A stretch of DNA of 64,000 nt, from contig JBAZUH010000001.1 in assembly GCA_041661545.1 (NCBI GenBank), forward strand, positions 672,148 to 736,147, given 5' to 3'. The notes beneath the pieces are model-generated. The model was not told the DNA's origin. It worked only from the letters and a program-made list of their open reading frames with translations, and did no database searches. The stretch comes from Candidatus Staskawiczbacteria bacterium. Its GTDB lineage: Bacteria > Patescibacteriota > Minisyncoccia > Minisyncoccales > Staskawiczbacteraceae. Each line of letters begins with the position of its first letter. Position 1 is the stretch's first letter. A program made the translations under genes and the position numbers. Positions 1-64,000 of the stretch are shown here, piece by piece.

Positions 1-71
1 GGGGCGTAGAATGGTGGTATTGGATGAAAACCATTAAAAATCAGCCCGAAATGTGGAGTGAGGCAAAAATA

Positions 72-461
72 TTATTTTTTACCCCAGAGATAAACTAGAA
101 TTATTAAATAGGTAAAATGTAAAAATACATCTGTGGGGGTTGAATCAAAAACAAAGAGTTCTTTAAGGTTTAAAATTATATTTTTACCATTAATTGCAAA
201 AGCACCTAATATGGCACAAACTATAAATATGGAAAATATAAATAAAATTTCCTTTGTTCTTATATTTAAAATTAGCAATAAACCGCCAACTATTTCTACT
301 AATATGACAAGCGTTATTAAATAATACGCTGAAGCAAAATTGAATTTAGAGAATTCTATAATAGCATTTTGCCAATTAAAAACTCTATATATTCCAGCAA
401 ACAAAAACACAAATCCTAGAAAATATCTTAATAAATTGTTGATTTTTAATTTATTTATCAT
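72..461 (-). CDS. DoxX-family small integral membrane protein
   Basis: 129-aa ORF with four hydrophobic helices and FAGIYRV / GGLLLIL patterns that I associate with DoxX. One of very few minus-strand genes. Confidence 0.5.
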   Translation of the reverse strand: MINKLKINNLLRYFLGFVFLFAGIYRVFNWQNAIIEFSKFNFASAYYLITLVILVEIVGGLLLILNIRTKEILFIFSIFIVCAILGAFAINGKNIILNLKELFVFDSTPTDVFLHFTYLIILVYLWGKK

Positions 462-488
462 ATTATAATATTATCACAAATTAATAAC

Positions 489-1610
489 ATGGAAAAGAAG
501 AAAGTTTTAATTTTATATGCGCCGCTAGGAGAGGGTCATGGATCAGCAGCTAAGGCTATAGTTGAGGCTTTTGCTTTAAAATACCCAGAAATAGAGGTTA
601 AGAATATAGATATTTTAGATTTTGTTTTTGATATATTTAAGCATAGTTTGCCATGGGTATATAATCAGACAACCATAAAAACTCCAACTTTATATAAATG
701 GATTTATGATTATTACAATTATAGACTACGCCATAAGTATTTAAACCAAGTGTCTAGTGTTATTTTAAAAAAATCTAGACTGGTAAAATTTATAGAAGAA
801 TATAACCCAGACCTTATTATTTCTACTAACCCTTTGGCCATGCAATTAGTGTCATTAACTAAAAAGAAAAATATAATAAATATTTTGTCTGCTAATGTTT
901 GTACAGATTTTGGTTTTCACGCTCTTTGGAGCAATGAAGACGTAAATTATTATTTTGTAGCTAATAATGAGATAAAAGAGTCTTTAATTAAACATGGAGT
1001 TAATAAAGAAATAATTAAAATAACGGGCATTCCTATTAGTCAAAAATTTAATAAAAATATAAATAGGGAAAAAATTATAAGTGATTTAAATTTTGATAAT
1101 TCTGGCCCCATTTTATTGATAGTTGGAGGTAGAATTCATTATAGAGATTTAGTTAAAATTATTAATGGATTAAAGAGCAAAAACAATAAGATTCAATTTA
1201 TTATTGTTGCTGGCCGAGATAAAATTTTACAAGAAAAGCTAGAAAATTCAGAAATTAAAAAAGAATCGTATGTAAAGGTTTTTAATTTTATAGACAATAT
1301 AGAAGATTATATGGTTGCCGCTGATTTGGTGTTAACAAAAGCAGGTGGTCTTACGGTTTCTGAATGTTTGGCCAAAAGTTTGCCAATGGTATTTAACGAT
1401 ATTATACCAGGGCAAGAAGAAGATAATGTAAAATTTGTAGTTAAGCATGTAGCTGGTGTAAAAGCTGGTAGTGCTAAAAAATCTATTGATGCTATAAATA
1501 AATTACTTTTAAATTCCCAAAAATTATTAGAAATGAAGCAAAATTGTCAAAAAATTGCCAAACCCAAAGCAGCTGAAGATTTAGTAGATATTATAATATC
1601 TAAAACATAA
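489..1610 (+). CDS. Diacylglycerol glycosyltransferase (MGDG synthase / UgtP-like, GT28)
   Basis: N-terminal 'KVLILYAPLGEGHGSAAKAI' and C-terminal 'LTKAGGLTVSECLA ... PGQEEDN' match the MGDG-synthase/UgtP architecture. Confidence 0.7.
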   Translation: MEKKKVLILYAPLGEGHGSAAKAIVEAFALKYPEIEVKNIDILDFVFDIFKHSLPWVYNQTTIKTPTLYKWIYDYYNYRLRHKYLNQVSSVILKKSRLVKFIEEYNPDLIISTNPLAMQLVSLTKKKNIINILSANVCTDFGFHALWSNEDVNYYFVANNEIKESLIKHGVNKEIIKITGIPISQKFNKNINREKIISDLNFDNSGPILLIVGGRIHYRDLVKIINGLKSKNNKIQFIIVAGRDKILQEKLENSEIKKESYVKVFNFIDNIEDYMVAADLVLTKAGGLTVSECLAKSLPMVFNDIIPGQEEDNVKFVVKHVAGVKAGSAKKSIDAINKLLLNSQKLLEMKQNCQKIAKPKAAEDLVDIIISKT

Positions 1611-1622
1611 ATATAATAAAAT

Positions 1623-2867
1623 ATGTACGATTTACCTAAAATACCAAAGTTTAATTTAAAGAAGTTTAATAAAAAGTTTATAAAAAAAATTAAAAACACA
1701 AAGTTTTGGGGTATTTTGATTATAGTTTCTATGGGTTGCGTCATTGGTTTTTCTGCTGGAACAGTTGCTTTGCATTATTTTCCATTACAAACCCAAGCAT
1801 TTTTACAATATTTTAAGTTACCAGAAAAGTCTATAAAAGTTGAAGAAAAGCCAATTAGTGATTTATATATTTCTAAGGTTGCTTATGAACAAGCTATAAT
1901 TGATGCAGCTAAAAATGTTTCACCATCTGTTGTAAGTATTATCGTTTCTAAAAAATTACCTGAGTACCAAGAGGTTGGTGCCGGATCTGGCTTTATTGTT
2001 ACAGCAGATGGTTTGGTTTTAACAAACAAGCACGTTGTATTAGATAAAAAAGCAGATTATACAGTTGTAACCAATAATGGAAAAAAATATAAAGCTAAAG
2101 TTTTAGCATTAGACCCCGTGCAAGATTTGGCTTTAATAAAAATTACATCCGAAGATGATAACATTTTGTTTCAACCAGTTAAATTGGGTAATTCTTCTGG
2201 CATACAAATAGGGCAAAGCGCAATTGCCATTGGAAATGCCCTAGGAGAATTTTCTAATACAGTTTCTGTTGGAGTTATTTCTGGTCTTAAAAGAACAATT
2301 TCAGCTTCTGATAACACGGGCTCTTTTTCTGAAACCCTAGAAGGAATTATTCAAACAGATGCTGCAATTAACACAGGCAATTCTGGCGGGCCATTATTAA
2401 ATTTAAATGGGGAAGTTATTGGCATTAATACCGCAATGGCAGAGGGGGCAGAAGCCATTGGTTTTGCTATTCCTATTAATATGGCTAAAAGAAGCATAGA
2501 TCAAGTTATAAAAACAAATAAAATTGTGTATCCATTTGTAGGAGTAAGATATGTTTTAATTGATGAAGATATTAAAAAAGAAAAAAAATTATCAGTAGAT
2601 TATGGAGCATTAGTTATAAAAGGAGATAATGGTGAGCCAGCTATAACTAAAGGTTCTCCTGCCCAAAAAGCAGGAATTAAAGAAAAAGACATTCTTTTGC
2701 AAATTAATGGAGAAAAAATTACTCTTGATAACTCGGTTGTGGTAATTCTTCAGAAATATAATGTTGGAGATGAAATTACCATACATCTTTTAAGGCCTGC
2801 CAAATTGGCAGGTACAGCGGGCCAAGAAATAGATATTATTTTAAAATTAGCTGAGCGAGCTCCATAA
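1623..2867 (+). CDS. htrA: HtrA/DegP-family serine protease with N-terminal membrane anchor and C-terminal PDZ domain
   Basis: Catalytic motifs TNKHVV (His), DLALIKI (Asp) and GNSGGPLLN (Ser). PDZ-like 'GSPAQKAGIKEKDILLQINGEKI'. Confidence 0.9.
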   Translation: MYDLPKIPKFNLKKFNKKFIKKIKNTKFWGILIIVSMGCVIGFSAGTVALHYFPLQTQAFLQYFKLPEKSIKVEEKPISDLYISKVAYEQAIIDAAKNVSPSVVSIIVSKKLPEYQEVGAGSGFIVTADGLVLTNKHVVLDKKADYTVVTNNGKKYKAKVLALDPVQDLALIKITSEDDNILFQPVKLGNSSGIQIGQSAIAIGNALGEFSNTVSVGVISGLKRTISASDNTGSFSETLEGIIQTDAAINTGNSGGPLLNLNGEVIGINTAMAEGAEAIGFAIPINMAKRSIDQVIKTNKIVYPFVGVRYVLIDEDIKKEKKLSVDYGALVIKGDNGEPAITKGSPAQKAGIKEKDILLQINGEKITLDNSVVVILQKYNVGDEITIHLLRPAKLAGTAGQEIDIILKLAERAP

Positions 2868-2870
2868 CGG

Positions 2871-2899
2871 TTGACATTATTGTTTGTATTTGATAAATT
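2871..2899 (+). promoter_or_regulatory. Putative sigma70-type promoter (TTGACA-17 nt-TAAATT) directly after htrA, with no ORF behind it
   Basis: Perfect -35 hexamer, 17-nt spacer and a 4/6 -10 hexamer, read by eye. Confidence 0.3.
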
Positions 2900-2940
2900 A
2901 TAAATGTATGAATAAGATTAACTCAATTTACTCAGTTAAA

Positions 2941-2975
2941 TACCGCGAAGCGGTAATTTCGCTTTCTGCGAAATT
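2941..2975 (+). other. Two back-to-back GC-rich hairpins (taccgc-gaa-gcggta; aatttcgc-tttct-gcgaaatt)
   Basis: Perfect 6-bp and 8-bp inverted repeats. Same double-hairpin style as 61790..61820. Confidence 0.7.
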
Positions 2976-3083
2976 ATTTAATAGGGTAAACAGCTGGTAT
3001 TTCTTTTTTAGCCCCTTTGCGAGAGAGGTTGGTTTTGGAGAATTAAAAAAGTAAAAAGAAAAATACTTAATTAATCAAAACAA

Positions 3084-3107
3084 GCTTCTCTCGCGAGAGG
3101 CTTTTTT
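3084..3107 (+). terminator. Rho-independent terminator (gcttctc-tcgc-gagaggc + T6)
   Basis: 7-bp stem with one G-T pair, a tetraloop and a T-run. Lies about 215 nt after the htrA stop. Confidence 0.55.
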
Positions 3108-3159
3108 CGAACGTGCAACATGCACATTAACAACTCAACAAAAAAATGGAGGCTACAAA

Positions 3160-3483
3160 ATGACAACAGATAAAGCAGTACGTTTTGTGCTAGAAGTAAG
3201 GCCAATATTGCAAAAAAGCCACGATTTTGTGGGGAAGCCATCAGAAGGACTATCTTCTGTTCGCGATGGCAAAGATTGGTATCATGTGGATAGTCAAAAT
3301 GTTCCGGCTTATAATCAGCGATATTTATTTGTAGGAGATTTTTCGGGCGGCGTTGCGAAGGTAAGAGATGCATTGGGATATTTTTATATATATCCTGATG
3401 GCAGAGAAGTTTTTTCAGAACGGTTTAATCATTATGATGTAGAGGGGTTAAAGCGAGCGTTAGAAGGTGTAACCAAGGAGTAG
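3160..3483 (+). CDS. WG-repeat (KWG-like beta-repeat) protein, short / possibly a fragment, in a GC-rich islet
   Basis: Two repeats of the pattern 'EGLSSVRDGKDWYHVD' / 'GGVAKVRDALGYFYIYPDGREV'. Strong SD GGAGG sits 7 nt upstream. G+C is clearly above the surroundings. Confidence 0.5.
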   Translation: MTTDKAVRFVLEVRPILQKSHDFVGKPSEGLSSVRDGKDWYHVDSQNVPAYNQRYLFVGDFSGGVAKVRDALGYFYIYPDGREVFSERFNHYDVEGLKRALEGVTKE

Positions 3484-3500
3484 CCATATTATTTAGTAAT

Positions 3501-3532
3501 GCGGGATTCTATCATGACCCCGCTCTTTTTTT
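3501..3532 (+). terminator. Rho-independent terminator after the WG-repeat gene
   Basis: gcggg ... cccgc stem followed by tcTTTTTTT. Confidence 0.55.
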
Positions 3533-3542
3533 GGGTGAGGGG

Positions 3543-3569
3543 TTGTCACTCTTGACTTGAGAGTGCTAT
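3543..3569 (+). promoter_or_regulatory. CIRCE-like inverted repeat (HrcA operator-like) upstream of clpB
   Basis: TTGTCACTC-N9-GAGTGCTAT versus the CIRCE consensus TTAGCACTC-N9-GAGTGCTAA (7/9 and 8/9). Overlaps the -35 of the clpB promoter. Confidence 0.6.
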
Positions 3570-3580
3570 TGATATAAAAT
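3552..3580 (+). promoter_or_regulatory. clpB promoter (TTGACT-17 nt-TAAAAT)
   Basis: Near-consensus hexamers with 17-nt spacing. The -10 ends at 3580, so the ATG at 3581 is unlikely to be the true start. Confidence 0.6.
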
Positions 3581-6337
3581 ATGGGAGATGGTAGAATAAA
3601 ATATAAAAAATATATAAAAACTATGAACGGAGCAAATTTTACAAATAAGGCACAGGATGCGTTAATGCAAGCACAGTCTTTGGCTCAAGAAAAGGGACAA
3701 TCGCAAATTGATGCGTTACATTTATTATCTGTTTTATTAACACAAGAGGGTTCTATTATAATTACAATTTTGCAAAAACTTGGAGTTGACCCTGATGTTT
3801 TAATCAAAAAAGTTGATTTACAAATTTTAAAAATTCCACCAATTGCAACGCAACAGGCATTTGGCCAGTTTTATCTTACACAAGATATGGCCAAGGTTTT
3901 AGACAGAGCTAGGCAGGAAGCAATAAAAATGAATGATGAATTTATTTCAATTGAACATTTATTTTTAGCTTTAGTTGATACAAAATCTGGCGCAAAAGAT
4001 GTTTTAGAAAAAGTTAATTTTTTGTCGGGAAGCCCTTCGGGAATAGATGGGGCCGGCTTAAAAAGTTCAAAACTTGATTATGAGGTGGTTATGAAAGTTT
4101 TGTCTCAAATAAGAGGCGGGCAAAGAATTACCGACCCAGAACCAGAATCAAAATATCAAGTAATTGAAAAATATACTAGAAATTTAACAAATTTAGCTGC
4201 TGCAGGCAAAATTGATCCAATAGTCGGAAGAGACAACGAAGTTAGAAGATTAATGCAAATAATTTCTAGAAGAACTAAGAATAATCCAGTTTTAATTGGA
4301 GAAGCTGGCGTTGGTAAAACAGCTATTGTTGAAGGTTTTGCACAAAAAATTGCAAGAGGAAACGTGCCCGATTTTTTAAAAAATAAAGAAATTATTTCTT
4401 TAGATTTGGGGTCTATAATAGCAGGCACAAAATACAGGGGAGAATTTGAAACAAGAATAAAAGCTTTATTAAAAGAGCTTTCCAGGTCTGCAGGAAAATA
4501 TATTTTGTTTATAGATGAGCTCCACACTTTAGTGGGAGCAGGAGCTGCCGAAGGTGCAATTGACGCTTCAAATCTTTTAAAGCCAGCGTTGGCTAGGGGA
4601 GAGTTGCGGGCTATTGGAGCTACAACTTTAAGAGAATATCAAAAATATATTGAAAAAGACCCAGCTTTAGAAAGAAGATTTCAACCTATTTTTGTTCAAG
4701 AGCCAAGCATCGAAGACGCTACTGCAATGTTGCGTGGCATAAAAGAAAAATATGAAGTTCATCATGGAGTAAAAATAAAAGATTCTGCAATTAAGGCAGC
4801 TGTAGATTTGGCTTCAAGATATATTGCCGACAGGTTTTTACCAGATAAAGCAGTAGATTTAATGGATGAAGCAGCTTCAGCTTTAAGATTAGAAATTGAA
4901 TCTGACCCACAAGAGTTAGAAAAATTTGACGAGGCTATTATGAAGTTAGAAATTGAAAAACAAGCTTTAAAAAAAGAAAAAGGAAGCGAAAGAAGGCTTA
5001 AAGTAATTGCCAGAGAATTGGCCAACTTAAATGAAAAAGCAAAATCATTAAGGTTAAAATGGGGAGCTGAAAAAGAATTAATTAATAAAATTAAAGACAT
5101 AAGAGAAAAAGTAGATAATTTATCTTATCAAACAGAAATTGCACAAAGAGAAGCTGATTTAGAAAAAGTTGCAGAAATAAAATATGGGAAAATTCCAGAA
5201 TTATTAAGAGAACTAGCTGCCACAGAACAAAAATTAATTAAAATACAAAAAGAACATAGGTTCTTAAAAGAAGAAGTTACCGAAGAAGAAGTAGCTCGCG
5301 TTGTTTCACGCTGGACGGGCATTCCTGTTACTCGTTTAATAACCGAAGAAGCTAAAAAATTAGAAACAATGGAAGATACTCTAAATAAAAGAGTAATCGG
5401 CCAACAAGAGGCGATTTCAGCCATTTCAAGGGCTATTAGAAGAGCTAGGGCAGGGATTTCAGAAGAAAATAAACCATTGGGCTCTTTCTTGTTTTTAGGA
5501 CCAACAGGAGTTGGAAAAACCGAAACCGCCAGAGCTTTGGCTGAGTTTTTGTTTGATGACGAAAAGGCAATGATAAGGCTAGATATGTCAGAATATATGG
5601 AGCGTCATACAGTTTCAAAAATTATTGGAAGCCCTCCAGGATATGTTGGTTACGAAGAATCTGGTCAATTAACAGAAAAAGTTAGACGAAGGCCATATTC
5701 AGTGCTTTTGTTAGACGAAGTTGAAAAAGCCCACCCAGATGTGTTTAATATTTTATTGCAAATTTTTGAAGATGGCAGGTTAACAGACTCTAAGGGTAGG
5801 TTAGTATCATTTAAAAATACAATTATTATAATGACATCTAATTTGGGAAGTGACTATATTAACAAAATGTCTTCACTTGGGTTTAATAACAAAGAAGAAT
5901 TAGTTCAAAGAGAAAATATGAGAGAAAAAATCTTTGATACTTTGCGCGACTCATTTAGACCAGAATTTTTAAATAGAATTGATGAAATGGTTATATTCAA
6001 TTATTTGAAAAAAGAGCAAATTAAAACAATTGTTGATTTGGAATTGTCTAAAGTAGAAAAACGTTTAGCCACTAAAGAAATAAAAATTAGTATTTCTGAA
6101 AAAGCCAAAGAACTTTTAGTAAAAGAAGGATTTGATCAAAATTTGGGAGCTCGTCCGCTAAAAAGAGTTATTCAGCGCTTAATTTTAGACCCATTATCAG
6201 TTAAAATTGTGGCTAATGAAATTACCGAAGGCAGTAGGGTATTAATTGATCAGCAAGAAGGAAAAATAGTCTTTGATGCCCCTCGGTTATTACCAAGAAT
6301 GCAAAATAATAGAAAATTAGCTAAAATTAAAAAGTAA
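3581..6337 (+). CDS. clpB: ClpB disaggregase (AAA+ chaperone); true start probably ATG at 3623 ([14 protein letters not shown]...)
   Basis: Clp N-domain repeats. Two Walker A sites ([18 protein letters not shown]), a long coiled-coil middle domain and 'GARPLKR' near the C-terminus. Confidence 0.95.
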
Positions 6338-6348
6338 AAAATAAAAAA

Positions 6349-6374
6349 CCCTCGGAATATTCCGAGGGTTTTTT
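6349..6374 (+). terminator. clpB rho-independent terminator
   Basis: ccctcgga-atat-tccgaggg followed by T6. Confidence 0.9.
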
Positions 6375-6403
6375 AGTTCAAAAACCCAGTTATACAACTG
6401 GGC

Positions 6404-6440
6404 AAGAGTTATCCACAGTTTGTTAAGTGGATTTTTGTTT
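6404..6440 (+). repeat. Direct repeat copy 1 (aagagTTATCCACAgtttgttaagtggatttttgttt)
   Basis: About 37 bp, repeated at 6950..6986 with 3 mismatches. Contains a perfect TTATCCACA 9-mer and an ATCCAC/GTGGAT hairpin followed by T5. Confidence 0.9.
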
Positions 6441-6488
6441 ATAAAAAGATGTAAAATAGAATAATAAAAAATTAGTTCTTTAAAATAT

Positions 6489-6555
6489 TTGGTGGCCGAA
6501 GATGAAATTTAAATTTTTTGTATTAATATTCATAAATTTCATCTTCGGCTACCAA
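6489..6555 (+). other. Long hairpin (23-bp stem with one G-T pair, 21-nt AT loop) immediately 5' of the HNH gene RBS
   Basis: ttggtggccgaagatgaaattta ... taaatttcatcttcggctaccaa. Confidence 0.85.
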
Positions 6556-6573
6556 CAATCAAGGGGGTAACAA

Positions 6574-6885
6574 ATGAGGTTCTTTAAATGCAGGTGGAAG
6601 ATATGCAGGAGAAAAAGATGTGCAAGGTGTCGCACTCGATATAGAATAACCCGCCATCACGTCATTCCTAAAGTGCATTGCAAAGGTAGTAACGAAATCA
6701 TTCATCTTTGCCGATACTGCCACAAGTGTATTGAGACGATAATTCTAACAGAAGAGGTAATTGCTGGGGGTTGCGACGTAGGAGAAAGGTTTAGGCTTCC
6801 AGACGAGCGCTATCGTGAAATTGCACGCCTGTTTGTTAAAAGAGAATACCAGCCAGCCAGCGCACCCGAGCTTACCAGCTGTTAA
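6574..6885 (+). CDS. Small HNH-family endonuclease in a GC-rich cassette
   Basis: 'RHHVIPK...GSNEIIHLCRYCHKCIE' fits the HNH His-Asn-His/Cys-box pattern. N-terminus is Arg/Cys-rich. Strong SD AAGGGGG. Confidence 0.6.
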   Translation: MRFFKCRWKICRRKRCARCRTRYRITRHHVIPKVHCKGSNEIIHLCRYCHKCIETIILTEEVIAGGCDVGERFRLPDERYREIARLFVKREYQPASAPELTSC

Positions 6886-6915
6886 TTTGTGTCATTTACT
6901 ACCCACCTTCGTGAT

Positions 6916-6944
6916 GGGCTGTTGCACAACGGCCCCATTTTTTT
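6916..6944 (+). terminator. Rho-independent terminator of the HNH cassette
   Basis: gggctgttg-cac-caacggccc (one G-T pair) followed by aT7. Confidence 0.7.
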
Positions 6945-6949
6945 GAGGT

Positions 6950-6986
6950 AAGAGTTATCCACAGCTTATTAAGTGGATTTTTATTT
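6950..6986 (+). repeat. Direct repeat copy 2 (aagagTTATCCACAgcttattaagtggatttttatttt)
   Basis: See 6404..6440. The two copies bracket the HNH cassette 546 bp apart. Confidence 0.9.
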
Positions 6987-7138
6987 TTTAAAACAACGTA
7001 TTGGTAAGTGTGACTTTAAATTATTGTAAAAATATTTGGATAATGGTTTAATTAAATAAAAAATGTGCTAATTTTCTTATAGTTAGAAAATTGAATATAA
7101 ATTTTAAAATAAAATAAAAATTAAATAAGTATAAAATC

Positions 7139-7993
7139 ATGAAAGAATATAAAGATTTTAACAATAAACTAAAATTGTTGATTAGTAAGCGGAGAGATTT
7201 AATCGTCAATACGTTATCTAATATATTTACAATGAGATTAATCGGCAATAAGACGCATGGTGATTTGGCCGAAATAGGAATGGCTGAATTTGTTCATCAG
7301 TTTATGTATGACTACGATAGTAAACATGTTGGGAAAGACCTTTTTCGCGCAAAGGAGCATGAAGAAGATATTATGATTATTAATGAAGTTACAAAGTTCC
7401 AATTCCCAGTTAGTTTAAAGGCATATGGGGATGGCCCTTTACAGCTTTCGACAGATAGTGACCAAAAAATGTTTCCATATCTTGAAAAGCAAGGTAAAGA
7501 TATTGTAAACAAGAAAAAAATTAGAGAAATTTTTTCTTCACAGGCATTCTCTGATTTTAATAATATAAATGTTATGCCTCTAATTTATAATGAACAAAAG
7601 AAGCAATGTAATATCATGGTTTTTGATCATGATAAAGCAATAAAAAATACAGAACGTATTTTTTATATAGGTAAAGAAGAAAGTTTTGGTAGTAAAAAAT
7701 CAGGTAAATCTAGAAAGCACCCAATTTTTTTGTTTTTAGATAATAAAAATAATTATATTTGCGAAGTTAGGTATGGTGGAGCAGCGGCGAATGCATTGCA
7801 AAGAGGCCTTTGGACAAATACAAAGCATGCCAGCTCTTATTTTGATAGTATCACGGACGGGTGGATTGATTATTCGCACAATTTAACGCTTGTAAGATTA
7901 TTTAGTCTTGCGCTAAATAGTCGGGAAGAATGTCATAAAGAGGTGAATGTAATCTTACAAAGAGATATAAATAAATTGAATGAAAGAAAATAG
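7139..7993 (+). CDS. Putative type II restriction endonuclease (family not recognised)
   Basis: 284-aa ORF overlapping the downstream adenine methyltransferase by 14 nt. Possible PD-(D/E)xK-like 'EEDIMIINE...VSLKAYG'. The call rests mainly on context. Confidence 0.45.
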   Translation: MKEYKDFNNKLKLLISKRRDLIVNTLSNIFTMRLIGNKTHGDLAEIGMAEFVHQFMYDYDSKHVGKDLFRAKEHEEDIMIINEVTKFQFPVSLKAYGDGPLQLSTDSDQKMFPYLEKQGKDIVNKKKIREIFSSQAFSDFNNINVMPLIYNEQKKQCNIMVFDHDKAIKNTERIFYIGKEESFGSKKSGKSRKHPIFLFLDNKNNYICEVRYGGAAANALQRGLWTNTKHASSYFDSITDGWIDYSHNLTLVRLFSLALNSREECHKEVNVILQRDINKLNERK

Positions 7994-9134
7994 CACGATG
8001 CCAATATTGTCTAATAGAAAAGATTTTTCTGACATAAAAACTCAGGGTATAAAATATGCGGGTTCTAAGCTAAAAATAATTCCTTACATCTTAGAAAGTA
8101 TTAAAGATTTAAATATTGTAACGGTCTTAGACGGATTTAGTGGTTCTACTAGAGTAAGTCAGGCGCTGGCACAAAGGGGTTATGATGTAGTCTCTAATGA
8201 CATCGCCTGCTGGTCGGAAGTATGTGCAAAATGTTTTTTATTACACAAAAAAGATAAAGAATACTATCAAAATATAATCGATGGCCTCAACTCTCTTAAG
8301 GGATATAGGGGTTGGTTTACTGAACATTATGGTGGCGATGAATCAATGAAAGTGAAAATGCCATTTCAAATAAAAAATACAAAAAAATTAGACGCGATAA
8401 GGGATAGAATTGATGAATTAAAGTTGAACGACATTGATAAGGCAGTTATTTTAACAAGTTTGATATTCGCATTAGACTCAGTAGACAGCACTCTTGGACA
8501 TTTTGTATCATATCTTTCTAAATGGTCTAGTCGTTCTTATAATGATTTAGTGCTTAAGGTCCCTGAATTAATAAAAACCAATGGTAAGCACACAGTACTT
8601 AGGGAAGATATTTTTGATGTCATAAAAGATAATACTTTTGATTTAGCATATTTCGACCCACCCTATGGGTCAAATAATGAAAAAATGCCACCAAGTAGAG
8701 TTAGATACTCATCATATTATCATATTTGGACATCAGTTATTAAAAATGACAGACCACCGCTCTTTGGAAAAGTGAATAGAAGAGAAGACACGAGAGATTT
8801 GATTTCGGCTTCTTTGTTCGAAGAATTTAGAAAAAATGAGAAAGGAAATTTTATTGCGATGGAAACAATAAAGAAAATGATTCAATGCACTAATGCAAGA
8901 TATATCTTGCTTTCTTATAGTTCAGGTGGGCGAGCAACTAAGCAGGAGCTTGAGGATATTTTTGCAGAAACAGGGAAAGTTCTTAAAATTATTGAAATAG
9001 ATTATAAAAAAAATATTATGGCTACTATGCGTTGGACGAATAAGTGGATAAACTCAGACGGTAAACATAAAGAGTACCTTTTTTTAATGGAAAAAAACAC
9101 CAGAGCAGCGGACAATTTATTAAGAAATAAATAA
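7980..9134 (+). CDS. N6-adenine DNA methyltransferase (D12/Dam-like alpha class)
   Basis: 'KYAGSKLKIIPYI' (like the Dam WAGGK motif), SAM motif 'LDGFSGSTRV', then the catalytic 'FDPPYG'. The motif order (I before IV) indicates alpha class. Confidence 0.85.
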   Translation: MKENSTMPILSNRKDFSDIKTQGIKYAGSKLKIIPYILESIKDLNIVTVLDGFSGSTRVSQALAQRGYDVVSNDIACWSEVCAKCFLLHKKDKEYYQNIIDGLNSLKGYRGWFTEHYGGDESMKVKMPFQIKNTKKLDAIRDRIDELKLNDIDKAVILTSLIFALDSVDSTLGHFVSYLSKWSSRSYNDLVLKVPELIKTNGKHTVLREDIFDVIKDNTFDLAYFDPPYGSNNEKMPPSRVRYSSYYHIWTSVIKNDRPPLFGKVNRREDTRDLISASLFEEFRKNEKGNFIAMETIKKMIQCTNARYILLSYSSGGRATKQELEDIFAETGKVLKIIEIDYKKNIMATMRWTNKWINSDGKHKEYLFLMEKNTRAADNLLRNK

Positions 9135-9213
9135 TATATAAAAAATATGATCTTTAAAATTTACTTTTATAGGGCGATATAAAACAAAAGCCCCCATATT
9201 TATAAATAAAAAA

Positions 9214-10167
9214 TTGAAAACAATGGACATTATAGACAAGTTAATAAATAAATTAGTTGGAAGGCATGGCCTTTTTCTTTTGGTTATATTCGCTTCGATT
9301 TCGATGTTACTTGTATCTTGGATAGAATTTTTAGTAAAATTTTATCTTGGTTCATATATCCCAAATATTCAAGACGTTTTACGAGGTGCTTTATTATTAG
9401 TTTTTTGGCTTTTTTTAATTAAAATATGCCAGTGGCTATGGGAAAAAACTATTTTCTTTTTTAAACTAATTAAAAGGTTTATATTAGGAAACAGAATTAT
9501 CTCTGTGCCCGAGGTATCAGAATGGATTTTTCAGGGAAGTTTGAATGTGATAGGTGACTCTTTGGAATTAACCACTTCTAATTCAGGATGTTTAATTAAG
9601 AATTTCTTATATAAAAATTTCTCATTAAATTGCGTTATGAAGATTCCCAATGGGGGTAGGGGGTCGTTAATTTTTCGAGCAAAAGATTTAGAAAATTATC
9701 TAATGATTCAGTTCGAATTAGCTGATACTTCGGACAATGGTACAATAGTCTACGATATAGTGCCCCATATACGCTATATGGGGCACTTCGAAACTTTTAA
9801 AATATATCAACCAGTTTACCCAAATGAAAGACACTTTCCAACACTCGTAAAATACGATAAGATAGGCGGTCTACCAGTGAACCTGAAGGTCCAAAATAGT
9901 GTTGTAAAATTAACAATAGGTATTGAGCGAAAAGAGTTTTATTGGAATATACCGACTCATACAGAGCAAAATATACTCAGCAATATGATCTCGGGGCAAC
10001 AAGAAGCACAACAAAATAAAATAGAATCGCTTACGGGTAGGATAGATCCGCTAGACGGCATACTTGTTCCAAGAATTTGGTTTAGAGGTGGTTACGGGCG
10101 AATTGGTTTTCGCGCATGGGGTTTAGAAAAAATTATTATAAGTGATTTAAAAATAGAACCTATATAA
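9214..10167 (+). CDS. Membrane-anchored protein with a LamG/DUF1080-like (concanavalin-fold) C-terminal domain; likely start ATG 9223
   Basis: Two or three N-terminal TM helices. The C-terminal 'GSLIFRAKD..YLMIQF' and 'GRIGFRAWGLEKIIISDLKIEPI' resemble DUF1080 strand patterns. Weak call. Confidence 0.35.
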   Translation: MKTMDIIDKLINKLVGRHGLFLLVIFASISMLLVSWIEFLVKFYLGSYIPNIQDVLRGALLLVFWLFLIKICQWLWEKTIFFFKLIKRFILGNRIISVPEVSEWIFQGSLNVIGDSLELTTSNSGCLIKNFLYKNFSLNCVMKIPNGGRGSLIFRAKDLENYLMIQFELADTSDNGTIVYDIVPHIRYMGHFETFKIYQPVYPNERHFPTLVKYDKIGGLPVNLKVQNSVVKLTIGIERKEFYWNIPTHTEQNILSNMISGQQEAQQNKIESLTGRIDPLDGILVPRIWFRGGYGRIGFRAWGLEKIIISDLKIEPI

Positions 10168-10177
10168 AGTTAAAGAT

Positions 10178-10360
10178 TTGTATAATTCTAGTGGCGTAAC
10201 AAATCCTCAAGTAAAAACATGGGATGGTAAAAATGAGTTGGGCGAAGTTGTGCCTAATGGAGTTTATACAATAAAAATTGAATTTGAAGATACGGCGGGG
10301 AATTCGGTTATTGATACAAGTAAAACAATTACTGTGGAGATTGTTGAGGCAATAGAATAG
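10178..10360 (+). pseudogene. Orphan C-terminal fragment of a FlgD-Ig-like surface-protein domain
   Basis: 'TWDGKNELGEVVPNGVYTIKIEFEDTAGN' is the classic FlgD-Ig/T9SS-like beta-sandwich motif. Only 60 codons, a TTG pseudo-start and no N-terminal part. Confidence 0.5.
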
Positions 10361-10363
10361 TTG

Positions 10364-10404
10364 ACCCTTCACCATTTGGGTTATATCACGAAATGGTGAA
10401 GGGT
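10364..10404 (+). other. 14-bp perfect inverted repeat (acccttcaccattt / aaatggtgaagggt) abutting the -35 of the next promoter
   Basis: Read directly from the sequence. Both arms are flanked by TTGAC. Confidence 0.85.
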
Positions 10405-10431
10405 TGACTAAACTAAAATTAGTGATAACTT
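10404..10431 (+). promoter_or_regulatory. Promoter of miniprotein module A (TTGACT-16 nt-TG-n-TAACTT)
   Basis: Extended -10. The whole promoter and 5' UTR are about 70 percent identical to 11416..11496. Confidence 0.55.
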
Positions 10432-10484
10432 TATAAATATGAGTAAGCAGTTGGCCCTTTCACAAGTTTAATGGAGAGAAAACC

Positions 10485-10721
10485 ATGAGAACACTGATTA
10501 TGAACAAGAAACCACTTTCCTGGAGAGGAATTTGCTATTTTAGCTTTGGACTTTTGTTTATGTCTATTGCGATTGTAATTATCAGCATACTACCAACAAC
10601 ACTCAACCCTCCTATTTGGGAAAATGGGTCGTTTATTGTGGGAGGAGTAGGTTTAGTGCTATCTTTCATCTTATGGATAATATCGGAGAACAAGTTTGAA
10701 AAACAACAATTTCCGAAATAA
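10485..10721 (+). CDS. 78-aa two-TM miniprotein (paralogue of 11497..11793)
   Basis: SD GGAGAG. Two hydrophobic helices joined by 'NPPIWENGSFIVGG' (compare 'HPPLWKDAYFIAGN' in the paralogue). Confidence 0.6.
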   Translation: MRTLIMNKKPLSWRGICYFSFGLLFMSIAIVIISILPTTLNPPIWENGSFIVGGVGLVLSFILWIISENKFEKQQFPK

Positions 10722-10743
10722 AAATTTTCTTCTCTTTGCCATG

Positions 10744-10774
10744 CCCAGAGCGCACGCTTATGGGTTCTTTTTTT
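10744..10774 (+). terminator. Probable terminator of module A (ends gggttcTTTTTTT)
   Basis: Imperfect ccca..tggg stem plus a T-run. The tail 'gggttcttttttt' recurs at 12268..12280. Confidence 0.45.
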
Positions 10775-10784
10775 ACATAGGTAT

Positions 10785-10838
10785 CCCCAAAAATAGTCGC
10801 GTTTTTGACGGCCGTCAAAAACGCGACTATTTTTGGGG
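10785..10838. repeat. 54-bp perfect palindrome P1 (CCCCAAAAATAGTCGCGTTTTTGACGG | CCGTCAAAAACGCGACTATTTTTGGGG)
   Basis: Both 27-nt arms are exact reverse complements. Related imperfect copies lie at 12351..12399 and 55001..55048. Confidence 0.95.
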
Positions 10839-10851
10839 AACATAAACTAAT

Positions 10852-10877
10852 AAAAAAAGAGTCGAGGGTTGCTCGAC
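10852..10877 (-). terminator. Terminator for the minus-strand gene 10911..11303
   Basis: gtcgag-ggttg-ctcgac, with an A-run on + (a T-run on the minus strand). Confidence 0.55.
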
Positions 10878-10910
10878 AAAAAAGAAGAAAGAATTATGGC
10901 CTAATCAATT

Positions 10911-11303
10911 TTAGAGCGCTACGGTGTTTCCACACTCAGAGCACCAAAATCGGCCGTGGTCGTCGCGAGGCGACATTAGTTTTCCACAACAATATGGCAC
11001 TGCACCCGCCTCTACAATTGAGTCGGTGCGGTCCCAATAATCCCCATTAAGAAGCCCGAGGCTAGCCGGGAAACCTGGAGAAATTTCATCTAAAGTCTTC
11101 TGCACGTCATCTATCGAAGATGATTTGGACGGCGGAGGCTCTCTCTGTAAGCCTTGCGTGCCCGTGTCATTTAACAGTCCCTTGAGATATGCAGTTATAG
11201 CTTCTTCTATGCCCTCGCTAATGGAGGAAGACGACGCTTGTCCTAAAAATCCCGACAATCCAGTTGTGGCAATTGGCCACGCTGATTTTTTTTGGTCTGG
11301 CAT
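10911..11303 (-). CDS. Hypothetical 130-aa protein with C-terminal zinc ribbon (GC-rich islet)
   Basis: 'YCCGKLMSPRDDHGRFWCSECG' is a CxxC-like pair. The N-terminal half is low-complexity and Ser/Gly-rich. G+C is far above background. Confidence 0.45.
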   Translation of the reverse strand: MPDQKKSAWPIATTGLSGFLGQASSSSISEGIEEAITAYLKGLLNDTGTQGLQREPPPSKSSSIDDVQKTLDEISPGFPASLGLLNGDYWDRTDSIVEAGAVPYCCGKLMSPRDDHGRFWCSECGNTVAL

Positions 11304-11415
11304 TTTGGCAATTTCTTTCTATTTAATTTCAGGTTGACAACGAACAACTAAATGATTATTTTAGAGTAACAAATTCAAAAAAGATTAACAAGGGATATAA
11401 TAAAGCTAATTTAGT

Positions 11416-11443
11416 TTGACAAAATCAAAATTAATGATAAATT
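11416..11443 (+). promoter_or_regulatory. Promoter of miniprotein module B (TTGACA-16 nt-TG-n-TAAATT)
   Basis: Homologous to 10404..10431. Confidence 0.55.
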
Positions 11444-11496
11444 AATAACTACGAGCTAATGAACAGCTCTTTTACAACTTTAACAAGGAGAACGCC

Positions 11497-11793
11497 ATGA
11501 ATGAACCGAATGAATTTGACGCAATTGACCGCGATTACAAAGAAGCTTTAAATAAGCTTCGGCGCACTAGAAGATCCTTCACTATTATTTGCACTGTGTT
11601 TGGAATTGGGATGGTGATAAGTGCGCTCGGAATGATTCTTTTCTTTTTTGGGATAGTGAAAGGAGTCATTCATCCGCCACTTTGGAAAGATGCCTATTTT
11701 ATAGCAGGCAACGTTTTGTTTGTGATAGGCATTTTTATACTTGTCTTTATTATCTTTAAGACTGACCGCTTTTGTAGGAGGATAAAATTATGA
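11497..11793 (+). CDS. 98-aa two-TM miniprotein (paralogue of 10485..10721)
   Basis: SD AAGGAG. Same TM-loop-TM layout as the paralogue. The stop overlaps the next start (ATGA). Confidence 0.6.
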   Translation: MNEPNEFDAIDRDYKEALNKLRRTRRSFTIICTVFGIGMVISALGMILFFFGIVKGVIHPPLWKDAYFIAGNVLFVIGIFILVFIIFKTDRFCRRIKL

Positions 11794-12257
11794 ACATACA
11801 AGGATATTCTTTATGTGAGTTGCTTGGGCACATTGAAGATGGTTTGCGCGCAATTAACCCCAAACAATCGTGCGGATACGCTACCATAATGGTAATCAAT
11901 GACAGCGGCTTCGTTGTCTACAAAACATGTCGTTCAGTGGGGCTTAACACATTGCGTGATGAGGGCAATCACTATAATCGCTCTATAAAACAGGCTGATC
12001 GGCTATTTGCTCATCCCAAGCATGTAAGTAGCTATCAAAGCCGAAACCCGCGGCAGAATCAAGGGGCTGGCGCCATACGGGCTGGCTCGGTTATACTTTC
12101 ATTCAGCGGTTTGACGTCAGAGTTTTGCAACGAGGCTTTGGTGCTGTGGGTGGCCCACGTTGTGCGCTGGTTAAGCGTTGATGAGGCGTTTAATATTGCC
12201 AGATTGAGTGGCAACCCTTTAGTTGACGACAATTTTTTTGCTCTTGCCCGGCGATAG
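11790..12257 (+). CDS. Hypothetical 155-aa protein, GC-rich; faint GlcG/DUF336-like pattern
   Basis: Translationally coupled to the miniprotein. 'GAGAIRAGSVILSFSGLTSEF' loosely recalls the GlcG 'GG.PI..G.VIGAIGVSG' motif. The family call is speculative. Confidence 0.5.
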   Translation: MNIQGYSLCELLGHIEDGLRAINPKQSCGYATIMVINDSGFVVYKTCRSVGLNTLRDEGNHYNRSIKQADRLFAHPKHVSSYQSRNPRQNQGAGAIRAGSVILSFSGLTSEFCNEALVLWVAHVVRWLSVDEAFNIARLSGNPLVDDNFFALARR

Positions 12258-12280
12258 AAATATCGAAGGGTTCTTTTTTT
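12247..12280 (+). terminator. Terminator of module B
   Basis: ccc/ggg and cgata-gaaa-tatcg nested stem, then ttcT7. Confidence 0.55.
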
Positions 12281-12332
12281 AGATAAACATACTGTTAAAT
12301 AAAGTTTTTCCACAGGAAAAATTTTACCATTT

Positions 12333-12440
12333 AGCAGTATAAACGAAAATCCCCAAAAATAGCGTTTTTTGACACAAAAAATGCTACCATTTTTGAGGGA
12401 TAAATAAAAATAGCAGTATAAACGAAAATCCCCTTGGGGT
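12333..12440. repeat. 22-bp direct repeats (agcagtataaacgaaaatcccc at 12333 and 12413) flanking imperfect palindrome P2 (12351..12399); the second copy ends in ccccttgggg
   Basis: Read directly from the sequence. The P2 arms share CCCCAAAAATAG..TTTTTGAC with P1 and AAATGGTA.CATTTTTTG with P3. Confidence 0.85.
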
Positions 12441-12469
12441 GATTCTCTGATAGTGATATAATATAAAAT

Positions 12470-13555
12470 ATGGATTTAAGTAATTTAGAGAAAGTTTTAG
12501 AAAATGAGCCAAAATACCGCCTTGCACAAGCTAATGAGGCGGTTTTAAAAAATTTTATATCTGACTGGTCAGAGGCAACTTTTTTTACAAAAGAATTGCG
12601 AGATAAATTAAATAAAGAATGCCCGCTTAAAATTGAAGCGGAAGTTTTGGTTTCCCGCCCAAGAGGGGCGAGGCTCGCCTCGTCAACTGACGAGGCGGCA
12701 AAAAAATCTGATTGTATCAAAGCTAGAATTACTTTAAAAGACGGTTTGCAAGTTGAGTCGGTTTTAATGCGTCACGAAGACCCGCTTCGCCCCGAGGTGA
12801 GTGGCAGAAACACTGTTTGCGTTTCTTGTCAGGTTGGTTGCCCGCTAGGATGTTTATTTTGTGCTACAGGAAAAATGGGCTTAAAAAGAAGTTTAACAAC
12901 AAATGAAATTGTAGAGCAGGTGATTTTTTTTAGTAGATATCTAAAACCAGAAGGCAAGCAGGTGACTAATGTCACTTTTATGGGCATGGGAGAGCCATTT
13001 TTAAATTACGAAAATGTATGGGAGGCTGTAAAAATTTTTAATGATTATAAATATTTTAATATTGGAGTAAGGTCTATTTCTATTTCAACAGCAGGAATTA
13101 TTGAGGGAATAAAAAAACTAAGTGACGAAAAATTGCATGTTAATTTGGCAATTTCTTTGCACGCCCCAAACGATAAACTAAGAAGCCAATTAATGCCAAT
13201 TAATAAAAGATATCCTTTAGAAGAAGTTTTAAAAACAGTTGACCAATATATAGAAAAAACTAAAAGAAAAGTGATGTTTGAGTATGTTTTAATTAAAGAT
13301 GTAAACGATACAGATGAGCATGCTAGGGAATTAGCAAAAATAATGGACAACACTTCGACTTCGCTCAGTGCAAGAAAATTATATTTTGTGAATTTGATTC
13401 TTTATAATGATACTGGAATTTATCAGGCCTCAACAGCACAAAGAGTAAAAGCATTTAGAGATATATTAGAAAAATTAAAAATAAGATATACGCAAAGATA
13501 CAGATTTGGCGACGACATAAGCGCAGCCTGCGGGCAATTTAACACCAAGAAATAG
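12470..13555 (+). CDS. rlmN: 23S rRNA/tRNA (adenine-C2)-methyltransferase RlmN (radical SAM)
   Basis: 'CVSCQVGCPLGCLFCATG' is the CxxxCxxC cluster. 'GMGEPFLNY', 'ISTAG', 'LAISLHAP' and a C-terminal 'AACGQ' are also present. Confidence 0.9.
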   Translation: MDLSNLEKVLENEPKYRLAQANEAVLKNFISDWSEATFFTKELRDKLNKECPLKIEAEVLVSRPRGARLASSTDEAAKKSDCIKARITLKDGLQVESVLMRHEDPLRPEVSGRNTVCVSCQVGCPLGCLFCATGKMGLKRSLTTNEIVEQVIFFSRYLKPEGKQVTNVTFMGMGEPFLNYENVWEAVKIFNDYKYFNIGVRSISISTAGIIEGIKKLSDEKLHVNLAISLHAPNDKLRSQLMPINKRYPLEEVLKTVDQYIEKTKRKVMFEYVLIKDVNDTDEHARELAKIMDNTSTSLSARKLYFVNLILYNDTGIYQASTAQRVKAFRDILEKLKIRYTQRYRFGDDISAACGQFNTKK

Positions 13556-13673
13556 TTTTTATTCACAGTTGAATAGATTTTGTAATTGTGAGATAATTAG
13601 AAAACGTTTTTCGTAAAGGAAGTCCTTTGACTTTTGGTTAGATTTTTGTTAATTTTAATGATAATTAATTTCA

Positions 13674-14333
13674 ATGATAAACAAAGACTTTCTCAAATTA
13701 ACAAACACTATTTACAAGTTATTGGAGTTTTTTCCAGAATCAGATCCATTAAAAAATAGGGCCAAAGATAAGGCTCTAACAATAATGGATAATTTGGTTT
13801 TAATTAACGAAACTAGTGGATGGGCTTCTTTTCAAAAAGAAAAGATAAAAGTGCAACTTTTAGAGGACATAGATATGCTTTTAGGATATCTATGGATTGG
13901 AAAAACGCAAGGTTGGTTGAACTCAGTAAATTATCTTATAGTTGTTAATGAATACGAAAAAATAAAAGAAATTGCTGAGCCCACATTAGAGCCAACTCAG
14001 AAATTACCAGGTTTCGGTGACAAGGGCATAATACAAGAAAAAGAAAACATAGTTCAAGAAAATATTATTCGCGAAAGCTCGGCATTTGCATTATCAGATA
14101 GGCAAACCCCGCCCTTACATGAAGTTACGGCGAGGCAAAGGCAAATTCTTGAATTTTTAGAAAAAAACCAAAAAGCTCAAGTCATGGACTTACAAACAAT
14201 ATTGCCAGATGTCACAAAAAGAACAATTAGAAGGGATTTAGATGAACTTCTTTTGGCAAATAAAATAGTGAGGTTAGGAGATTTTAATCAGGTTTTTTAC
14301 AAAATAAGAGAGAATCAAATTTTAACTAGTTAG
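13674..14333 (+). CDS. DeoR-type winged-HTH regulator with N-terminal helical domain
   Basis: The C-terminal 'RQRQILEFLEKNQKAQVMDLQTILPDVTKRTIRRDLDELL' is a typical DeoR HTH. Confidence 0.55.
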   Translation: MINKDFLKLTNTIYKLLEFFPESDPLKNRAKDKALTIMDNLVLINETSGWASFQKEKIKVQLLEDIDMLLGYLWIGKTQGWLNSVNYLIVVNEYEKIKEIAEPTLEPTQKLPGFGDKGIIQEKENIVQENIIRESSAFALSDRQTPPLHEVTARQRQILEFLEKNQKAQVMDLQTILPDVTKRTIRRDLDELLLANKIVRLGDFNQVFYKIRENQILTS

Positions 14334-14341
14334 TAGGGGGG

Positions 14342-14401
14342 TAGGACATAATTGAGATAGATAGGACAGATAGGACATTTTCTTTAAAATATTATGTCCT
14401 A
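14342..14401 (+). promoter_or_regulatory. TAGGACA motif array (3 direct copies, 1 inverted; 9-bp IR ataggacat/atgtcctat)
   Basis: Copies at 14342, 14362 and 14371, with an inverted copy at 14395. Lies between the DeoR-like gene and the sigma-factor promoter. Confidence 0.6.
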
Positions 14402-14455
14402 TCCCGCCACAGCGGGACCCCGCTAAGGCGGTGGTCAATAATAGAGCAGAAAATA

Positions 14456-14484
14456 TTGACTTTTATGGTTATTTAGTATATTAT
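14456..14484 (+). promoter_or_regulatory. Promoter of the ECF sigma gene (TTGACT-17 nt-TATTAT)
   Basis: Near-consensus hexamers. Confidence 0.6.
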
Positions 14485-14497
14485 TAGCTTTAACTAG

Positions 14498-15004
14498 ATG
14501 GATAGTATAAACGAACAATTTAGTGAGATATACGATCAATATATAGACAAAATATATAGGTTTATTTATTTAAAAGTAGATTCAGAAGAAACAGCTCAAG
14601 ATATTACCTCCAAAGTCTTTATAAAGGGCTGGGATGCTTTTAGGGGCAAGCCAGAGAAGATAAAAAATCCAGGTGCCTTTTTATATCAAATAGCCAGAAA
14701 CACTGTTATAGACCATTATAGGGGCAAGGGTAGGACAAAGGTGGTATCGGTTGATGCCAGTCCAGATTTAATTGATCCCAAGATAAATGCTCAAGAAAAA
14801 GCCATTTTAAGCGTAGATATTAGCACTATAAAAGAGTCTATAAAAAAGCTTGGAAAAGAGCATCAAGATATAATAATTTTACATTATTTAGAAGACATGC
14901 CTATTGATGATATAGCCCAGTTATTGGGTAGACCGGCTGGCACAATAAGAGTGATGTTGCACAGAGGCTTAAAAGATTTAAAGGGCTTAGTGCAAGAGTC
15001 ATAA
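14498..15004 (+). CDS. ECF-type sigma-70 family factor
   Basis: Region 2 'IYRFIYLKV..AQDITSKVFIKGW' and region 4 'MPIDDIAQLLGRPAGTIRVMLHRGLKDLK'. Confidence 0.85.
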   Translation: MDSINEQFSEIYDQYIDKIYRFIYLKVDSEETAQDITSKVFIKGWDAFRGKPEKIKNPGAFLYQIARNTVIDHYRGKGRTKVVSVDASPDLIDPKINAQEKAILSVDISTIKESIKKLGKEHQDIIILHYLEDMPIDDIAQLLGRPAGTIRVMLHRGLKDLKGLVQES

Positions 15005-15009
15005 AGTCG

Positions 15010-15125
15010 CTTCGCTCGACAGTCAATTTTACGCTCGGCAACGAAGTTTTTCTACGCACTTATTCGCTTCGCACAACAAGCTTCGAAAAACTTCATTCCC
15101 TCGCTTAGTTTCCTGCCTCGCTTTA
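15010..15125 (+). other. Structured GC-richer intergenic element (10-bp stem gaagtttttc/gaaaaacttc), homologous to 52861..52945
   Basis: Shared flanks cgctcgg ... cctcgctt. The stem shows compensatory changes relative to the secD-secF copy. Confidence 0.6.
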
Positions 15126-15178
15126 TAATAAACAACAAGTTGTAACAAAAGCATAGTGTCAAGCGTCATACTTATACA

Positions 15179-15883
15179 ATGGCAAAGATAACAGACAAAC
15201 AATTTATTGAGTCATTAAAGCAGTTAAAAGCTGTTAAACCCAATCAAGAATGGGCTTCTTTGCTTAAGTCTAAAATTTTAATAGAAAATACAGTTGAAAC
15301 AAAAATTCCAGCTCAAAGAATTAGCTTTATGGATATTTGGTCATCAGCTTTTGCGCCAAGAAAATTGGCTTATGCTTTGTCAGCAGTTTTGTTATTGGTA
15401 GCTGGAACATTTGGATTAGTTAAAATATTGCCATCAGTGGAGGCGCCAGAACAAACAGCCTCTTTAAATCAATCGGTAGTTTTAAGCCAAGAAGTTGAAA
15501 TGTTAAATACAAAAATAAGTGAATTGGCGGTTGCTTCCCGCGAAGGTAAAATAGAAAATATTGCTCCCGCTGTAATAGAGGTTGAAACCAAAGCATCTAA
15601 ATTGGCAAAAAATTTAAAAGATAATCCAGAGCAAGATCCAGAAACAATAAAAGATATAGCAGTTAGCTTAAAAACATTAGCTAATGTTCCAGGCACAGAT
15701 TTAAGTGAAAGCTCAGATATAAAAGATTTATATAAAACAGTGGTTGAAAGTCAAATTAATGATTTGAAAGAAGCAACATTAACTGATGGTCAAGTTGAAA
15801 AATTATTAGAAATTGAAAGTTTATCTGAAGAAGAAAAATATACAGAAGCTTTAGAAGAAATATTATTAATTAGTAACGAATAA
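15179..15883 (+). CDS. Single-pass membrane protein, anti-sigma-factor-like (DUF5667-like helical ectodomain)
   Basis: Follows the ECF sigma gene. It has a short cytoplasmic N-terminus, one TM helix (LAYALSAVLLLVAGTFGLV) and an acidic helical C-terminus. The call is contextual. Confidence 0.4.
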   Translation: MAKITDKQFIESLKQLKAVKPNQEWASLLKSKILIENTVETKIPAQRISFMDIWSSAFAPRKLAYALSAVLLLVAGTFGLVKILPSVEAPEQTASLNQSVVLSQEVEMLNTKISELAVASREGKIENIAPAVIEVETKASKLAKNLKDNPEQDPETIKDIAVSLKTLANVPGTDLSESSDIKDLYKTVVESQINDLKEATLTDGQVEKLLEIESLSEEEKYTEALEEILLISNE

Positions 15884-15906
15884 GCAGATAACGTACAAAA
15901 TCGCCG

Positions 15907-15947
15907 GCACATATTTATTTTTATAAGATTTGAAAATAAATACGTGC
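15907..15947 (+). other. 14-bp inverted repeat (gcacatatttattt / aaataaatacgtgc, 1 mismatch)
   Basis: Read directly from the sequence. Lies 24 nt after the stop of 15179..15883. Confidence 0.7.
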
Positions 15948-16138
15948 TAGGTGATTATTCATCTGCACATAAGACGAGTCGTGGTTCGCAATAAGTTCGT
16001 GATTAGTACGTAAAGTCGCGAACAAAAACGCGAGCAAAAATGGTCGGCCGACGAGAAATAAAAAAAATAACAATAAGTTCTTATCTAATTAAATATTTAT
16101 ATTCAATTAGATGAGGATAAAAAACAATTTAAAGAACA

Positions 16139-18031
16139 ATGAGTATTAAAAAAACAATTATCGCAACAGTCTTAGGCTTGGCCTTGGTTGCAGCAGTTGT
16201 TCCAGCACCAGCTCAAGGTGTAACAATTGACGAGTTATTAGCTCAAATTACAGCTTTAACAGCTCAATTGAATGCATTGCAAGGTGGTTCAACAGCAGGA
16301 ACCGGCGCATGCGTCGGAGTCACATTCAGCAGATTTTTGACCATTGGGTCAACAGGATCCGATGTAAGATGCTTACAACAAATCGTAGGCAACACAATCA
16401 CAGGAACATTTGGTTCATACACAAAAGCCAAAGTTGTAACATGGCAATCCACACACGGAATCACAAATTGTGGTAGCGTTTGTGGAACAGTAGGTTCATT
16501 AACAAGAGCAGCATTAAACAATGCTCTTTCAGTAGGTGGATCAGTAATACCTCCAGTAACACCGGTTGTAACAACACCAGGAGCTGAAGGTTCAATCGCA
16601 GTAACAAAATCAGCAAGCCCAGCTTCAGGAGCTGAATTAAATGTTGGAACAAGCGGAGCAGTTATTGCTCTTGATGTAAAAGCAACAGGTTCAGATGTAG
16701 TTATGAATCGTTTGGACTTGAACTTTGACACCGCCACATCAGGCACAAACTGCAATATCAGGCCTTGGACATATGTCCAAAGCGTAACAGTTTCAGATGG
16801 CACAACATCAAAAGAAATGGCTGTAACATCTGCCAACACACTTGAAAACACAGTTGGTTCAGATTACACAGTAAGAATTGAAGGATTAAACATGGTTGTC
16901 GCAAAAGACGTAACAAAGAAGTTTACAGCAACATTTACAGCTGTATCTGCTTTGCCAGCCGGAGCAACATCATGCGTGAACACAGTTGAAGTTGACGCAA
17001 ACGGCGTCCGTGCAACTGATGGCGCAGGTGTAAGCCAATACAACGCAAGCGCAATAACAGGAAATAGCTTCACAGTGAAGACTGGTGACACAGGAACTCT
17101 TACAGTTTCTGCTCACACAGACAATCCAAAAGCAAAGAACGTTATTGTTTCTGAAACAGCATCAACAGAAAATGTTCTTTTGTTGAAATTTAATGTTGAG
17201 GCAAAAGTTAATGATGTTATTGTAAGAAAAATTTACGTTCAACCTTACAGCTCAAGCACAACTTTGGCAACAACTATGCCAACATTAAAATTGCTTGATG
17301 GAACCACAGAGGTGGCTTCAACAAGCACAGCTGCAAGCGCTACTTTTGATGTAACAGGAATTACAATTCCAAAAGGAACAACAAAGACATTCTCTGTAGT
17401 TGGAACAGTTGCCAAAACAAATGCTAGCGCAGTAAGTGAAGGAGACGCTGTTTACGCAAACATGGCCGCAGCCGATGTAACTGGAGAAGATGCTTCAACA
17501 TTTGCAGCAGTAACAGCTGGTGGATCAACTTTGACAGGAGCATTGCAATATGCATATTTGAAAGCTCCAACATTCGCATATGTTAGCTCTTCAATTTCAC
17601 CAATTGCTTCTAGCTTGCTTGCCAGCAGCACGCCACAACAACTTAGTACTGAACTTAAGTTCAATGTAACAGCCGTGGGTGGAGATATCTATATAAGAAA
17701 ATATGATTCCACAGCAGCTTCTAGCGGACTTGTTTCTACATCAACTAGTGGAAACGTCGCAGCCTCTTCCACCATTGCTTATACATTTGATAGCAATGCT
17801 ACATCGCAAACATATGCTTATAAGATTTCCAATGGTGAAACAAAGACATTCACAGTCAATTCCAACTCAACAACTATGAACCATGCCGCAGACATGTGGG
17901 AAGGAACTGGAATTCTTAATATCAAATGGGGAACAACAGATGGCAATACAGATGAAGATGGTAGCACAGTTCAGACATGGGGTCTTGAAGACCTTAAGAC
18001 AAGTCAACTACTCTTGAAAGCAAGAGATTAG
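16139..18031 (+). CDS. Secreted Thr/Ala/Ser-rich cell-surface protein with N-terminal coiled segment and PG-binding-like domain
   Basis: Signal peptide 'IIATVLGLALVAAVVPAPAQG'. 'LLAQITALTAQLNALQG', then 'C..TFSRFLTIGSTGSDVRCLQQ' (PG_binding_1-like). The remainder is a long beta-rich low-complexity region. Confidence 0.65.
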   Translation: MSIKKTIIATVLGLALVAAVVPAPAQGVTIDELLAQITALTAQLNALQGGSTAGTGACVGVTFSRFLTIGSTGSDVRCLQQIVGNTITGTFGSYTKAKVVTWQSTHGITNCGSVCGTVGSLTRAALNNALSVGGSVIPPVTPVVTTPGAEGSIAVTKSASPASGAELNVGTSGAVIALDVKATGSDVVMNRLDLNFDTATSGTNCNIRPWTYVQSVTVSDGTTSKEMAVTSANTLENTVGSDYTVRIEGLNMVVAKDVTKKFTATFTAVSALPAGATSCVNTVEVDANGVRATDGAGVSQYNASAITGNSFTVKTGDTGTLTVSAHTDNPKAKNVIVSETASTENVLLLKFNVEAKVNDVIVRKIYVQPYSSSTTLATTMPTLKLLDGTTEVASTSTAASATFDVTGITIPKGTTKTFSVVGTVAKTNASAVSEGDAVYANMAAADVTGEDASTFAAVTAGGSTLTGALQYAYLKAPTFAYVSSSISPIASSLLASSTPQQLSTELKFNVTAVGGDIYIRKYDSTAASSGLVSTSTSGNVAASSTIAYTFDSNATSQTYAYKISNGETKTFTVNSNSTTMNHAADMWEGTGILNIKWGTTDGNTDEDGSTVQTWGLEDLKTSQLLLKARD

Positions 18032-18076
18032 TTTGACGAGGTTTTCTTGTAGAGCTTAAAACAGGATTAAAAAGTG

Positions 18077-18099
18077 CCCCGCCTCGGCGGGGCCTTTTT
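18077..18099 (+). terminator. Rho-independent terminator
   Basis: ccccgcc-tc-ggcgggg followed by ccTTTTT. Confidence 0.85.
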
Positions 18100-18139
18100 A
18101 TTTGAAAAATAATATGAATATGATAAGATTATAAAAAAC

Positions 18140-20380
18140 ATGATATCTTATAAAACTGTCAAAATAATTTTACAGGCATTGCTTTTATCTGTAATTGCCA
18201 TAATTCCTTTTATACAAATAAATGAACTTTATTTTCCATTTGTCTCTGGAAAAGTTTATGGTTTTCGTTTGCTTGTATGCTTGGCCTTTTTCTTTTGGGT
18301 TTGGTTATTGCTTAAGAAAGACCCAAAAAAACCAGAAACAATGGCCATATCACCTTATAGGAACATTTTAGTTGCGAGCTTGGCAATATTCTTTTTAGTT
18401 CAAATTGTGGTGTCTATTTTCGGAATTTCTCCAGCTTTATCGTTTTTTTCAAGCATTGAAAGGCAAGACGGGGTGATACAATATGGATTTTGGGTTTTAT
18501 ATTTTTTAATGCTTTTATTTGCATTTAAAAATAAGCAAGATTGGAAAATACTGTTTTCTGTTTCTATAATTACGGCATTTTTAGTGTCTTGTTATTCTTG
18601 GCTAAATTTAGCAAATCAAGGCAGGTTGGCTGGCTTTTTTGGCAACCCGTCATATTTGGCCGCATATTTACTTTTTGCAACTGGGTTCTGTTTTATTTCT
18701 ATTGAAAGGAAGTTTTTTGAGAATAAGCTTATAAATATTCTGCCATGGATACTATCTTTGTTTTTTGCTGTTACTTTGTTTTATACACAAACTAGAGGAG
18801 CCTATTTGGGTTTGGCTGGAGCAGTTTTTCTTTTTTGTTTATTGGCTGTTTTATTTTTGAGGTCACAGAGCAAAAAAATAGTTATTTATTCTGCAATTAT
18901 TTTAGCAATTGGAATAATTTCTGTTGCTGGTCTATTTTTTATAAAAGATACTAATTTTGTTAAAGATAGTCCATTACTTAGTCGTATGACAGAGATTACC
19001 CAATTTTGGGAAATTGGATCTATAAGAGAGCGTATTTTAACGTGGCAGATTGCTTTGAAAGCATTTACAGAGAAGCCGGTTTTTGGATATGGCCCAGAAA
19101 ATTTTATGGTTGCTTTTAATAAGCATTATGATTTTAGGGTGGGCAGAGGAGATCCTTGGTTTGACCATACTCATAACCAGTTTTTTGAATATTTGGCAAC
19201 AGGGGGTATTGTATTGATAATCTTTTATATTCTTCTTCTGTTCTTTATTTTTTACGTGATTTTTAAAATAGCAAAAAAAGAAAAAGCTTTATCTTTTATT
19301 TTAGCGTCGGTTTTTTTAGCCTATATAATACAAGGGCTTTTCCTGTTTGATACTTTGGCTGTTTATTTGGGCCTTTTCCCATTTTTAGCTTTTATCGCTG
19401 TTGTTTCACAACAGACGCTGATTAGTGCAGACAAAAAACAGATTAATGTTGATGTAAAGAATAAGTGGCAAACTCCCGTGCTTGTTATTACTGCTTTGGT
19501 GTGTTTGTTTGGCATTCAGACAGCCGTTATTCTTCCATATACGGCCAGTGCTTCGGCAATACAATTTTTAATTGGCACAAATCAAGGATATTATAAGGAG
19601 GTAATTCCTTTCATTCAAAAAGCTTTTGATATCAAATCTCCTTATACTTATTGGGAATTAAGAAAAAGAGCAGGGTGGCAGTTTTTAAATGTTATCGATG
19701 GAGATAAAAAACTTACAGAACAAGAAGTAGCAGATTTAGGTAATATTTATGACATAGTTGTTCCAGAATTAGAAAGATTTTCTATAGCCATGCCTTCTGA
19801 TCCTCAAATATATTATGTTTTATCAAGAATATATAGATTGGGTTATCAAAAATTAGGCAAAAATGATTTAGAAAAAGCAAAAACTTTATTAGAAGCAGGA
19901 TTTACATATTCTGACACAAGAATAGAGTATTATAACGAAATGGGGCAGGTTTTACTTTTAGAGGGAAAATTTAGCGATGGTGAAAAATTACTAAAAGACT
20001 ATGCTAATAGAATGAAGCCAATTTCTTTTGATTATTTTTCATCGTGGCTTATGGGCAATTATTATTATGTGGCAGGTAAATATGACTTAGCAATGAAAAG
20101 CTATATAATGGCAAAAGAGGCGGGTTATGATTTTACAGAGAATGATAGAGAATATTCTCGTTATATTGAAGTTGCTGATAAATCTAAAAATTACCAAGAA
20201 ATTGTGGATATGTCTATTATTCACATTGAAAGGCGCGGACCAAAAGCAGACGTTTATTTTAATGTGGCTCTTGGGTATTATTATTTAGGAGACAAAATCA
20301 AAGCTAAAGAATTTTTTCAAAAAGCAGTGGAGTTAGATAAAGAGCAATATCAGCAATATGAGTCGTTTTTTGTGCGTTAA
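18140..20380 (+). CDS. O-antigen ligase-like (Wzy_C) polytopic membrane protein with C-terminal TPR-like domain
   Basis: Over 10 TM helices. 'YTQTRGAYLGL' and 'HTHNQFFEYLATGGI' are typical Wzy_C motifs. The soluble tail is TPR-like. Confidence 0.7.
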   Translation: MISYKTVKIILQALLLSVIAIIPFIQINELYFPFVSGKVYGFRLLVCLAFFFWVWLLLKKDPKKPETMAISPYRNILVASLAIFFLVQIVVSIFGISPALSFFSSIERQDGVIQYGFWVLYFLMLLFAFKNKQDWKILFSVSIITAFLVSCYSWLNLANQGRLAGFFGNPSYLAAYLLFATGFCFISIERKFFENKLINILPWILSLFFAVTLFYTQTRGAYLGLAGAVFLFCLLAVLFLRSQSKKIVIYSAIILAIGIISVAGLFFIKDTNFVKDSPLLSRMTEITQFWEIGSIRERILTWQIALKAFTEKPVFGYGPENFMVAFNKHYDFRVGRGDPWFDHTHNQFFEYLATGGIVLIIFYILLLFFIFYVIFKIAKKEKALSFILASVFLAYIIQGLFLFDTLAVYLGLFPFLAFIAVVSQQTLISADKKQINVDVKNKWQTPVLVITALVCLFGIQTAVILPYTASASAIQFLIGTNQGYYKEVIPFIQKAFDIKSPYTYWELRKRAGWQFLNVIDGDKKLTEQEVADLGNIYDIVVPELERFSIAMPSDPQIYYVLSRIYRLGYQKLGKNDLEKAKTLLEAGFTYSDTRIEYYNEMGQVLLLEGKFSDGEKLLKDYANRMKPISFDYFSSWLMGNYYYVAGKYDLAMKSYIMAKEAGYDFTENDREYSRYIEVADKSKNYQEIVDMSIIHIERRGPKADVYFNVALGYYYLGDKIKAKEFFQKAVELDKEQYQQYESFFVR

Positions 20381-20452
20381 TTAAAGTTGTAAATAAGCCT
20401 ATTTTGTGGTAAAAAAAGTATATAAAATTATAGAGCTATACTACATAAATTT

Positions 20453-21760
20453 ATGACAAATATAACAGAATTAATTAAGTCTAAAAAAGCTAAGGTAGCT
20501 GTTATGGGACTAGGGTATGTTGGCCTTCCTCACGCGCTTCTAATGGCAAGGGCTGGTTTTGAAGTATTGGGTTTAGATGTAAAAAAATCTAGAGTAGATG
20601 ATTTAAATAAAGGAAAATCATATATTGGAGATGTTAAAGACGAAGAATTAGCTGAAATTATTAATTTGGGTAAATTTAAAGCTTTTAACAATTTTGAGCC
20701 ACTAAAAGATGCTGACATTATAATGATTTGTGTGCCGACCCCTTTAGATAAAAATAAAAATCCCGACGTGTCTTATATCAAAAAATCTGCAGAAGAAATT
20801 AAAAAATATTTACACAAAGGCCAATTAGTTATTTTAGAAAGCACCACTTACCCAGGCACTACAGAAGAACTTGTTTTACCAATGTTAGAGGAGAGCGGGC
20901 TTCATGTTGGTAAGGATTTTCATTTGGTTTTTGCACCAGAACGCATTGACCCAGGAAATGACATGGCTAAATCAAAAATTGCTAAAGTTGTTGGAGGAGT
21001 TACAAAAGAATGTACAGAAATAGCTGTTTTGTTTTATTCCCAATTTCTAGAAATTGTTTATCCTGTTTCTTCGGCAAAAACCGCTGAAATGACAAAAATT
21101 TTAGAAAATACATTTCGTTTAGTTAATATATCAATGATAAATGAATTAGCTTTATTGTGTGGAAAAATGAGAATAGATATATGGGAGGTTATTGAAGCTG
21201 CCAAAACAAAACCTTACGGCTTTATGCCTTTTTACCCTTCTCCAAAAGCAGGTGGCCATTGCATACCCCTAGATCCTTTTTATTTAAGTTATAAAGCAAG
21301 AGAGTTTAACTTTTGGGCAAAATTTATTGAGTTAGCTGGAGAAATAAATGAACAAATGCCACATTTTATTGTGACAAAAATAAATTATTGGTTAAATTTA
21401 AATAAGAAATCTATTAATAGTTCAAAGATTTTAATTTGGGGCGCTGCTTATAAAAAAGATATTGCCGACTCAAGAGAGTCTGGGTTTTATGATATTGCTA
21501 AAATTCTTATTAAAAAAGGAGCTGAAGTTGATTTTTTTGATCCATTTGTTAAAGAGGTTATTGTTGGAGACAATATTTTAAAAGAAAAAATTTTAAAGTC
21601 AATCGATTATTCTCTAGAAGTTTTAAATAAATATGATGTAGTCGTTATTTTAACAGATCATTCTGGTTTTGATTATGAAGAAATTGGGAAAAATTCAAAA
21701 CTTGTTGTAGACACAAGAAATGCTATAAAAAACAGAAGTTTAAAAAATATTATTTGGTAA
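20453..21760 (+). CDS. UDP-N-acetyl-hexosamine 6-dehydrogenase (WbpA/WecC-like nucleotide-sugar dehydrogenase)
   Basis: Rossmann 'VAVMGLGYVGLPHA', catalytic 'GGHCIPLDP' and the UDPG_MGDP_dh domain layout. Confidence 0.85.
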   Translation: MTNITELIKSKKAKVAVMGLGYVGLPHALLMARAGFEVLGLDVKKSRVDDLNKGKSYIGDVKDEELAEIINLGKFKAFNNFEPLKDADIIMICVPTPLDKNKNPDVSYIKKSAEEIKKYLHKGQLVILESTTYPGTTEELVLPMLEESGLHVGKDFHLVFAPERIDPGNDMAKSKIAKVVGGVTKECTEIAVLFYSQFLEIVYPVSSAKTAEMTKILENTFRLVNISMINELALLCGKMRIDIWEVIEAAKTKPYGFMPFYPSPKAGGHCIPLDPFYLSYKAREFNFWAKFIELAGEINEQMPHFIVTKINYWLNLNKKSINSSKILIWGAAYKKDIADSRESGFYDIAKILIKKGAEVDFFDPFVKEVIVGDNILKEKILKSIDYSLEVLNKYDVVVILTDHSGFDYEEIGKNSKLVVDTRNAIKNRSLKNIIW

Positions 21761-21761
21761 A

Positions 21762-22547
21762 ATGAAATTTTCAATAATAGGAACTGGTTTTATTCTTCCT
21801 GCCCACATACAGGCTATAAGAGATATTAAGGGTAATATAAGAGACATTGTTAACAATGTCCATGGAGAAGATTCTTGGAGAAAAATGGTACAATCAACTG
21901 ACGCTGATTGTATTGTTATTTTAACGCCAAATTATTTGCATAAAGAAATGATTTTGGAATCTATCAAATTAGGCAAAACTGTTCTTTGTGAAAAGCCAAT
22001 AGTTATAAATTCAAAAGATTGCCAAGATTTAGAGGGTAAAGGAAATATATTTAGTGTATTGCAGTTAAGATATCATCCATTGTTGAAAGATATAAAAGCT
22101 AATATGAAAGAAAGCGGTAATGTTATAAACATGGACATATCTGTTTATAGAGATGCTGATTATTATGCTGGTTGGAAAGGTCAAAAAGAAAAATCTGGAG
22201 GGCCACTTTTTAATTTGGGGGTTCATTACTTTGATTTACTTTTACATATTTTTGGCGAAGCTAAAGAAACAAAAACAGAATATTTAGATGATAAAACTGG
22301 CAGGGGAATTATTAAGGGTGACAGTTATGTTTGTAACTGGCAAGTTAGCACAGGGGCTAAAAAAGAAGAGGCAAGAAGAGTGTTTGAAATAAATGGTATA
22401 AACTATAATTTTTCTTCTAAAGAAAATCTTTCTTTTGAGAACTTGCATAAATTTGTTTATGAAGATTTGTTGAGCAATAAGGGTATAGACCCTAAAGAAG
22501 CATCAAAATCTATAAAATTGATAGAAAAATTATATGAATCTCAATAA
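21762..22547 (+). CDS. Gfo/Idh/MocA-family oxidoreductase (WbpB-like)
   Basis: 'FSIIGTGFILPAHIQAI' and 'GKTVLCEKP' motifs. Context between WbpA-like and WbpD/E-like genes. Confidence 0.65.
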   Translation: MKFSIIGTGFILPAHIQAIRDIKGNIRDIVNNVHGEDSWRKMVQSTDADCIVILTPNYLHKEMILESIKLGKTVLCEKPIVINSKDCQDLEGKGNIFSVLQLRYHPLLKDIKANMKESGNVINMDISVYRDADYYAGWKGQKEKSGGPLFNLGVHYFDLLLHIFGEAKETKTEYLDDKTGRGIIKGDSYVCNWQVSTGAKKEEARRVFEINGINYNFSSKENLSFENLHKFVYEDLLSNKGIDPKEASKSIKLIEKLYESQ

Positions 22548-22953
22548 AAATAATAAAACTATTATTTATCACCCCGAACTTTCTAATATATCTAAAACAG
22601 CTAATATTGGTGATAATTGTAAAATTCACTCTCATGTTTGGATTGGTGATAATGTTAAAATTGGCAATAATTGCAAAATTCAATCGTTTGTTTTTATTCC
22701 CGAGGGGATAATAATGGGTGACGATGTTTTCGTTGGGCCTCATGTATGTTTTACAAATGATAAAAATCCTCCATCAGGAAGAGAAAATTGGCAGACGACT
22801 ATTATAAAAAATGGAGCAAAAATTGGCGCCGGTGCAGTAATACTTCCAGGAATTACCATAGAAGAAAATGCTACAATTGGCGCTGGCGCAGTTGTCACCA
22901 AAAATGTTTTTAGTAATTCAACGGTTGTTGGAAATCCTGCAAAACCTTTATGA
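22534..22953 (+). CDS. Left-handed beta-helix (hexapeptide) N-acetyltransferase (WbpD-like)
   Basis: Repeated [LIV]-G-x4 hexapeptides (IGDNCKI, IGDNVKIGNNCKI, IGAGAVI, IGAGAVV). Confidence 0.75.
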   Translation: MNLNKNNKTIIYHPELSNISKTANIGDNCKIHSHVWIGDNVKIGNNCKIQSFVFIPEGIIMGDDVFVGPHVCFTNDKNPPSGRENWQTTIIKNGAKIGAGAVILPGITIEENATIGAGAVVTKNVFSNSTVVGNPAKPL

Positions 22954-24068
22954 TAAATTTTTTAAATTTAAAAGCACAATATAGCTCTATCAAAAAAGAG
23001 ATAAGCTCGGCCGTAAACCGAGTTTTTGAAAGTGGAAATTTTATTGGTGGCGCAGAAGTTGAAAAATTTGAAAAAGAATTTGCTAGCTTTTGTGGAACAA
23101 AATATGCAATTTCTGTAAACTCTGGCACAGATGCTCTTTTTTTATCTTTAAAAGTTCTTGGAATTGGTATAGGCGATGAAGTAATCACAACTCCATTTAC
23201 TTTTATTGCTACAGCAGAGGCAATTGTTAATTGTGGGGCAAAGCCAGTTTTCGTGGATATTAAAGGCGACACTTTTAATATTGATGTTTCTAAAATAGAA
23301 AAAGTAATAACTAAAAATACAAAAGCAATAATACCGGTTCATATTTTTGGGCAAATGGCCAATATGACAGAAATAATTAAAATAGCTAAAAAATATAATT
23401 TATATGTTGTTGAAGATGCATGTCAATCAGTTGGAGCTGAATATAAAGGTAAAAAATCAGGAACAATTGGTAATTTAGGTTGTTTTTCTTTTTTTCCATC
23501 AAAAAATCTTGGGGCAATGGGAGATGGAGGCATGGTTGCAACAAATAATAAAAAACTTAATGATAAAATTAGATTATTAAAAAATCACGGATCTTCGCCT
23601 AAAGAAAAATATAAAAATTTAATTATAGGTATAAATTCAAGGCTAGACAGTTTTCAAGCAGCTATTTTAAGAGTGAAATTAAATTATCTTAGTAAATGGA
23701 ATTCAGAGAGAATAAGAGCGGCTAGCTACTATTCTAACAACTTAAAAGAAGTAAAAGAAATTCAGGCGCCAATTTTAAAAGATAAAAATGGTCATGTTTT
23801 TCATCAATATACCATTCGGCTTCACTCCGCGCAGGTAAGAGATAAATTAAAAAATTATTTAGAGAAAAAAGGTATTCCTACAACGGTTTATTACCCCTTG
23901 CCCCTTCATTTGCAATCAGCTTTAAAATATTTGAGTTATAAAATTGGAGACTTCCCAGAGGCAGAAAAAGTATCTAAAGAAGTTTTATCTTTGCCAATTT
24001 ATCCTGAGTTGTCTAAAGATAGCCAAGGCTTTATAATTAAAATAATTAAGGAATTCTATAAAAAATAA
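22950..24068 (+). CDS. DegT/DnrJ/EryC1-family PLP aminotransferase (WbpE-like)
   Basis: 'GTDALFLSLK', 'VEDACQSVGA' and 'FSFFPSKNLGAMGDGG' (PLP lysine). Confidence 0.85.
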   Translation: MINFLNLKAQYSSIKKEISSAVNRVFESGNFIGGAEVEKFEKEFASFCGTKYAISVNSGTDALFLSLKVLGIGIGDEVITTPFTFIATAEAIVNCGAKPVFVDIKGDTFNIDVSKIEKVITKNTKAIIPVHIFGQMANMTEIIKIAKKYNLYVVEDACQSVGAEYKGKKSGTIGNLGCFSFFPSKNLGAMGDGGMVATNNKKLNDKIRLLKNHGSSPKEKYKNLIIGINSRLDSFQAAILRVKLNYLSKWNSERIRAASYYSNNLKEVKEIQAPILKDKNGHVFHQYTIRLHSAQVRDKLKNYLEKKGIPTTVYYPLPLHLQSALKYLSYKIGDFPEAEKVSKEVLSLPIYPELSKDSQGFIIKIIKEFYKK

Positions 24069-25384
24069 TGGCAAGCTTTACCAAAAATGTATCAGTAACG
24101 TTTTTTATTAGAGTAGCTACCGCTCTTATAACTGTTATAATTACAGTTATAATGGCAAGAGTTTTGGGTCCAACGGGGCAGGGTATATATTCTGTAGCAG
24201 TTTTGTTTCCTTCTCTGTTGTTAATTTTTACTGGTTTTAGCCTAAATTCAACAGTTACTTATTTTTTAGGAAAAGGCGAATATCCGCAAAAGCAAGTTAT
24301 TGGAACAAGTGTTATATTAAATCTTTTAGTAAGTTTTTTTACTATTTTGATTGGGTTTGCCGTTATTTTCTTCTTCGGGGGATTTTTTTTTCCAGACATT
24401 GAAAATGTATATTTATTTTTATCTTTATTATTGGTGCCATTAAATCTTTTTTTTAGTTTGGGGTGCCAGATTTTCCTAGGATTACAAAAATTCAATAAAT
24501 ATAATTTTATTTCTTTTTTTCAAAGTGCTATTTTTTTAATTTTTGTTACAATTCTTCTTTTAACCATGCACTTTGGAGTTACTGTAACAATATTATCTCA
24601 AATTATTTCTTATTTTATAGCAATTATAATTTTATTATTTCTTATTATTAAAGAAATAAAAGGCATTGATTTTAAATTAAGCAAGGTGTATTTAAAGGAA
24701 TATTTTTTATATAGCGTTAAGAGTCATTTAGGTAATATTTTTGATTTTTTACATTCAAGAATAGATTTATTTTTAATTAATTTATTTATAAATCCATTCT
24801 CGGCTGGTGTGTATTTTGCCTCCGTAAGATTGGTTGAGGGTGTGTGGCTTTTTTCCGGTTCTATTGGTACTGTATTATTTCCTAGGTTGGTGTCAGAAAA
24901 AGACCCTCAAAAGTTAAAGGAATTCACCCCCTTAATTTGTAGAAATGTTTTATTTTTTTCAACCATAATAATTATTTTTCTTTTTATAGTTTCTGGCTGG
25001 TTGATAACTTTTTTATATTCAGATAATTTTTCGGGTGCCATTATGCCATTTAGAATTCTTCTTGTTGGAATATTGTCTATTTCTGGTTTTGGTATATTGG
25101 CCAGCGATTTAGCTGCACGAGGAAAGCCGATGATAAATACTTATGCAATAGGAGTTTCTGCTATATTGAATATAATTTTAAATTTATTTTGGATACCAAA
25201 ATGGGGAATAAATGGAGCAGCCCTAGCAACAACTGTTTCTTATACAGTTATGTTTTTAGTTACAATAGCTATTTATATTAAAGTTTCTGGAAATAAGACA
25301 AGGGATATAATTTTAATAAAAAAAGAAGATCTTATTACGTATAAAAATCTATTTTTGTTTATTAAAGAGAAATTAATAAAATAA
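24068..25384 (+). CDS. Wzx-type polysaccharide flippase (MOP superfamily)
   Basis: 438 aa with about 12-14 TM helices. Polysacc_synt-like N-terminus. Located in a glycan locus. Confidence 0.75.
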   Translation: MASFTKNVSVTFFIRVATALITVIITVIMARVLGPTGQGIYSVAVLFPSLLLIFTGFSLNSTVTYFLGKGEYPQKQVIGTSVILNLLVSFFTILIGFAVIFFFGGFFFPDIENVYLFLSLLLVPLNLFFSLGCQIFLGLQKFNKYNFISFFQSAIFLIFVTILLLTMHFGVTVTILSQIISYFIAIIILLFLIIKEIKGIDFKLSKVYLKEYFLYSVKSHLGNIFDFLHSRIDLFLINLFINPFSAGVYFASVRLVEGVWLFSGSIGTVLFPRLVSEKDPQKLKEFTPLICRNVLFFSTIIIIFLFIVSGWLITFLYSDNFSGAIMPFRILLVGILSISGFGILASDLAARGKPMINTYAIGVSAILNIILNLFWIPKWGINGAALATTVSYTVMFLVTIAIYIKVSGNKTRDIILIKKEDLITYKNLFLFIKEKLIK

Positions 25385-25387
25385 ATC

Positions 25388-26458
25388 ATGAAAATTTGTT
25401 TTTTAGCAAGTGCTAATTCTGTGCATAGTTATAAGTGGGTAAAATATTTTGTAGATAAGGGGCACAAAGTGCACTGGGTTTCTTTTACCGAGAATACTCA
25501 AGGGCAAATTAAGGGCGTTTCTTTCTATCAGATTGATAGTCCTTTCCCCTTCAACTTTATTAAATTACGTAAAATTGTAAAAAAAATTAAACCCGATATT
25601 TTTCATGCTCATTATGCGGGTGTAAATGGATTTTTGGCTGCACTTGTTGGTTTTCATCCGTTTGTTTTAACAGCTTGGGGGTCAGATGTTTTAATTGCTG
25701 GAAAGCATTTTATAAAAAAGTTTTTTGTAAAATATGCTCTTAATAAGGCCGACTTAATAACCTGCGACGCAAATCACATGCAAAAAGCAATGGTGGGGAT
25801 GAGAGTGCCTCCTTCTAAAATAAAAATAATTTATTTTGGGATTGATGTATTAAAATTTAGCCCAGGTGAGAAAAATAAAGATATTGAAGAAAAGCTTGGA
25901 ATTTTTGGTTGCCCAGTAGTAGTTAGTTTAAGAAGCTTAGAACCTGTTTATAATGTAGAAACATTTATTAAAGCAATTCCACTAGTTTTAAGTGAAATTT
26001 CAGAAACAAAATTTATTATAGCTGGCAAGGGGTCCGAGGAAGAAAAATTAAAAGAATTAGCCAAAAGTCTTGGAATTTTTAATAATGTTAGGTTTATTGG
26101 ATGGATTTCTCAAGATGATCTTTCTCAGTATTTAAGGGTTGCTGATGTTTATGTTTCAACATCTCTGTCCGATGCAGGGATTGCCTCTTCTACTGCCGAA
26201 GCAATGGCCTGTGGCGTTTGTCCCATAATTACAGATTTTGGTGACAACAAAGAGTGGGTAAAAGATGGTAAAAACGGATTTTTAATGCCCCTAAAAGACC
26301 ATCATTTCTTAGTCGAAAAGATTATTTATCTATTGAAAAATCCGGAAGAAATGCTAAAATTAGGATACAATGCTAGGAAGGTAATTGAAGAAAAAAATAA
26401 TTATTATAAAGAAATGGAAAGAATGGAAAAATTATACGAATCCTTTAAGAAAAATTAA
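25388..26458 (+). CDS. GT4 (GT-B) glycosyltransferase
   Basis: The C-terminal 'SLSDAGIASSTAEAMACGVCPIITDFGDNKEWV' is an EX7E-type motif. Confidence 0.85.
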   Translation: MKICFLASANSVHSYKWVKYFVDKGHKVHWVSFTENTQGQIKGVSFYQIDSPFPFNFIKLRKIVKKIKPDIFHAHYAGVNGFLAALVGFHPFVLTAWGSDVLIAGKHFIKKFFVKYALNKADLITCDANHMQKAMVGMRVPPSKIKIIYFGIDVLKFSPGEKNKDIEEKLGIFGCPVVVSLRSLEPVYNVETFIKAIPLVLSEISETKFIIAGKGSEEEKLKELAKSLGIFNNVRFIGWISQDDLSQYLRVADVYVSTSLSDAGIASSTAEAMACGVCPIITDFGDNKEWVKDGKNGFLMPLKDHHFLVEKIIYLLKNPEEMLKLGYNARKVIEEKNNYYKEMERMEKLYESFKKN

Positions 26459-26472
26459 TATTTTAATAAATT

Positions 26473-27258
26473 ATGAAAACAATAATTCTTTGCGGGGGAA
26501 TGGGTACGAGAATGAAAGAGGAAACAGAATTTAAGCCCAAGCCCATGGTTTTGATAGGAGGCAAGCCAATTCTCTGGCATATTATGAAAACATATAGTCA
26601 TTATGGATATAATGATTTTGTTTTAGCGTTGGGCTATAAAGGTGACATGATAAAAAATTATTTTTTAGATCAACGAGCTTTTGTTAATGATTTTACGATA
26701 GAAGTTTCAAGCGGAAAAACCGATTTTCATAATAATGATTGTGATGATTTTAAGGTCACCCTGGCTGAAACTGGTCAAGAAACCGAGACAGGAGGAAGAA
26801 TAGTGAAACTTAAAAGGTATATAACAGAAGATGAGTTTATGATAACTTTTGGAGATGGTGTTTCTGATATAAATATTAAAGACCTAGTCGCCTTCCATAG
26901 GAATCAAAAAACAATTGGAACAATAAGTGGTTTTCATCCGCAGAGTAAATATGGATTAGTAAAAATAGATGAAAGCAATAACAAAATTATAAACTTTGAA
27001 CAAAAGCCGGTACTTTTTGATTATACCAGCGGAGGGTTTATGATTTTTAATAAAGAGGCTCTTAATTATTTTGATGAAGGGCCAATGGAGGATGGTCTTA
27101 TAAAAATGGTAAACGACGGACAACTTTCAATATATAAACACGAGGGATTTTGGAAGGCCATGGATACTTATAGAGAAATGGAGGAATTGAATAAATTATG
27201 GGAAGAGAGTAAGCCATGGGCAGTTTGGGAAAATAAAAAGAATAATGAAAACAAATAA
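26473..27258 (+). CDS. rfbF: Glucose-1-phosphate cytidylyltransferase
   Basis: 'IILCGGMGTRMKEETEFKPKPMVLIGGKPILWHIMK' and 'GFWKAMDTYRE' are highly characteristic of RfbF. Confidence 0.85.
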   Translation: MKTIILCGGMGTRMKEETEFKPKPMVLIGGKPILWHIMKTYSHYGYNDFVLALGYKGDMIKNYFLDQRAFVNDFTIEVSSGKTDFHNNDCDDFKVTLAETGQETETGGRIVKLKRYITEDEFMITFGDGVSDINIKDLVAFHRNQKTIGTISGFHPQSKYGLVKIDESNNKIINFEQKPVLFDYTSGGFMIFNKEALNYFDEGPMEDGLIKMVNDGQLSIYKHEGFWKAMDTYREMEELNKLWEESKPWAVWENKKNNENK

Positions 27259-28183
27259 CTTTAAAAAGGTTTTGGTTACTGGTGGAGCGGGATTTATTGG
27301 AAGTTACCTCGTAAATGAATTGGTGAGAAAAAACTATGAAGTTGTTGTGATAGATGATTTATCATCTGGTAAAAAAGAAAGTTTAAACTCAAGAGTTAAA
27401 TTTTATAAGCAGGACGTACGGAGTAAGGATGTTTTTAAAATTTTTAAAAAAGAAAATCCCCAAATTATTTTTCATTTAGCAGCTAAGCCAATTGTTGAAG
27501 AAGTATACAAAAACCCTTATGAGGCAATTGAAGTTAATGTTATGGGTACAGTCAATATTCTAGAGGCTTGCAGGAAACAAGGCGGAGTTGAATCAATTGT
27601 TATTGTTTCTTCAGATAAGGCCTATGGCAAAGCAGAAAAATTGCCATATAAAGAAACTTCCCCCCTCAGGGGTGACCACCCTTATGATGTTTCAAAATCA
27701 GCAGCTGATTTAATAGCAAGAACTTATTTTGTAACATATGGTCTTCCAATTTTAATAACAAGATTTAGTAACGTTTTTGGTCCAGGAGACACAAATTTTT
27801 CAAGAATAATTCCTGGAATTTTAGAATCTATTATAGAAAATAAAGAATTTTTAATAAGAAGCGACGGGAAAATGATTAGAGAATATACTTATGTAAAAGA
27901 TATTGTTGACGGCTGTATAAAGTTATCTAATCATAAAAAAAATTTTGGGGAAGCTTTTAATTTTGGATCTAAAAATATATTTAATGTTATTGAAGTTATA
28001 AAAAATATTGAGAAAATATTGAATGTAAGAGTAAATTATAAAATATTAAATATAGCTAAAAATGAGATACCCGTACAATATTTAGATTGGTCAAAATCTA
28101 AAAAAGTTTTAAATTGGGAACCAGAAAATAGTTTTAGAGAAAGTATAAAAGAAACATTTAATTGGTATAAAAATGAATTGTAG
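27245..28183 (+). CDS. Extended-SDR NAD-dependent sugar dehydratase/epimerase (probable CDP-hexose 4,6-dehydratase)
   Basis: 'VTGGAGFIGSYLV', 'SSDKAYG' and 'PYDVSK' (YxxxK). Context after rfbF. Confidence 0.65.
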   Translation: MKTNNFKKVLVTGGAGFIGSYLVNELVRKNYEVVVIDDLSSGKKESLNSRVKFYKQDVRSKDVFKIFKKENPQIIFHLAAKPIVEEVYKNPYEAIEVNVMGTVNILEACRKQGGVESIVIVSSDKAYGKAEKLPYKETSPLRGDHPYDVSKSAADLIARTYFVTYGLPILITRFSNVFGPGDTNFSRIIPGILESIIENKEFLIRSDGKMIREYTYVKDIVDGCIKLSNHKKNFGEAFNFGSKNIFNVIEVIKNIEKILNVRVNYKILNIAKNEIPVQYLDWSKSKKVLNWEPENSFRESIKETFNWYKNEL

Positions 28184-29381
28184 AAATTGTAACTCATCAA
28201 TAATAGAATTTTTTTCTTTAGGGCAGATGCCCCCGATTAATTCTTTTTTGAAGAAGGAGGATATTATTAATGAAAAAAAATATAATTTAAGCGTAGGGTT
28301 TTGTCCTAGATGTTTTTTGGTTCAATTGATAGATACAATACCACCGGAAGATCTTTTTAGGGATTATGTTTATTTTTCGTCTGTTTCTAAGTCGTTTTTA
28401 CAGCATTGCGAAGAAATCGCAGATGACCTAACTAAAAAATTAAATCTTGACAAAGATAGTTTGGTGTTAGAAATTGCCAGTAATGACGGCGCTCAATTGC
28501 AGTATTTTAAAGAGTTGGGAATACCAGTTTTAGGAGTAGATCCTGCTGAGAACATAGCAAAAGTAGCAAATGAAAAGGGAATTGAAACTATAGCAGAGTT
28601 TTTTAATTACAATTTTGCCAGAGATCTAAAAGAGAAGAATATTCAAGCAGATCTAATATTTGGTGCGAACGTTTTAGCTCACGTCCCAGAAATTGTAGAT
28701 TTTGTAAAAGGAGTGAAAGAAATTTTAAAACCAAATGGTACAGCGGTTTTTGAATTTCCATACGTGAAAGGCCTTATGGAGAATAAATTTGATATTATTT
28801 ATCATGAGCATGTTTTTTATTATTCGCTTATTGCTTTGATAAATCTATTTAAAGCAGCAGATTTGGAGGTTTATAATGTTGAGATGACTCCAATGCAGGG
28901 GGGCTCTTTGATGATATTTGTTGCAAATCCAGGAGTTTTCCCAATGAATGAAAATATTAATAATCTTGTGGCAAAAGAAATGGAGATGGATTTTGATAAA
29001 ATTAAAACTTACCAAAAAATTGCAGAAAACGTAAATAAGTTAAAAAATGATGCGGTTGCTTTATTGAATAAATTAAAAAGCGAGGGGAAAAAAATAGTAG
29101 CCTATTCAGCTCCTGCAAAGGGAAATATACTGTTAAACTATTTTGGCATCGGTCAAAATTATCTTGATTTTATAGTAGATAAATCAGAGGCAAAGCAAAA
29201 TTTATATACTCCTGGAACCCATTTGTTGGTTTATCCGCCAGCGAAAATATATGAAGAAAAACCAGATTATCTTTTAGTTTTATGCTGGAATATATCAGAT
29301 GAAGTAGTCGAACAGTTAAAGGATTATCATGATGTCGGTGGCAAGTTCATAATACCAATCCCAGAAATAAAAATTGTGTAA
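28173..29381 (+). CDS. NDP-hexose C-methyltransferase (Zn-ribbon + class I SAM MTase + C-terminal C-MeT domain)
   Basis: N-terminal 'CRNCNSS..FFSLGQMPPINSF ... CPRCFLVQL', SAM motif 'LEIASNDG', TylCIII-like layout. Confidence 0.7.
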   Translation: MNCRNCNSSIIEFFSLGQMPPINSFLKKEDIINEKKYNLSVGFCPRCFLVQLIDTIPPEDLFRDYVYFSSVSKSFLQHCEEIADDLTKKLNLDKDSLVLEIASNDGAQLQYFKELGIPVLGVDPAENIAKVANEKGIETIAEFFNYNFARDLKEKNIQADLIFGANVLAHVPEIVDFVKGVKEILKPNGTAVFEFPYVKGLMENKFDIIYHEHVFYYSLIALINLFKAADLEVYNVEMTPMQGGSLMIFVANPGVFPMNENINNLVAKEMEMDFDKIKTYQKIAENVNKLKNDAVALLNKLKSEGKKIVAYSAPAKGNILLNYFGIGQNYLDFIVDKSEAKQNLYTPGTHLLVYPPAKIYEEKPDYLLVLCWNISDEVVEQLKDYHDVGGKFIIPIPEIKIV

Positions 29382-29916
29382 GAAGATGATTTTTAAAAAA
29401 ACAAAAATTGAAGGGCTGTATATTGTTGAACCAGAATTAAAAACAGATGAAAGAGGTTATTTCGTTAGAAATTTTTGTAAAGAAGAATTTAATAAAGTAG
29501 GCATACAATTTGACATAGCGCAAGCTAGTCAGTCATTCACAAAAAAGAGGGGCACAATTCGCGGAATGCATTTCCAAAAAGAACCAAAAGGAGAGAAAAA
29601 AATAGTGCAATGTATGCGCGGGGCAATATATGACGTTGTGATTGATCTGCGTGAAGATTCAAAAACCTACGGTCATTGGATTGGCGAAGAATTAACTGAA
29701 GAGAATAGAAAAATGCTTTTTATACCTAAAAACTGTGCTCACGGATTCCAGACCTTAACGAGTGATTGTTTGCTACAGTATTTTATGTCAGAATTATATT
29801 ATCCTGAATTAGTGTTTGGGGTTAGATGGGATGACCCTCTTTTTAATATTAAATGGCCGTTGGAGAATAAAACTATTTCTGAAAGAGATCAGAATTGGCC
29901 TTTATTAAAAATATGA
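29374..29916 (+). CDS. NDP-4-keto-6-deoxyhexose 3,5-epimerase (RmlC-like cupin); likely start ATG 29386
   Basis: 'RGMHFQKEPKGEKKIVQCMRGAIYDVVIDLR' and 'IPKNCAHGFQTL'. Confidence 0.8.
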   Translation: MCKKMIFKKTKIEGLYIVEPELKTDERGYFVRNFCKEEFNKVGIQFDIAQASQSFTKKRGTIRGMHFQKEPKGEKKIVQCMRGAIYDVVIDLREDSKTYGHWIGEELTEENRKMLFIPKNCAHGFQTLTSDCLLQYFMSELYYPELVFGVRWDDPLFNIKWPLENKTISERDQNWPLLKI

Positions 29917-31025
29917 ACAAAAAAATGATATCAATCACTGGACCATCTATAACTAAAAAAGAAGTTAGTTATATTACAAAAGCTGTTAAAGATGGCTGGA
30001 ATGAAAATCATAAAAAATATACAAATTTATTCGAAAAAAAATTTGCTCAATATATTAGAAGAAAATATGCTTTAGCAACTTCTTCTTGTACGGGTGCTCT
30101 TCATCTTGCTTTTTTGGTCTTGGGTTTAAAAAAGGGAGATGAGGTAATAGTCCCTAATATTACTTGGATAGCATCGGTTGAGCCATTGTATTGGATGGGA
30201 GTAAGGCCTGTATTTGTTGATATTGATGCAGAAACTTGGTGTATTAACCCTTCGGATATTGCTAAAAAAATAACCAAAAAAACTAAAGCAATTTTAGTAG
30301 TTGATTTATATGGGGGAATGCCTGAAATGAATAAAATTTTAGAAATTGCTAAAAAGCATAATTTGAAAATCATTGAAGATGCTGCGGAAGCCGTTGGTTC
30401 TGAATATAAAAGTAAAAAGGCGGGAAGTTTTGGAGATGTGTCCTGTTTTAGTTTCCATGGGTCTAAAACTCTTACAACGGGGGAGGGTGGGATGTTATTG
30501 ACCAATAGTAAAGACACTATTGAAAAAGCAAAATATTTTTATGATCATTGCAAAGACCAGAAAAAACTATTTTGGAATTTAGAAATTGGTTACAAATATA
30601 AAATGTCCAATTTCCAAGCAGCTTGCGGGCTTGCACAATTGGAAAGGGTCGATGAACTCATTGCTAAAAAAAGAAAAATATTTTCTTGGTATAAAGAAAG
30701 ATTATCAAAAATTCAAGGATTAAAATTAAATGCAGAACCGGAAAATACGAAGAACACATATTGGATGGTGACAGTAGTCTTCGATAAAAAATATAATATT
30801 AATAAAGAAAAACTGGTTGAAAATTTGGCAAAATATAATATCCAGGCCAGACCGTTTTTTTATCCGCTTTCTTCTCTGCCCGCAATAAATTGCAAAGCAA
30901 ATACACCAGTTTCTTTTGATATTTCCTCGAGATCTATAAATCTTCCATGTGGGCAAAATATTACAGAAAAACAGGTCGATTATATTTGTGATTCTTTATT
31001 AAGAATTCTAAAAGATAAAAAATGA
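29895..31025 (+). CDS. DegT/DnrJ/EryC1-family sugar aminotransferase; likely start ATG 29913 (ATGA overlap)
   Basis: 'SSCTGALHLA', 'IEDAAEAVGS' and 'FSFHGSKTLTTGEGG'. Confidence 0.85.
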   Translation: MAFIKNMNKKMISITGPSITKKEVSYITKAVKDGWNENHKKYTNLFEKKFAQYIRRKYALATSSCTGALHLAFLVLGLKKGDEVIVPNITWIASVEPLYWMGVRPVFVDIDAETWCINPSDIAKKITKKTKAILVVDLYGGMPEMNKILEIAKKHNLKIIEDAAEAVGSEYKSKKAGSFGDVSCFSFHGSKTLTTGEGGMLLTNSKDTIEKAKYFYDHCKDQKKLFWNLEIGYKYKMSNFQAACGLAQLERVDELIAKKRKIFSWYKERLSKIQGLKLNAEPENTKNTYWMVTVVFDKKYNINKEKLVENLAKYNIQARPFFYPLSSLPAINCKANTPVSFDISSRSINLPCGQNITEKQVDYICDSLLRILKDKK

Positions 31026-31807
31026 TTGCTAAAAAATTACCACAAAAACCAAAAATTATTCTGCTAGCTAACGATGAAGTTGGCTTAAAGATTGCTAAGT
31101 ATTTAAAAAGTCAGAAAGAAAATATTGTTGGACTGGTATTGCATCCTAAAAATAAAGCTAAATTAGCGGATAAAATAAGGAAAACAATAGGTATTAAAAA
31201 TATTTTTTATGCGGATCAAATGGGCTCGCCGGATTTTTTAGAAAAGATTAAAAAAATTCAGCCCGATATAGCGCTCTCAATGTGGTTTGGATATATTTTA
31301 AAGTCAGAATTTATTAAATTATTTCCATCAGGTTGTATTAATTTACACAATAGTTTTCTTCCGTTAAATCGTGGTAAATATCCACATGTATGGGCCGTTT
31401 ATAATGATTCTAAATATGGTGTTTCTATTCATTATATAGATGAAAAAATAGATACGGGCGATATTTTAATTAGGAAAGAGGTAAAAGTTAAACCTACGGA
31501 TATTGCTGGCACTCTTTATAGTCGCTCACTGGAAGAAATTGTAAAGTTGTTTATATCTTTTTGGCCACATTTTAAAAAGGGGGGAATAAAAGTGATAAAA
31601 CAGAATAATAAAATTGCTACTTCTCATTTTGCAAAAGATATTGAGCGACTTGATTTTATCGACTTAAATAAAAAATATTTAGGAAAACACTTAATCAATC
31701 AATTAAGAAGTCGAAGCTTCGTTGATAGAACATATGCCTATTTCTTGCATAAAAAGAAGCATATTTATATAAAAATAACTTTATCTGATAAGCCTAATTT
31801 TAAATAG
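31022..31807 (+). CDS. Sugar N-formyltransferase (Fmt/PurN-like formyl_trans_N)
   Basis: 'INLHNSFLPLNRGKYPHVWA' and 'GVSIHYIDEKIDTGDIL' (HxSLLPxxRG-type site). Confidence 0.75.
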   Translation: MIAKKLPQKPKIILLANDEVGLKIAKYLKSQKENIVGLVLHPKNKAKLADKIRKTIGIKNIFYADQMGSPDFLEKIKKIQPDIALSMWFGYILKSEFIKLFPSGCINLHNSFLPLNRGKYPHVWAVYNDSKYGVSIHYIDEKIDTGDILIRKEVKVKPTDIAGTLYSRSLEEIVKLFISFWPHFKKGGIKVIKQNNKIATSHFAKDIERLDFIDLNKKYLGKHLINQLRSRSFVDRTYAYFLHKKKHIYIKITLSDKPNFK

Positions 31808-31827
31808 GCAAATCGAAACTAAAAAAT

Positions 31828-32559
31828 ATGAATCCAATTCAACAATTTAAATTAGAAAAAGAAAAAAATATAAAAAGGCAAGGAAAAAATAAAAAGCTTA
31901 AGAATTTAAGCAAAAAGTTTATAGTTGATTCTATAAAATCTAAATATTCATATAATTTTTCTTGGCTTGGCCGGCCAGTTATTCAATATCCTCAGGATAT
32001 TATTGCTATGCAAGAAATTATTTGGAATATAAGGCCAGATTTGATTATTGAAACTGGAATTGCTCACGGTGGAGGATTAATTTTTTACGCTTCTATGTTG
32101 GAATTGTTGGGAACAGGTGAGGTTGTGGGAATTGATGTGGACATCAGGGAGCATAACAAAAAGGAAATTGAGAATCATAAAATGTTTAAGAGGATAAAAA
32201 TGATTGAAGGATCTTCTGTTGACAGCAATGTTGTTGAAAAAGTTAGAGATATAGCCAAAAAACATAATAAAGTTTTAGTAATTTTAGACTCCCTGCATAC
32301 ACACAAGCACGTTTTAAAAGAATTAAACCTGTATTCAGAATTTGTAAGTGGGGGAAGTTATCTTATAGCTTTCGACACTGTAGTTGAAAATATGCCAAAA
32401 GGGTCTTTTAAAAATAGACCATGGGATAAGGGAAACAATCCGGCTACAGCCGTTAAGGAGTTTCTTAAAAATAATGAAAATTTTGTTGTCGATAAAGAAA
32501 TTGAAAATAAATTATTAATTACAGTCGCCCCTGGCGGGTATCTTAAAAGGATTAAATGA
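31828..32559 (+). CDS. CmcI / cephalosporin-hydroxylase-family methyltransferase
   Basis: 'WLGRPVIQYPQDIIAMQEIIWNIRPDLIIETGIAHGGGLIFYA' is typical of PF04989-type proteins. Confidence 0.7.
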   Translation: MNPIQQFKLEKEKNIKRQGKNKKLKNLSKKFIVDSIKSKYSYNFSWLGRPVIQYPQDIIAMQEIIWNIRPDLIIETGIAHGGGLIFYASMLELLGTGEVVGIDVDIREHNKKEIENHKMFKRIKMIEGSSVDSNVVEKVRDIAKKHNKVLVILDSLHTHKHVLKELNLYSEFVSGGSYLIAFDTVVENMPKGSFKNRPWDKGNNPATAVKEFLKNNENFVVDKEIENKLLITVAPGGYLKRIK

Positions 32560-32563
32560 TTTC

Positions 32564-33715
32564 ATGAAACGACCATTTTTTTCGGTAATTATTCCCACAA
32601 AAAATAGGCCGGAATTATTACGAGATGCAATCTCTAGTGTTCTTTTACAGAACTTTGATGACTATGAACTAATAGTTTCTGATAATTTTAATGATGATAG
32701 AACAAAAAAAATCGTTGAAGAGTTTCGTGATAACGAACATTTAAATTATATTAAAACCGATAGGGAAATGAACATGCCTGATCATTGGGAATTTGCAACT
32801 CAAAAAGCAAGCGGATTTTATGTGATGGTTCTTACAGATAGGTCTTTTTTGAGACAGGGTTCGTTGTGCGATATTTATGATTCAATATCAAAGGCCAAAG
32901 AAGAAGTGGACATTTGTTTTTGGGACTTCGGTCTTTACGATGAGAAAAGAAAAATATTGTTTGGAGAAAAGGAAAAAAGGGGGGTTGAATTTTTAAAATC
33001 AAAAGACCTTATAGAAAATTTCAGTAAAACGCTGGGCGAGCATTTTTTGCCTCGGCTCCATAGCAGTTGTTACAGATTTGATATTGCAGAAAAAATTAGA
33101 CAGAATGTTGGTAGATTGTGTTGGCCAATTTCTCCCGACTACACCTCTGCACTTTTGCTTCTGGCACATAGCGATTCCGTGCTATATATTCCGCGTTCTT
33201 TATTTTTTTTTCAAGGGGAAGTGGTAAGTAATGGCACCAACGCAAAATTTAATCCAGCGATTTTTATTTCTTCGCTGAGCGTTGAAAACCCTTATCAGTT
33301 TGTTCCTATCAAGGTACCAATCATTTATAGCACGATTATTAATGATCTTTTGACAATTAAAAATATGGTTAAGGGAAATTTTGGAGATATCAACATTGAT
33401 TGGGTTTTCTATTTTACAACTTGTTATGTCGAGGTAATGGGAAACCTAACAAGACCAGATGCGGATAAAAAAGCCCAACTTGAGCATCTTAAAGAGTGGA
33501 AAAAAACATTGCTTACTTTTGACAAAAAATTTCAAAGAGCAGTTTGGAGAGCGATAAGACGAAGATATAAAGAAATTATAAAATCTTATATAAGATCAAG
33601 CTTTGCAGGGAATTTTTTGGCAGGTGTAAAAAGATTTTTGCTGGGCAAGCCAACTCGCAAGTGTTTGGGCGCTCTTGATGCCGGAGGATTTGATTATAAG
33701 ATATCTAAAAAATAA
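32564..33715 (+). CDS. GT2 glycosyltransferase
   Basis: 'FFSVIIPTKNRPELL...SVLLQNFDDYELIVSDN' is a GT-A DxD-type N-terminus. Confidence 0.75.
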   Translation: MKRPFFSVIIPTKNRPELLRDAISSVLLQNFDDYELIVSDNFNDDRTKKIVEEFRDNEHLNYIKTDREMNMPDHWEFATQKASGFYVMVLTDRSFLRQGSLCDIYDSISKAKEEVDICFWDFGLYDEKRKILFGEKEKRGVEFLKSKDLIENFSKTLGEHFLPRLHSSCYRFDIAEKIRQNVGRLCWPISPDYTSALLLLAHSDSVLYIPRSLFFFQGEVVSNGTNAKFNPAIFISSLSVENPYQFVPIKVPIIYSTIINDLLTIKNMVKGNFGDINIDWVFYFTTCYVEVMGNLTRPDADKKAQLEHLKEWKKTLLTFDKKFQRAVWRAIRRRYKEIIKSYIRSSFAGNFLAGVKRFLLGKPTRKCLGALDAGGFDYKISKK

Positions 33716-33737
33716 TTAAAAATGTACGATAACTATT

Positions 33738-34565
33738 ATGATAATTCTAGATGGAAAAAAATTATCTGAAGAAATTCTGAATGAGATAAAAAAAGAATTT
33801 TTAACAAGAAATCAGAAGATGAGATTAGATATAATATTAGTAGGAGATAATTATTCTTCGGAAGTTTTTGCAAGAAGAAAAGGAATGGCATGCTCATTTA
33901 TTGGCATAGATTTTAGCTTGCATCGCCTTCCTAAAGATATAAGCATTATTGAATTTAAAAAAACAGTTGAAGGTATATCTCGCGACCCTTGTGTTTTTGG
34001 TATTGTAATCCAGCTACCTCTACCGGCAGAAATTAATAAACAGGAGGTATTTGATTTGATTCCTCCAAATAAAGACGTAGATATTTTATCAACATATAAT
34101 CTTGGGAAATTTTATACTGGCAATCCATCGTTTATTCCACCGGTTGTTGGTGCGGTTAGTCATTTTTTTAAAAAATATAAAATTACACTAGAGAAAAAAA
34201 ATGTTGTTTTGGTAGGCGCAGGAAGATTAGTGGGTTTTCCATTGTCGCTTTGGCTTTTTAGAAAAAAAGCAACGGTTTCTATTGTTAATGAATTTACCAA
34301 GGACATATCTTTTTATACAAAAAAGGCAGATATCATAATATCTGGTGTCGGAAAGCCAAAATTTATTAAGGGAAATATGGTAAAAAAGGGTGTGATAGTG
34401 ATTGATGTCGGAGTATCTTTAGTGGGCAAAAAGTTATTTGGAGATTTTGATTTTGAAACAATTTCTAAAAAAGCAAGATATATTACTCCTGTTCCAGGAG
34501 GAGTTGGCCCAATGACAATAGCTTGTTTATTAGAGAATTTTGTAGTTTTGAATAGGGATCGATAA
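33738..34565 (+). CDS. folD: Bifunctional methylene-THF dehydrogenase / methenyl-THF cyclohydrolase
   Basis: 'ILVGDN..SEVFARRK', 'GIVIQLPLP', 'VVLVGAGRLVGFPL' and 'ITPVPGGVGPMT'. Confidence 0.9.
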   Translation: MIILDGKKLSEEILNEIKKEFLTRNQKMRLDIILVGDNYSSEVFARRKGMACSFIGIDFSLHRLPKDISIIEFKKTVEGISRDPCVFGIVIQLPLPAEINKQEVFDLIPPNKDVDILSTYNLGKFYTGNPSFIPPVVGAVSHFFKKYKITLEKKNVVLVGAGRLVGFPLSLWLFRKKATVSIVNEFTKDISFYTKKADIIISGVGKPKFIKGNMVKKGVIVIDVGVSLVGKKLFGDFDFETISKKARYITPVPGGVGPMTIACLLENFVVLNRDR

Positions 34566-34572
34566 AATTAAG

Positions 34573-34693
34573 TTTCGCAGGTAATTTTTTGGCTAGCATG
34601 AAAAGATTTTTATTGGGTAAGCCAACGTTTAAACGTCTCAGTGCTCTTGAGGCCGGAGAGTTTATAATGATAAGGCATCTAAAAAGTAATTAA
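34573..34693 (+). pseudogene. Remnant 3' end of a GT2 paralogue (duplicate of 33602..33715)
   Basis: About 75 percent nucleotide identity by eye. It translates as FAGNFLASMKRFLLGKPTFKRLSALEAGEF.., versus SFAGNFLAGVKRFLLGKPTRKCLGALDAGGF.. at the end of 32564..33715. Confidence 0.7.
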
Positions 34694-34705
34694 ATTATGT
34701 GAGAG

Positions 34706-35374
34706 ATGAGCTATTTAAAGAAGATTAAAAAAGTTTTAGATAAAATTTTGGGTACTAAATCAAATGAATTATCATGGAGATTTAGGCATTTTTTCGATAA
34801 CGAATGGGCAAAAAGTTATATTTCAGAGTCGGCAATTAAACACCCTCATAGAAAATTGCTGGTTGAGGATATATCCAAAACTTATCCATTCGAAAACGTT
34901 TTAGAGGTTGGATGCGCGAGCGGAGCAAATCTTTATTTGTTAGCTGAAAAATTTCCTAAAGTTAGTTTTTATGGGATTGATATAAGCAAAAACGCAATAA
35001 AAGAAGGTAAAAACTTTTTTTACAGAAAAAGTTTTAAAAATATTTTTTTACAAAACTTAGGTATTAACCAGTTAGAAAATTTTACAGATAAAAGCATGGA
35101 TATTATCTTTACGGATGCAACAATAATTTATATTGGCAAAGACCAGATAGAAAAAGTTTTTAAGGAGATGTGCCGCATTGCTAAAAAAACTATTATTTTA
35201 TGTGAACAACATACAGAAGGAAAATCTTTTTATGATAATAAATGGGTGCATAATTATAGAGAAATAATAAACAAGGTTGTGCCTCAAGCCAAAATAATTT
35301 TTACAAAAATTCCAGAAAACATTTGGGCAGGCGAATGGGCAAAATATGGGTATATTATTGAAGTAAAATTATAA
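34706..35374 (+). CDS. Class I SAM-dependent methyltransferase
   Basis: Motif I 'VLEVGCASGANL' and post-I 'FYGIDIS'. Confidence 0.7.
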   Translation: MSYLKKIKKVLDKILGTKSNELSWRFRHFFDNEWAKSYISESAIKHPHRKLLVEDISKTYPFENVLEVGCASGANLYLLAEKFPKVSFYGIDISKNAIKEGKNFFYRKSFKNIFLQNLGINQLENFTDKSMDIIFTDATIIYIGKDQIEKVFKEMCRIAKKTIILCEQHTEGKSFYDNKWVHNYREIINKVVPQAKIIFTKIPENIWAGEWAKYGYIIEVKL

Positions 35375-35382
35375 TATATAAT

Positions 35383-35408
35383 AAAAAACGCCCAAAGGGC
35401 GTTTTTTT
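35383..35408. terminator. Bidirectional terminator between convergent genes
   Basis: A6-cgccc-aaa-gggcg-T7. Confidence 0.85.
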
Positions 35409-35419
35409 GTTGATGTTAA

Positions 35420-36523
35420 TCACAGCAGTTTATATAGTATTTTGCCAAGATATTTGCCCAATCCTAAATTAATTCCAAGAAATAACACAACTTTTAGTAT
35501 TAATATTTTAATTTTAAAGATATTTATATCTTCTGCAGATGTTATAAAAAAATCCCACGAAAAAGAGGTATTTATTAATTTTTTGGATTCTTGCATATTT
35601 CCTTTTATTAAAAAATTCATTGAACGTAAAGTATCATCAGCATTTTTTTGATAATTGTATTGTCGTAAATTTTTTTTGTTTATTTTTTTAATATATTGTT
35701 TATCTATTAAAAAGTAGTCCATAACATCAAAAAAGTCCGATTTCTCTGTGCGAAGAGTGTTGTATTGTTTGCCTCTGCCACTAATTCTGAAATCTATTAA
35801 GTTTTCGTGTAGTATACCTACGGAATATTTTTCTAGTATTCTTAACCACATTTCTAAATCACCTGAGCCACCAAATTGTCCATAAGCCTCAAATAATCCC
35901 AATTTATCAAATATTTCTTTTCGTACCATAAAAGTGGGGGCTACAAGAAAGCTATTCCCATATTTCATGACAGCTGTAAATACTTCTTGAAAATTATATA
36001 TATTTTTTTCACTTAGTTCTTTGGGCAAGTTGTATTGACCAATTATCTTATCGTTTTCGTTTATAATATTGCCAAGAGTAAAAACAGCCATTACTTTTGG
36101 GTTATTTGTTAAAAATTCAGCTTCTTTTTCTATGATATCTTCGTGGTATATATCATCTTGGTGGCAGAAAATTATATATTCTCCCTTTGCTAAGTTAGAT
36201 TGTACAAAACCATTGCAATGGTCTAAACAAATATCATAAAATTTGTTAGATTTTAAAGCAAAATCTTTATTTGCAACATCATAAAATTCCTCAGTTTTTA
36301 CTTGGGAAATATTTTTTCTATATATTATATTTGAGTGTTTTTTTTGTAAAGAATGTATTAATTTTTCTGTGCCATCAGTAGACTGATTATTAGAAATAAT
36401 AAATTCAAAATTAGAGTAGGTCTGTTTTAGAAGAGGATTTATGGACTTCGCCAGAAATTTTTCACAATTATAAGCAAGAAAGCAGATTGTTACTAAGGGT
36501 TTTTTACTTAAAATATTTTCCAT
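35420..36523 (-). CDS. GT2 glycosyltransferase with C-terminal membrane segment
   Basis: 'LVTICFLAYNCEKFL...LLKQTYSNFEFIISNNQSTD' and 'CHQDDIY'. Confidence 0.75.
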   Translation of the reverse strand: MENILSKKPLVTICFLAYNCEKFLAKSINPLLKQTYSNFEFIISNNQSTDGTEKLIHSLQKKHSNIIYRKNISQVKTEEFYDVANKDFALKSNKFYDICLDHCNGFVQSNLAKGEYIIFCHQDDIYHEDIIEKEAEFLTNNPKVMAVFTLGNIINENDKIIGQYNLPKELSEKNIYNFQEVFTAVMKYGNSFLVAPTFMVRKEIFDKLGLFEAYGQFGGSGDLEMWLRILEKYSVGILHENLIDFRISGRGKQYNTLRTEKSDFFDVMDYFLIDKQYIKKINKKNLRQYNYQKNADDTLRSMNFLIKGNMQESKKLINTSFSWDFFITSAEDINIFKIKILILKVVLFLGINLGLGKYLGKILYKLL

Positions 36524-36548
36524 AATTTATTGATTTTTTCCTTTATAA

Positions 36549-36569
36549 ATTGTAATATAACATTACAAT
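36549..36569. promoter_or_regulatory. 8-bp inverted repeat (attgtaat-N5-attacaat) in the divergent GT2 promoter region
   Basis: Read directly from the sequence. Candidate operator. Confidence 0.35.
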
Positions 36570-36598
36570 GAATTATAAAAAAAGACAAGTTTTCTAAA

Positions 36599-37552
36599 AT
36601 GGAAAATAATTTACCCTTAGTTACAATTGTCATATCTTGTCGCAACGAGGAAGGCTTTATTGCGAATTGTCTAGGTTCTTTTTTAGAGCAAGATTATCCA
36701 AAAGATAAAATGGAAATTTTAGTTGTAGATGGAATGTCACAAGATAATACTAGAAAAATTATTAATGATTATTTGGCCAAATACTCTTTTATAAAATTGA
36801 TAGATAATCTTAATAAATTCACTCCGTTCGCATTTAATTTGGGAATTAAAAGTTCAAAAGGGGAAATAATTTTTTTAGCTGGTGCGCATGCAAAATATGA
36901 CAAAAATTTTATTCTAAAATCTGTTCAGAGTTTATATGAATATAAAGCCGACGTTGCAGGCGGTGCTTTAAAAACGGTTCCTAAAAAAAATACAATATGG
37001 GCAAAAGCAATAGCATTTTCTCTTGCCTCTTCTTTTGGGGCGGGAAATTCTGCTTTTAGAGTGGGCGTGGATAAGCCTACGTGGGTAGATACAGTTTTTG
37101 GAGGAGGCTATAAGAAAGAAGTTTTTGATAAAGTGGGACTATTTAATGAAAATTTGATAAGAAGTCAAGATATGGAATTTGCACAAAGAATGAAAAAAGC
37201 GGGTATAAAAATTTTAATTGTGCCAGATATTGTAGCTTATTATTATCCAAAACATACCTTGATAGGATTTTTAAAGCATAATTTTAAAGATGGAATTTGG
37301 GCAGTTTATCCATTAAAGTTTGTTAAAATTCCATTTAAATTACGTCATTATATACCACTAATTTTTGTTTTAACCTTACCAATAAGTATTTGGCCATATA
37401 TTATTGTTTCTTTATATTTTTCTTGGAAAATTGCATCAAGAGAAAAAGATGCAAAATTATTTTTTGTGTTGCCTGTAGTATTTTTTGTAAGGCATTTTTC
37501 ATATGGTTTGGGCTCTTTTTTCGGATTAATAAAATTAATAATTGGAAAATAA
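36599..37552 (+). CDS. GT2 glycosyltransferase with C-terminal TM helices
   Basis: 'LVTIVISCRNEEGFI...LEQDYPKDKMEILVVDGMSQDNT' and 'SQDMEF'. Confidence 0.8.
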   Translation: MENNLPLVTIVISCRNEEGFIANCLGSFLEQDYPKDKMEILVVDGMSQDNTRKIINDYLAKYSFIKLIDNLNKFTPFAFNLGIKSSKGEIIFLAGAHAKYDKNFILKSVQSLYEYKADVAGGALKTVPKKNTIWAKAIAFSLASSFGAGNSAFRVGVDKPTWVDTVFGGGYKKEVFDKVGLFNENLIRSQDMEFAQRMKKAGIKILIVPDIVAYYYPKHTLIGFLKHNFKDGIWAVYPLKFVKIPFKLRHYIPLIFVLTLPISIWPYIIVSLYFSWKIASREKDAKLFFVLPVVFFVRHFSYGLGSFFGLIKLIIGK

Positions 37553-38147
37553 TATGTTGAAACGATTAATGGATATAATATTAGTTTTAATAGGATTTAT
37601 TATAGTCTTACCCATTATGGCGGTTGTGGCTGTTGTAATAAAAATAAACTCTCCTGGGCCGGCCTTGTATGTATCTGAAAGAATAGGGAGGAGCGGAAAA
37701 TCTTTCAAAATATATAAATTTAGGACCATGGTTGTAAACGCAGATAAAATGGGCGGGCCGTCAACAGCTGCTGATGATCCAAGGCTCACTAAAATTGGAT
37801 TGTTTTTAAAGAGGTTCCAGCTAGATGAATTACCTCAATTGTTTAATGTTTTAAAAGGAGACATGAGTTTAGTAGGCCCAAGACCAGAGGTAAAAATTTA
37901 TGTTGATATAATGACAGAAGAAGAAAAAAATGTTATTCTGTCAGTACGTCCAGGTATTACCGATTTGGCGTCTTTGTGGAACTTTCATGAGGCCGAAATA
38001 CTTAAGGGAAGCCCAGATCCAGAAAAAACCTATATGGAAAAAATTAGGCCAGAAAAGTTAAGATTGCAAATAAAATATGTTAAAGAAATGAACTTTTTAA
38101 CAGATATAAAAATTATATTTCAGACAATTTTAAAAGTATTTAAATAA
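37542..38147 (+). CDS. Small (PglC/WbaP-C-like) polyprenyl-phosphate sugar-phosphate transferase (initiating enzyme)
   Basis: 'KRLMDIILVLIGFII', 'GKSFKIYKFRTM' and 'DELPQLFNVLKGDMSLVGPRP'. Confidence 0.85.
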   Translation: MENNMLKRLMDIILVLIGFIIVLPIMAVVAVVIKINSPGPALYVSERIGRSGKSFKIYKFRTMVVNADKMGGPSTAADDPRLTKIGLFLKRFQLDELPQLFNVLKGDMSLVGPRPEVKIYVDIMTEEEKNVILSVRPGITDLASLWNFHEAEILKGSPDPEKTYMEKIRPEKLRLQIKYVKEMNFLTDIKIIFQTILKVFK

Positions 38148-38929
38148 TGGGAAAAGACTATATACAATTAGCTAATAATGCGCGTAAAAAGGTATTAGAA
38201 ATGATATGGAAGGCGCAAACAAGTCATATTGGTTCTAATTTTTCGGCTATAGACTTGCTGACTGTTTTATATGATATTGCAAAAGTTGAAGATAAAACAG
38301 ACAGAGTGATTATTTCTAAAGGGTGGATAGGAGCATCAGCTTATTATTTTTTATCAGAAAAGGGTTTAGTTCCAAAAGAAGACCTAGATACTTTTTGCCA
38401 ACCAGGTAGTAAATACATTGGTCTTTTAGAGCCAAGTGTAAATGGAGTTGATGCAGCCGGAGGATCAATGGGGTTTGGCTTGCCTTTTGCCGTTGGATTT
38501 GCGCTTGCAAAAAAAATAGCCAAAGAAAATGGAAGAATTTTTGTATTAATGGGTGATGGAGAAGTTGCCATAGGAACAACATGGGAGTCAGCTTTGATTG
38601 CTGTTCAACATAAACTAAATAATTTAACAGTTATTATTGATGCAAATGGATTGCAGGCAATGGGCCTTGTTAAAGATGTTTTAAATATAGAGCCATTAAA
38701 AGAAAAATGGCAAGCATTTGGTTGGAATGTTGCAGAAATAGATGGCCACAACTATGACGATATTAAAAAAGCCTTATTTGAAAATCAAGATTCCAGCAAA
38801 CCCAGTATTATAATTGCAAAAACAGTTAAGGGTAAAGGAGTAAGTTTTATGGAAAATAATAATATGTATCATTATAAAGAGCTATCTGATAAAGAATATC
38901 AAGATGCTTTATTAGAATTATCAAAATAA
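38147..38929 (+). CDS. Transketolase N-terminal (TPP-binding) subunit
   Basis: 'HIGSNFSAIDLL' and 'GSMGFGLPFAVG ... VLMGDGEVAIG'. Confidence 0.8.
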   Translation: MGKDYIQLANNARKKVLEMIWKAQTSHIGSNFSAIDLLTVLYDIAKVEDKTDRVIISKGWIGASAYYFLSEKGLVPKEDLDTFCQPGSKYIGLLEPSVNGVDAAGGSMGFGLPFAVGFALAKKIAKENGRIFVLMGDGEVAIGTTWESALIAVQHKLNNLTVIIDANGLQAMGLVKDVLNIEPLKEKWQAFGWNVAEIDGHNYDDIKKALFENQDSSKPSIIIAKTVKGKGVSFMENNNMYHYKELSDKEYQDALLELSK

Positions 38930-38932
38930 AAA

Positions 38933-38979
38933 ATATCGCTACGCTACGTAAACTTATATCGCTACGCTACGTAAACTTA
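38933..38979 (+). repeat. Perfect 2 x 23-bp tandem repeat (atatcgctacgctacgtaaactt) in the transketolase subunit junction
   Basis: Read directly from the sequence. The second unit runs into the ATG of 38979..39485. Confidence 0.9.
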
Positions 38980-39485
38980 TGGCTGAAATAATTAAACAAC
39001 AAGATACAAGAAGAGAGCTGGTTAGCACTCTTATAGAATTAGCAGAAAAAGATAACAAAATTGTCTTAATTGTTCCAGACGTTGGTTTTAATTACTTAGA
39101 AGAATTTAAAGAAAAATTTCCTAACAGATTTTTTAATTTTGGCGTAACTGAGCAAAGCACAATGATTATTGCTTCTGGCTTGGCTTTGGCTGGTTTTAAA
39201 CCATATGTCTACAGCATGATAAACTTTGTTGTTTTTAGGCCATATGAAATGGTTAGAAATGCTGTTTGTATGCATAATGCTAATGTTAAAATTATAGGGG
39301 TTAAGGGAAGTGAAAAATATAAATTTTTAGGCTTTAGCCATAATCTTCTTTCTGAAAATGAAGATATAAAAGTATTAGAAAATTTACCAAATTTTAAATC
39401 ATTTGTTGTTACAGATCCAAAAGAGATTAGAGACATTGTAATAGATACATATAAAAGTAATTCACCTTGTTATATAAGAATTTAA
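38979..39485 (+). CDS. Transketolase pyrimidine-binding subunit, short form (lacks the usual C-terminal domain)
   Basis: 'FFNFGVTEQSTMIIASGLALAGFKP' is typical. At 168 aa it is roughly half the usual size of split-transketolase C subunits. Confidence 0.65.
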   Translation: MAEIIKQQDTRRELVSTLIELAEKDNKIVLIVPDVGFNYLEEFKEKFPNRFFNFGVTEQSTMIIASGLALAGFKPYVYSMINFVVFRPYEMVRNAVCMHNANVKIIGVKGSEKYKFLGFSHNLLSENEDIKVLENLPNFKSFVVTDPKEIRDIVIDTYKSNSPCYIRI

Positions 39486-39495
39486 TTTAAAAAAT

Positions 39496-40440
39496 ATGAA
39501 AAAAAGGGAACAATTTGGGGCTACTGAATCTCTAGAATCAGAAGACAAAGAAAATGAATTAGAAAGAAAAAAGGCAGAATATAGAAAAATTATTGGATTA
39601 CCAGAAGGAGAGAATCCAGATTTAGTTCTTGTTTTAGATGCAGGTATTGCCGAGAGAAGAGTGGGAGATGAGGTCAGATTTTCGCCAACTTCTTATGAAG
39701 ATGAAACTGGTAACTTTTCTGAGCAAGCTGTATCTGATAGTGCAAAATATAATTTGCGTGAAACTAGCCGCGGAAATTTATTGGTTGGAGCTGGTGGTGG
39801 CAAGGCACGCGCGTTGGCTGGAAGAAACTTATTAGAGGTTTTTCAAAAAACAGATATCGTTACAGATAGTAGATACCCGGTTAGAGAGAGTAATCATCCA
39901 GAATTTCCAGCAGATCATTCTCAAATATATAAAGATTATTTAGAGGAAAAAGGCATTGAGGGCAACAGGATAGAAGAAGAAAAAGAATCAACAACTACTT
40001 TTGAAGGTTTAATAAATTTTTTAATAATGGCCATGGAAAATAATAGCCAGCATCTTGTTGTTGTTACAAATGATTACCACCTGCCAAGGACAGAAAAAAT
40101 ATTAGAACTTTTAACGGATCAAGAAAAAATACAAAAATTAAAATATATAATTGAAAGGATGCCAAAGGAGTATCAGGATAAATTAGGGGCAAAAATTGAA
40201 CAGGGTGATAATGGCGAGGTTAATTTATCTTTCGGAGATAAATCATTCTTTGAGAAATTAAAAGCAATTTCTGCACACGTTGCTTCAGCGGAAGCCATAC
40301 TAGCTTACGAAAATTCACATTACCAGGCACTATTTGCAAAGGCTAAAGAAACAGATGCATATAAAAAGAGAGTGACCTTGGAGGAGAAGGGCATTCTTCA
40401 GCTTGAAGAAGGTATATATGGCAGACAGCGAAAAGAATAA
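39496..40440 (+). CDS. DUF218/YdcF-like protein
   Basis: 'HLVVVTNDYHLPRTEKI' resembles the DUF218 SxxH..R motif. The N-terminal half is acidic. Confidence 0.4.
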   Translation: MKKREQFGATESLESEDKENELERKKAEYRKIIGLPEGENPDLVLVLDAGIAERRVGDEVRFSPTSYEDETGNFSEQAVSDSAKYNLRETSRGNLLVGAGGGKARALAGRNLLEVFQKTDIVTDSRYPVRESNHPEFPADHSQIYKDYLEEKGIEGNRIEEEKESTTTFEGLINFLIMAMENNSQHLVVVTNDYHLPRTEKILELLTDQEKIQKLKYIIERMPKEYQDKLGAKIEQGDNGEVNLSFGDKSFFEKLKAISAHVASAEAILAYENSHYQALFAKAKETDAYKKRVTLEEKGILQLEEGIYGRQRKE

Positions 40441-41572
40441 TTTAAATTATCATAATAAAAATAATATGAATAAAGTTCCATTTGTTGGTTATAAATTACA
40501 ATATCAAAATTTAAAACAAGAAATAGATTCTGCTATGCAGGATGTTTTAGCTAGGGGCGACTTAATTATGCGACAAGATAATGACGAATTTGAAGAAAAG
40601 TTAGCAAAATTTGTTGGAACAAAATATGCCATTGGCCTAAACAGTGGAACAGACGCACTGTTTTTGTCTTTATTGGCTTTGGGTGTTGGAAAGGGAGATG
40701 AAGTTATAACAGTCTCGCACACATTTGTTGCTTCAATTGCTGTTATTGCTCAAGTGGGAGCTACTCCAATATTAATTGAAGTGGGTGAAGATTTTGAAAT
40801 GGATGCTAATAAAATTGAAGAAGCCATAACAGAAAGAACAAAAGCAATTATTCCAGTGCATTATAATGGCAGAATGGCCGATATGGATAAAATAATGGAA
40901 ATTGCAAAAAAGCATAATTTATATGTTATTGAAGATGCAGCTCAAGGGCTGGGTTCTAGTTTAAATGGTAAAAAAGCAGGTTCAATTGGAATAACGGGTT
41001 GCTATAGTTTTTACCCTGCTAAAATATTAGGATGTTTTGGAGATGGGGGGGCTTTAACTACAAATGATGAAAAAATAATTGAAAAAATAAAGTTGCTTCG
41101 CGATCATGGCCAAAAAACAAAAACAGAGTTAGTTTGTTTTGGTTGGAACTCAAGATTAGATAATTTACAAGCAGCTGTTTTAAATATAAAAATGAAGTAT
41201 TTGCCCAAGTGGCTTGAGAGAAGAAGAGAAATAGCAAAAATTTATAACGAGGGATTAAAAGAGGTAAAACAAGTAAAAACTCCTTTTGGTTTTGAATCTG
41301 AAAATAGATATGATGTTTTCCAAAATTATGTTTTAAGGGCCGAAAAAAGAGATGAGTTGTATATTTATTTAAAAGAGCAAGGAGTAGAAACTTTAATAAA
41401 AGATCCTGTAGCCAATCATATGCAAGAAGGTTTAAATCTTTTGCATTTTAAACTTTCGTTTAGTGAGCAACTGGCTAAAGAAGTTATTTCTTTGCCTATG
41501 TATCCAGAGCTTACCAATGAGCAAGTTCAATATGTAATGGAATGCATTAATAATTTTTACAACAAAAAATGA
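40403..41572 (+). CDS. DegT/DnrJ/EryC1-family sugar aminotransferase; real start probably the internal Met of 'MNKVPFVGYKL'
   Basis: 'SGTDALFLSLLA', 'IEDAAQGLGS' and 'YSFYPAKILGCFGDGG'. Confidence 0.85.
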   Translation: MKKVYMADSEKNNLNYHNKNNMNKVPFVGYKLQYQNLKQEIDSAMQDVLARGDLIMRQDNDEFEEKLAKFVGTKYAIGLNSGTDALFLSLLALGVGKGDEVITVSHTFVASIAVIAQVGATPILIEVGEDFEMDANKIEEAITERTKAIIPVHYNGRMADMDKIMEIAKKHNLYVIEDAAQGLGSSLNGKKAGSIGITGCYSFYPAKILGCFGDGGALTTNDEKIIEKIKLLRDHGQKTKTELVCFGWNSRLDNLQAAVLNIKMKYLPKWLERRREIAKIYNEGLKEVKQVKTPFGFESENRYDVFQNYVLRAEKRDELYIYLKEQGVETLIKDPVANHMQEGLNLLHFKLSFSEQLAKEVISLPMYPELTNEQVQYVMECINNFYNKK

Positions 41573-43428
41573 ACATTTCGTTTTTAAAAAAAACAAGAAT
41601 AACTAAATTTTTATTTTTTTTCGTCTCAGATATAATTTTAATTTCTGGGGCAATTTTTATTGCTTTTTTAATGAGATTTGAAGGAGTTATACCACAAGAA
41701 TATTTTATAAGTGGTTTAATAATAAAGTATATATTTTTTACCTTGTTTTTCTGTTTGCCAGTTTTTTATTTTTTTAGATTATATTCTTTTTCTTGGTCTT
41801 ATGTTTCAACAAATGAGTTAATATCTCTTTTTAAAGCTACTACAATTTCTTTTATCTTTTTGGGAATTATAATATTTTTTTCTAAAGAGCTTCCTTTATT
41901 ATCGGGGCTTCCTAGGTCTGTTTTTATTATTGATTATTTTTTGGTTTTTATATTATGTGGAGGAGTTCGTATTGCTAAGAGAGTTTATTTGAGATCATCA
42001 GGAAATAGTAAAATGTCAGAAAGAGAAAAAACTTTAATTGTTGGTGCAGGTGACGCAGGAGAACAAATATTGCGCAGTATTATTTCTTCTCAAAATAGTT
42101 TGTATAATCCAGTGGCTATAGTTGACGATAATAATATAAAGCAAGGGGTTTCTATACATGGTCTTAAGGTTTTAGGCAAAATATCAGATATTCCCGACAT
42201 AATTATAGAAAAAGGAATTAAACAAATGATAGTAGCCTTGCCTTCGGCTGGAAATAAAATAATAAAAAAAGTTGTAGAGCTTGGTCGTAAATCCGGAATT
42301 CAGAAAATTAAAATAATGCCAGCATTATCAGAAATAATGTCGGGGCAAGTATCTTTTAATAATTTAAAAGATGTAGAAGCAGATGATTTATTGGGCAGAG
42401 AGCCCGTAACTTTAGATACAAAACAAATAGAAAAATTTATAAAAGATAAAATAATCTTAATTACTGGAGCAGCGGGTTCTATAGGGTCGGAGCTTTCTAG
42501 ACAGGTTGCAAAATTTGAACCAGCTTCATTGGCCCTTCTTGATCAAGATGAAACTGGGATTTTTAATATTTCCAATGAACTTTTAATGAATTTTCCATCA
42601 TTAAAAATAGTTCCCATAATTGCTGATATTACAGATAAAGAAAAAATAAATGAAGTTTTTAAAAATTATCAGCCCAAAATTATTTTTCATGCAGCTGCCT
42701 ATAAACACGTTCCTTTAATGGAAGATAGCCCCGATGAAGCAGTAAAAAATAATATTTTTGGTACAAAAATAGTAGCCGAAGCTAGTATAAGTTATAACGC
42801 AGAAAAATTTATTCTTATATCAACTGATAAAGCTGTAAATCCAGTGTCGGTAATGGGGTCTACAAAAAGAGTAGCAGAAATGTTATGTCAAACTTTAAAC
42901 CAGCAGAATGTTACAAAATTTATATCAGTGCGGTTTGGTAACGTTTTAGACAGTAGGGGAAGCGTTATCCCTATATTTAGAGAGCAAATAAAAAAAGGGG
43001 GGCCGGTTACTATTACTCACCCCGACATGAAAAGATATTTTATGCTAATACCCGAAGCATGTATTTTGGTTTTACAAGCAGGAGCCATGGGTAACGGCGG
43101 AGAAGTGTTTGTTTTAGATATGGGCGAATATGTAAAGATTATTGATTTAGCAAAAGAAATGATTAAATTATCAGGCTATGAGCCAGACAAAGATATAGCA
43201 ATTGTTTTTACTGGAATAAGACCAGGCGAAAAGCTTTTTGAAGAAATTTTAACTGCAGAAGAAGGTACTGTTGCCACGCAAAATAAAAAAATTTTTAAAG
43301 CTAAATTATCTGAAGTTGATAGTTTAATATTAAAAAACAATATAAATAAGTTAAATAATTTAATAAACGGGAAAGATAAAGACAAAATTAAGCAAGAGCT
43401 TAAATTGGTGGTTTTACAAAGCAAATAA
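41569..43428 (+). CDS. Membrane-bound CapD/PglF/WbpM-like NDP-sugar 4,6-dehydratase
   Basis: Four N-terminal TM helices, 'LIVGAGDAGEQI', 'ITGAAGSIGSEL', 'AAAYKHVP' and 'STDKAVNPVSVMGSTKR'. Confidence 0.85.
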   Translation: MNISFLKKTRITKFLFFFVSDIILISGAIFIAFLMRFEGVIPQEYFISGLIIKYIFFTLFFCLPVFYFFRLYSFSWSYVSTNELISLFKATTISFIFLGIIIFFSKELPLLSGLPRSVFIIDYFLVFILCGGVRIAKRVYLRSSGNSKMSEREKTLIVGAGDAGEQILRSIISSQNSLYNPVAIVDDNNIKQGVSIHGLKVLGKISDIPDIIIEKGIKQMIVALPSAGNKIIKKVVELGRKSGIQKIKIMPALSEIMSGQVSFNNLKDVEADDLLGREPVTLDTKQIEKFIKDKIILITGAAGSIGSELSRQVAKFEPASLALLDQDETGIFNISNELLMNFPSLKIVPIIADITDKEKINEVFKNYQPKIIFHAAAYKHVPLMEDSPDEAVKNNIFGTKIVAEASISYNAEKFILISTDKAVNPVSVMGSTKRVAEMLCQTLNQQNVTKFISVRFGNVLDSRGSVIPIFREQIKKGGPVTITHPDMKRYFMLIPEACILVLQAGAMGNGGEVFVLDMGEYVKIIDLAKEMIKLSGYEPDKDIAIVFTGIRPGEKLFEEILTAEEGTVATQNKKIFKAKLSEVDSLILKNNINKLNNLINGKDKDKIKQELKLVVLQSK

Positions 43429-43429
43429 A

Positions 43430-45109
43430 ATGTTTGAAAATAAAACAAAAACTTTAGAATTTATTCTGGTTTCGGCATTTTTTATGCTTGCCTTGGCTGG
43501 AACTGTAAATGCCCAAACTGGGGCAGTCAATTTTTTTGTTGAAAGTAATTTTGATGTTTCGGGGCGTTCAAAAATAGAAGCAGTTTCTATAAAAACATCT
43601 TCTAACGTGTACTTTTATATAGAAAAATCTTGGTGGGATGCCCAATATCAACTTAAAAAAGATGAAATTTTAAAAAATATAGATGATTTATCTGTTGAAT
43701 TTGAAAATAATATATATCCAAATTTAACTAATGTTTTTGGCAACGAAAGAAAGCCAGGAATTGACGGTGACAATAAAATAACAGTTCTCTTCCATCCAAT
43801 GAAGGGAAGCGAAATTGGTTATTTTAGAACCAATGATGGCTATGAAAAATTGCAAGTTTCAACTTCTAACGAAAAAGAAATGGTGTATATGTCAGCAGAT
43901 CTTTTGACAAGTCCTAAATTAAAAATTGCCCTAGCTCATGAATTTGTTCATTTAATAACCTTTAATCAAAAAAATATAGCATTTAATGTAGAAGAAGATA
44001 CATGGCTAAACGAGGCAAGAGCAGATTATTCTTCTACTATTTTGGGGTATGACAATCAATTTGAGATGAGTAATTTACAATCACGAATTAAAGATTTTGT
44101 TGAAAGCTCTTCGGATTCAATTACCGAGTGGCGTGGTTCAAAATATGACTATGCTAGTGTTAGCTTATTTGTGCATTATTTAGTTGATCATTATGGAATA
44201 AAAATTTTGTCTGATTCTTTAAGATTTAAATATGTGGGAATAGAAAGCATAAACTATGCACTTGAAAAAAATGGATATAAAGAAAAATTTTCAGAAATTT
44301 TTACTAATTGGACAATTGCTCTTGCGCTTAACAATTGCTCTTTGGGCCCAAAATATTGTTATTTAGATAAAAATCTCAATGATATTAGAGTGGCACCAAA
44401 TATTAACTTTTTACCTTCTGGTAATGTTTCTTTATCTTTTATTAATACAGCAAAAGACTGGTCTATAAATTGGCAAAAGTTTATAGGCGGAAGTGGAGAT
44501 TTAAAGGTGGAATTTTTAATAAAAAATAGTTTAAAATTTACGGTTCCTTATATAATTGAAGATAAGCAAGAAGAACATACTATAAAATTTTTAACATTCA
44601 ATAATAGCGGAATTGGTACTTTTAGTATTCCAAATTTTTCTACTTATTATAAATCTTTAATAATTATTCCTGTTTTGCAAACAAGCTCTCTGGGCGTTGA
44701 TGGTACGGGACCAGTTTATTCATATAACTATATAATTTCATCAAATAAAAGGGACCTTGTAGCAGATCAGATTTTAATGCAACAACTTTTAGCTCAAATT
44801 GAATCGTTAAAAAAACAAATAGCAGATATTATAGCTCAAAGAGCAGGCGGGGGAACAACTCAGACAAATGCTTGTCAAATAACGAAAAATCTTTCTTATG
44901 GAATGTCTAATAGTAGCGATGTAAGATGCCTGCAAACATTTTTAAAAAATCAAAGTGGTATTTTTTATTCAGGTCTTGTATCAGGATATTTTGGACCGCT
45001 TACCAAGGCATCGGTAATTAAGTTTCAACAAAAATACGTTTTATCGGCAACTGGCGTTGTTGATGAACAAACAAGAATAAAAATAAACCAAATACTAAAT
45101 GCAGGATAA
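43430..45109 (+). CDS. Secreted protein with HExxH metallopeptidase-like core and C-terminal coiled segment + PG-binding domain
   Basis: Signal peptide 'AFFMLALAGTVNAQ', 'LAHEFVHLI', 'LLAQIESLKKQIADI' and 'SSDVRCLQTFLKNQ...GYFGPLTKASVIKFQ'. Confidence 0.55.
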   Translation: MFENKTKTLEFILVSAFFMLALAGTVNAQTGAVNFFVESNFDVSGRSKIEAVSIKTSSNVYFYIEKSWWDAQYQLKKDEILKNIDDLSVEFENNIYPNLTNVFGNERKPGIDGDNKITVLFHPMKGSEIGYFRTNDGYEKLQVSTSNEKEMVYMSADLLTSPKLKIALAHEFVHLITFNQKNIAFNVEEDTWLNEARADYSSTILGYDNQFEMSNLQSRIKDFVESSSDSITEWRGSKYDYASVSLFVHYLVDHYGIKILSDSLRFKYVGIESINYALEKNGYKEKFSEIFTNWTIALALNNCSLGPKYCYLDKNLNDIRVAPNINFLPSGNVSLSFINTAKDWSINWQKFIGGSGDLKVEFLIKNSLKFTVPYIIEDKQEEHTIKFLTFNNSGIGTFSIPNFSTYYKSLIIIPVLQTSSLGVDGTGPVYSYNYIISSNKRDLVADQILMQQLLAQIESLKKQIADIIAQRAGGGTTQTNACQITKNLSYGMSNSSDVRCLQTFLKNQSGIFYSGLVSGYFGPLTKASVIKFQQKYVLSATGVVDEQTRIKINQILNAG

Positions 45110-46076
45110 AATTTGGGAAAAATTAAAAAAGGATTTAATTGGGATTGAAAAAAACGTTTCTCTAAAAAATTATACTACTTATAAAATTGGCGGTCCTGCC
45201 AAATATTTTTTTGTTGCTAAAAATAAAGAAAACTTAATTAATGCAGTAAAAATAGCTAAAGCATTAAAATTGTCAGTTTTTATTATGGGCGGAGGAAGCA
45301 ATCTTTTAATTGCTGACAAAGGATTTAATGGTTTGGTTATTAAAATAGACATAACGGGAGTAGAATTTAAAGATAATAAATTGTTTGTAGGCGCAGGAGA
45401 AAAATTAGCAAAGTTATCTTATTTAACAGCAGACCAAGGACTTTCGGGTTTAGAGTGGGCCGCTGGCATACCAGGTGCTGAAATAGGGGGGTCTATTTAT
45501 GGTCATGCTCAAGCATTTGGTGACAAAATATCTGATAATATAGAAAGCGTTCAAGTTATAGATGCAAAAACTTTAAGATTTAAAAATTTTACAAAAAAAC
45601 AATGCCAATTTTCGTTGAAGAATAGTAGTTTTAAAAAGAATAGGAATTTAATAATTGTTTCTGCTGTTTTGGTATTTGGTAGTGGAGAAAAAGAAGAAAT
45701 TAGAAACAAGATTAAAGAGTTCTTAGATTATAGAAGAAGCAAGCACCCTGTAATATTTCCCTCAGCTGGCTCGGCATTTGTTAATCCAGAAAAGAAAATT
45801 ACTAATAAAAAATTATTAGAAAAATTTCCTGAGCTTAAAGAGTTCAATATTAAGGGGGTTATACCTGCGGGGTATTTAATTAATAAGTCTGGTTTGTCTG
45901 GTAAAAAAATAGGAAACGCCCAAATATCAGAAAAACATTCTAATTTTATAATTAATATTGGTGGAGCCAAAGCTAAAGATGTTTTAGCTTTAATAAATTT
46001 GGCAAAGAAAAAAGTTAAAAATAATTTTGGCATATCGCTAGAGCCAGAGGTTCAATTCGTAGGCTTTTCTAAATAA
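45099..46076 (+). CDS. murB: UDP-N-acetylenolpyruvoylglucosamine reductase
   Basis: 'LKNYTTYKIGGPAKYF', 'IMGGGSNLL', 'GLEWAAGIPG' and 'SAGSAFVNP'. Confidence 0.85.
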   Translation: MQDKIWEKLKKDLIGIEKNVSLKNYTTYKIGGPAKYFFVAKNKENLINAVKIAKALKLSVFIMGGGSNLLIADKGFNGLVIKIDITGVEFKDNKLFVGAGEKLAKLSYLTADQGLSGLEWAAGIPGAEIGGSIYGHAQAFGDKISDNIESVQVIDAKTLRFKNFTKKQCQFSLKNSSFKKNRNLIIVSAVLVFGSGEKEEIRNKIKEFLDYRRSKHPVIFPSAGSAFVNPEKKITNKKLLEKFPELKEFNIKGVIPAGYLINKSGLSGKKIGNAQISEKHSNFIINIGGAKAKDVLALINLAKKKVKNNFGISLEPEVQFVGFSK

Positions 46077-46096
46077 TGTTATAATTAAAAAAAAAT

Positions 46097-46441
46097 ATGA
46101 AAATTCTAATAAAAACTAAGAATTTAGACCGTAGTGAAACATTAGATAATTTTATAGAGAAAAAATTTGAAGGTCTTAAAAAATTTATAGACGAAGGATT
46201 ATTAACAGAAATATTGGTTGAAATAGAAAAAGAAACAAAACATCACAAAAAAGGAGAAATTTTTTTAGTAAAGTCACAAGTTATGCTTTTTGGTAAAAAT
46301 ATAATGGCCGAAGAGCGCGGAGATGACTTATTGGTAGCCGTGGGCAGGACTAGAGATGAGTTAAAATTAGAAATTGAAAAATACAAACTTAAAAAACTTG
46401 ATATAAACAGAAGAGAGGCTAGAAAATTAAAAGGAAAATAA
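46097..46441 (+). CDS. hpf: Ribosome hibernation factor (HPF/RaiA, S30AE family)
   Basis: The size and the pattern 'IKTKNLDRSETLDNFIEKKFEGLKKF ... AEERGDDLLVAV' fit the S30AE fold. Confidence 0.7.
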   Translation: MKILIKTKNLDRSETLDNFIEKKFEGLKKFIDEGLLTEILVEIEKETKHHKKGEIFLVKSQVMLFGKNIMAEERGDDLLVAVGRTRDELKLEIEKYKLKKLDINRREARKLKGK

Positions 46442-46456
46442 AGCTCAAAAATGCTA

Positions 46457-46488
46457 AACTGCCCCGATGTTGCATCGGGGCAGTTTTT
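46457..46488 (+). terminator. Rho-independent terminator after hpf
   Basis: aactgccccgatg-ttg-catcggggcagtt followed by a T-run. Confidence 0.9.
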
Positions 46489-48935
46489 CGTATAAAGTTA
46501 TATATATGTCATTTTTATCTAAAATTTTTGGAGACCCTAATGAAAAGTTTATAAAAGGCCTTCAACCAATAATCGAAAAAATAAATTCTTTTGAGTCAGA
46601 ATTTGAGAAGTTATCATCTAAGCAATTAAAAGAAAAAACTAAAGAATTTAAACAAAGATTAGCCAGCAATGAAACTTTGGACGATATTTTGCCCGAGGCT
46701 TTTGCATTGGTTAGAGAAGCTGGAAAAAGAACACTAAATCAGCGTCACTTTGATGTTCAAATGGTGGGCGGTATTGTTTTGCATCAAGGCAAAATAGCTG
46801 AAATGAAAACCGGAGAAGGCAAAACCTTGTCGGCTACTCTGCCGGCCTATTTAAACGCTCTAGAAGGCCGTGGAGTGCACGTTGTAACAGTAAACGACTA
46901 TTTGGCCAAACGTGACATGGTTTGGATGGGGCAGGTTTATGGGGCTCTAGGATTGTCTACGGGCTGTATAGTAAACGAGTCTGGGTATGTATATGACGCT
47001 GATTACAAAAATAGCGAATCTGATCAAGAAAGAGATGCAACTGGTAATTTTAAAGTAATTCAAGATTATTTAAAACCAGTATCAAGAAAAGAAGCTTATT
47101 CGGCCGATATTACATATGGAACTAATAATGAATTTGGCTTTGATTATTTAAGAGATAATATGGTTTATGAAAAAAACCAAGAAGCGCAACGCGGACATAA
47201 TTTTGTTATTGTTGACGAAGTAGATTCAATTTTAATTGATGAAGCGCGCGTTCCATTAATAATTTCTGGAGAGTCGGATGACGCAACAGAAAAATATTAT
47301 ACTTTTGCAAAAGTTGTAGCAAATTTAGAAAAGAGCTCCTCGCCTGCGCAGGTAGGAGATTATGAGCTAGATGAAAAAACAAAGTCAGTTGTTTTTACAG
47401 ACCAAGGACAAAATAAAATTGTAAAAAGTTTAGGATTTGATCCATGGTTAGACAATGATATTATTACTACCCATCAATTAGAGTCGGCGTTAAAAGCCAA
47501 AGCATTATTTTTAAAAGATAGAGATTATACCGTAAAAAATGGAGAAATTTTAATTATAGATGAATTTACAGGAAGAATTTTGCCAGGGCGCAGGTGGTCT
47601 GCTGGATTACATCAAGCAGTAGAGGCCAAAGAAGGCGTTGTTGTAAGACCAGAATCTATAACAATGGCCACAATTACTTTTCAGAATTATTTTAGAATGT
47701 ATAAAAAAATATCTGGAATGACTGGAACTGCCATAACTTCGGCCGAAGAATTTGATAAAGTTTATAAGTTAGAGGTAGTAGCAATTCCTTCGCATAGACC
47801 TACTGTTAGACAAGATTTGGCTGATAAAGTTTTTAAAACAGAAGCAGGTAAATTTACAGCTGTTATAAAAGAAATTGAAGAACTTCACAAAAAAGGACAG
47901 CCAATTTTAGTTGGAACAAGATCTGTTGAAAGAAATGAATATTTAGGAAAATTATTAGAAATAAAAGGCATTCCTCACAATATTTTAAATGCAAAGAATC
48001 ACGAAAGAGAAGGAGAAATAGTGGCTCAGGCAGGAAAAGAAGGAGCAGTTACTATTGCTACAAATATGGCTGGACGTGGAGTAGACATTATTTTAGGTGG
48101 CAATCCGCCCAGCACAGAAGAAACTCAAAAGGTTAAAGAATTTGGAGGCCTTCATGTTATTGGCACAGAAAGGCACGACGCTAGAAGAATTGATAATCAA
48201 CTTAGGGGAAGATCTGGAAGACAGGGAGATCCAGGTTCTACACAATTTTTTGTTTCGTTAGAAGACGATTTAATGAGAATTTTTGGTGGTGACAGAATAA
48301 AAGGATTGATGACTGCTTTAAAAATGCCAGAGGATGAACCAATTCAGGCAGGAGTAATATCTGGGGCCATTGAGTCGGCACAAGAAAAAATTGAAGGGTT
48401 TAATTTTGATGCTCGTCATCATTTGTTAGAGTATGATGATGTTTTAAATAAACATAGAGAAATTATTTATAAAAAAAGAAAAGAATATTTAGAGAGTTCT
48501 AATTTGAAAGAAAGGGTTTTAGAAATGTTTCAAAAAGCCGGATTATCAGAAGATGATTATAGTAAAAAAGAAAACGAAATTGGCCAAGAAAATATGAGAC
48601 AAATGGAAAAAGCTATTTCTTTAAGAATTTTAGATTTAGTTTGGCAAGAACATTTGTCTTATATGGATCATATTAGAGATTCTGTTAGGTTAAGAGCTTA
48701 TGGAGGAAGAGACCCATTAGTTGAATATAAAAATGAGGGGCACAAAGCCTTTGGTCAACTATTAGCAACTATAGATGCTAATATTGCAGAAAATATATTA
48801 AAATCAGGGGTACAAGTTAATCAAAATAATCTTCCACAATCAAAAGCTGTTGAGTCAAACAAAAAGGAAATTGGTAGAAATGATTTGTGCCCATGTGGTA
48901 GCGGTAAAAAATATAAAAAATGCCATGGAAAATAA
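46467..48935 (+). CDS. secA: Preprotein translocase ATPase SecA; true start almost certainly ATG 46506 (MSFLSKIFGDPNEK)
   Basis: 'MKTGEGKTL', 'VDEVDSILIDEA', 'GTERHDARRIDNQLRGRSGRQGDPG' and the C-terminal 'CPCGSGKKYKKCHG'. The track start lies inside the upstream terminator. Confidence 0.95.
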   Translation: MLHRGSFSYKVIYMSFLSKIFGDPNEKFIKGLQPIIEKINSFESEFEKLSSKQLKEKTKEFKQRLASNETLDDILPEAFALVREAGKRTLNQRHFDVQMVGGIVLHQGKIAEMKTGEGKTLSATLPAYLNALEGRGVHVVTVNDYLAKRDMVWMGQVYGALGLSTGCIVNESGYVYDADYKNSESDQERDATGNFKVIQDYLKPVSRKEAYSADITYGTNNEFGFDYLRDNMVYEKNQEAQRGHNFVIVDEVDSILIDEARVPLIISGESDDATEKYYTFAKVVANLEKSSSPAQVGDYELDEKTKSVVFTDQGQNKIVKSLGFDPWLDNDIITTHQLESALKAKALFLKDRDYTVKNGEILIIDEFTGRILPGRRWSAGLHQAVEAKEGVVVRPESITMATITFQNYFRMYKKISGMTGTAITSAEEFDKVYKLEVVAIPSHRPTVRQDLADKVFKTEAGKFTAVIKEIEELHKKGQPILVGTRSVERNEYLGKLLEIKGIPHNILNAKNHEREGEIVAQAGKEGAVTIATNMAGRGVDIILGGNPPSTEETQKVKEFGGLHVIGTERHDARRIDNQLRGRSGRQGDPGSTQFFVSLEDDLMRIFGGDRIKGLMTALKMPEDEPIQAGVISGAIESAQEKIEGFNFDARHHLLEYDDVLNKHREIIYKKRKEYLESSNLKERVLEMFQKAGLSEDDYSKKENEIGQENMRQMEKAISLRILDLVWQEHLSYMDHIRDSVRLRAYGGRDPLVEYKNEGHKAFGQLLATIDANIAENILKSGVQVNQNNLPQSKAVESNKKEIGRNDLCPCGSGKKYKKCHGK

Positions 48936-48997
48936 AAATAAAAATATAATTAAAAAACCCGTCAAAAGTTAAAACATTTAGGCGGGCAAGTAAAAAT

Positions 48998-49459
48998 ATG
49001 AGCGAAACAAATAAAAATCATAATGAAGAAGCGCTAATTCCTGAAAGCCTAGATAGCGAAGGGAAAAGACAAGAAGCCATAAACTTTATTAAATATATTA
49101 TACAAAATATGGCTATAAGTGGTGATAAAAATAAAGAACGTGATGTTGCTATGGGTGTTTTACAAAAGTTGGAGGCTGGGTCTATTGATCCAGAAGTAGC
49201 CGTAAAAAGAGTTTGGGATTTGGAAAAATCAATTGCTGAGGCAGGAAACAGTTTAGAAAATACTCTAGAAGTAAAAAAGAAAGAAGCTCACGATTTTGTA
49301 TTTCATATTTTCCATAAAATGGCGGTAAGGGGCGCAAATGATAGTGAATATGGTGCAGTCAGAGATGTTTTAAAAAGATTGGATAATAATGATATAACTC
49401 CAGAAGAGGCTAAAAAAATAATTTGGAATATAGAAAATGAAAAGCAAGATTGGCGATAA
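48998..49459 (+). CDS. Hypothetical helical protein built from an internal duplication
   Basis: 'EAINFIKYIIQNMAISGDKNKERDVAMGVLQKLEAGSIDPEVAVKRVWDLE' versus 'EAHDFVFHIFHKMAVRGANDSEYGAVRDVLKRLDNNDITPEEAKKIIWNIE'. Confidence 0.45.
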   Translation: MSETNKNHNEEALIPESLDSEGKRQEAINFIKYIIQNMAISGDKNKERDVAMGVLQKLEAGSIDPEVAVKRVWDLEKSIAEAGNSLENTLEVKKKEAHDFVFHIFHKMAVRGANDSEYGAVRDVLKRLDNNDITPEEAKKIIWNIENEKQDWR

Positions 49460-49469
49460 TTGTAATTAA

Positions 49470-50348
49470 ATGAAAATATTTAAAATAATAATTTTTATTT
49501 TGATTACGATGGCGTTTTTGGCTGGAGTCTATTTTAGAGATGATGTTGTAAAATTTTATAATAATTTTAATAATCAAGTTAAAAAAATTAATACAGGCAA
49601 CATAGGCTCGGTTATAAATCAAGCTTCTAAAGAACTTTTTACCCCACCACCATTATTGGTTTATAAAAAACCAAACTCGGTAATTTTATTGCAAAGCAAA
49701 ATTATTTTAGAAACTAATTTACAAAGACAGCAAAATGGCGGTTTGCCAGCCTTAAAAGAAAATAATTTGCTTAATAAGGTAGCTTTGGCAAAAGCAAATG
49801 ATATGTTTTCAAAACAATATTTTGAACATATTTCTCCTTTGGGTGTGGGGCCAGGAGAGTTGGCCCAAAAATATGGTTATGAATATATTATTGAAGGTGA
49901 AAATTTAATTTTAGGAAATTTTTCTTCAGAAAAAGAAGTTGTTCAAGCTTGGATGGATAGCCCTGGGCATAGAGAAAATATTTTAAATAATAGATATACA
50001 GAAATTGGAGTTGCAGTAATTAAAGGTATTTATAATGGTGAAACAGTTTGGATTGGAGTGCAAGAGTTTGGGTTGCCATTATCAGCTTGTAATGAGCCAG
50101 ATATAAGTATTAAAAAACAAATTGATTTGAATAATTTGCAATTAAATAATTTAGTTGCTCAGCTAGACAAAGATAGACAGCAAATTAATGATACCGATCC
50201 TAATTCAGAAATTTATGAACAAATGGTAAATGATTATAATAAATTAGTTGCAGAGTATAATTTATTAGCAGATAATACAAAATCTTTGGTTGCTACATAT
50301 AATAAATCAGTAAATAATTTTAATAATTGCGTTAGTGGCACAAGATAA
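49470..50348 (+). CDS. Membrane-anchored CAP/SCP (PR-1-like) domain protein with coiled C-terminus
   Basis: N-terminal TM helix. 'AKANDMFSKQYFEH', 'GENL' and 'VQAWMDSPGHRENILNNRYTEIGVAV'. Confidence 0.7.
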   Translation: MKIFKIIIFILITMAFLAGVYFRDDVVKFYNNFNNQVKKINTGNIGSVINQASKELFTPPPLLVYKKPNSVILLQSKIILETNLQRQQNGGLPALKENNLLNKVALAKANDMFSKQYFEHISPLGVGPGELAQKYGYEYIIEGENLILGNFSSEKEVVQAWMDSPGHRENILNNRYTEIGVAVIKGIYNGETVWIGVQEFGLPLSACNEPDISIKKQIDLNNLQLNNLVAQLDKDRQQINDTDPNSEIYEQMVNDYNKLVAEYNLLADNTKSLVATYNKSVNNFNNCVSGTR

Positions 50349-50927
50349 ATGAAAATTTTAATTGGAACAAATAATTATAATAAGTTTAATGATTATAAAA
50401 TTGTGTTCAATATTTTTGCTCCAAAATTTGAATTATTGCGTCCTAAAGATTTAAACATAGAAGATGACATAGAAGAAGCTGGCAAAACCCTTGCTGAAAA
50501 CGCAATTTTAAAAGCAAAATTCTTTGGAAAAAAATCAGGCATTATAACAATATCTGATGATACAGGATTATTTGTAGACTCGTTAAATGGTGAGCCCGGG
50601 TTGCATGCAAAAAGATGGCACAATGGCACAGAGCACGACAGATGTGTAAAGTTATTAGAAAGGCTTAAAGGAAAAGACAGAAAAGCTAAATATATATGGG
50701 GGTTTGCAGTTTATAATCCTAAAAACGATAAGGCATGGGTATTTGAGCACATAGTTGAAGGGCTAATATCAGATGAATTTAAGAATGGCGGATTTGGTTA
50801 CGATCCTATATTCAAATTAAAATTAATGGATAAATATTATTCACAACTTACAGATGTAGAGCTAGCAAAAATAGGTGGCAGAGGGGTGGCAGTTAAAGAA
50901 TTATTAAAATCAAATTTTTTAAAATGA
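50349..50927 (+). CDS. rdgB: Non-canonical purine NTP pyrophosphatase (HAM1/RdgB family)
   Basis: 'GTNNYNK', 'ENAILKA', 'SDDTGLFVDSLNGEPG' and 'GFGYDPIF'. Confidence 0.8.
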   Translation: MKILIGTNNYNKFNDYKIVFNIFAPKFELLRPKDLNIEDDIEEAGKTLAENAILKAKFFGKKSGIITISDDTGLFVDSLNGEPGLHAKRWHNGTEHDRCVKLLERLKGKDRKAKYIWGFAVYNPKNDKAWVFEHIVEGLISDEFKNGGFGYDPIFKLKLMDKYYSQLTDVELAKIGGRGVAVKELLKSNFLK

Positions 50928-51382
50928 AATTTGCAATAATAGCAGATACACATAATAATTGGGCTAATTTTGAGAAAGCAATTAAATGGATAAATAAACA
51001 AAAAATTCAGTTGATTTTGCATTGCGGAGATATTTCTAGCCAAGATACAATTGATGACGCCAAAAAATTATTTAATGGCGATATAGAGTTTGTTAAAGGA
51101 AATGCTGATTGGGAATTGAATTTGCCAGAGCAAATGGAAATTGAAGTTGAGGGAAAAGAAATTGCATTTACGCATTTTCCCGATATAGCAAAAAAATTAG
51201 CACAATCAGGAAAGTATGATTTAGTTTTTTATGGTCACACTCATAGGCCGTGGGATGAGAAAGTAAATAAAACTCACATGATAAACCCAGGTGAATTAGC
51301 TGGTCAATTTTATAAACCATCATTTGCTGTTTATGACACCGAGTCAGAAAAATTAGAATTAAAAATATTAGAAAAGCTTTAG
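50924..51382 (+). CDS. YfcE/MJ0936-type metallophosphoesterase
   Basis: 'IIADTHNN', 'HCGDI', 'GNAD' and 'YGHTHRP'. Confidence 0.75.
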   Translation: MKFAIIADTHNNWANFEKAIKWINKQKIQLILHCGDISSQDTIDDAKKLFNGDIEFVKGNADWELNLPEQMEIEVEGKEIAFTHFPDIAKKLAQSGKYDLVFYGHTHRPWDEKVNKTHMINPGELAGQFYKPSFAVYDTESEKLELKILEKL

Positions 51383-51386
51383 GGTA

Positions 51387-51414
51387 TTGATTAATTTAAT
51401 GGTTGGGGTATAAT
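51387..51414 (+). promoter_or_regulatory. secD promoter (TTGATT-16 nt-TATAAT)
   Basis: Hexamers read by eye. Confidence 0.55.
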
Positions 51415-51436
51415 AGTCATATTATATAAATTAATT

Positions 51437-52858
51437 ATGCAACAAAAATATTATATATTTATTGGGGTTATAGTCTTAGCTTTATTGGCTGGGATTTTTT
51501 CATATCCAAATTATTACAACAAGGGAGTTGATTTTTTAAATAGTAAAATGTCTTGGACGCTTCCTCATTTTATAGATAAGCCATATATCTTGGGTCTTGA
51601 TTTGCAGGGAGGAGTAAGCTTAGTTTATCAAGCAGATTTAAGTTCTGTTGATAACAAAACTACAGCCATGTCTGGTTTACGAGACGTTATAGAAAGAAGA
51701 GTAAATATGTTTGGAGTTTCAGAGCCTGTTGTTGAAATTCAAGGAACCGACAGATTGCAAGTTGAATTGCCAGGAGTTACAGATGTTGAGCAGGCTATTA
51801 AAATGATTGGAGAAACTCCATATTTAGAGTTTGACGAACAAAGAACAGAAGCAGAATCAAAACCAATTATAGATAAGATTAAAGAATTAGAAGAAGCTCA
51901 AAAAGCAGGAAAAGATATTACAACAATAAAAGATTGGGAAATAGCTTTGCAAAATCCTTATTTTAAACCAACCGAATTAACTGGAAAATATTTAACTAAG
52001 GCAGTTGTTCTTTTTGATCAAACAACTTATCAGCCACAAATACAATTACAATTTAATGACGAAGGTGCTAAAATTTTTGAAGAAATCACTGCTAGAAATA
52101 TTAAAAAACCTATAGCAATATTTTTAGATGGAGCTTCTATTATTGATACTAATGGTGACGAAAAAATTGATGCACAAGATAATTATGCTCCAATTGTGCA
52201 AGATAAAATTACCGGAGGTAGGGCCGTAATAACAGGAGATTTATCAAGTCAAACAGCAAATTCTATTGCTTTAAGATTAAACTCAGGGGCATTGCCAGTT
52301 AAAATTGGTTCTCCAATATCTCAAGATAGAGTGGGCCCTACTTTGGGAGCCTCTTCATTGCAGAAATCTTTGACAGCTGCTATATTTGGACTTTTAGCAG
52401 TAGTCATTTTTATGATAATATTTTATAGGTTGCCAGGATTATTGGCTAGTTTTGCACTTGTAATATATGTGGCAATAACACTTTCTATATTCAAACTTAT
52501 TCCAGTAACAATGACATTATCTGGTATTGGTGGTTTTATACTTTCTATAGGTATGGCTGTTGATGCTAATATCTTAATTTTTGCTAGAATGAAAGAAGAA
52601 ATAAAATTAGGCAAGGGATTAGACCAAGCCATTCAAGAGGGTTTTAAAAGAGCATGGCCGTCTATTAGAGATAGTAATATTAATTCGTTAATTGTTTGTG
52701 CAATTTTGTTTGTTGTAGCAACATCTTTTATTAAAGGATTTGCGTTTACATTAGCATTGGGCATTTTAGTAAGTTTGTTTTCAGCAATATTTATAACAAG
52801 AATTTTCTTAATGGTTTTTGTTGGCAAGTGGGCCGAAAAAGCTAAGTGGATCCTGTAA
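51437..52858 (+). CDS. secD: Protein translocase subunit SecD
   Basis: N-terminal TM helix, a large periplasmic domain ('LGLDLQGG') and a C-terminal 5-TM bundle ('GIGGFILSIGMAVDANILIFARMKEE'). Confidence 0.9.
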   Translation: MQQKYYIFIGVIVLALLAGIFSYPNYYNKGVDFLNSKMSWTLPHFIDKPYILGLDLQGGVSLVYQADLSSVDNKTTAMSGLRDVIERRVNMFGVSEPVVEIQGTDRLQVELPGVTDVEQAIKMIGETPYLEFDEQRTEAESKPIIDKIKELEEAQKAGKDITTIKDWEIALQNPYFKPTELTGKYLTKAVVLFDQTTYQPQIQLQFNDEGAKIFEEITARNIKKPIAIFLDGASIIDTNGDEKIDAQDNYAPIVQDKITGGRAVITGDLSSQTANSIALRLNSGALPVKIGSPISQDRVGPTLGASSLQKSLTAAIFGLLAVVIFMIIFYRLPGLLASFALVIYVAITLSIFKLIPVTMTLSGIGGFILSIGMAVDANILIFARMKEEIKLGKGLDQAIQEGFKRAWPSIRDSNINSLIVCAILFVVATSFIKGFAFTLALGILVSLFSAIFITRIFLMVFVGKWAEKAKWIL

Positions 52859-52860
52859 TA

Positions 52861-52945
52861 TTCGCTCGGTAAATAATTTTTTCTGCGGGGAGAGCCTCTC
52901 TACGGGGCACCCTCTCCTCTAAAAAATTATTTACCTCGCTTCAAT
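52861..52945 (+). other. Highly structured secD-secF intergenic element (15-bp perfect outer stem ggtaaataatttttt/aaaaaattatttacc, GC-rich inner stems)
   Basis: Read directly from the sequence. Homologous in flanks and architecture to 15010..15125. Confidence 0.8.
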
Positions 52946-52951
52946 TTTTTT

Positions 52952-53857
52952 ATGGAATTTAATTTTACAAAATATTCAAAAGTTTATTATATTATTTCGG
53001 GCGTCTTGATTGTTACGTCTATTGTTTTTTTGTCTATTTATGGATTAAAGTTTGGAATTGAATTTGTTGGAGGAAGTAACATGGAAATTAGTTTCCAAGA
53101 AGCTAGGCCTTTAAATGAATCTATTAACAATGCTTTAACAAGTTTTAATTTAGGACAAATAACAGTTCAACCTACAGGAGAAAAAGATGCTATTTTAAGA
53201 TTTAAAGGAGTTGATGAAAATGTTCATCAACAAATATTAGCAGAAATAAATAAATTATCGCCAGTAACAGAAAAAAGTTTTCAATATATTGGTCCATCGG
53301 TTGGCCAAGAACTAAGAAACAAAACACAACTAGCTATAGTAATAGCTTTATTGGCTATAACAATGTATATTGCATTTGCTTTTAGAAAAGTTTCTAAACC
53401 TGTTAGCTCATGGAAATACGGCATTGCTTCTTTAATAGCATTGGTTCATGATGTTTTAATACCACTAGGAGTATTTTCTTTATTAGGTCATCTTTATAAT
53501 GTTGAGATTACAATTCCAATTATTGCAGCCTTACTGACAGTTTTAGGTTTTTCGGTTCACGATACAATTGTTATTTTTGATAGAATCAGAGAAAATATTT
53601 TAAGAAGGGGAATGGGGCAGTTTGAAGAAACAGTAAATTTAAGTTTAACTCAAACATTAGGCAGGTCTGTTAGCACGGTTTTAACAGTAGAGTTTGTGCT
53701 AATTTCTCTATACTTTTTTGGAGGCCAAACCCTTAAAGATTTTGCATTAGCTTTAATTATTGGTATAACTTCGGGTGCATATTCGTCTATATTTATAGCA
53801 GGCCCTCTTTTAGTATCTTGGTACAAAAAAGGTGCTAAAAAAACAGCTAAAAGGTAA
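52952..53857 (+). CDS. secF: Protein translocase subunit SecF
   Basis: 'GIEFVGGS' and 'HDVLIPLGVFSLLG ... GFSVHDTIVIFDRIRE'. Confidence 0.9.
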   Translation: MEFNFTKYSKVYYIISGVLIVTSIVFLSIYGLKFGIEFVGGSNMEISFQEARPLNESINNALTSFNLGQITVQPTGEKDAILRFKGVDENVHQQILAEINKLSPVTEKSFQYIGPSVGQELRNKTQLAIVIALLAITMYIAFAFRKVSKPVSSWKYGIASLIALVHDVLIPLGVFSLLGHLYNVEITIPIIAALLTVLGFSVHDTIVIFDRIRENILRRGMGQFEETVNLSLTQTLGRSVSTVLTVEFVLISLYFFGGQTLKDFALALIIGITSGAYSSIFIAGPLLVSWYKKGAKKTAKR

Positions 53858-53870
53858 TTTATGTTACCTA

Positions 53871-53899
53871 TTGACATAGTTTGATTAATATGATAAACT
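53871..53899 (+). promoter_or_regulatory. Promoter (TTGACA-17 nt with extended TG-a-TAAACT)
   Basis: Perfect -35 and an extended -10. Confidence 0.55.
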
Positions 53900-53926
53900 A
53901 TTTAAATAGGGTAAATAACCAAACAA

Positions 53927-54955
53927 ATGAACAAGATTAACTATTCTCAAACATATCAAAAGCTTACTAAAGGCCTTAGCCCAAAAACTAAGGACATTTT
54001 TGATGCTAGATTTGGAGTAAAAACTGGTGAGCCAGAAACTTTAGATTCTATTGGTAAAAAATTAGGCATAACTCGTGAAAGAGTTCGTCAAATAGAAGAG
54101 GTGGGATTTAACTATGTAAGAAAAAACAATCAAGATACATTAAATACTGTTTTTGCCAATTTTTCTGATTATTTTAAACAACACGGAGGATTTAAACACG
54201 AAGATAAAATTTTAGAAGACTTAGGTGGTAAAAATCAAAAACCATATGTTTTATTTTTGTTAACATTAGGTGAGCAGTTCTCAAAAGTTTGCGAGAAAAA
54301 AGATTATAATTATTTTTGGTCTAATATCCCTAATGCTCAAACAAAAGTTAAAGAAACTTTAAGCTCTTTAGTTTCGCAAATGCAGAAAATTGGAAATCCA
54401 ATTCCTGTAAAAAACTTTTATGCAGAAGTTGCCTCAAAGCAAGGACTTTCTCCTGAAGCCACATTATCTTGTCTTGAAATATCAAAAAGAATTCAACCAA
54501 ACAAGGAAGGAGTTTTAGGTTTAACTGAATGGCCAGAAATAAAGCCAAGAGGAGTAAAAGATAAAGCCTTCTTAGTATTTAACAGACATGGAAAACCTTT
54601 GCACTTTACAGAAGTTGCAAAGTTAATAGATAGCTCTGACTATAATATGCCTAATAAAAAAACATATCCACAAACAGTTCATAATGAATTAATAAAAGAT
54701 TCAAGATTCGTATTAGTGGGTCGCGGAACTTATGCATTGTCTGCTTGGGGATATGTTCCAGGAACAATTAAAGATATAATTGTTAAAGTTTTAAAAGATA
54801 AAAATCAGCCAATACATAAAGATGAAGTTGTAAAAGCAGTTTTAGCTCAAAGATTAGTTGCTAAAAATACCGTATTAATGAATTTAAATAATAGAAAACA
54901 TTTTGACAAAGATGCTAGTGATAATTATTTCTTGAAAGGAGTAAAACAAAGTTAA
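53927..54955 (+). CDS. Sigma-70 region-4 HTH protein with C-terminal HARE-HTH-like domain
   Basis: 'ETLDSIGKKLGITRERVRQIEE' (sigma r4) and 'LHFTEVAKLI...TVHNELIKDSRFVLVGRGTYAL' (HARE-HTH pattern). Confidence 0.5.
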   Translation: MNKINYSQTYQKLTKGLSPKTKDIFDARFGVKTGEPETLDSIGKKLGITRERVRQIEEVGFNYVRKNNQDTLNTVFANFSDYFKQHGGFKHEDKILEDLGGKNQKPYVLFLLTLGEQFSKVCEKKDYNYFWSNIPNAQTKVKETLSSLVSQMQKIGNPIPVKNFYAEVASKQGLSPEATLSCLEISKRIQPNKEGVLGLTEWPEIKPRGVKDKAFLVFNRHGKPLHFTEVAKLIDSSDYNMPNKKTYPQTVHNELIKDSRFVLVGRGTYALSAWGYVPGTIKDIIVKVLKDKNQPIHKDEVVKAVLAQRLVAKNTVLMNLNNRKHFDKDASDNYFLKGVKQS

Positions 54956-54964
54956 AATAAAAAA

Positions 54965-54985
54965 ACCGCCGAAAGGCGGTTTTTT
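54965..54985 (+). terminator. Rho-independent terminator
   Basis: accgcc-gaaa-ggcggt followed by T5. Confidence 0.9.
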
Positions 54986-55000
54986 GTTGTTTATTTATAT

Positions 55001-55048
55001 CCCCCCAAATGGTAACATTTTTTGTGTCAAAAAATGTTATTTGGGAGG
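55001..55048. repeat. Imperfect palindrome P3 (CCCCCCAAATGGTAACATTTTTTGTG | TCAAAAAATGTTATTTGGGAGG)
   Basis: The arms are complementary apart from a 3-nt bulge and one mismatch. Same family as P1/P2. Lies at the left edge of the GC-rich islet. Confidence 0.85.
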
Positions 55049-55058
55049 ATGCCTATGC

Positions 55059-55090
55059 AAAAAAAAGCAGTTGATGGTTAGTCAGACTGC
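55059..55090 (-). terminator. Terminator of the minus-strand DHOD-like operon
   Basis: gcagt/actgc stem with an A8 run on + (T8 on the minus strand). Abuts the stop codon. Confidence 0.5.
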
Positions 55091-56085
55091 TAGCTGAAGA
55101 GCCGTTGGGCTTTTCTGATTATCGCTTGCACTCGTCGAGGACGAAGTGTGCCAACACACCCCAGGGACACAGAATCTGCACCTGCGAGGAAGAGAGAGAC
55201 TATTTCGTCAGATGACATAATCCCTCCGCCAGCACATATATGAGTATCAATGTTAGCGAGTTTGGCCTTATTAAGCCATTCTATCACCAGCGGGAGCAAT
55301 GGTTTCCCGGAAAGAGCTCCGCCCCCAAATTCATGCAAGGGCGAAATATCTGTCCCAAAAAGCTCTTGGCGATCTATTCCTACACGAGGTAAATCATCCC
55401 AATGAATCGTGTTAGACAAACATATTGCGCCTAGATGATGGTTGCATCTTCTGCATATCTCCCGGACATCTTTCACCGGAGTCAACACGTTAAATTTCCA
55501 CATCAGTGGAATGCGTAGGCGATGAGCCAACATAACTCCGCGACAGACTTCATCAATATTGGCTAGGTCATCGGGATTTAGTCCAGCGTTTGGGCAAGAA
55601 CAATTCACCTGTAGACCTACGGGCGCCTTAAAAGAGTCCAGGTGATTGCCCAATAGTTGCAGAAATCGTTCTAACTCATTTAACCGTTTGTCGGGCGTAT
55701 TTTCGACCGACATAAATGAGAGGAAAAATGGTTCGGTGCGTTGTTGCCAGATGCCTTTCTCCAGCAGTGCTTCAGCGCCGATGTTTGAAAGGTCAACTGC
55801 ATTGAGCATAATGCCCAATCTGAACATTCTAAGCGATAACTTCCTGTATCCGGAATGGTAGTTTGGCAGGATGCATCGAGGCGAAAGTTCTTTTGGCGTT
55901 ACGCCATCTTCTTTTAAGGGCATGTTCCCTGCGTGAGGAGGCCCCGTTGTAGTTTTTGCTACAAAGGTAGAACCTGTCCAATTGGGCCTAAAAGGCCATA
56001 TTTGATGTTTGAAGTACCCTCCGAAGACTCCTCGAGCACCCGAAGCGCAAAAAGTTGGATTAAAATCTATGCCTTGTATTTTCAT
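55090..56085 (-). CDS. Dihydroorotate-dehydrogenase-family (class 1 DHOD/DHPD-like) FMN TIM-barrel oxidoreductase, GC-rich
   Basis: 'FNPTFCASG', 'FVAKTTTGPPHAGN', 'VNCSCPNAG', 'LSNTI', 'GGGALSGKPL' and 'CAGGGIMSSDEIVSLFLAGADSV' match the DHOD-family signature positions. Confidence 0.7.
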   Translation of the reverse strand: MKIQGIDFNPTFCASGARGVFGGYFKHQIWPFRPNWTGSTFVAKTTTGPPHAGNMPLKEDGVTPKELSPRCILPNYHSGYRKLSLRMFRLGIMLNAVDLSNIGAEALLEKGIWQQRTEPFFLSFMSVENTPDKRLNELERFLQLLGNHLDSFKAPVGLQVNCSCPNAGLNPDDLANIDEVCRGVMLAHRLRIPLMWKFNVLTPVKDVREICRRCNHHLGAICLSNTIHWDDLPRVGIDRQELFGTDISPLHEFGGGALSGKPLLPLVIEWLNKAKLANIDTHICAGGGIMSSDEIVSLFLAGADSVSLGCVGTLRPRRVQAIIRKAQRLFS

Positions 56086-56279
56086 GGCTTCTTATCGGAC
56101 GAAGTTTTAACTGTTGGTTCAAGATTGCGGGGTATACGCCCTGGAAAGCGTTTAGCAAATATGTGGCAACAGTAATGATATATCGTTTTGCATGCCGAAT
56201 GGTGGCAGACCTGGTCAACAGCATTCCCTGGCCCACACTTGTGGATTAATGGGCAGGGACGATCCATTTTCATTTTCAT
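56082..56279 (-). CDS. Cys/His-rich 65-aa mini-ORF translationally coupled (ATGA) to the DHOD-like gene
   Basis: 'MKMKMDRPCPLIHKCGPGNAVDQVCHHSACKTIYHYCCHIF...'. SD-like AAGGAA lies 7 nt upstream. It fills the otherwise unexplained GC-rich 200 nt upstream of the enzyme gene. Confidence 0.35.
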   Translation of the reverse strand: MKMKMDRPCPLIHKCGPGNAVDQVCHHSACKTIYHYCCHIFAKRFPGRIPRNLEPTVKTSSDKKP

Positions 56280-56421
56280 TGGATTGTTCCTTTGGGGTTT
56301 TGAGTAAAAGTCAATGTGCTAGATTTTTATTAACATATAATTGTATTGCTTGCAAACTTTTATTAAGTATTGATTATGATTTTTTACAGATGTATAATTA
56401 TAAAATAGATAAATATATTTT

Positions 56422-56646
56422 ATGGATATTTTTTGGACAGGCATAATTACTTTACTTGTTACAACAGCAGTATTTTATATTGTTTTATTTTCGTTCATAT
56501 ATTATTGGCACTTAAAAAAAATTAGTTTTGTTGCTGTGCCAGCAATTTTTGCTTTTGAATTTTTTATAACAGGATTTTTTATTGTAGTAATAGTTTCATT
56601 TGTTTTGCAGTATTTGCCTTATATATTTAAATTATCTGGTGCATGA
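56422..56646 (+). CDS. 74-aa two/three-TM miniprotein, first gene of the ATPase module
   Basis: Entirely hydrophobic. Its stop overlaps the next start (ATGA at 56643). Confidence 0.5.
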   Translation: MDIFWTGIITLLVTTAVFYIVLFSFIYYWHLKKISFVAVPAIFAFEFFITGFFIVVIVSFVLQYLPYIFKLSGA

Positions 56647-58031
56647 GCGTAAAATTACCTTCATATTTATTTTGGTGGGAATGGGTTAAAAAAATTATCT
56701 GGGATCCATTTTGGTGGGTAATTTTATTTATAATTATTTTGTGGGTTCCATTTTTAAGAGTATGGTGGTGGGTATTTTTACCTTGGATGCTTCAAGCTCA
56801 GTTGAAGATAGTTTATATTTGGTATCTTAATTGGGACTATGATTATCAAAAACAAAAATGGATTTTATTAGAAATTACTCCACTTGAATCAATGCTTATG
56901 CCACTTAAAGCCATGGAAGATGTATTTGCTGCAATTTGGCCGTTAATGGATGTGGCTAACTTTAGAGAAAAATGGTGCGATGGAGAATTAGCATGGGGGC
57001 CTTATTGGTGCTCTTGGGAATTAGCTAGCGTTGAAGGGCAAATTCATTTTTATGTAAGAGCTTTGTCTCAACATAGACATAGCATAGAATCTTCATTGTG
57101 GGGCCATTATCCCGATATAGAAATTAAAGAAGTGGCTGACTATGTTAAATTAGTTCCACCAACAGTTCCAAATGAAGAGTGGGATATGTATGGTGAAGAT
57201 TGGGACTTTAGAAGAGAGCCTCAATATCCTATTAAAACATATCCAAGTTTTTTTGAACCCCAAGGCGAAAGAATTTCTGCAGAAGAAAAAAGAATTGATC
57301 CCATTATCTCTTTGTTAGAAGCTATGTCTAAACTAGGGCCAGGAGAGCATTACTGGGTGCAATTTACCACAGTTCCAGTTGGTGAAAAAGATGAACCGAA
57401 TTGGCAAAAAGAGGGCCAGAAAATAGTAAATAAAATAGCAAAGCGCCCAGAGAAAAAAGAAATTACTTTTTTCCAAATGTTATCTCACACATTTGGTGAG
57501 CTTATTTCTGGCCCCGTTAAAGATGGTGAAAAATATAGTTGGGTACCTTTAGAAATTGATGAAGAAACTGATGAGCTAAGAACATCACTCACTCCCGGAG
57601 AAAGAGAGGTTATAACAGAAGTTGAGAACAAACTGAAAAAGCCAATTTTTAGAACTAATATAAGAGGAGTTTATGTTGCTAAACGAGAGGCATGGAAAGC
57701 TTCGCATAGAGTTATTACTCGTACATATATGGGTCATTTTAGTCATGTTCATATGAATAGCTTTGGATTTCAGAGCAAAACAAGGCCAAGGGTTCACTTT
57801 TTTATGAGAAAGAGAAGAGTTTTTATGAGAGCTAGAAAAATGTTTAGAATGGCAGTTTTAAGATTTCCACCTATGTATCCCGATAGGCAACAATTATGTC
57901 CAATTTTAAGTACCGAAGAAATGGCAACATTGTGGCACTTCCCATTAAGAGTTTCTGGAGGTAGCTTGGCTATGCCTAAAATTGAATCCAAAAAAGCTGG
58001 TCCACCGCCTAATTTGCCAATTGAGGAATAA
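56643..58031 (+). CDS. 462-aa membrane protein of unknown family (Trp-rich double TM + large soluble domain)
   Basis: 'FWWEWVKKIIWDPFWWVILFIIILWVPFLRVWWWVFLPW'. The soluble part ends in 'LSTEEMATLWHFPL'. No family recognised. Confidence 0.6.
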   Translation: MSVKLPSYLFWWEWVKKIIWDPFWWVILFIIILWVPFLRVWWWVFLPWMLQAQLKIVYIWYLNWDYDYQKQKWILLEITPLESMLMPLKAMEDVFAAIWPLMDVANFREKWCDGELAWGPYWCSWELASVEGQIHFYVRALSQHRHSIESSLWGHYPDIEIKEVADYVKLVPPTVPNEEWDMYGEDWDFRREPQYPIKTYPSFFEPQGERISAEEKRIDPIISLLEAMSKLGPGEHYWVQFTTVPVGEKDEPNWQKEGQKIVNKIAKRPEKKEITFFQMLSHTFGELISGPVKDGEKYSWVPLEIDEETDELRTSLTPGEREVITEVENKLKKPIFRTNIRGVYVAKREAWKASHRVITRTYMGHFSHVHMNSFGFQSKTRPRVHFFMRKRRVFMRARKMFRMAVLRFPPMYPDRQQLCPILSTEEMATLWHFPLRVSGGSLAMPKIESKKAGPPPNLPIEE

Positions 58032-58048
58032 TATAATCTACGAATTTT

Positions 58049-60025
58049 ATGTCAAAAGATTTAACTTATATTGCTAAAACAAATTTTCGCGATAAAGAGC
58101 AAATATTCGGAATTAAAAGGCCCGATAGACGTCAGCATATGTATGTAATTGGAAAAACTGGAGCCGGAAAAACAGCTTTTTTAAAAAATATGGCCTTGCA
58201 AGATATTGAAAATGGGCAAGGGCTTGCTATTATTGATCCTCACGGAGAATTTGTTGAAGAAGTTTTAGATAATATTCCTGCTCATAGAATGAATGATGTG
58301 GTTTATTTTAATCCTGCTGATATGGAGCATCCTATTAGTTTTAATATTATGGATGTTCAAGATCCAAAATACAAACACTTAATTGCTTCGGGATTAATTG
58401 GTATTTTTACTAAAATTTGGGCAAACGTATGGTCAGCTAGAATGGAATATATTTTAGCTAATTGTATTTTGGCTTTGTTAGATACTCCTGGCACTACTCT
58501 TTTAGGCATACCAAGAATGTTAGTTGATAGAGATTACAGGCAAAAAATTATTAATAATCTTAAAGATCCAGTAGTAAAATCATTTTGGGTTAATGAATAT
58601 GAAGAGTGGGAGCCTAGATACAGAAATGAAGCCATAGCTCCAGTTCAAAATAAAGTAGGGCAATTTTTAAATGTTTCTTTTGTAAGAAATATTGTTGGTC
58701 AAGCAAGAAGCACCATTAATGTTGAAGATATAATGAATAACCAGAAAATTTTGCTGGTCAATGTTTCTAAGGGAAGAATTGGAGAAGATAACTCGTCTAT
58801 TTTAGGAGCTATGCTTATTACTAAAATACAGTTGTCTGCTATGGAGCGCGTTAGAATTCCCGAAGACGAAAGAAAAGATTTTTATTTATATGTTGACGAG
58901 TTCCAAAATTTTGCCACAGACTCTTTTGTTAATATTTTATCAGAGGCTCGTAAATATAGATTAGATTTAACTATTGCTCACCAATACATTGGACAGCTAA
59001 CTACCGATACAAGCACCGCTGTAAGGGATGCTGTTTTTGGTAACGTAGGCACAATGATTTCATTTCGTGTGGGTGCAGCTGACGCAGAATTTTTGGAACA
59101 AGAATTTACTCCAGAATTTTTGCAGAATGATTTAATTCGTTTGCCTAATTACAATATTTATTTAAAACTTATGATAGACGGCATTGCTTCTAGGCCTTTT
59201 TCTGCTAAAACTATTGCGCCTCCTCCCCTTGCAAAAGATGACAAAAAAAGAGAAGAAATAATTAAAATTTCTAGATCAAAATATGCCCATACTGTAAAAG
59301 AAGTTGAAGAAGAAATTAATCGTTGGGCTGGTAGTATAGATGTGCCTGTTAATAATAATGGTTCTTCTGATATTTCTAATCCTCAACGTTCTCAAGATTT
59401 TCCTAAACGGCAAAACCAATCAAATGCTCCTCGTTCACCTGACCAGCCAAAGTTATATGATGTTAAGTGTTCAAGCTGTGGAAAAGACACAAAAGTTATT
59501 TTTCCTCCAGAGCCAGGAAGAGCTGTTTATTGTAAAAATTGTTTAAAAAAGTTAAAGGAACAGCAAGGACAATCTCAGCAAGCAGGGTCAAGTCAGTCAA
59601 AATCAAATTCTCCTGCAAGAGAATCAGTTAAAACTCCGCAGGCTAATTCAAGCAGAAAATCTTCGAGTAACTCAGTTTTGGCGGGCATGGGCATAGAATT
59701 TGCCCCGTCACCCGATGTAGCACCAAGTCGCCAGGTTAGTAGACCTAGCTCTATGACTGGGCGAGCGTCGCCTCACTCCGAAAAAAAATCAGCTCCTGGG
59801 CAATCTTTAGATAATATAATAAAAACAGCAGAGCGAGTTTCTTTTAGTTCAAATAGAAATAAAGAAAATAAAAAGCCACGCAAGGAAGTAGATTTGGGCG
59901 ATTTAAAAAAGGCATTAGAGGAATCTTTATCAAAAACAGATTATAAACCTAAGGATTCTCAAGACGAATTAAAGCAAAGATTAGAGGAAGAAAAATTTGA
60001 GGATAAAGTATCAGAGGAAAAATAA
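58049..60025 (+). CDS. TraD/VirD4/TraG-like (FtsK-HerA superfamily) P-loop ATPase with low-complexity tail carrying a CxxC-x17-CxxC zinc ribbon
   Basis: Walker A 'VIGKTGAGKTAF', Walker B 'FYLYVDEFQNF', 'LTIAHQYIGQL'. Tail 'CSSCGKDTKVIFPPEPGRAVYCKNC' at 59468..59542. Confidence 0.7.
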   Translation: MSKDLTYIAKTNFRDKEQIFGIKRPDRRQHMYVIGKTGAGKTAFLKNMALQDIENGQGLAIIDPHGEFVEEVLDNIPAHRMNDVVYFNPADMEHPISFNIMDVQDPKYKHLIASGLIGIFTKIWANVWSARMEYILANCILALLDTPGTTLLGIPRMLVDRDYRQKIINNLKDPVVKSFWVNEYEEWEPRYRNEAIAPVQNKVGQFLNVSFVRNIVGQARSTINVEDIMNNQKILLVNVSKGRIGEDNSSILGAMLITKIQLSAMERVRIPEDERKDFYLYVDEFQNFATDSFVNILSEARKYRLDLTIAHQYIGQLTTDTSTAVRDAVFGNVGTMISFRVGAADAEFLEQEFTPEFLQNDLIRLPNYNIYLKLMIDGIASRPFSAKTIAPPPLAKDDKKREEIIKISRSKYAHTVKEVEEEINRWAGSIDVPVNNNGSSDISNPQRSQDFPKRQNQSNAPRSPDQPKLYDVKCSSCGKDTKVIFPPEPGRAVYCKNCLKKLKEQQGQSQQAGSSQSKSNSPARESVKTPQANSSRKSSSNSVLAGMGIEFAPSPDVAPSRQVSRPSSMTGRASPHSEKKSAPGQSLDNIIKTAERVSFSSNRNKENKKPRKEVDLGDLKKALEESLSKTDYKPKDSQDELKQRLEEEKFEDKVSEEK

Positions 60026-60032
60026 ATAAAAG

Positions 60033-60059
60033 AACCGCTTTAAATCAGAGCGGTTTTTT
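60033..60059 (+). terminator. Rho-independent terminator after the ATPase gene
   Basis: accgct...agcggt stem followed by T6. Confidence 0.8.
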
Positions 60060-60088
60060 AGTATAATCAAACTGAAGTAGTTTTAGTT

Positions 60089-60108
60089 AGGTTGCCCATG
60101 GGCAACCT
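60089..60108. promoter_or_regulatory. 20-bp perfect palindrome (AGGTTGCCCA|TGGGCAACCT) overlapping the -35 region of paralogue 1
   Basis: Read directly from the sequence. TATAAT sits at 60113..60118, only 4 nt before the ATG at 60123. Confidence 0.6.
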
Positions 60109-60122
60109 GAAATATAATAGAC

Positions 60123-61706
60123 ATGGAATATAAATCTGAAAATAAGGTTTGTCAGAACTGCAAAAAAGACTTTGTTGTAGAGCCTGATGATTTTGCGTTC
60201 TATGAAAAAATGAAAGTGCCCGCACCAACATGGTGCCCAGAATGTCGCATAGTCAGAAGGTTTATGTGGCGCAACGAGCAGAATCTTTTTAGAAGGAAGT
60301 GTCAGACACCGGGGCATAATGAATACCTAATTACAATATTTCATCCAGATGCACCGGTAATAGTTTATGATCAAGAATATTGGTGGTCGGACAAATGGGA
60401 TGTAATGAGCTATGGACGTGATTATGATTTTTCAAAACCATTTTTTGAACAATTTGATGAATTACTCCATTTGGTTCCGCTTCCTCATGTTGCTAATACC
60501 AATTCACCAGATTGTGAATATTGTCATTCACTTCTTAGCTGTAAAGATTGCTATATGACTTTTGTGTCAGATTTTGATGAAAATGTTATGTATACTTCTC
60601 AATCCAATAATATTAAAGATTCTATGGACTGTTTTTGGCTTAGTAACTCTAGCGAAAAATGCTATGAGTTAGTAGACAGTCAAAAATGTTATAATGTTAA
60701 GTTTAGTCGGTTTGCAATTGAATGTAGAGATTCCTCGTATTTATATGATTGCAGAGATTGTTCAAATTGTTTTGCTTGTGTAGGCTTGCGAAGTAAAAAA
60801 TATTATATTTTTAATCAACCATATTCTAAAGAAGAATATTTTAATAAAGTAAAAAATATTTCTGCAGAAGAAGCAATAGAATTTATAAATTCAAAACCAC
60901 GTTCATTTTGCACGTTTAAAAATGCCGTAAATTGTTCTGGAGAAAATATCAACCATTCTAGAAATTGTAAAAATTGTTTTGGAATTAACGAGGGCGAAAA
61001 TTTAAGGTGGGTTCAAGACTCTGTTAAAATAAAAGATGCTTATGATTGTTTTGGTAGTGGATATGGAGATTTAATAAACGATTCTATGAGCATTTTAGGT
61101 TCGCGTATATCTTACAGCAAGCGCGTTTGGTATTCTAATGATGTCCAATATTCTTATTATTGTTACAACTCGTCTGACTTATTTGGGTGTATAGGCCTTA
61201 GAAAAAAGAAGCATTGTATTTTTAATAAACAATATTCAAAGGATGAATATATAAAATTACGAGAAAAAATTATAGAGCATATGAAAAAAACAGAAGAATA
61301 TGGACAATTTTTCCCCTTAGAGCTGTCTCCTTTTGCATACAATGAAACACTTGCTCAAGATTATTTTCCTTTAACTGAAAAAGAAGCAAAAGAAAAAGGA
61401 TATTTATGGAGAGAAAAAATAAAAACAGAATATAATGGTAGCGAAGATAGTGTATTTAAATGCAAAAAGTGTGATAGTTATTTTAAAATTATTGAACGCG
61501 AGCAACAATTTTATGATAAGATGAGTTTGCAAAAACCAGAATATTGTTTTTCCTGCCGTCATAATAAAAGATTATCTTCGAGAACGCCATTTAAATTATG
61601 GAATCGTCAGTGTACAAAATGTAAAAAAGAAATTGAAACCTCTTATGCACCAGATAGGCCAGAAATAGTTTATTGTGAGCAATGTTATAATCAAGAAGTT
61701 GCATAA
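60123..61706 (+). CDS. Cys-rich multi-zinc-ribbon / Cys-ladder repeat protein, paralogue 1
   Basis: N-terminal 'CQNCKKDFVVEPDDFAFYEKMKVPAPTWCPECR'. Two central repeat blocks each end in 'C.GLR.KKY.IFN..YSKEEY'. C-terminal double ribbon '..CKKCDSYFKI...FYDKM..CFSCRH.. CTKCKKEIETSYAPDRPEIVYCEQCY'. Confidence 0.7.
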   Translation: MEYKSENKVCQNCKKDFVVEPDDFAFYEKMKVPAPTWCPECRIVRRFMWRNEQNLFRRKCQTPGHNEYLITIFHPDAPVIVYDQEYWWSDKWDVMSYGRDYDFSKPFFEQFDELLHLVPLPHVANTNSPDCEYCHSLLSCKDCYMTFVSDFDENVMYTSQSNNIKDSMDCFWLSNSSEKCYELVDSQKCYNVKFSRFAIECRDSSYLYDCRDCSNCFACVGLRSKKYYIFNQPYSKEEYFNKVKNISAEEAIEFINSKPRSFCTFKNAVNCSGENINHSRNCKNCFGINEGENLRWVQDSVKIKDAYDCFGSGYGDLINDSMSILGSRISYSKRVWYSNDVQYSYYCYNSSDLFGCIGLRKKKHCIFNKQYSKDEYIKLREKIIEHMKKTEEYGQFFPLELSPFAYNETLAQDYFPLTEKEAKEKGYLWREKIKTEYNGSEDSVFKCKKCDSYFKIIEREQQFYDKMSLQKPEYCFSCRHNKRLSSRTPFKLWNRQCTKCKKEIETSYAPDRPEIVYCEQCYNQEVA

Positions 61707-61751
61707 ATTAGGGTTAGCGTTTAGGGTTTAGTTAAAATTAATAAATAAAAT

Positions 61752-61814
61752 ATGGAATATCAATCAGAGACAAAGGTATGTCAGAATTGTCTGGCTATGC
61801 CAGATCTCGCATAG
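61752..61814 (+). pseudogene. Orphan 5' fragment of a paralogue (MEYQSETKVCQNC...) truncated by a double GC hairpin
   Basis: 13 codons are homologous to the paralogue N-termini. These are followed by tctggc-tat-gccaga and atctcgc-ata-gcgagat hairpins and a stop. Confidence 0.65.
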
Positions 61815-61829
61815 CGAGATAAAAATATT

Positions 61830-63500
61830 ATGGAAAAATCACAAATTAAAATATGTCAGAATTGTAAGAGCGAGTTCGTAATAGAGCTCGATGATTTTGC
61901 ATTTTACGAAAAAATGAAAGTGCCTGCACCAACATTTTGTCCAGAGTGTCGATTTAAAATGCTAGCTATTTGGAGAAATGAAATGTCATTATATTCTAGT
62001 AAAAAATGTGACATGTGTGGTAAAAACATAATAACAATGTATAACCCAAAATCGCCATACAAAGTGTATTGTTACCAATGCTATATGTCTGATTCGTGGG
62101 ATGCACGAGATTATATGAGAGATTATGATTTTTCTCGTCCGTTTTTTGAACAATTTAATAGTCTGCTCAAAGATGTTCCCAAAAAAAACACTTCCATTGA
62201 TGCATCCTCTGGACCAAATATTAATAGTGAATATGCAAATTATGCAGGTGGCATGAAAGATTGTTATATGGTTTTTAATAGCATAGGAGAGCAGATGATG
62301 TATTGCCGAGGAATCCGGGAATCGAAAGAAACAGTAGATTCATATTTTGGAGAACATTTAGAAAAATGTTATGAATGTGTTAATGTTTTTAAATCAAGTG
62401 GTTTAATTTTTGCCAGAAATACCTATAATTCTATGGATTCTGCTTTTGTGATAAACTGCAATGGCTTAAATAATTGTTTTGGTTGCGTCAATTTAAGAAA
62501 CAAATCATATCATTTTATGAATGAATTATTATCTCGAGAAGAATACATTAAAAAAATTGGAGAAATAATGGGTAGTTATTCAAAAATGGAAGAATTTAAA
62601 GAAAAATTTGTAAAATTTGCTTTGACTTTTCCTAGGAAAGAGAATAATAATATTAAAAATGTTAATTCTAATGGAGACTTTTTGTCAGAATGTAAAGACG
62701 TAGATAACAGTTTCGAGGTAATAGGGGCTGAAAATTCTAAGAACATTTTTTCTTCTAGAGCCATTCACAACGCAGATGGGTCTATAGGTTTTGGAACTAA
62801 AAGTGAATTGTTCTTTAATTGTTTAGGATCGGGTTTCTCAAGCAATATTATATGTTCTTGCTCTGTTTCGAGCTCGCATAATATATTATATTCTTTTGGA
62901 TTGATAAATTGTCATGATTGCATGGGTTGTGATAGTTTGAAGAATTCTGAATATTGTATTTTGAATAAACAATATACTAAAGAAGAATACGAAAAATTAA
63001 AAGAAAATATTGTAGGAGAACTTGCTAAACAAGGATTATATGGGCTGATGATTCCGTCAGAGTTTTCTCCTTTTGGCTATAATGAAACTTTGGCTTATGA
63101 TAATATGCCTCTTACCAAAGAAGAGGCGATAGCTCAAGGTTTTCGTTGGGAAGACGATATTCAAATGACAACAGGCAAAGAAACCCTGCAGCTGGGAGAA
63201 ATATCCGATCACATTAAAGATGTAAATAGCACTATAACAAAGGAGATATTAAAATGTATAAGCTGTGAAAGAAATTATAAAATTGCAGAACAAGAGTTAT
63301 CGTTATACAAAAAAATGAATATTCCAATTCCAAGAAAATGTTTTTTTTGTCGTCACCAGGATAGGCTTAGAAGAAGGGGTCCTTATAAATTTTGGAATAG
63401 AAAATGTGATCATTGTGGAAAGGAAATAAATACTAATTATGCTCCCGATAGGCCAGAAATAGTTTATTGTGAAAGCTGTTACAATAACGAGGTAGCGTAG
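61830..63500 (+). CDS. Cys-rich multi-zinc-ribbon / Cys-ladder repeat protein, paralogue 2
   Basis: Same architecture as paralogue 1. The second N-terminal ribbon is intact ('CDMCGKNIITMYNPKSPYKVYCYQCY'). Confidence 0.7.
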   Translation: MEKSQIKICQNCKSEFVIELDDFAFYEKMKVPAPTFCPECRFKMLAIWRNEMSLYSSKKCDMCGKNIITMYNPKSPYKVYCYQCYMSDSWDARDYMRDYDFSRPFFEQFNSLLKDVPKKNTSIDASSGPNINSEYANYAGGMKDCYMVFNSIGEQMMYCRGIRESKETVDSYFGEHLEKCYECVNVFKSSGLIFARNTYNSMDSAFVINCNGLNNCFGCVNLRNKSYHFMNELLSREEYIKKIGEIMGSYSKMEEFKEKFVKFALTFPRKENNNIKNVNSNGDFLSECKDVDNSFEVIGAENSKNIFSSRAIHNADGSIGFGTKSELFFNCLGSGFSSNIICSCSVSSSHNILYSFGLINCHDCMGCDSLKNSEYCILNKQYTKEEYEKLKENIVGELAKQGLYGLMIPSEFSPFGYNETLAYDNMPLTKEEAIAQGFRWEDDIQMTTGKETLQLGEISDHIKDVNSTITKEILKCISCERNYKIAEQELSLYKKMNIPIPRKCFFCRHQDRLRRRGPYKFWNRKCDHCGKEINTNYAPDRPEIVYCESCYNNEVA

Positions 63501-63502
63501 AG

Positions 63503-63530
63503 CCTGTAACCTATAACCTGTAACCCGTAA
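63503..63530 (+). repeat. 4 x 7-bp tandem repeat (cctgtaa cctataa cctgtaa cccgtaa) right after the paralogue 2 stop
   Basis: Read directly from the sequence. A comparable heptad tract (tagggt tagcgtt tagggtt tag) follows the paralogue 1 stop at 61708..61731. Confidence 0.85.
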
Positions 63531-63554
63531 TTTATCGTGTTAATTAAAACATTT

Positions 63555-64000
63555 ATGAATCAAGAAACACATCAATGTCAAAACTGCAAACAAGACTTTA
63601 TTATAGAGCCTGATGATTTTGCGTTCTATGAAAAAATGAAGGTGCCCGCCCCAACATTTTGTTCAGAATGTAGATTGCAGAGAAAATTAGCTTTTCGTAA
63701 CGAAAGAACTTTATACAAAAATATATGCAAAAAATGTAATAAAAGCCTTATTTCAATGTATAGAGAAGGCGGTCCAATGACCGTATATTGTCGAGATTGT
63801 TGGTATTCTGACTCATGGAATCCTATGAGCTATGGGTATGATTATAATTTTTCGCAATCATTTTTTGAACAATTTAAAAAATTGTTTCATGCAGTCCCAG
63901 TGGTAAACTTGTGGACTCCACAGTCAATGAATTCTGAGTATACTAATTTTGCTACAGAAAATAAAAATTGTTATCTTTCGTTTGGCGGGAAGACGTGCGA
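63555..64000 (+). CDS. Cys-rich multi-zinc-ribbon protein, paralogue 3 (5' part, runs off the window)
   Basis: My own translation: MNQETHQCQNCKQDFIIEPDDFAFYEKMKVPAPTFCSECRLQRKLAFRNERTLYKNICKKCNKSLISMYREGGPMTVYCRDCWYSDSWNP... It is absent from the ORF track because no stop falls inside the window. Confidence 0.7.
   Translation, partial: MNQETHQCQNCKQDFIIEPDDFAFYEKMKVPAPTFCSECRLQRKLAFRNERTLYKNICKKCNKSLISMYREGGPMTVYCRDCWYSDSWNPMSYGYDYNFSQSFFEQFKKLFHAVPVVNLWTPQSMNSEYTNFATENKNCYLSFGGKTC

Follow-up and report, generated by a model that had tools for sequence, protein, structure and literature searches.

Type IV coupling proteins (T4CPs) such as VirD4, TraD, TrwB and DotL belong to a family of ATPases that act as DNA-binding translocases and whose C-terminal extensions recruit substrates. 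Recruitment of effectors or adaptors by way of the C-terminal extension or the all-alpha domain is known for VirD4, DotL and TraD. The TraD-TraM and DotL-adaptor complexes are known cases of recognition by a T4CP tail, and the DotL adaptors include the zinc protein DotN. The effectors of the Xanthomonas type IV secretion system (X-Tfes) reportedly share a conserved C-terminal domain, XVIPCD, which is recognised by VirD4. In bacterial topoisomerase I, tandem Cys4 zinc-ribbon repeats at the C-terminus bind single-stranded DNA, and some Cys-less copies keep the fold.

A soluble VirD4-like ATPase is nearly universal in Patescibacteria, and thousands of these genes stand apart from any type IV secretion system (T4SS). 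According to published work, 148 of 5,713 Patescibacteria T4CP genes are located near virB4, exaptation of these T4CPs is suspected, the role of the orphan ATPase is an acknowledged open question, and the gene is non-essential in Ca. S. epibionticum (PMC12102498).

Known members of the Pfam family PF23477 (zf_Tbcl_2), which equals NCBIfam TIGR04272, are small proteins that carry a Cys4 domain alone or in tandem. We know of no function for any member. Zinc binding was found by ICP-MS for two small proteins of Methanosarcina mazei with this domain (PMC12704099). In the locus described here, a domain with cysteine spacing identical to that of the M. mazei-type proteins occurs, unlike in known members, as a single copy that matches the family consensus (C-s-x-C-G-k-x(3)-V-P-F-k-P-x(3)-R-P-V-Y-C-x-x-C) in the tail of a 658-aa VirD4-like ATPase, and as diverged, sub-threshold copies at both ends of proteins of about 550 aa. 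This neighbourhood of genes is found again in many ultra-small bacteria (CPR). Literature searches with the Pfam and TIGR accessions, and for cysteine-rich or zinc-ribbon proteins of CPR near T4CPs, did not return a description of the cluster, and the literature searched did not mention any T4CP tail with a Cys4 finger.

The gene cluster and its ATPase

The window analysed, a 64-kb stretch of DNA from a Candidatus Staskawiczbacteria genome, carries the cluster on the + strand, to which all coordinates below refer. The first gene, u74 (56422..56646), encodes a 74-aa membrane protein, as judged from hydrophobic segments with KD >= 1.6; it gave no match in a Pfam search and is kept directly 5' of U462 in many loci. 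U462 (56643..58031, 462 aa) carries a membrane anchor at its N-terminus (TM segment at aa ~15-48) and is a conserved partner of the ATPase, found immediately 5' of the ATPase gene in most of 71 loci.

The ATPase (58049..60025, 658 aa) was assigned to the T4CP superfamily (VirD4/TraG-like) from Pfam matches above cut-off: PF10412 (54.1 bits, GA 20.5), PF02534 (27.8 bits, GA 20.1) and PF12696 (25.0 bits, GA 22). The signature of the T4CP nucleotide-binding and all-alpha domains is present by these cut-offs, Walker A (GKTGAGKT) and Walker B (YVDEFQ) are readable in the sequence, and the same Pfam set is found in more than 8,000 homologues. The nucleotide-binding core (aa 1-428), which has these Pfam signatures and Walker motifs in common with VirD4, TraD, TrwB and DotL, is followed by a basic tail of about 230 residues that is predicted to be disordered (aa 429-658, net charge +10). 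In its length and its small conserved elements this tail resembles the C-terminal extensions bound by TraM and the DotL adaptors. Unlike T4CPs, the ATPase lacks an N-terminal TM domain: no segment with KD >= 1.6 was detected across its 658 aa, and the TM segments are located in the separate proteins u74 and U462, which take that place. It differs further in its surroundings, as the scan of large ORFs of the window turned up no VirB4-like, channel or other T4SS gene, and in that it scored far below the cut-offs of the NCBIfam equivalogs (TraD, CD1115, CedD and others; best TIGR03743, 58 bits against 366). PADLOC returned only generic similarity to HerA and mad8 ATPases, and a known defence system is therefore unsupported.

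In other lineages, the genes beside the ATPase look like RecJ-like, RNase H and ComEC genes; since these calls were made by eye, they are taken as no more than a weak hint of DNA handling.

The zinc finger of the ATPase tail

The CxxC-x17-CxxC motif of the tail (CSSCGKDTKVIFPPEPGRAVYCKNC, 59468-59542; Cys 474, 477, 495 and 498 of the ORF 58049..60025) lies within a Cys4 finger of aa 469-502 (59453..59554). It passed the curated cut-offs of both PF23477 (42.6 bits, GA 27) and TIGR04272 (43.8 bits, cut-off 36), and is this known, named domain. The finger itself was already known, and little can be concluded about function from its mere presence. The finger and its 2-17-2 spacing are retained in 64 ATPase orthologues; nearly all orthologues retain the finger, and across CPR it is among the best-conserved stretches of the tail. 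Its mean net charge is +4.3, and that of its helix is +2.9.

The AF2 model of the full-length ATPase was poor (pLDDT 55), and therefore only the finger and its flanks were used. Residues 470-500 were modelled at pLDDT 82-90 between flanks at 28-37, as a beta-hairpin and, beginning at the second CxxC, a helix (aa 496-507, after C495). The same topology was obtained for the corresponding finger of paralogue 1 (helix aa 519-525, after C518). In neither model are both CxxC pairs placed in beta-hairpin knuckles as in a classical zinc ribbon; the predicted topology is that of a treble clef, against the label "ribbon" under which the earlier note had described the motif. The motif is best explained as an independently folding Cys4 zinc finger of the treble-clef type. 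A PDB sequence search with the finger gave insignificant matches only (eS27, an HVO_2753-like protein and RpoP; best E = 0.007). By analogy with the M. mazei proteins, the fingers of the ATPase and of the paralogues would be expected to bind zinc.

The cysteine-rich paralogues

Paralogue 1 (60123..61706, ORF of 527 aa with 33 Cys) and paralogue 2 (61830..63500, ORF of 556 aa with 31 Cys) are complete in the window. Paralogue 3 (63555..64000), assigned by tblastn/blastp (class "Par"), is cut by the window end and represented by its N-terminal part only. The proteins contain 6% Cys, and no signal peptide or TM segment was detected in paralogue 1 or among the other paralogues. More than 6,500 homologues of paralogue 1 were found, all uncharacterised cysteine-rich proteins, and every named one is from CPR; the paralogue core belongs to no Pfam family. 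The AF2 model of paralogue 1 is compact (pLDDT 81.5, pTM 0.84; N-terminal fingers at pLDDT >90), and its predicted fold gave no match in PDB and BFVD.

Every x17 finger of the paralogues is preceded by a PF13451-like CxxC-x24-CxxC finger (starting at 60150, 61461, 61854, 63255 and 63576), and the core between the finger pairs is acidic and cysteine-rich. The fingers were located by regex. In paralogue 1, the N-terminal x24 finger (60150..60245) is followed by a degenerate x17 copy in which only one of the four Cys remains; this form is also displayed by the family consensus ("KCDAPGH...VYD"). The C-terminal pair consists of an x24 finger (61461..61556) and an x17 finger (61611..61685, CTKCKKEIETSYAPDRPEIVYCEQC), and the protein stops 6 aa past the last Cys. 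Against PF13451 (zf_Tbcl) the whole of paralogue 1 scored 24.4 bits (GA 24) over two matched stretches, the better one (aa 441-483) at the C-terminal x24 finger. Its C-terminal x17 finger fell short of PF23477 (19.3 bits, GA 27) and scored 27.8 bits with an HMM built from 63 ATPase fingers; TIGR04272 gave no match to paralogue 1.

Paralogue 2 shares about 40% identity with paralogue 1 in BLAST (43% when aligned with MAFFT), and 78% with a copy from the locus of another species. It carries an x24 finger (61854..61949) and an x17 finger (62007..62081) at the N-terminus, and a second x24 finger (63255..63350) and x17 finger (63405..63479, CDHCGKEINTNYAPDRPEIVYCESC) at the C-terminus; its PF13451 score (17.2 bits) is under GA 24. 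The N-terminal x17 finger scored 57.3 bits with an HMM of N-terminal fingers and 22.6 bits with the ATPase-finger HMM. The C-terminal one scored 31.8 bits with the latter and failed both PF23477 (22.2 bits, GA 27) and TIGR04272 (18.4 bits, cut-off 36). Paralogue 3 has an x24 finger (63576-63671) and an x17 finger (63726-63800) in the part covered.

The C-terminal motif had been claimed for every complete paralogue, which is true of the window; in the wider family the first knuckle is CxxC in only 63 of 246 full-length paralogues, the others having Cx4C or CxC-x10-C. The end of the protein is nearly invariant (CExCYNxEVA-stop), with the last Cys exactly 6 residues from the end in 245 of 246 paralogues. 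The C-terminal x17 finger has a mean net charge of -0.4 and the 10-residue end from the second CxxC onward averages -1.2; the charge of the C-terminal two-finger module is +4 to +7. Identity is 67% to the copy in another locus against 44% to the sibling in the same locus, and the outside copy is the closer one in 99% of cases. The paralogues are old subfamilies, conserved over their full length, and this comparison led us to reject rapidly diversifying effectors or antigenic variants as a description of them.

Relationship of the finger copies

A six-frame scan of the 64 kb returned five CxxC-x17-CxxC motifs, all within the ATPase and paralogue genes, against a chance expectation of ~0.05 (~0.07 from cysteine frequency; mean of 0.025 in residue shuffles). 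The three peptides quoted in the earlier note, from the ATPase tail and the C-termini of both complete paralogues, are exact, and their identical 2-17-2 spacing was reproduced by sequence and regex. The N-terminal copies of paralogues 2 (62007-62081) and 3 (63726-63800) had been overlooked there. The common core "Pro-x-(R/G)-x-x-VYC" does not hold as written, since the ATPase reads P-G-R-A-VYC and the paralogues P-D-R-P-E-I-VYC. In register, the 17-residue spacers have an aromatic residue at position 8, Pro-10, Val-16 and Tyr-17 in common. The ATPase-finger HMM gave a median of 27.7 bits with the C-terminal fingers of the paralogues, and 30.4 bits were obtained in the reverse direction.

Spacing that arose by chance or convergence among unrelated zinc ribbons, combined with an accidental adjacency of the genes, was considered as an explanation. 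Cys4 motifs occur widely, cysteine is highly abundant in the paralogues, and some x17 matches in their central repeats are incidental; yet shuffles in which the Cys were held fixed scored ~3 +/- 3-4 bits, at most 15 bits in one direction and 22 bits in the other, and none reached the real median. These shuffle scores, the five copies against the ~0.05 expected and a synteny kept across orders rule out a chance motif and make such a coincidence extremely improbable. The shared small domain claimed earlier is thus borne out by cross-profile scores of ~26-30 bits against ~3 bits for the shuffles. The fingers of the ATPase and of the paralogues are homologous copies of one small domain, beyond a shared spacing, and those of the paralogues are diverged relatives that do not qualify as curated members of PF23477/TIGR04272.

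Synteny and distribution of the finger

Paralogue arrays directly adjoin the ATPase gene on the same strand, either upstream or downstream, in 33 of 71 species loci, and the ATPase or its sister (T4CP2) is present in 17 of 31 long loci centred on paralogues. This synteny establishes, independently of the finger, that the two gene sets are truly linked. T4CP2, a second ATPase within the paralogue arrays, has no finger, and ATPase orthologues whose neighbours are housekeeping genes, with no paralogue within 10 kb, retain it. These two observations speak against the finger as the main link between the gene sets, as which it had been put forward; it is not the whole of that link.

In a scan of 2.1 Mb of related CPR DNA (21,892 stop-to-stop ORFs, E <= 0.01), the finger was limited to the ATPase and the paralogue families, so the promiscuity that would have emptied the link of meaning was not seen there. 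Searched with phmmer, a set of 1.84 billion cluster representatives yielded 686 matches; among the best 150 of these, 44 were pieces of ATPase tails and 106 were other proteins, mostly small ones with 2-5 tandem fingers. Over 3,100 clusters of such small tandem-finger proteins contain the finger, and its ancestral role can therefore not depend on the paralogues. The named ones are from archaea and one CPR lineage (Candidatus Andersenbacteria) and have no fused ATPase or paralogue domain. The 106 other proteins among the best 150 matches are basic, with a mean net charge of +5.6 per 100 aa, and their linkers contain 15% Arg and 10% Gly, with RGG-type motifs in 42 of 85. Since the finger is found in these stand-alone proteins and in lineages without paralogues, its role predates the paralogues and is independent of them.

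Role of the finger

Either a common ligand, for example nucleic acid, or domain-mediated recognition between the ATPase and the paralogues had been proposed. A common ligand is tentatively preferred here, at somewhat short of an even chance: the ATPase tail and the paralogues would contact the same nucleic-acid or nucleoprotein substrate through a general zinc module, and not each other. The ATPase finger would be a single folded bead on the disordered basic tail of about 230 residues, and the soluble ATPase would work together with its two membrane partners, u74 and U462, whose genes directly precede its own. The acidic Cys-rich core of the paralogues would be flanked on either side by a diverged x17 finger paired with a CxxC-x24-CxxC finger. 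The finger would be a module for zinc-dependent binding in general, with nucleic acid as its likeliest ligand, by which both proteins touch the same polymer or nucleoprotein; the paralogues might hold or organise this substrate and the membrane-tethered ATPase act on it. Composition and context suggest the nucleic-acid ligand, and the division of labour is likewise a suggestion. In favour of a common ligand are the basic character of the ATPase finger (+4.3), of the tail (+10) and of the two-finger module of the paralogues (+4 to +7), the R/G-rich basic linkers of the tandem-finger relatives, the independence of the finger's role from the paralogues and the conserved co-directional clusters that tie the genes together. 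R/G-rich basic composition is typical of nucleic-acid-binding proteins; RGG-type linkers mediate protein-protein contacts too. If the finger is a general zinc module that probably binds nucleic acid, a shared ligand is for that reason likelier than mutual recognition. The x17 finger at the C-terminus of the paralogues fits nucleic acid less well, as it is not basic (-0.4; end -1.2) and is complementary in charge to the basic ATPase finger, and the invariant paralogue end (6 residues, 245/246) looks like a recognition determinant.

These last features are what direct recognition would explain, that is, binding of the paralogue fingers by the tail finger, or docking of the paralogue C-terminus on the ATPase, with the paralogues as substrates or adaptors of a coupling-protein-like ATPase. 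The helix of the ATPase finger (+2.9) and the finger end of the paralogues (-1.2) have complementary charges, the C-terminal end of the paralogues has a fixed length and an almost fixed sequence, and the finger sits on a disordered tail, where T4CPs usually recognise their substrates or adaptors. That paralogues lack a signal peptide or TM segment, that 17 of 31 long paralogue-centred loci hold the ATPase or T4CP2, and that same-strand abutment of array and ATPase in 33 of 71 species survives rearrangement to either side also agree with it. Direct recognition nevertheless appears rather doubtful, as the ATPase inside the arrays, T4CP2, has no finger, the ATPase finger is equally conserved without a paralogue nearby, and thousands of tandem-finger proteins, the named ones from archaea and one CPR lineage, carry no fused ATPase or paralogue domain. 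The paralogues are old subfamilies conserved over their full length, unlike typical polymorphic effectors, and folded proteins that are stabilised by zinc make poor substrates for a T4SS. The scan of large ORFs in the window revealed neither VirB4 nor channel genes, and no more than 148 of the 5,713 Patescibacteria T4CP genes have virB4 close by (PMC12102498).

It is also unlikely that the fingers are structural staples derived from one mobile domain, with neither shared ligand nor recognition and with the gene link made through other surfaces. The compact model of paralogue 1 (pTM 0.84), in which the N-terminal fingers reach pLDDT >90 as if integral, fits such staples, and from it follows that the fingers may be structural parts of the fold and not free binding modules, which counts against a common ligand as well. 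Many members keep the surrounding sequence in spite of degenerate N-terminal fingers or a variant first knuckle, the paralogue fingers have diverged far below the Pfam and NCBIfam cut-offs, and T4CP2 in the arrays does without a finger. The ATPase finger, on the other hand, is an isolated bead with nothing to staple and is still among the best-conserved parts of the tail, and the tandem-finger RGG proteins consist of little else than fingers, and hence some activity must reside in the domain itself. In the staple reading, the domain would perhaps have been copied from the neighbouring gene.

Relation to described systems

Several paralogues that share a conserved C-terminal domain near a VirD4-like ATPase resemble, by analogy only, the X-Tfes. 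They differ from these in being conserved over their full length, in forming old stable subfamilies and in having no recognisable toxin domain; in addition, the shared domain occurs here in the ATPase itself, and no secretion channel genes are nearby. The C-terminal repeats of topoisomerase I are likewise tandem Cys4 modules with degenerate copies on a nucleic-acid enzyme, but there is no sequence relationship, and the finger is predicted to be a treble clef and not a two-knuckle ribbon.

That the ATPase, u74, U462, the finger-less sister ATPase and arrays of 3-7 paralogues form an undescribed CPR-specific machine, in which the finger couples paralogues or cargo to the motor, is an improbable proposal at present; if true, the machine might act on nucleic acid or nucleoprotein, or serve in protein delivery. 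The cluster of u74, U462, ATPase, paralogue arrays and second ATPase makes of the vague "orphan ATPase" a defined system that is accessible to biochemical tests, and the zinc module of ~35 residues common to the motor and its neighbours is small and tractable.

An IMG/VR scan for the paralogue family gave no matches, and a search of phage GenBank entries returned distant finger-less ATPases only (Bacillus phages and others), together with one weak match to the C-terminal module of the paralogues. The profile phrog_5156 (824 positions) matches U462 with positions 156-289 and the ATPase with positions 402-805, and the two are therefore fused in some phage proteins.

Finger Copies in the Window

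A six-frame regular-expression scan of the 64-kb window returned five copies of the CxxC-x17-CxxC motif (x17 finger). One lies at 59468-59542, in the tail of the ATPase (a VirD4/TraG-like protein of 658 aa, encoded on the plus strand at 58049..60025), and two lie at the C-termini of the Cys-rich proteins encoded just 3' of it, namely paralogue 1 (60123..61706, 527 aa; motif at 61611-61685) and paralogue 2 (61830..63500, 556 aa; motif at 63405-63479). These three had been described in the earlier note, and the peptides quoted there were exact. Two copies absent from its list were added, near the N-termini of paralogue 2 (62007-62081) and paralogue 3 (63726-63800), the ORF of the latter starting at 63555 and continuing past the window end. 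The N-terminal x17 copy of paralogue 1 is degenerate, three of its four cysteines being lost. In the same type of scan a CxxC-x24-CxxC motif (x24 finger) was found 5' of every paralogue x17 motif. Against the five copies observed, about 0.07 (from cysteine frequency) or 0.025 (from shuffles) would be expected by chance. The proposed common core, Pro-x-(R/G)-x-x-VYC, exactly matches neither the ATPase nor the paralogues; the spacer positions common to both, in register, are aromatic-8, Pro-10, Val-16, and Tyr-17.

Identity and Homology of the Finger

The ATPase finger scored 42.6 bits with Pfam PF23477 (zf_Tbcl_2, "probable treble clef zinc finger"; gathering score 27) and 43.8 bits with NCBIfam TIGR04272 ("CxxC-x17-CxxC domain"; cut-off 36). 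The domain is thus known and named already, and database names such as "CxxC-x17-CxxC domain-containing protein" reflect that the ATPase carries it as a fusion. The paralogue x17 fingers remained below the cut-offs (19.3 and 22.2 bits with PF23477, 18.4 bits with TIGR04272), and the x24 fingers scored at or under the threshold of PF13451 (zf_Tbcl). HMMs were built from related loci, one per set, with 63 ATPase, 34 paralogue C-terminal, and 36 paralogue N-terminal fingers. Scoring the ATPase set against the paralogue sets and vice versa gave medians of 22-30 bits, compared with about 3 bits (± 3-4) for shuffles with fixed cysteines, none of which came up to the real median. On these sequence scores the copies are homologous, those of the paralogues being diverged members.

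In the AlphaFold2 (AF2) models of both proteins the second CxxC is located at a helix N-terminus and the predicted topology is a treble clef, not the two-knuckle fold of a ribbon. No solved structure detectably related to the finger was found by sequence search. In two small Methanosarcina mazei proteins that carry the x17 domain, bound zinc was detected by ICP-MS (PMC12704099).

When 1.84 billion cluster representatives were searched with phmmer, the finger had 686 matches. Of the best 150, 44 were pieces of ATPase tails and 106 were different proteins. The latter are mostly small (median 203 aa) and strongly basic, and mostly carry two to five tandem fingers with Arg/Gly-rich linkers between them. 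Named finger proteins of this other type come from Thermoplasmatota, Heimdallarchaeota, Methanomicrobiales, and the CPR lineage Andersenbacteria. PF23477 occurs in more than 3,100 clusters and, among the matches listed, is the sole Pfam match in most.

ATPase, Tail, and Membrane Partners

The ATPase, from Candidatus Staskawiczbacteria (Patescibacteria/CPR), carries the type IV coupling protein (T4CP) signature (PF10412, PF02534, and PF12696, each above cut-off), and more than 8,000 homologues have the identical domain set. A search across the whole protein revealed no transmembrane segment, and four of its five cysteines are within the finger. Many VirD4-like genes of Patescibacteria lie away from virB4, for which exaptation has been suggested (PMC12102498). 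Directly 5' of the ATPase are the genes for two membrane proteins, the anchored U462 and the small u74. The 824-position phage profile phrog_5156 matches U462 at 156-289 and the ATPase at 402-805 (window 56643-60025); from these successive matches the two are fused in some phage proteins, suggesting that they function as a single unit.

Ser, Lys, Pro, and Gln are abundant in the tail (aa 429-658), which has a net charge of +10 and is predicted by AF2 to be disordered (pLDDT 28-37); the exceptions are the finger (pLDDT 82-90) and a small number of short, conserved helices. Besides the finger, the conserved islands of the tail are "ALADLGIEF" (aa ~542-551, window 59672-59701), an invariant Phe (aa 599, window ~59843), and "LxxLxKALEESL" (aa 616-627, window 59894-59929), with short helices predicted by AF2 in the first and the last. 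All three islands are candidates for linear interaction motifs. Since some ATPase orthologues carry two copies in the tail, for example P0251 (a 364-aa tail fragment from the representative library), the finger is duplicated in tandem in these.

Paralogue Family

The family contains more than 6,500 proteins, and every named member is from CPR. The paralogues are about 6% cysteine, and no signal peptide or transmembrane segment was found in them. They have an acidic, internally duplicated core and basic two-finger modules at the termini. The core is covered by no Pfam family, and nothing in PDB or BFVD matched the fold of the AF2 model, itself a confident one (pLDDT 81.5, pTM 0.84). Among 246 full-length copies from the related loci compared (L001-L151), 245 end six residues past the last Cys. 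Across the 246 copies the first knuckle of the C-terminal finger is variable (26% have CxxC, the remainder Cx4C or CxC-x10-C with His), and essentially no variation is seen in the x17 spacer, the second CxxC, or the protein end six residues after it. The genome from which the window comes has additional copies at distant locus tags. Best matches have a median identity of 67% when the copy comes from another locus and 44% when it is a sibling at the same locus, the outside copy being the closer relative in 99% of cases. By these identities the arrays are old, conserved subfamilies, and a role as rapidly diversifying effectors is argued against.

Link between the Gene Sets

The link between the ATPase and paralogue gene sets is real and conserved, since it is given by synteny independently of the finger. 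In an ATPase-centred sample of 71 GTDB species loci, one to six or more paralogues adjoin the ATPase on the same strand in 33, and in the converse sample, 31 metagenome loci of 12 kb or more centred on paralogues, 17 include either the ATPase or its sister. The usual order is U462, ATPase, several paralogues, the sister ATPase T4CP2, and further paralogues; in several lineages a run of four to six or more paralogues lies directly upstream of the ATPase instead, and arrays of paralogues alone also occur. The observation in the earlier note was correct, and it leads to a real, conserved, uncharacterised CPR gene cluster. No description of the paralogue family, of its conserved clustering with the ATPase pair, or of the finger common to both was found in the searchable literature.

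The finger itself, which the earlier note had taken as the main sequence-level tie, holds up only in part. When 2.1 Mb of CPR DNA (21,892 stop-to-stop ORFs of at least 40 aa) was scanned with the finger HMMs and the regular expression, the matches at E ≤ 0.01 were only ATPase orthologues, paralogues, and a few paralogue fragments, and a handful of other regular-expression matches were seemingly incidental. Carriage by dozens of unrelated proteins, on which the earlier note would have given up the finger as evidence of a link, was not found in this sample. Against the finger as link stand its wide occurrence elsewhere and two features of the loci. T4CP2 (~490 aa, ~46% identical to the ATPase), located inside the paralogue arrays (L001:19386-20861, with counterparts in about 25 loci), lacks both the zinc finger and the long tail; the window stops short of its expected position. 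The near-invariant ATPase finger is, moreover, kept in lineages with housekeeping neighbours and no paralogue within 10 kb.

No paralogues flank the ATPase in L023, L033, L035, L036, L059, L066, and L037-L053. Read by eye, the genes downstream of the ATPase are ComEC-like and MnmA-like in one group, and encode phosphoglycerate kinase, a RecJ-like DHH protein, and RNase H in the other, so that the setting there would be a conserved housekeeping or DNA-handling one. In L067-L069 (contigs labelled Absconditabacteria, SR1, and Peribacteria) the ATPase homologue is in pieces under translation table 11, an effect ascribed to the alternative genetic code that these lineages use; the readings of finger status leave out these three loci.

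Possible Function

Alone, the finger is an ordinary mobile zinc module, and how the proteins cooperate is not established by it. It is probably an autonomous module with a role older than both host families. Nucleic acid would be its most economical ligand, because the finger is recurrently paired with RGG-type basic linkers, because the finger (+4.3) and the tail of the ATPase are basic, as is the C-terminal module of the paralogues (+4 to +7), and because the ATPase is of DNA-translocase ancestry. The ATPase and paralogues might then act on a common polymer or nucleoprotein, a reading favoured tentatively from context and composition, on which the ranking of all three readings is based. Direct recognition through the fingers, in which the paralogues would serve a coupling-protein-like motor as substrates or adaptors, is a serious rival, if an unlikely one: the paralogue C-terminus is invariant in its distance from the last Cys, the acidic end of the paralogue finger is complementary in charge to the basic helix of the ATPase finger, and T4CP tails are the classical site of recruitment. 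That the fingers are purely structural is similarly improbable.

Other Features of the Window

The ORF at 16139-18031 (630 aa), with polysaccharide and O-antigen-ligase-like genes as neighbours, gave no Pfam match at E ≤ 1e-5. Genes for SecA, SecD, and SecF lie at 46467-53857, just upstream of the cluster, with a sigma-70-region-4/HARE-HTH protein and a GC island in between. SecA, which has a SEC-C zinc motif at its end, was identified by Pfam, and the other two were assigned by reading translations. This island (55000-56100, 46-47% GC versus 30-33% for the genome), directly upstream of the u74-U462-ATPase cluster, contains a gene (55090..56085) that runs on the minus strand, although nearly all genes of the region are on the plus strand. 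The gene has a weak dihydroorotate-dehydrogenase-like match (PF01180, 36.6 bits), and the island is probably a recent horizontal acquisition.
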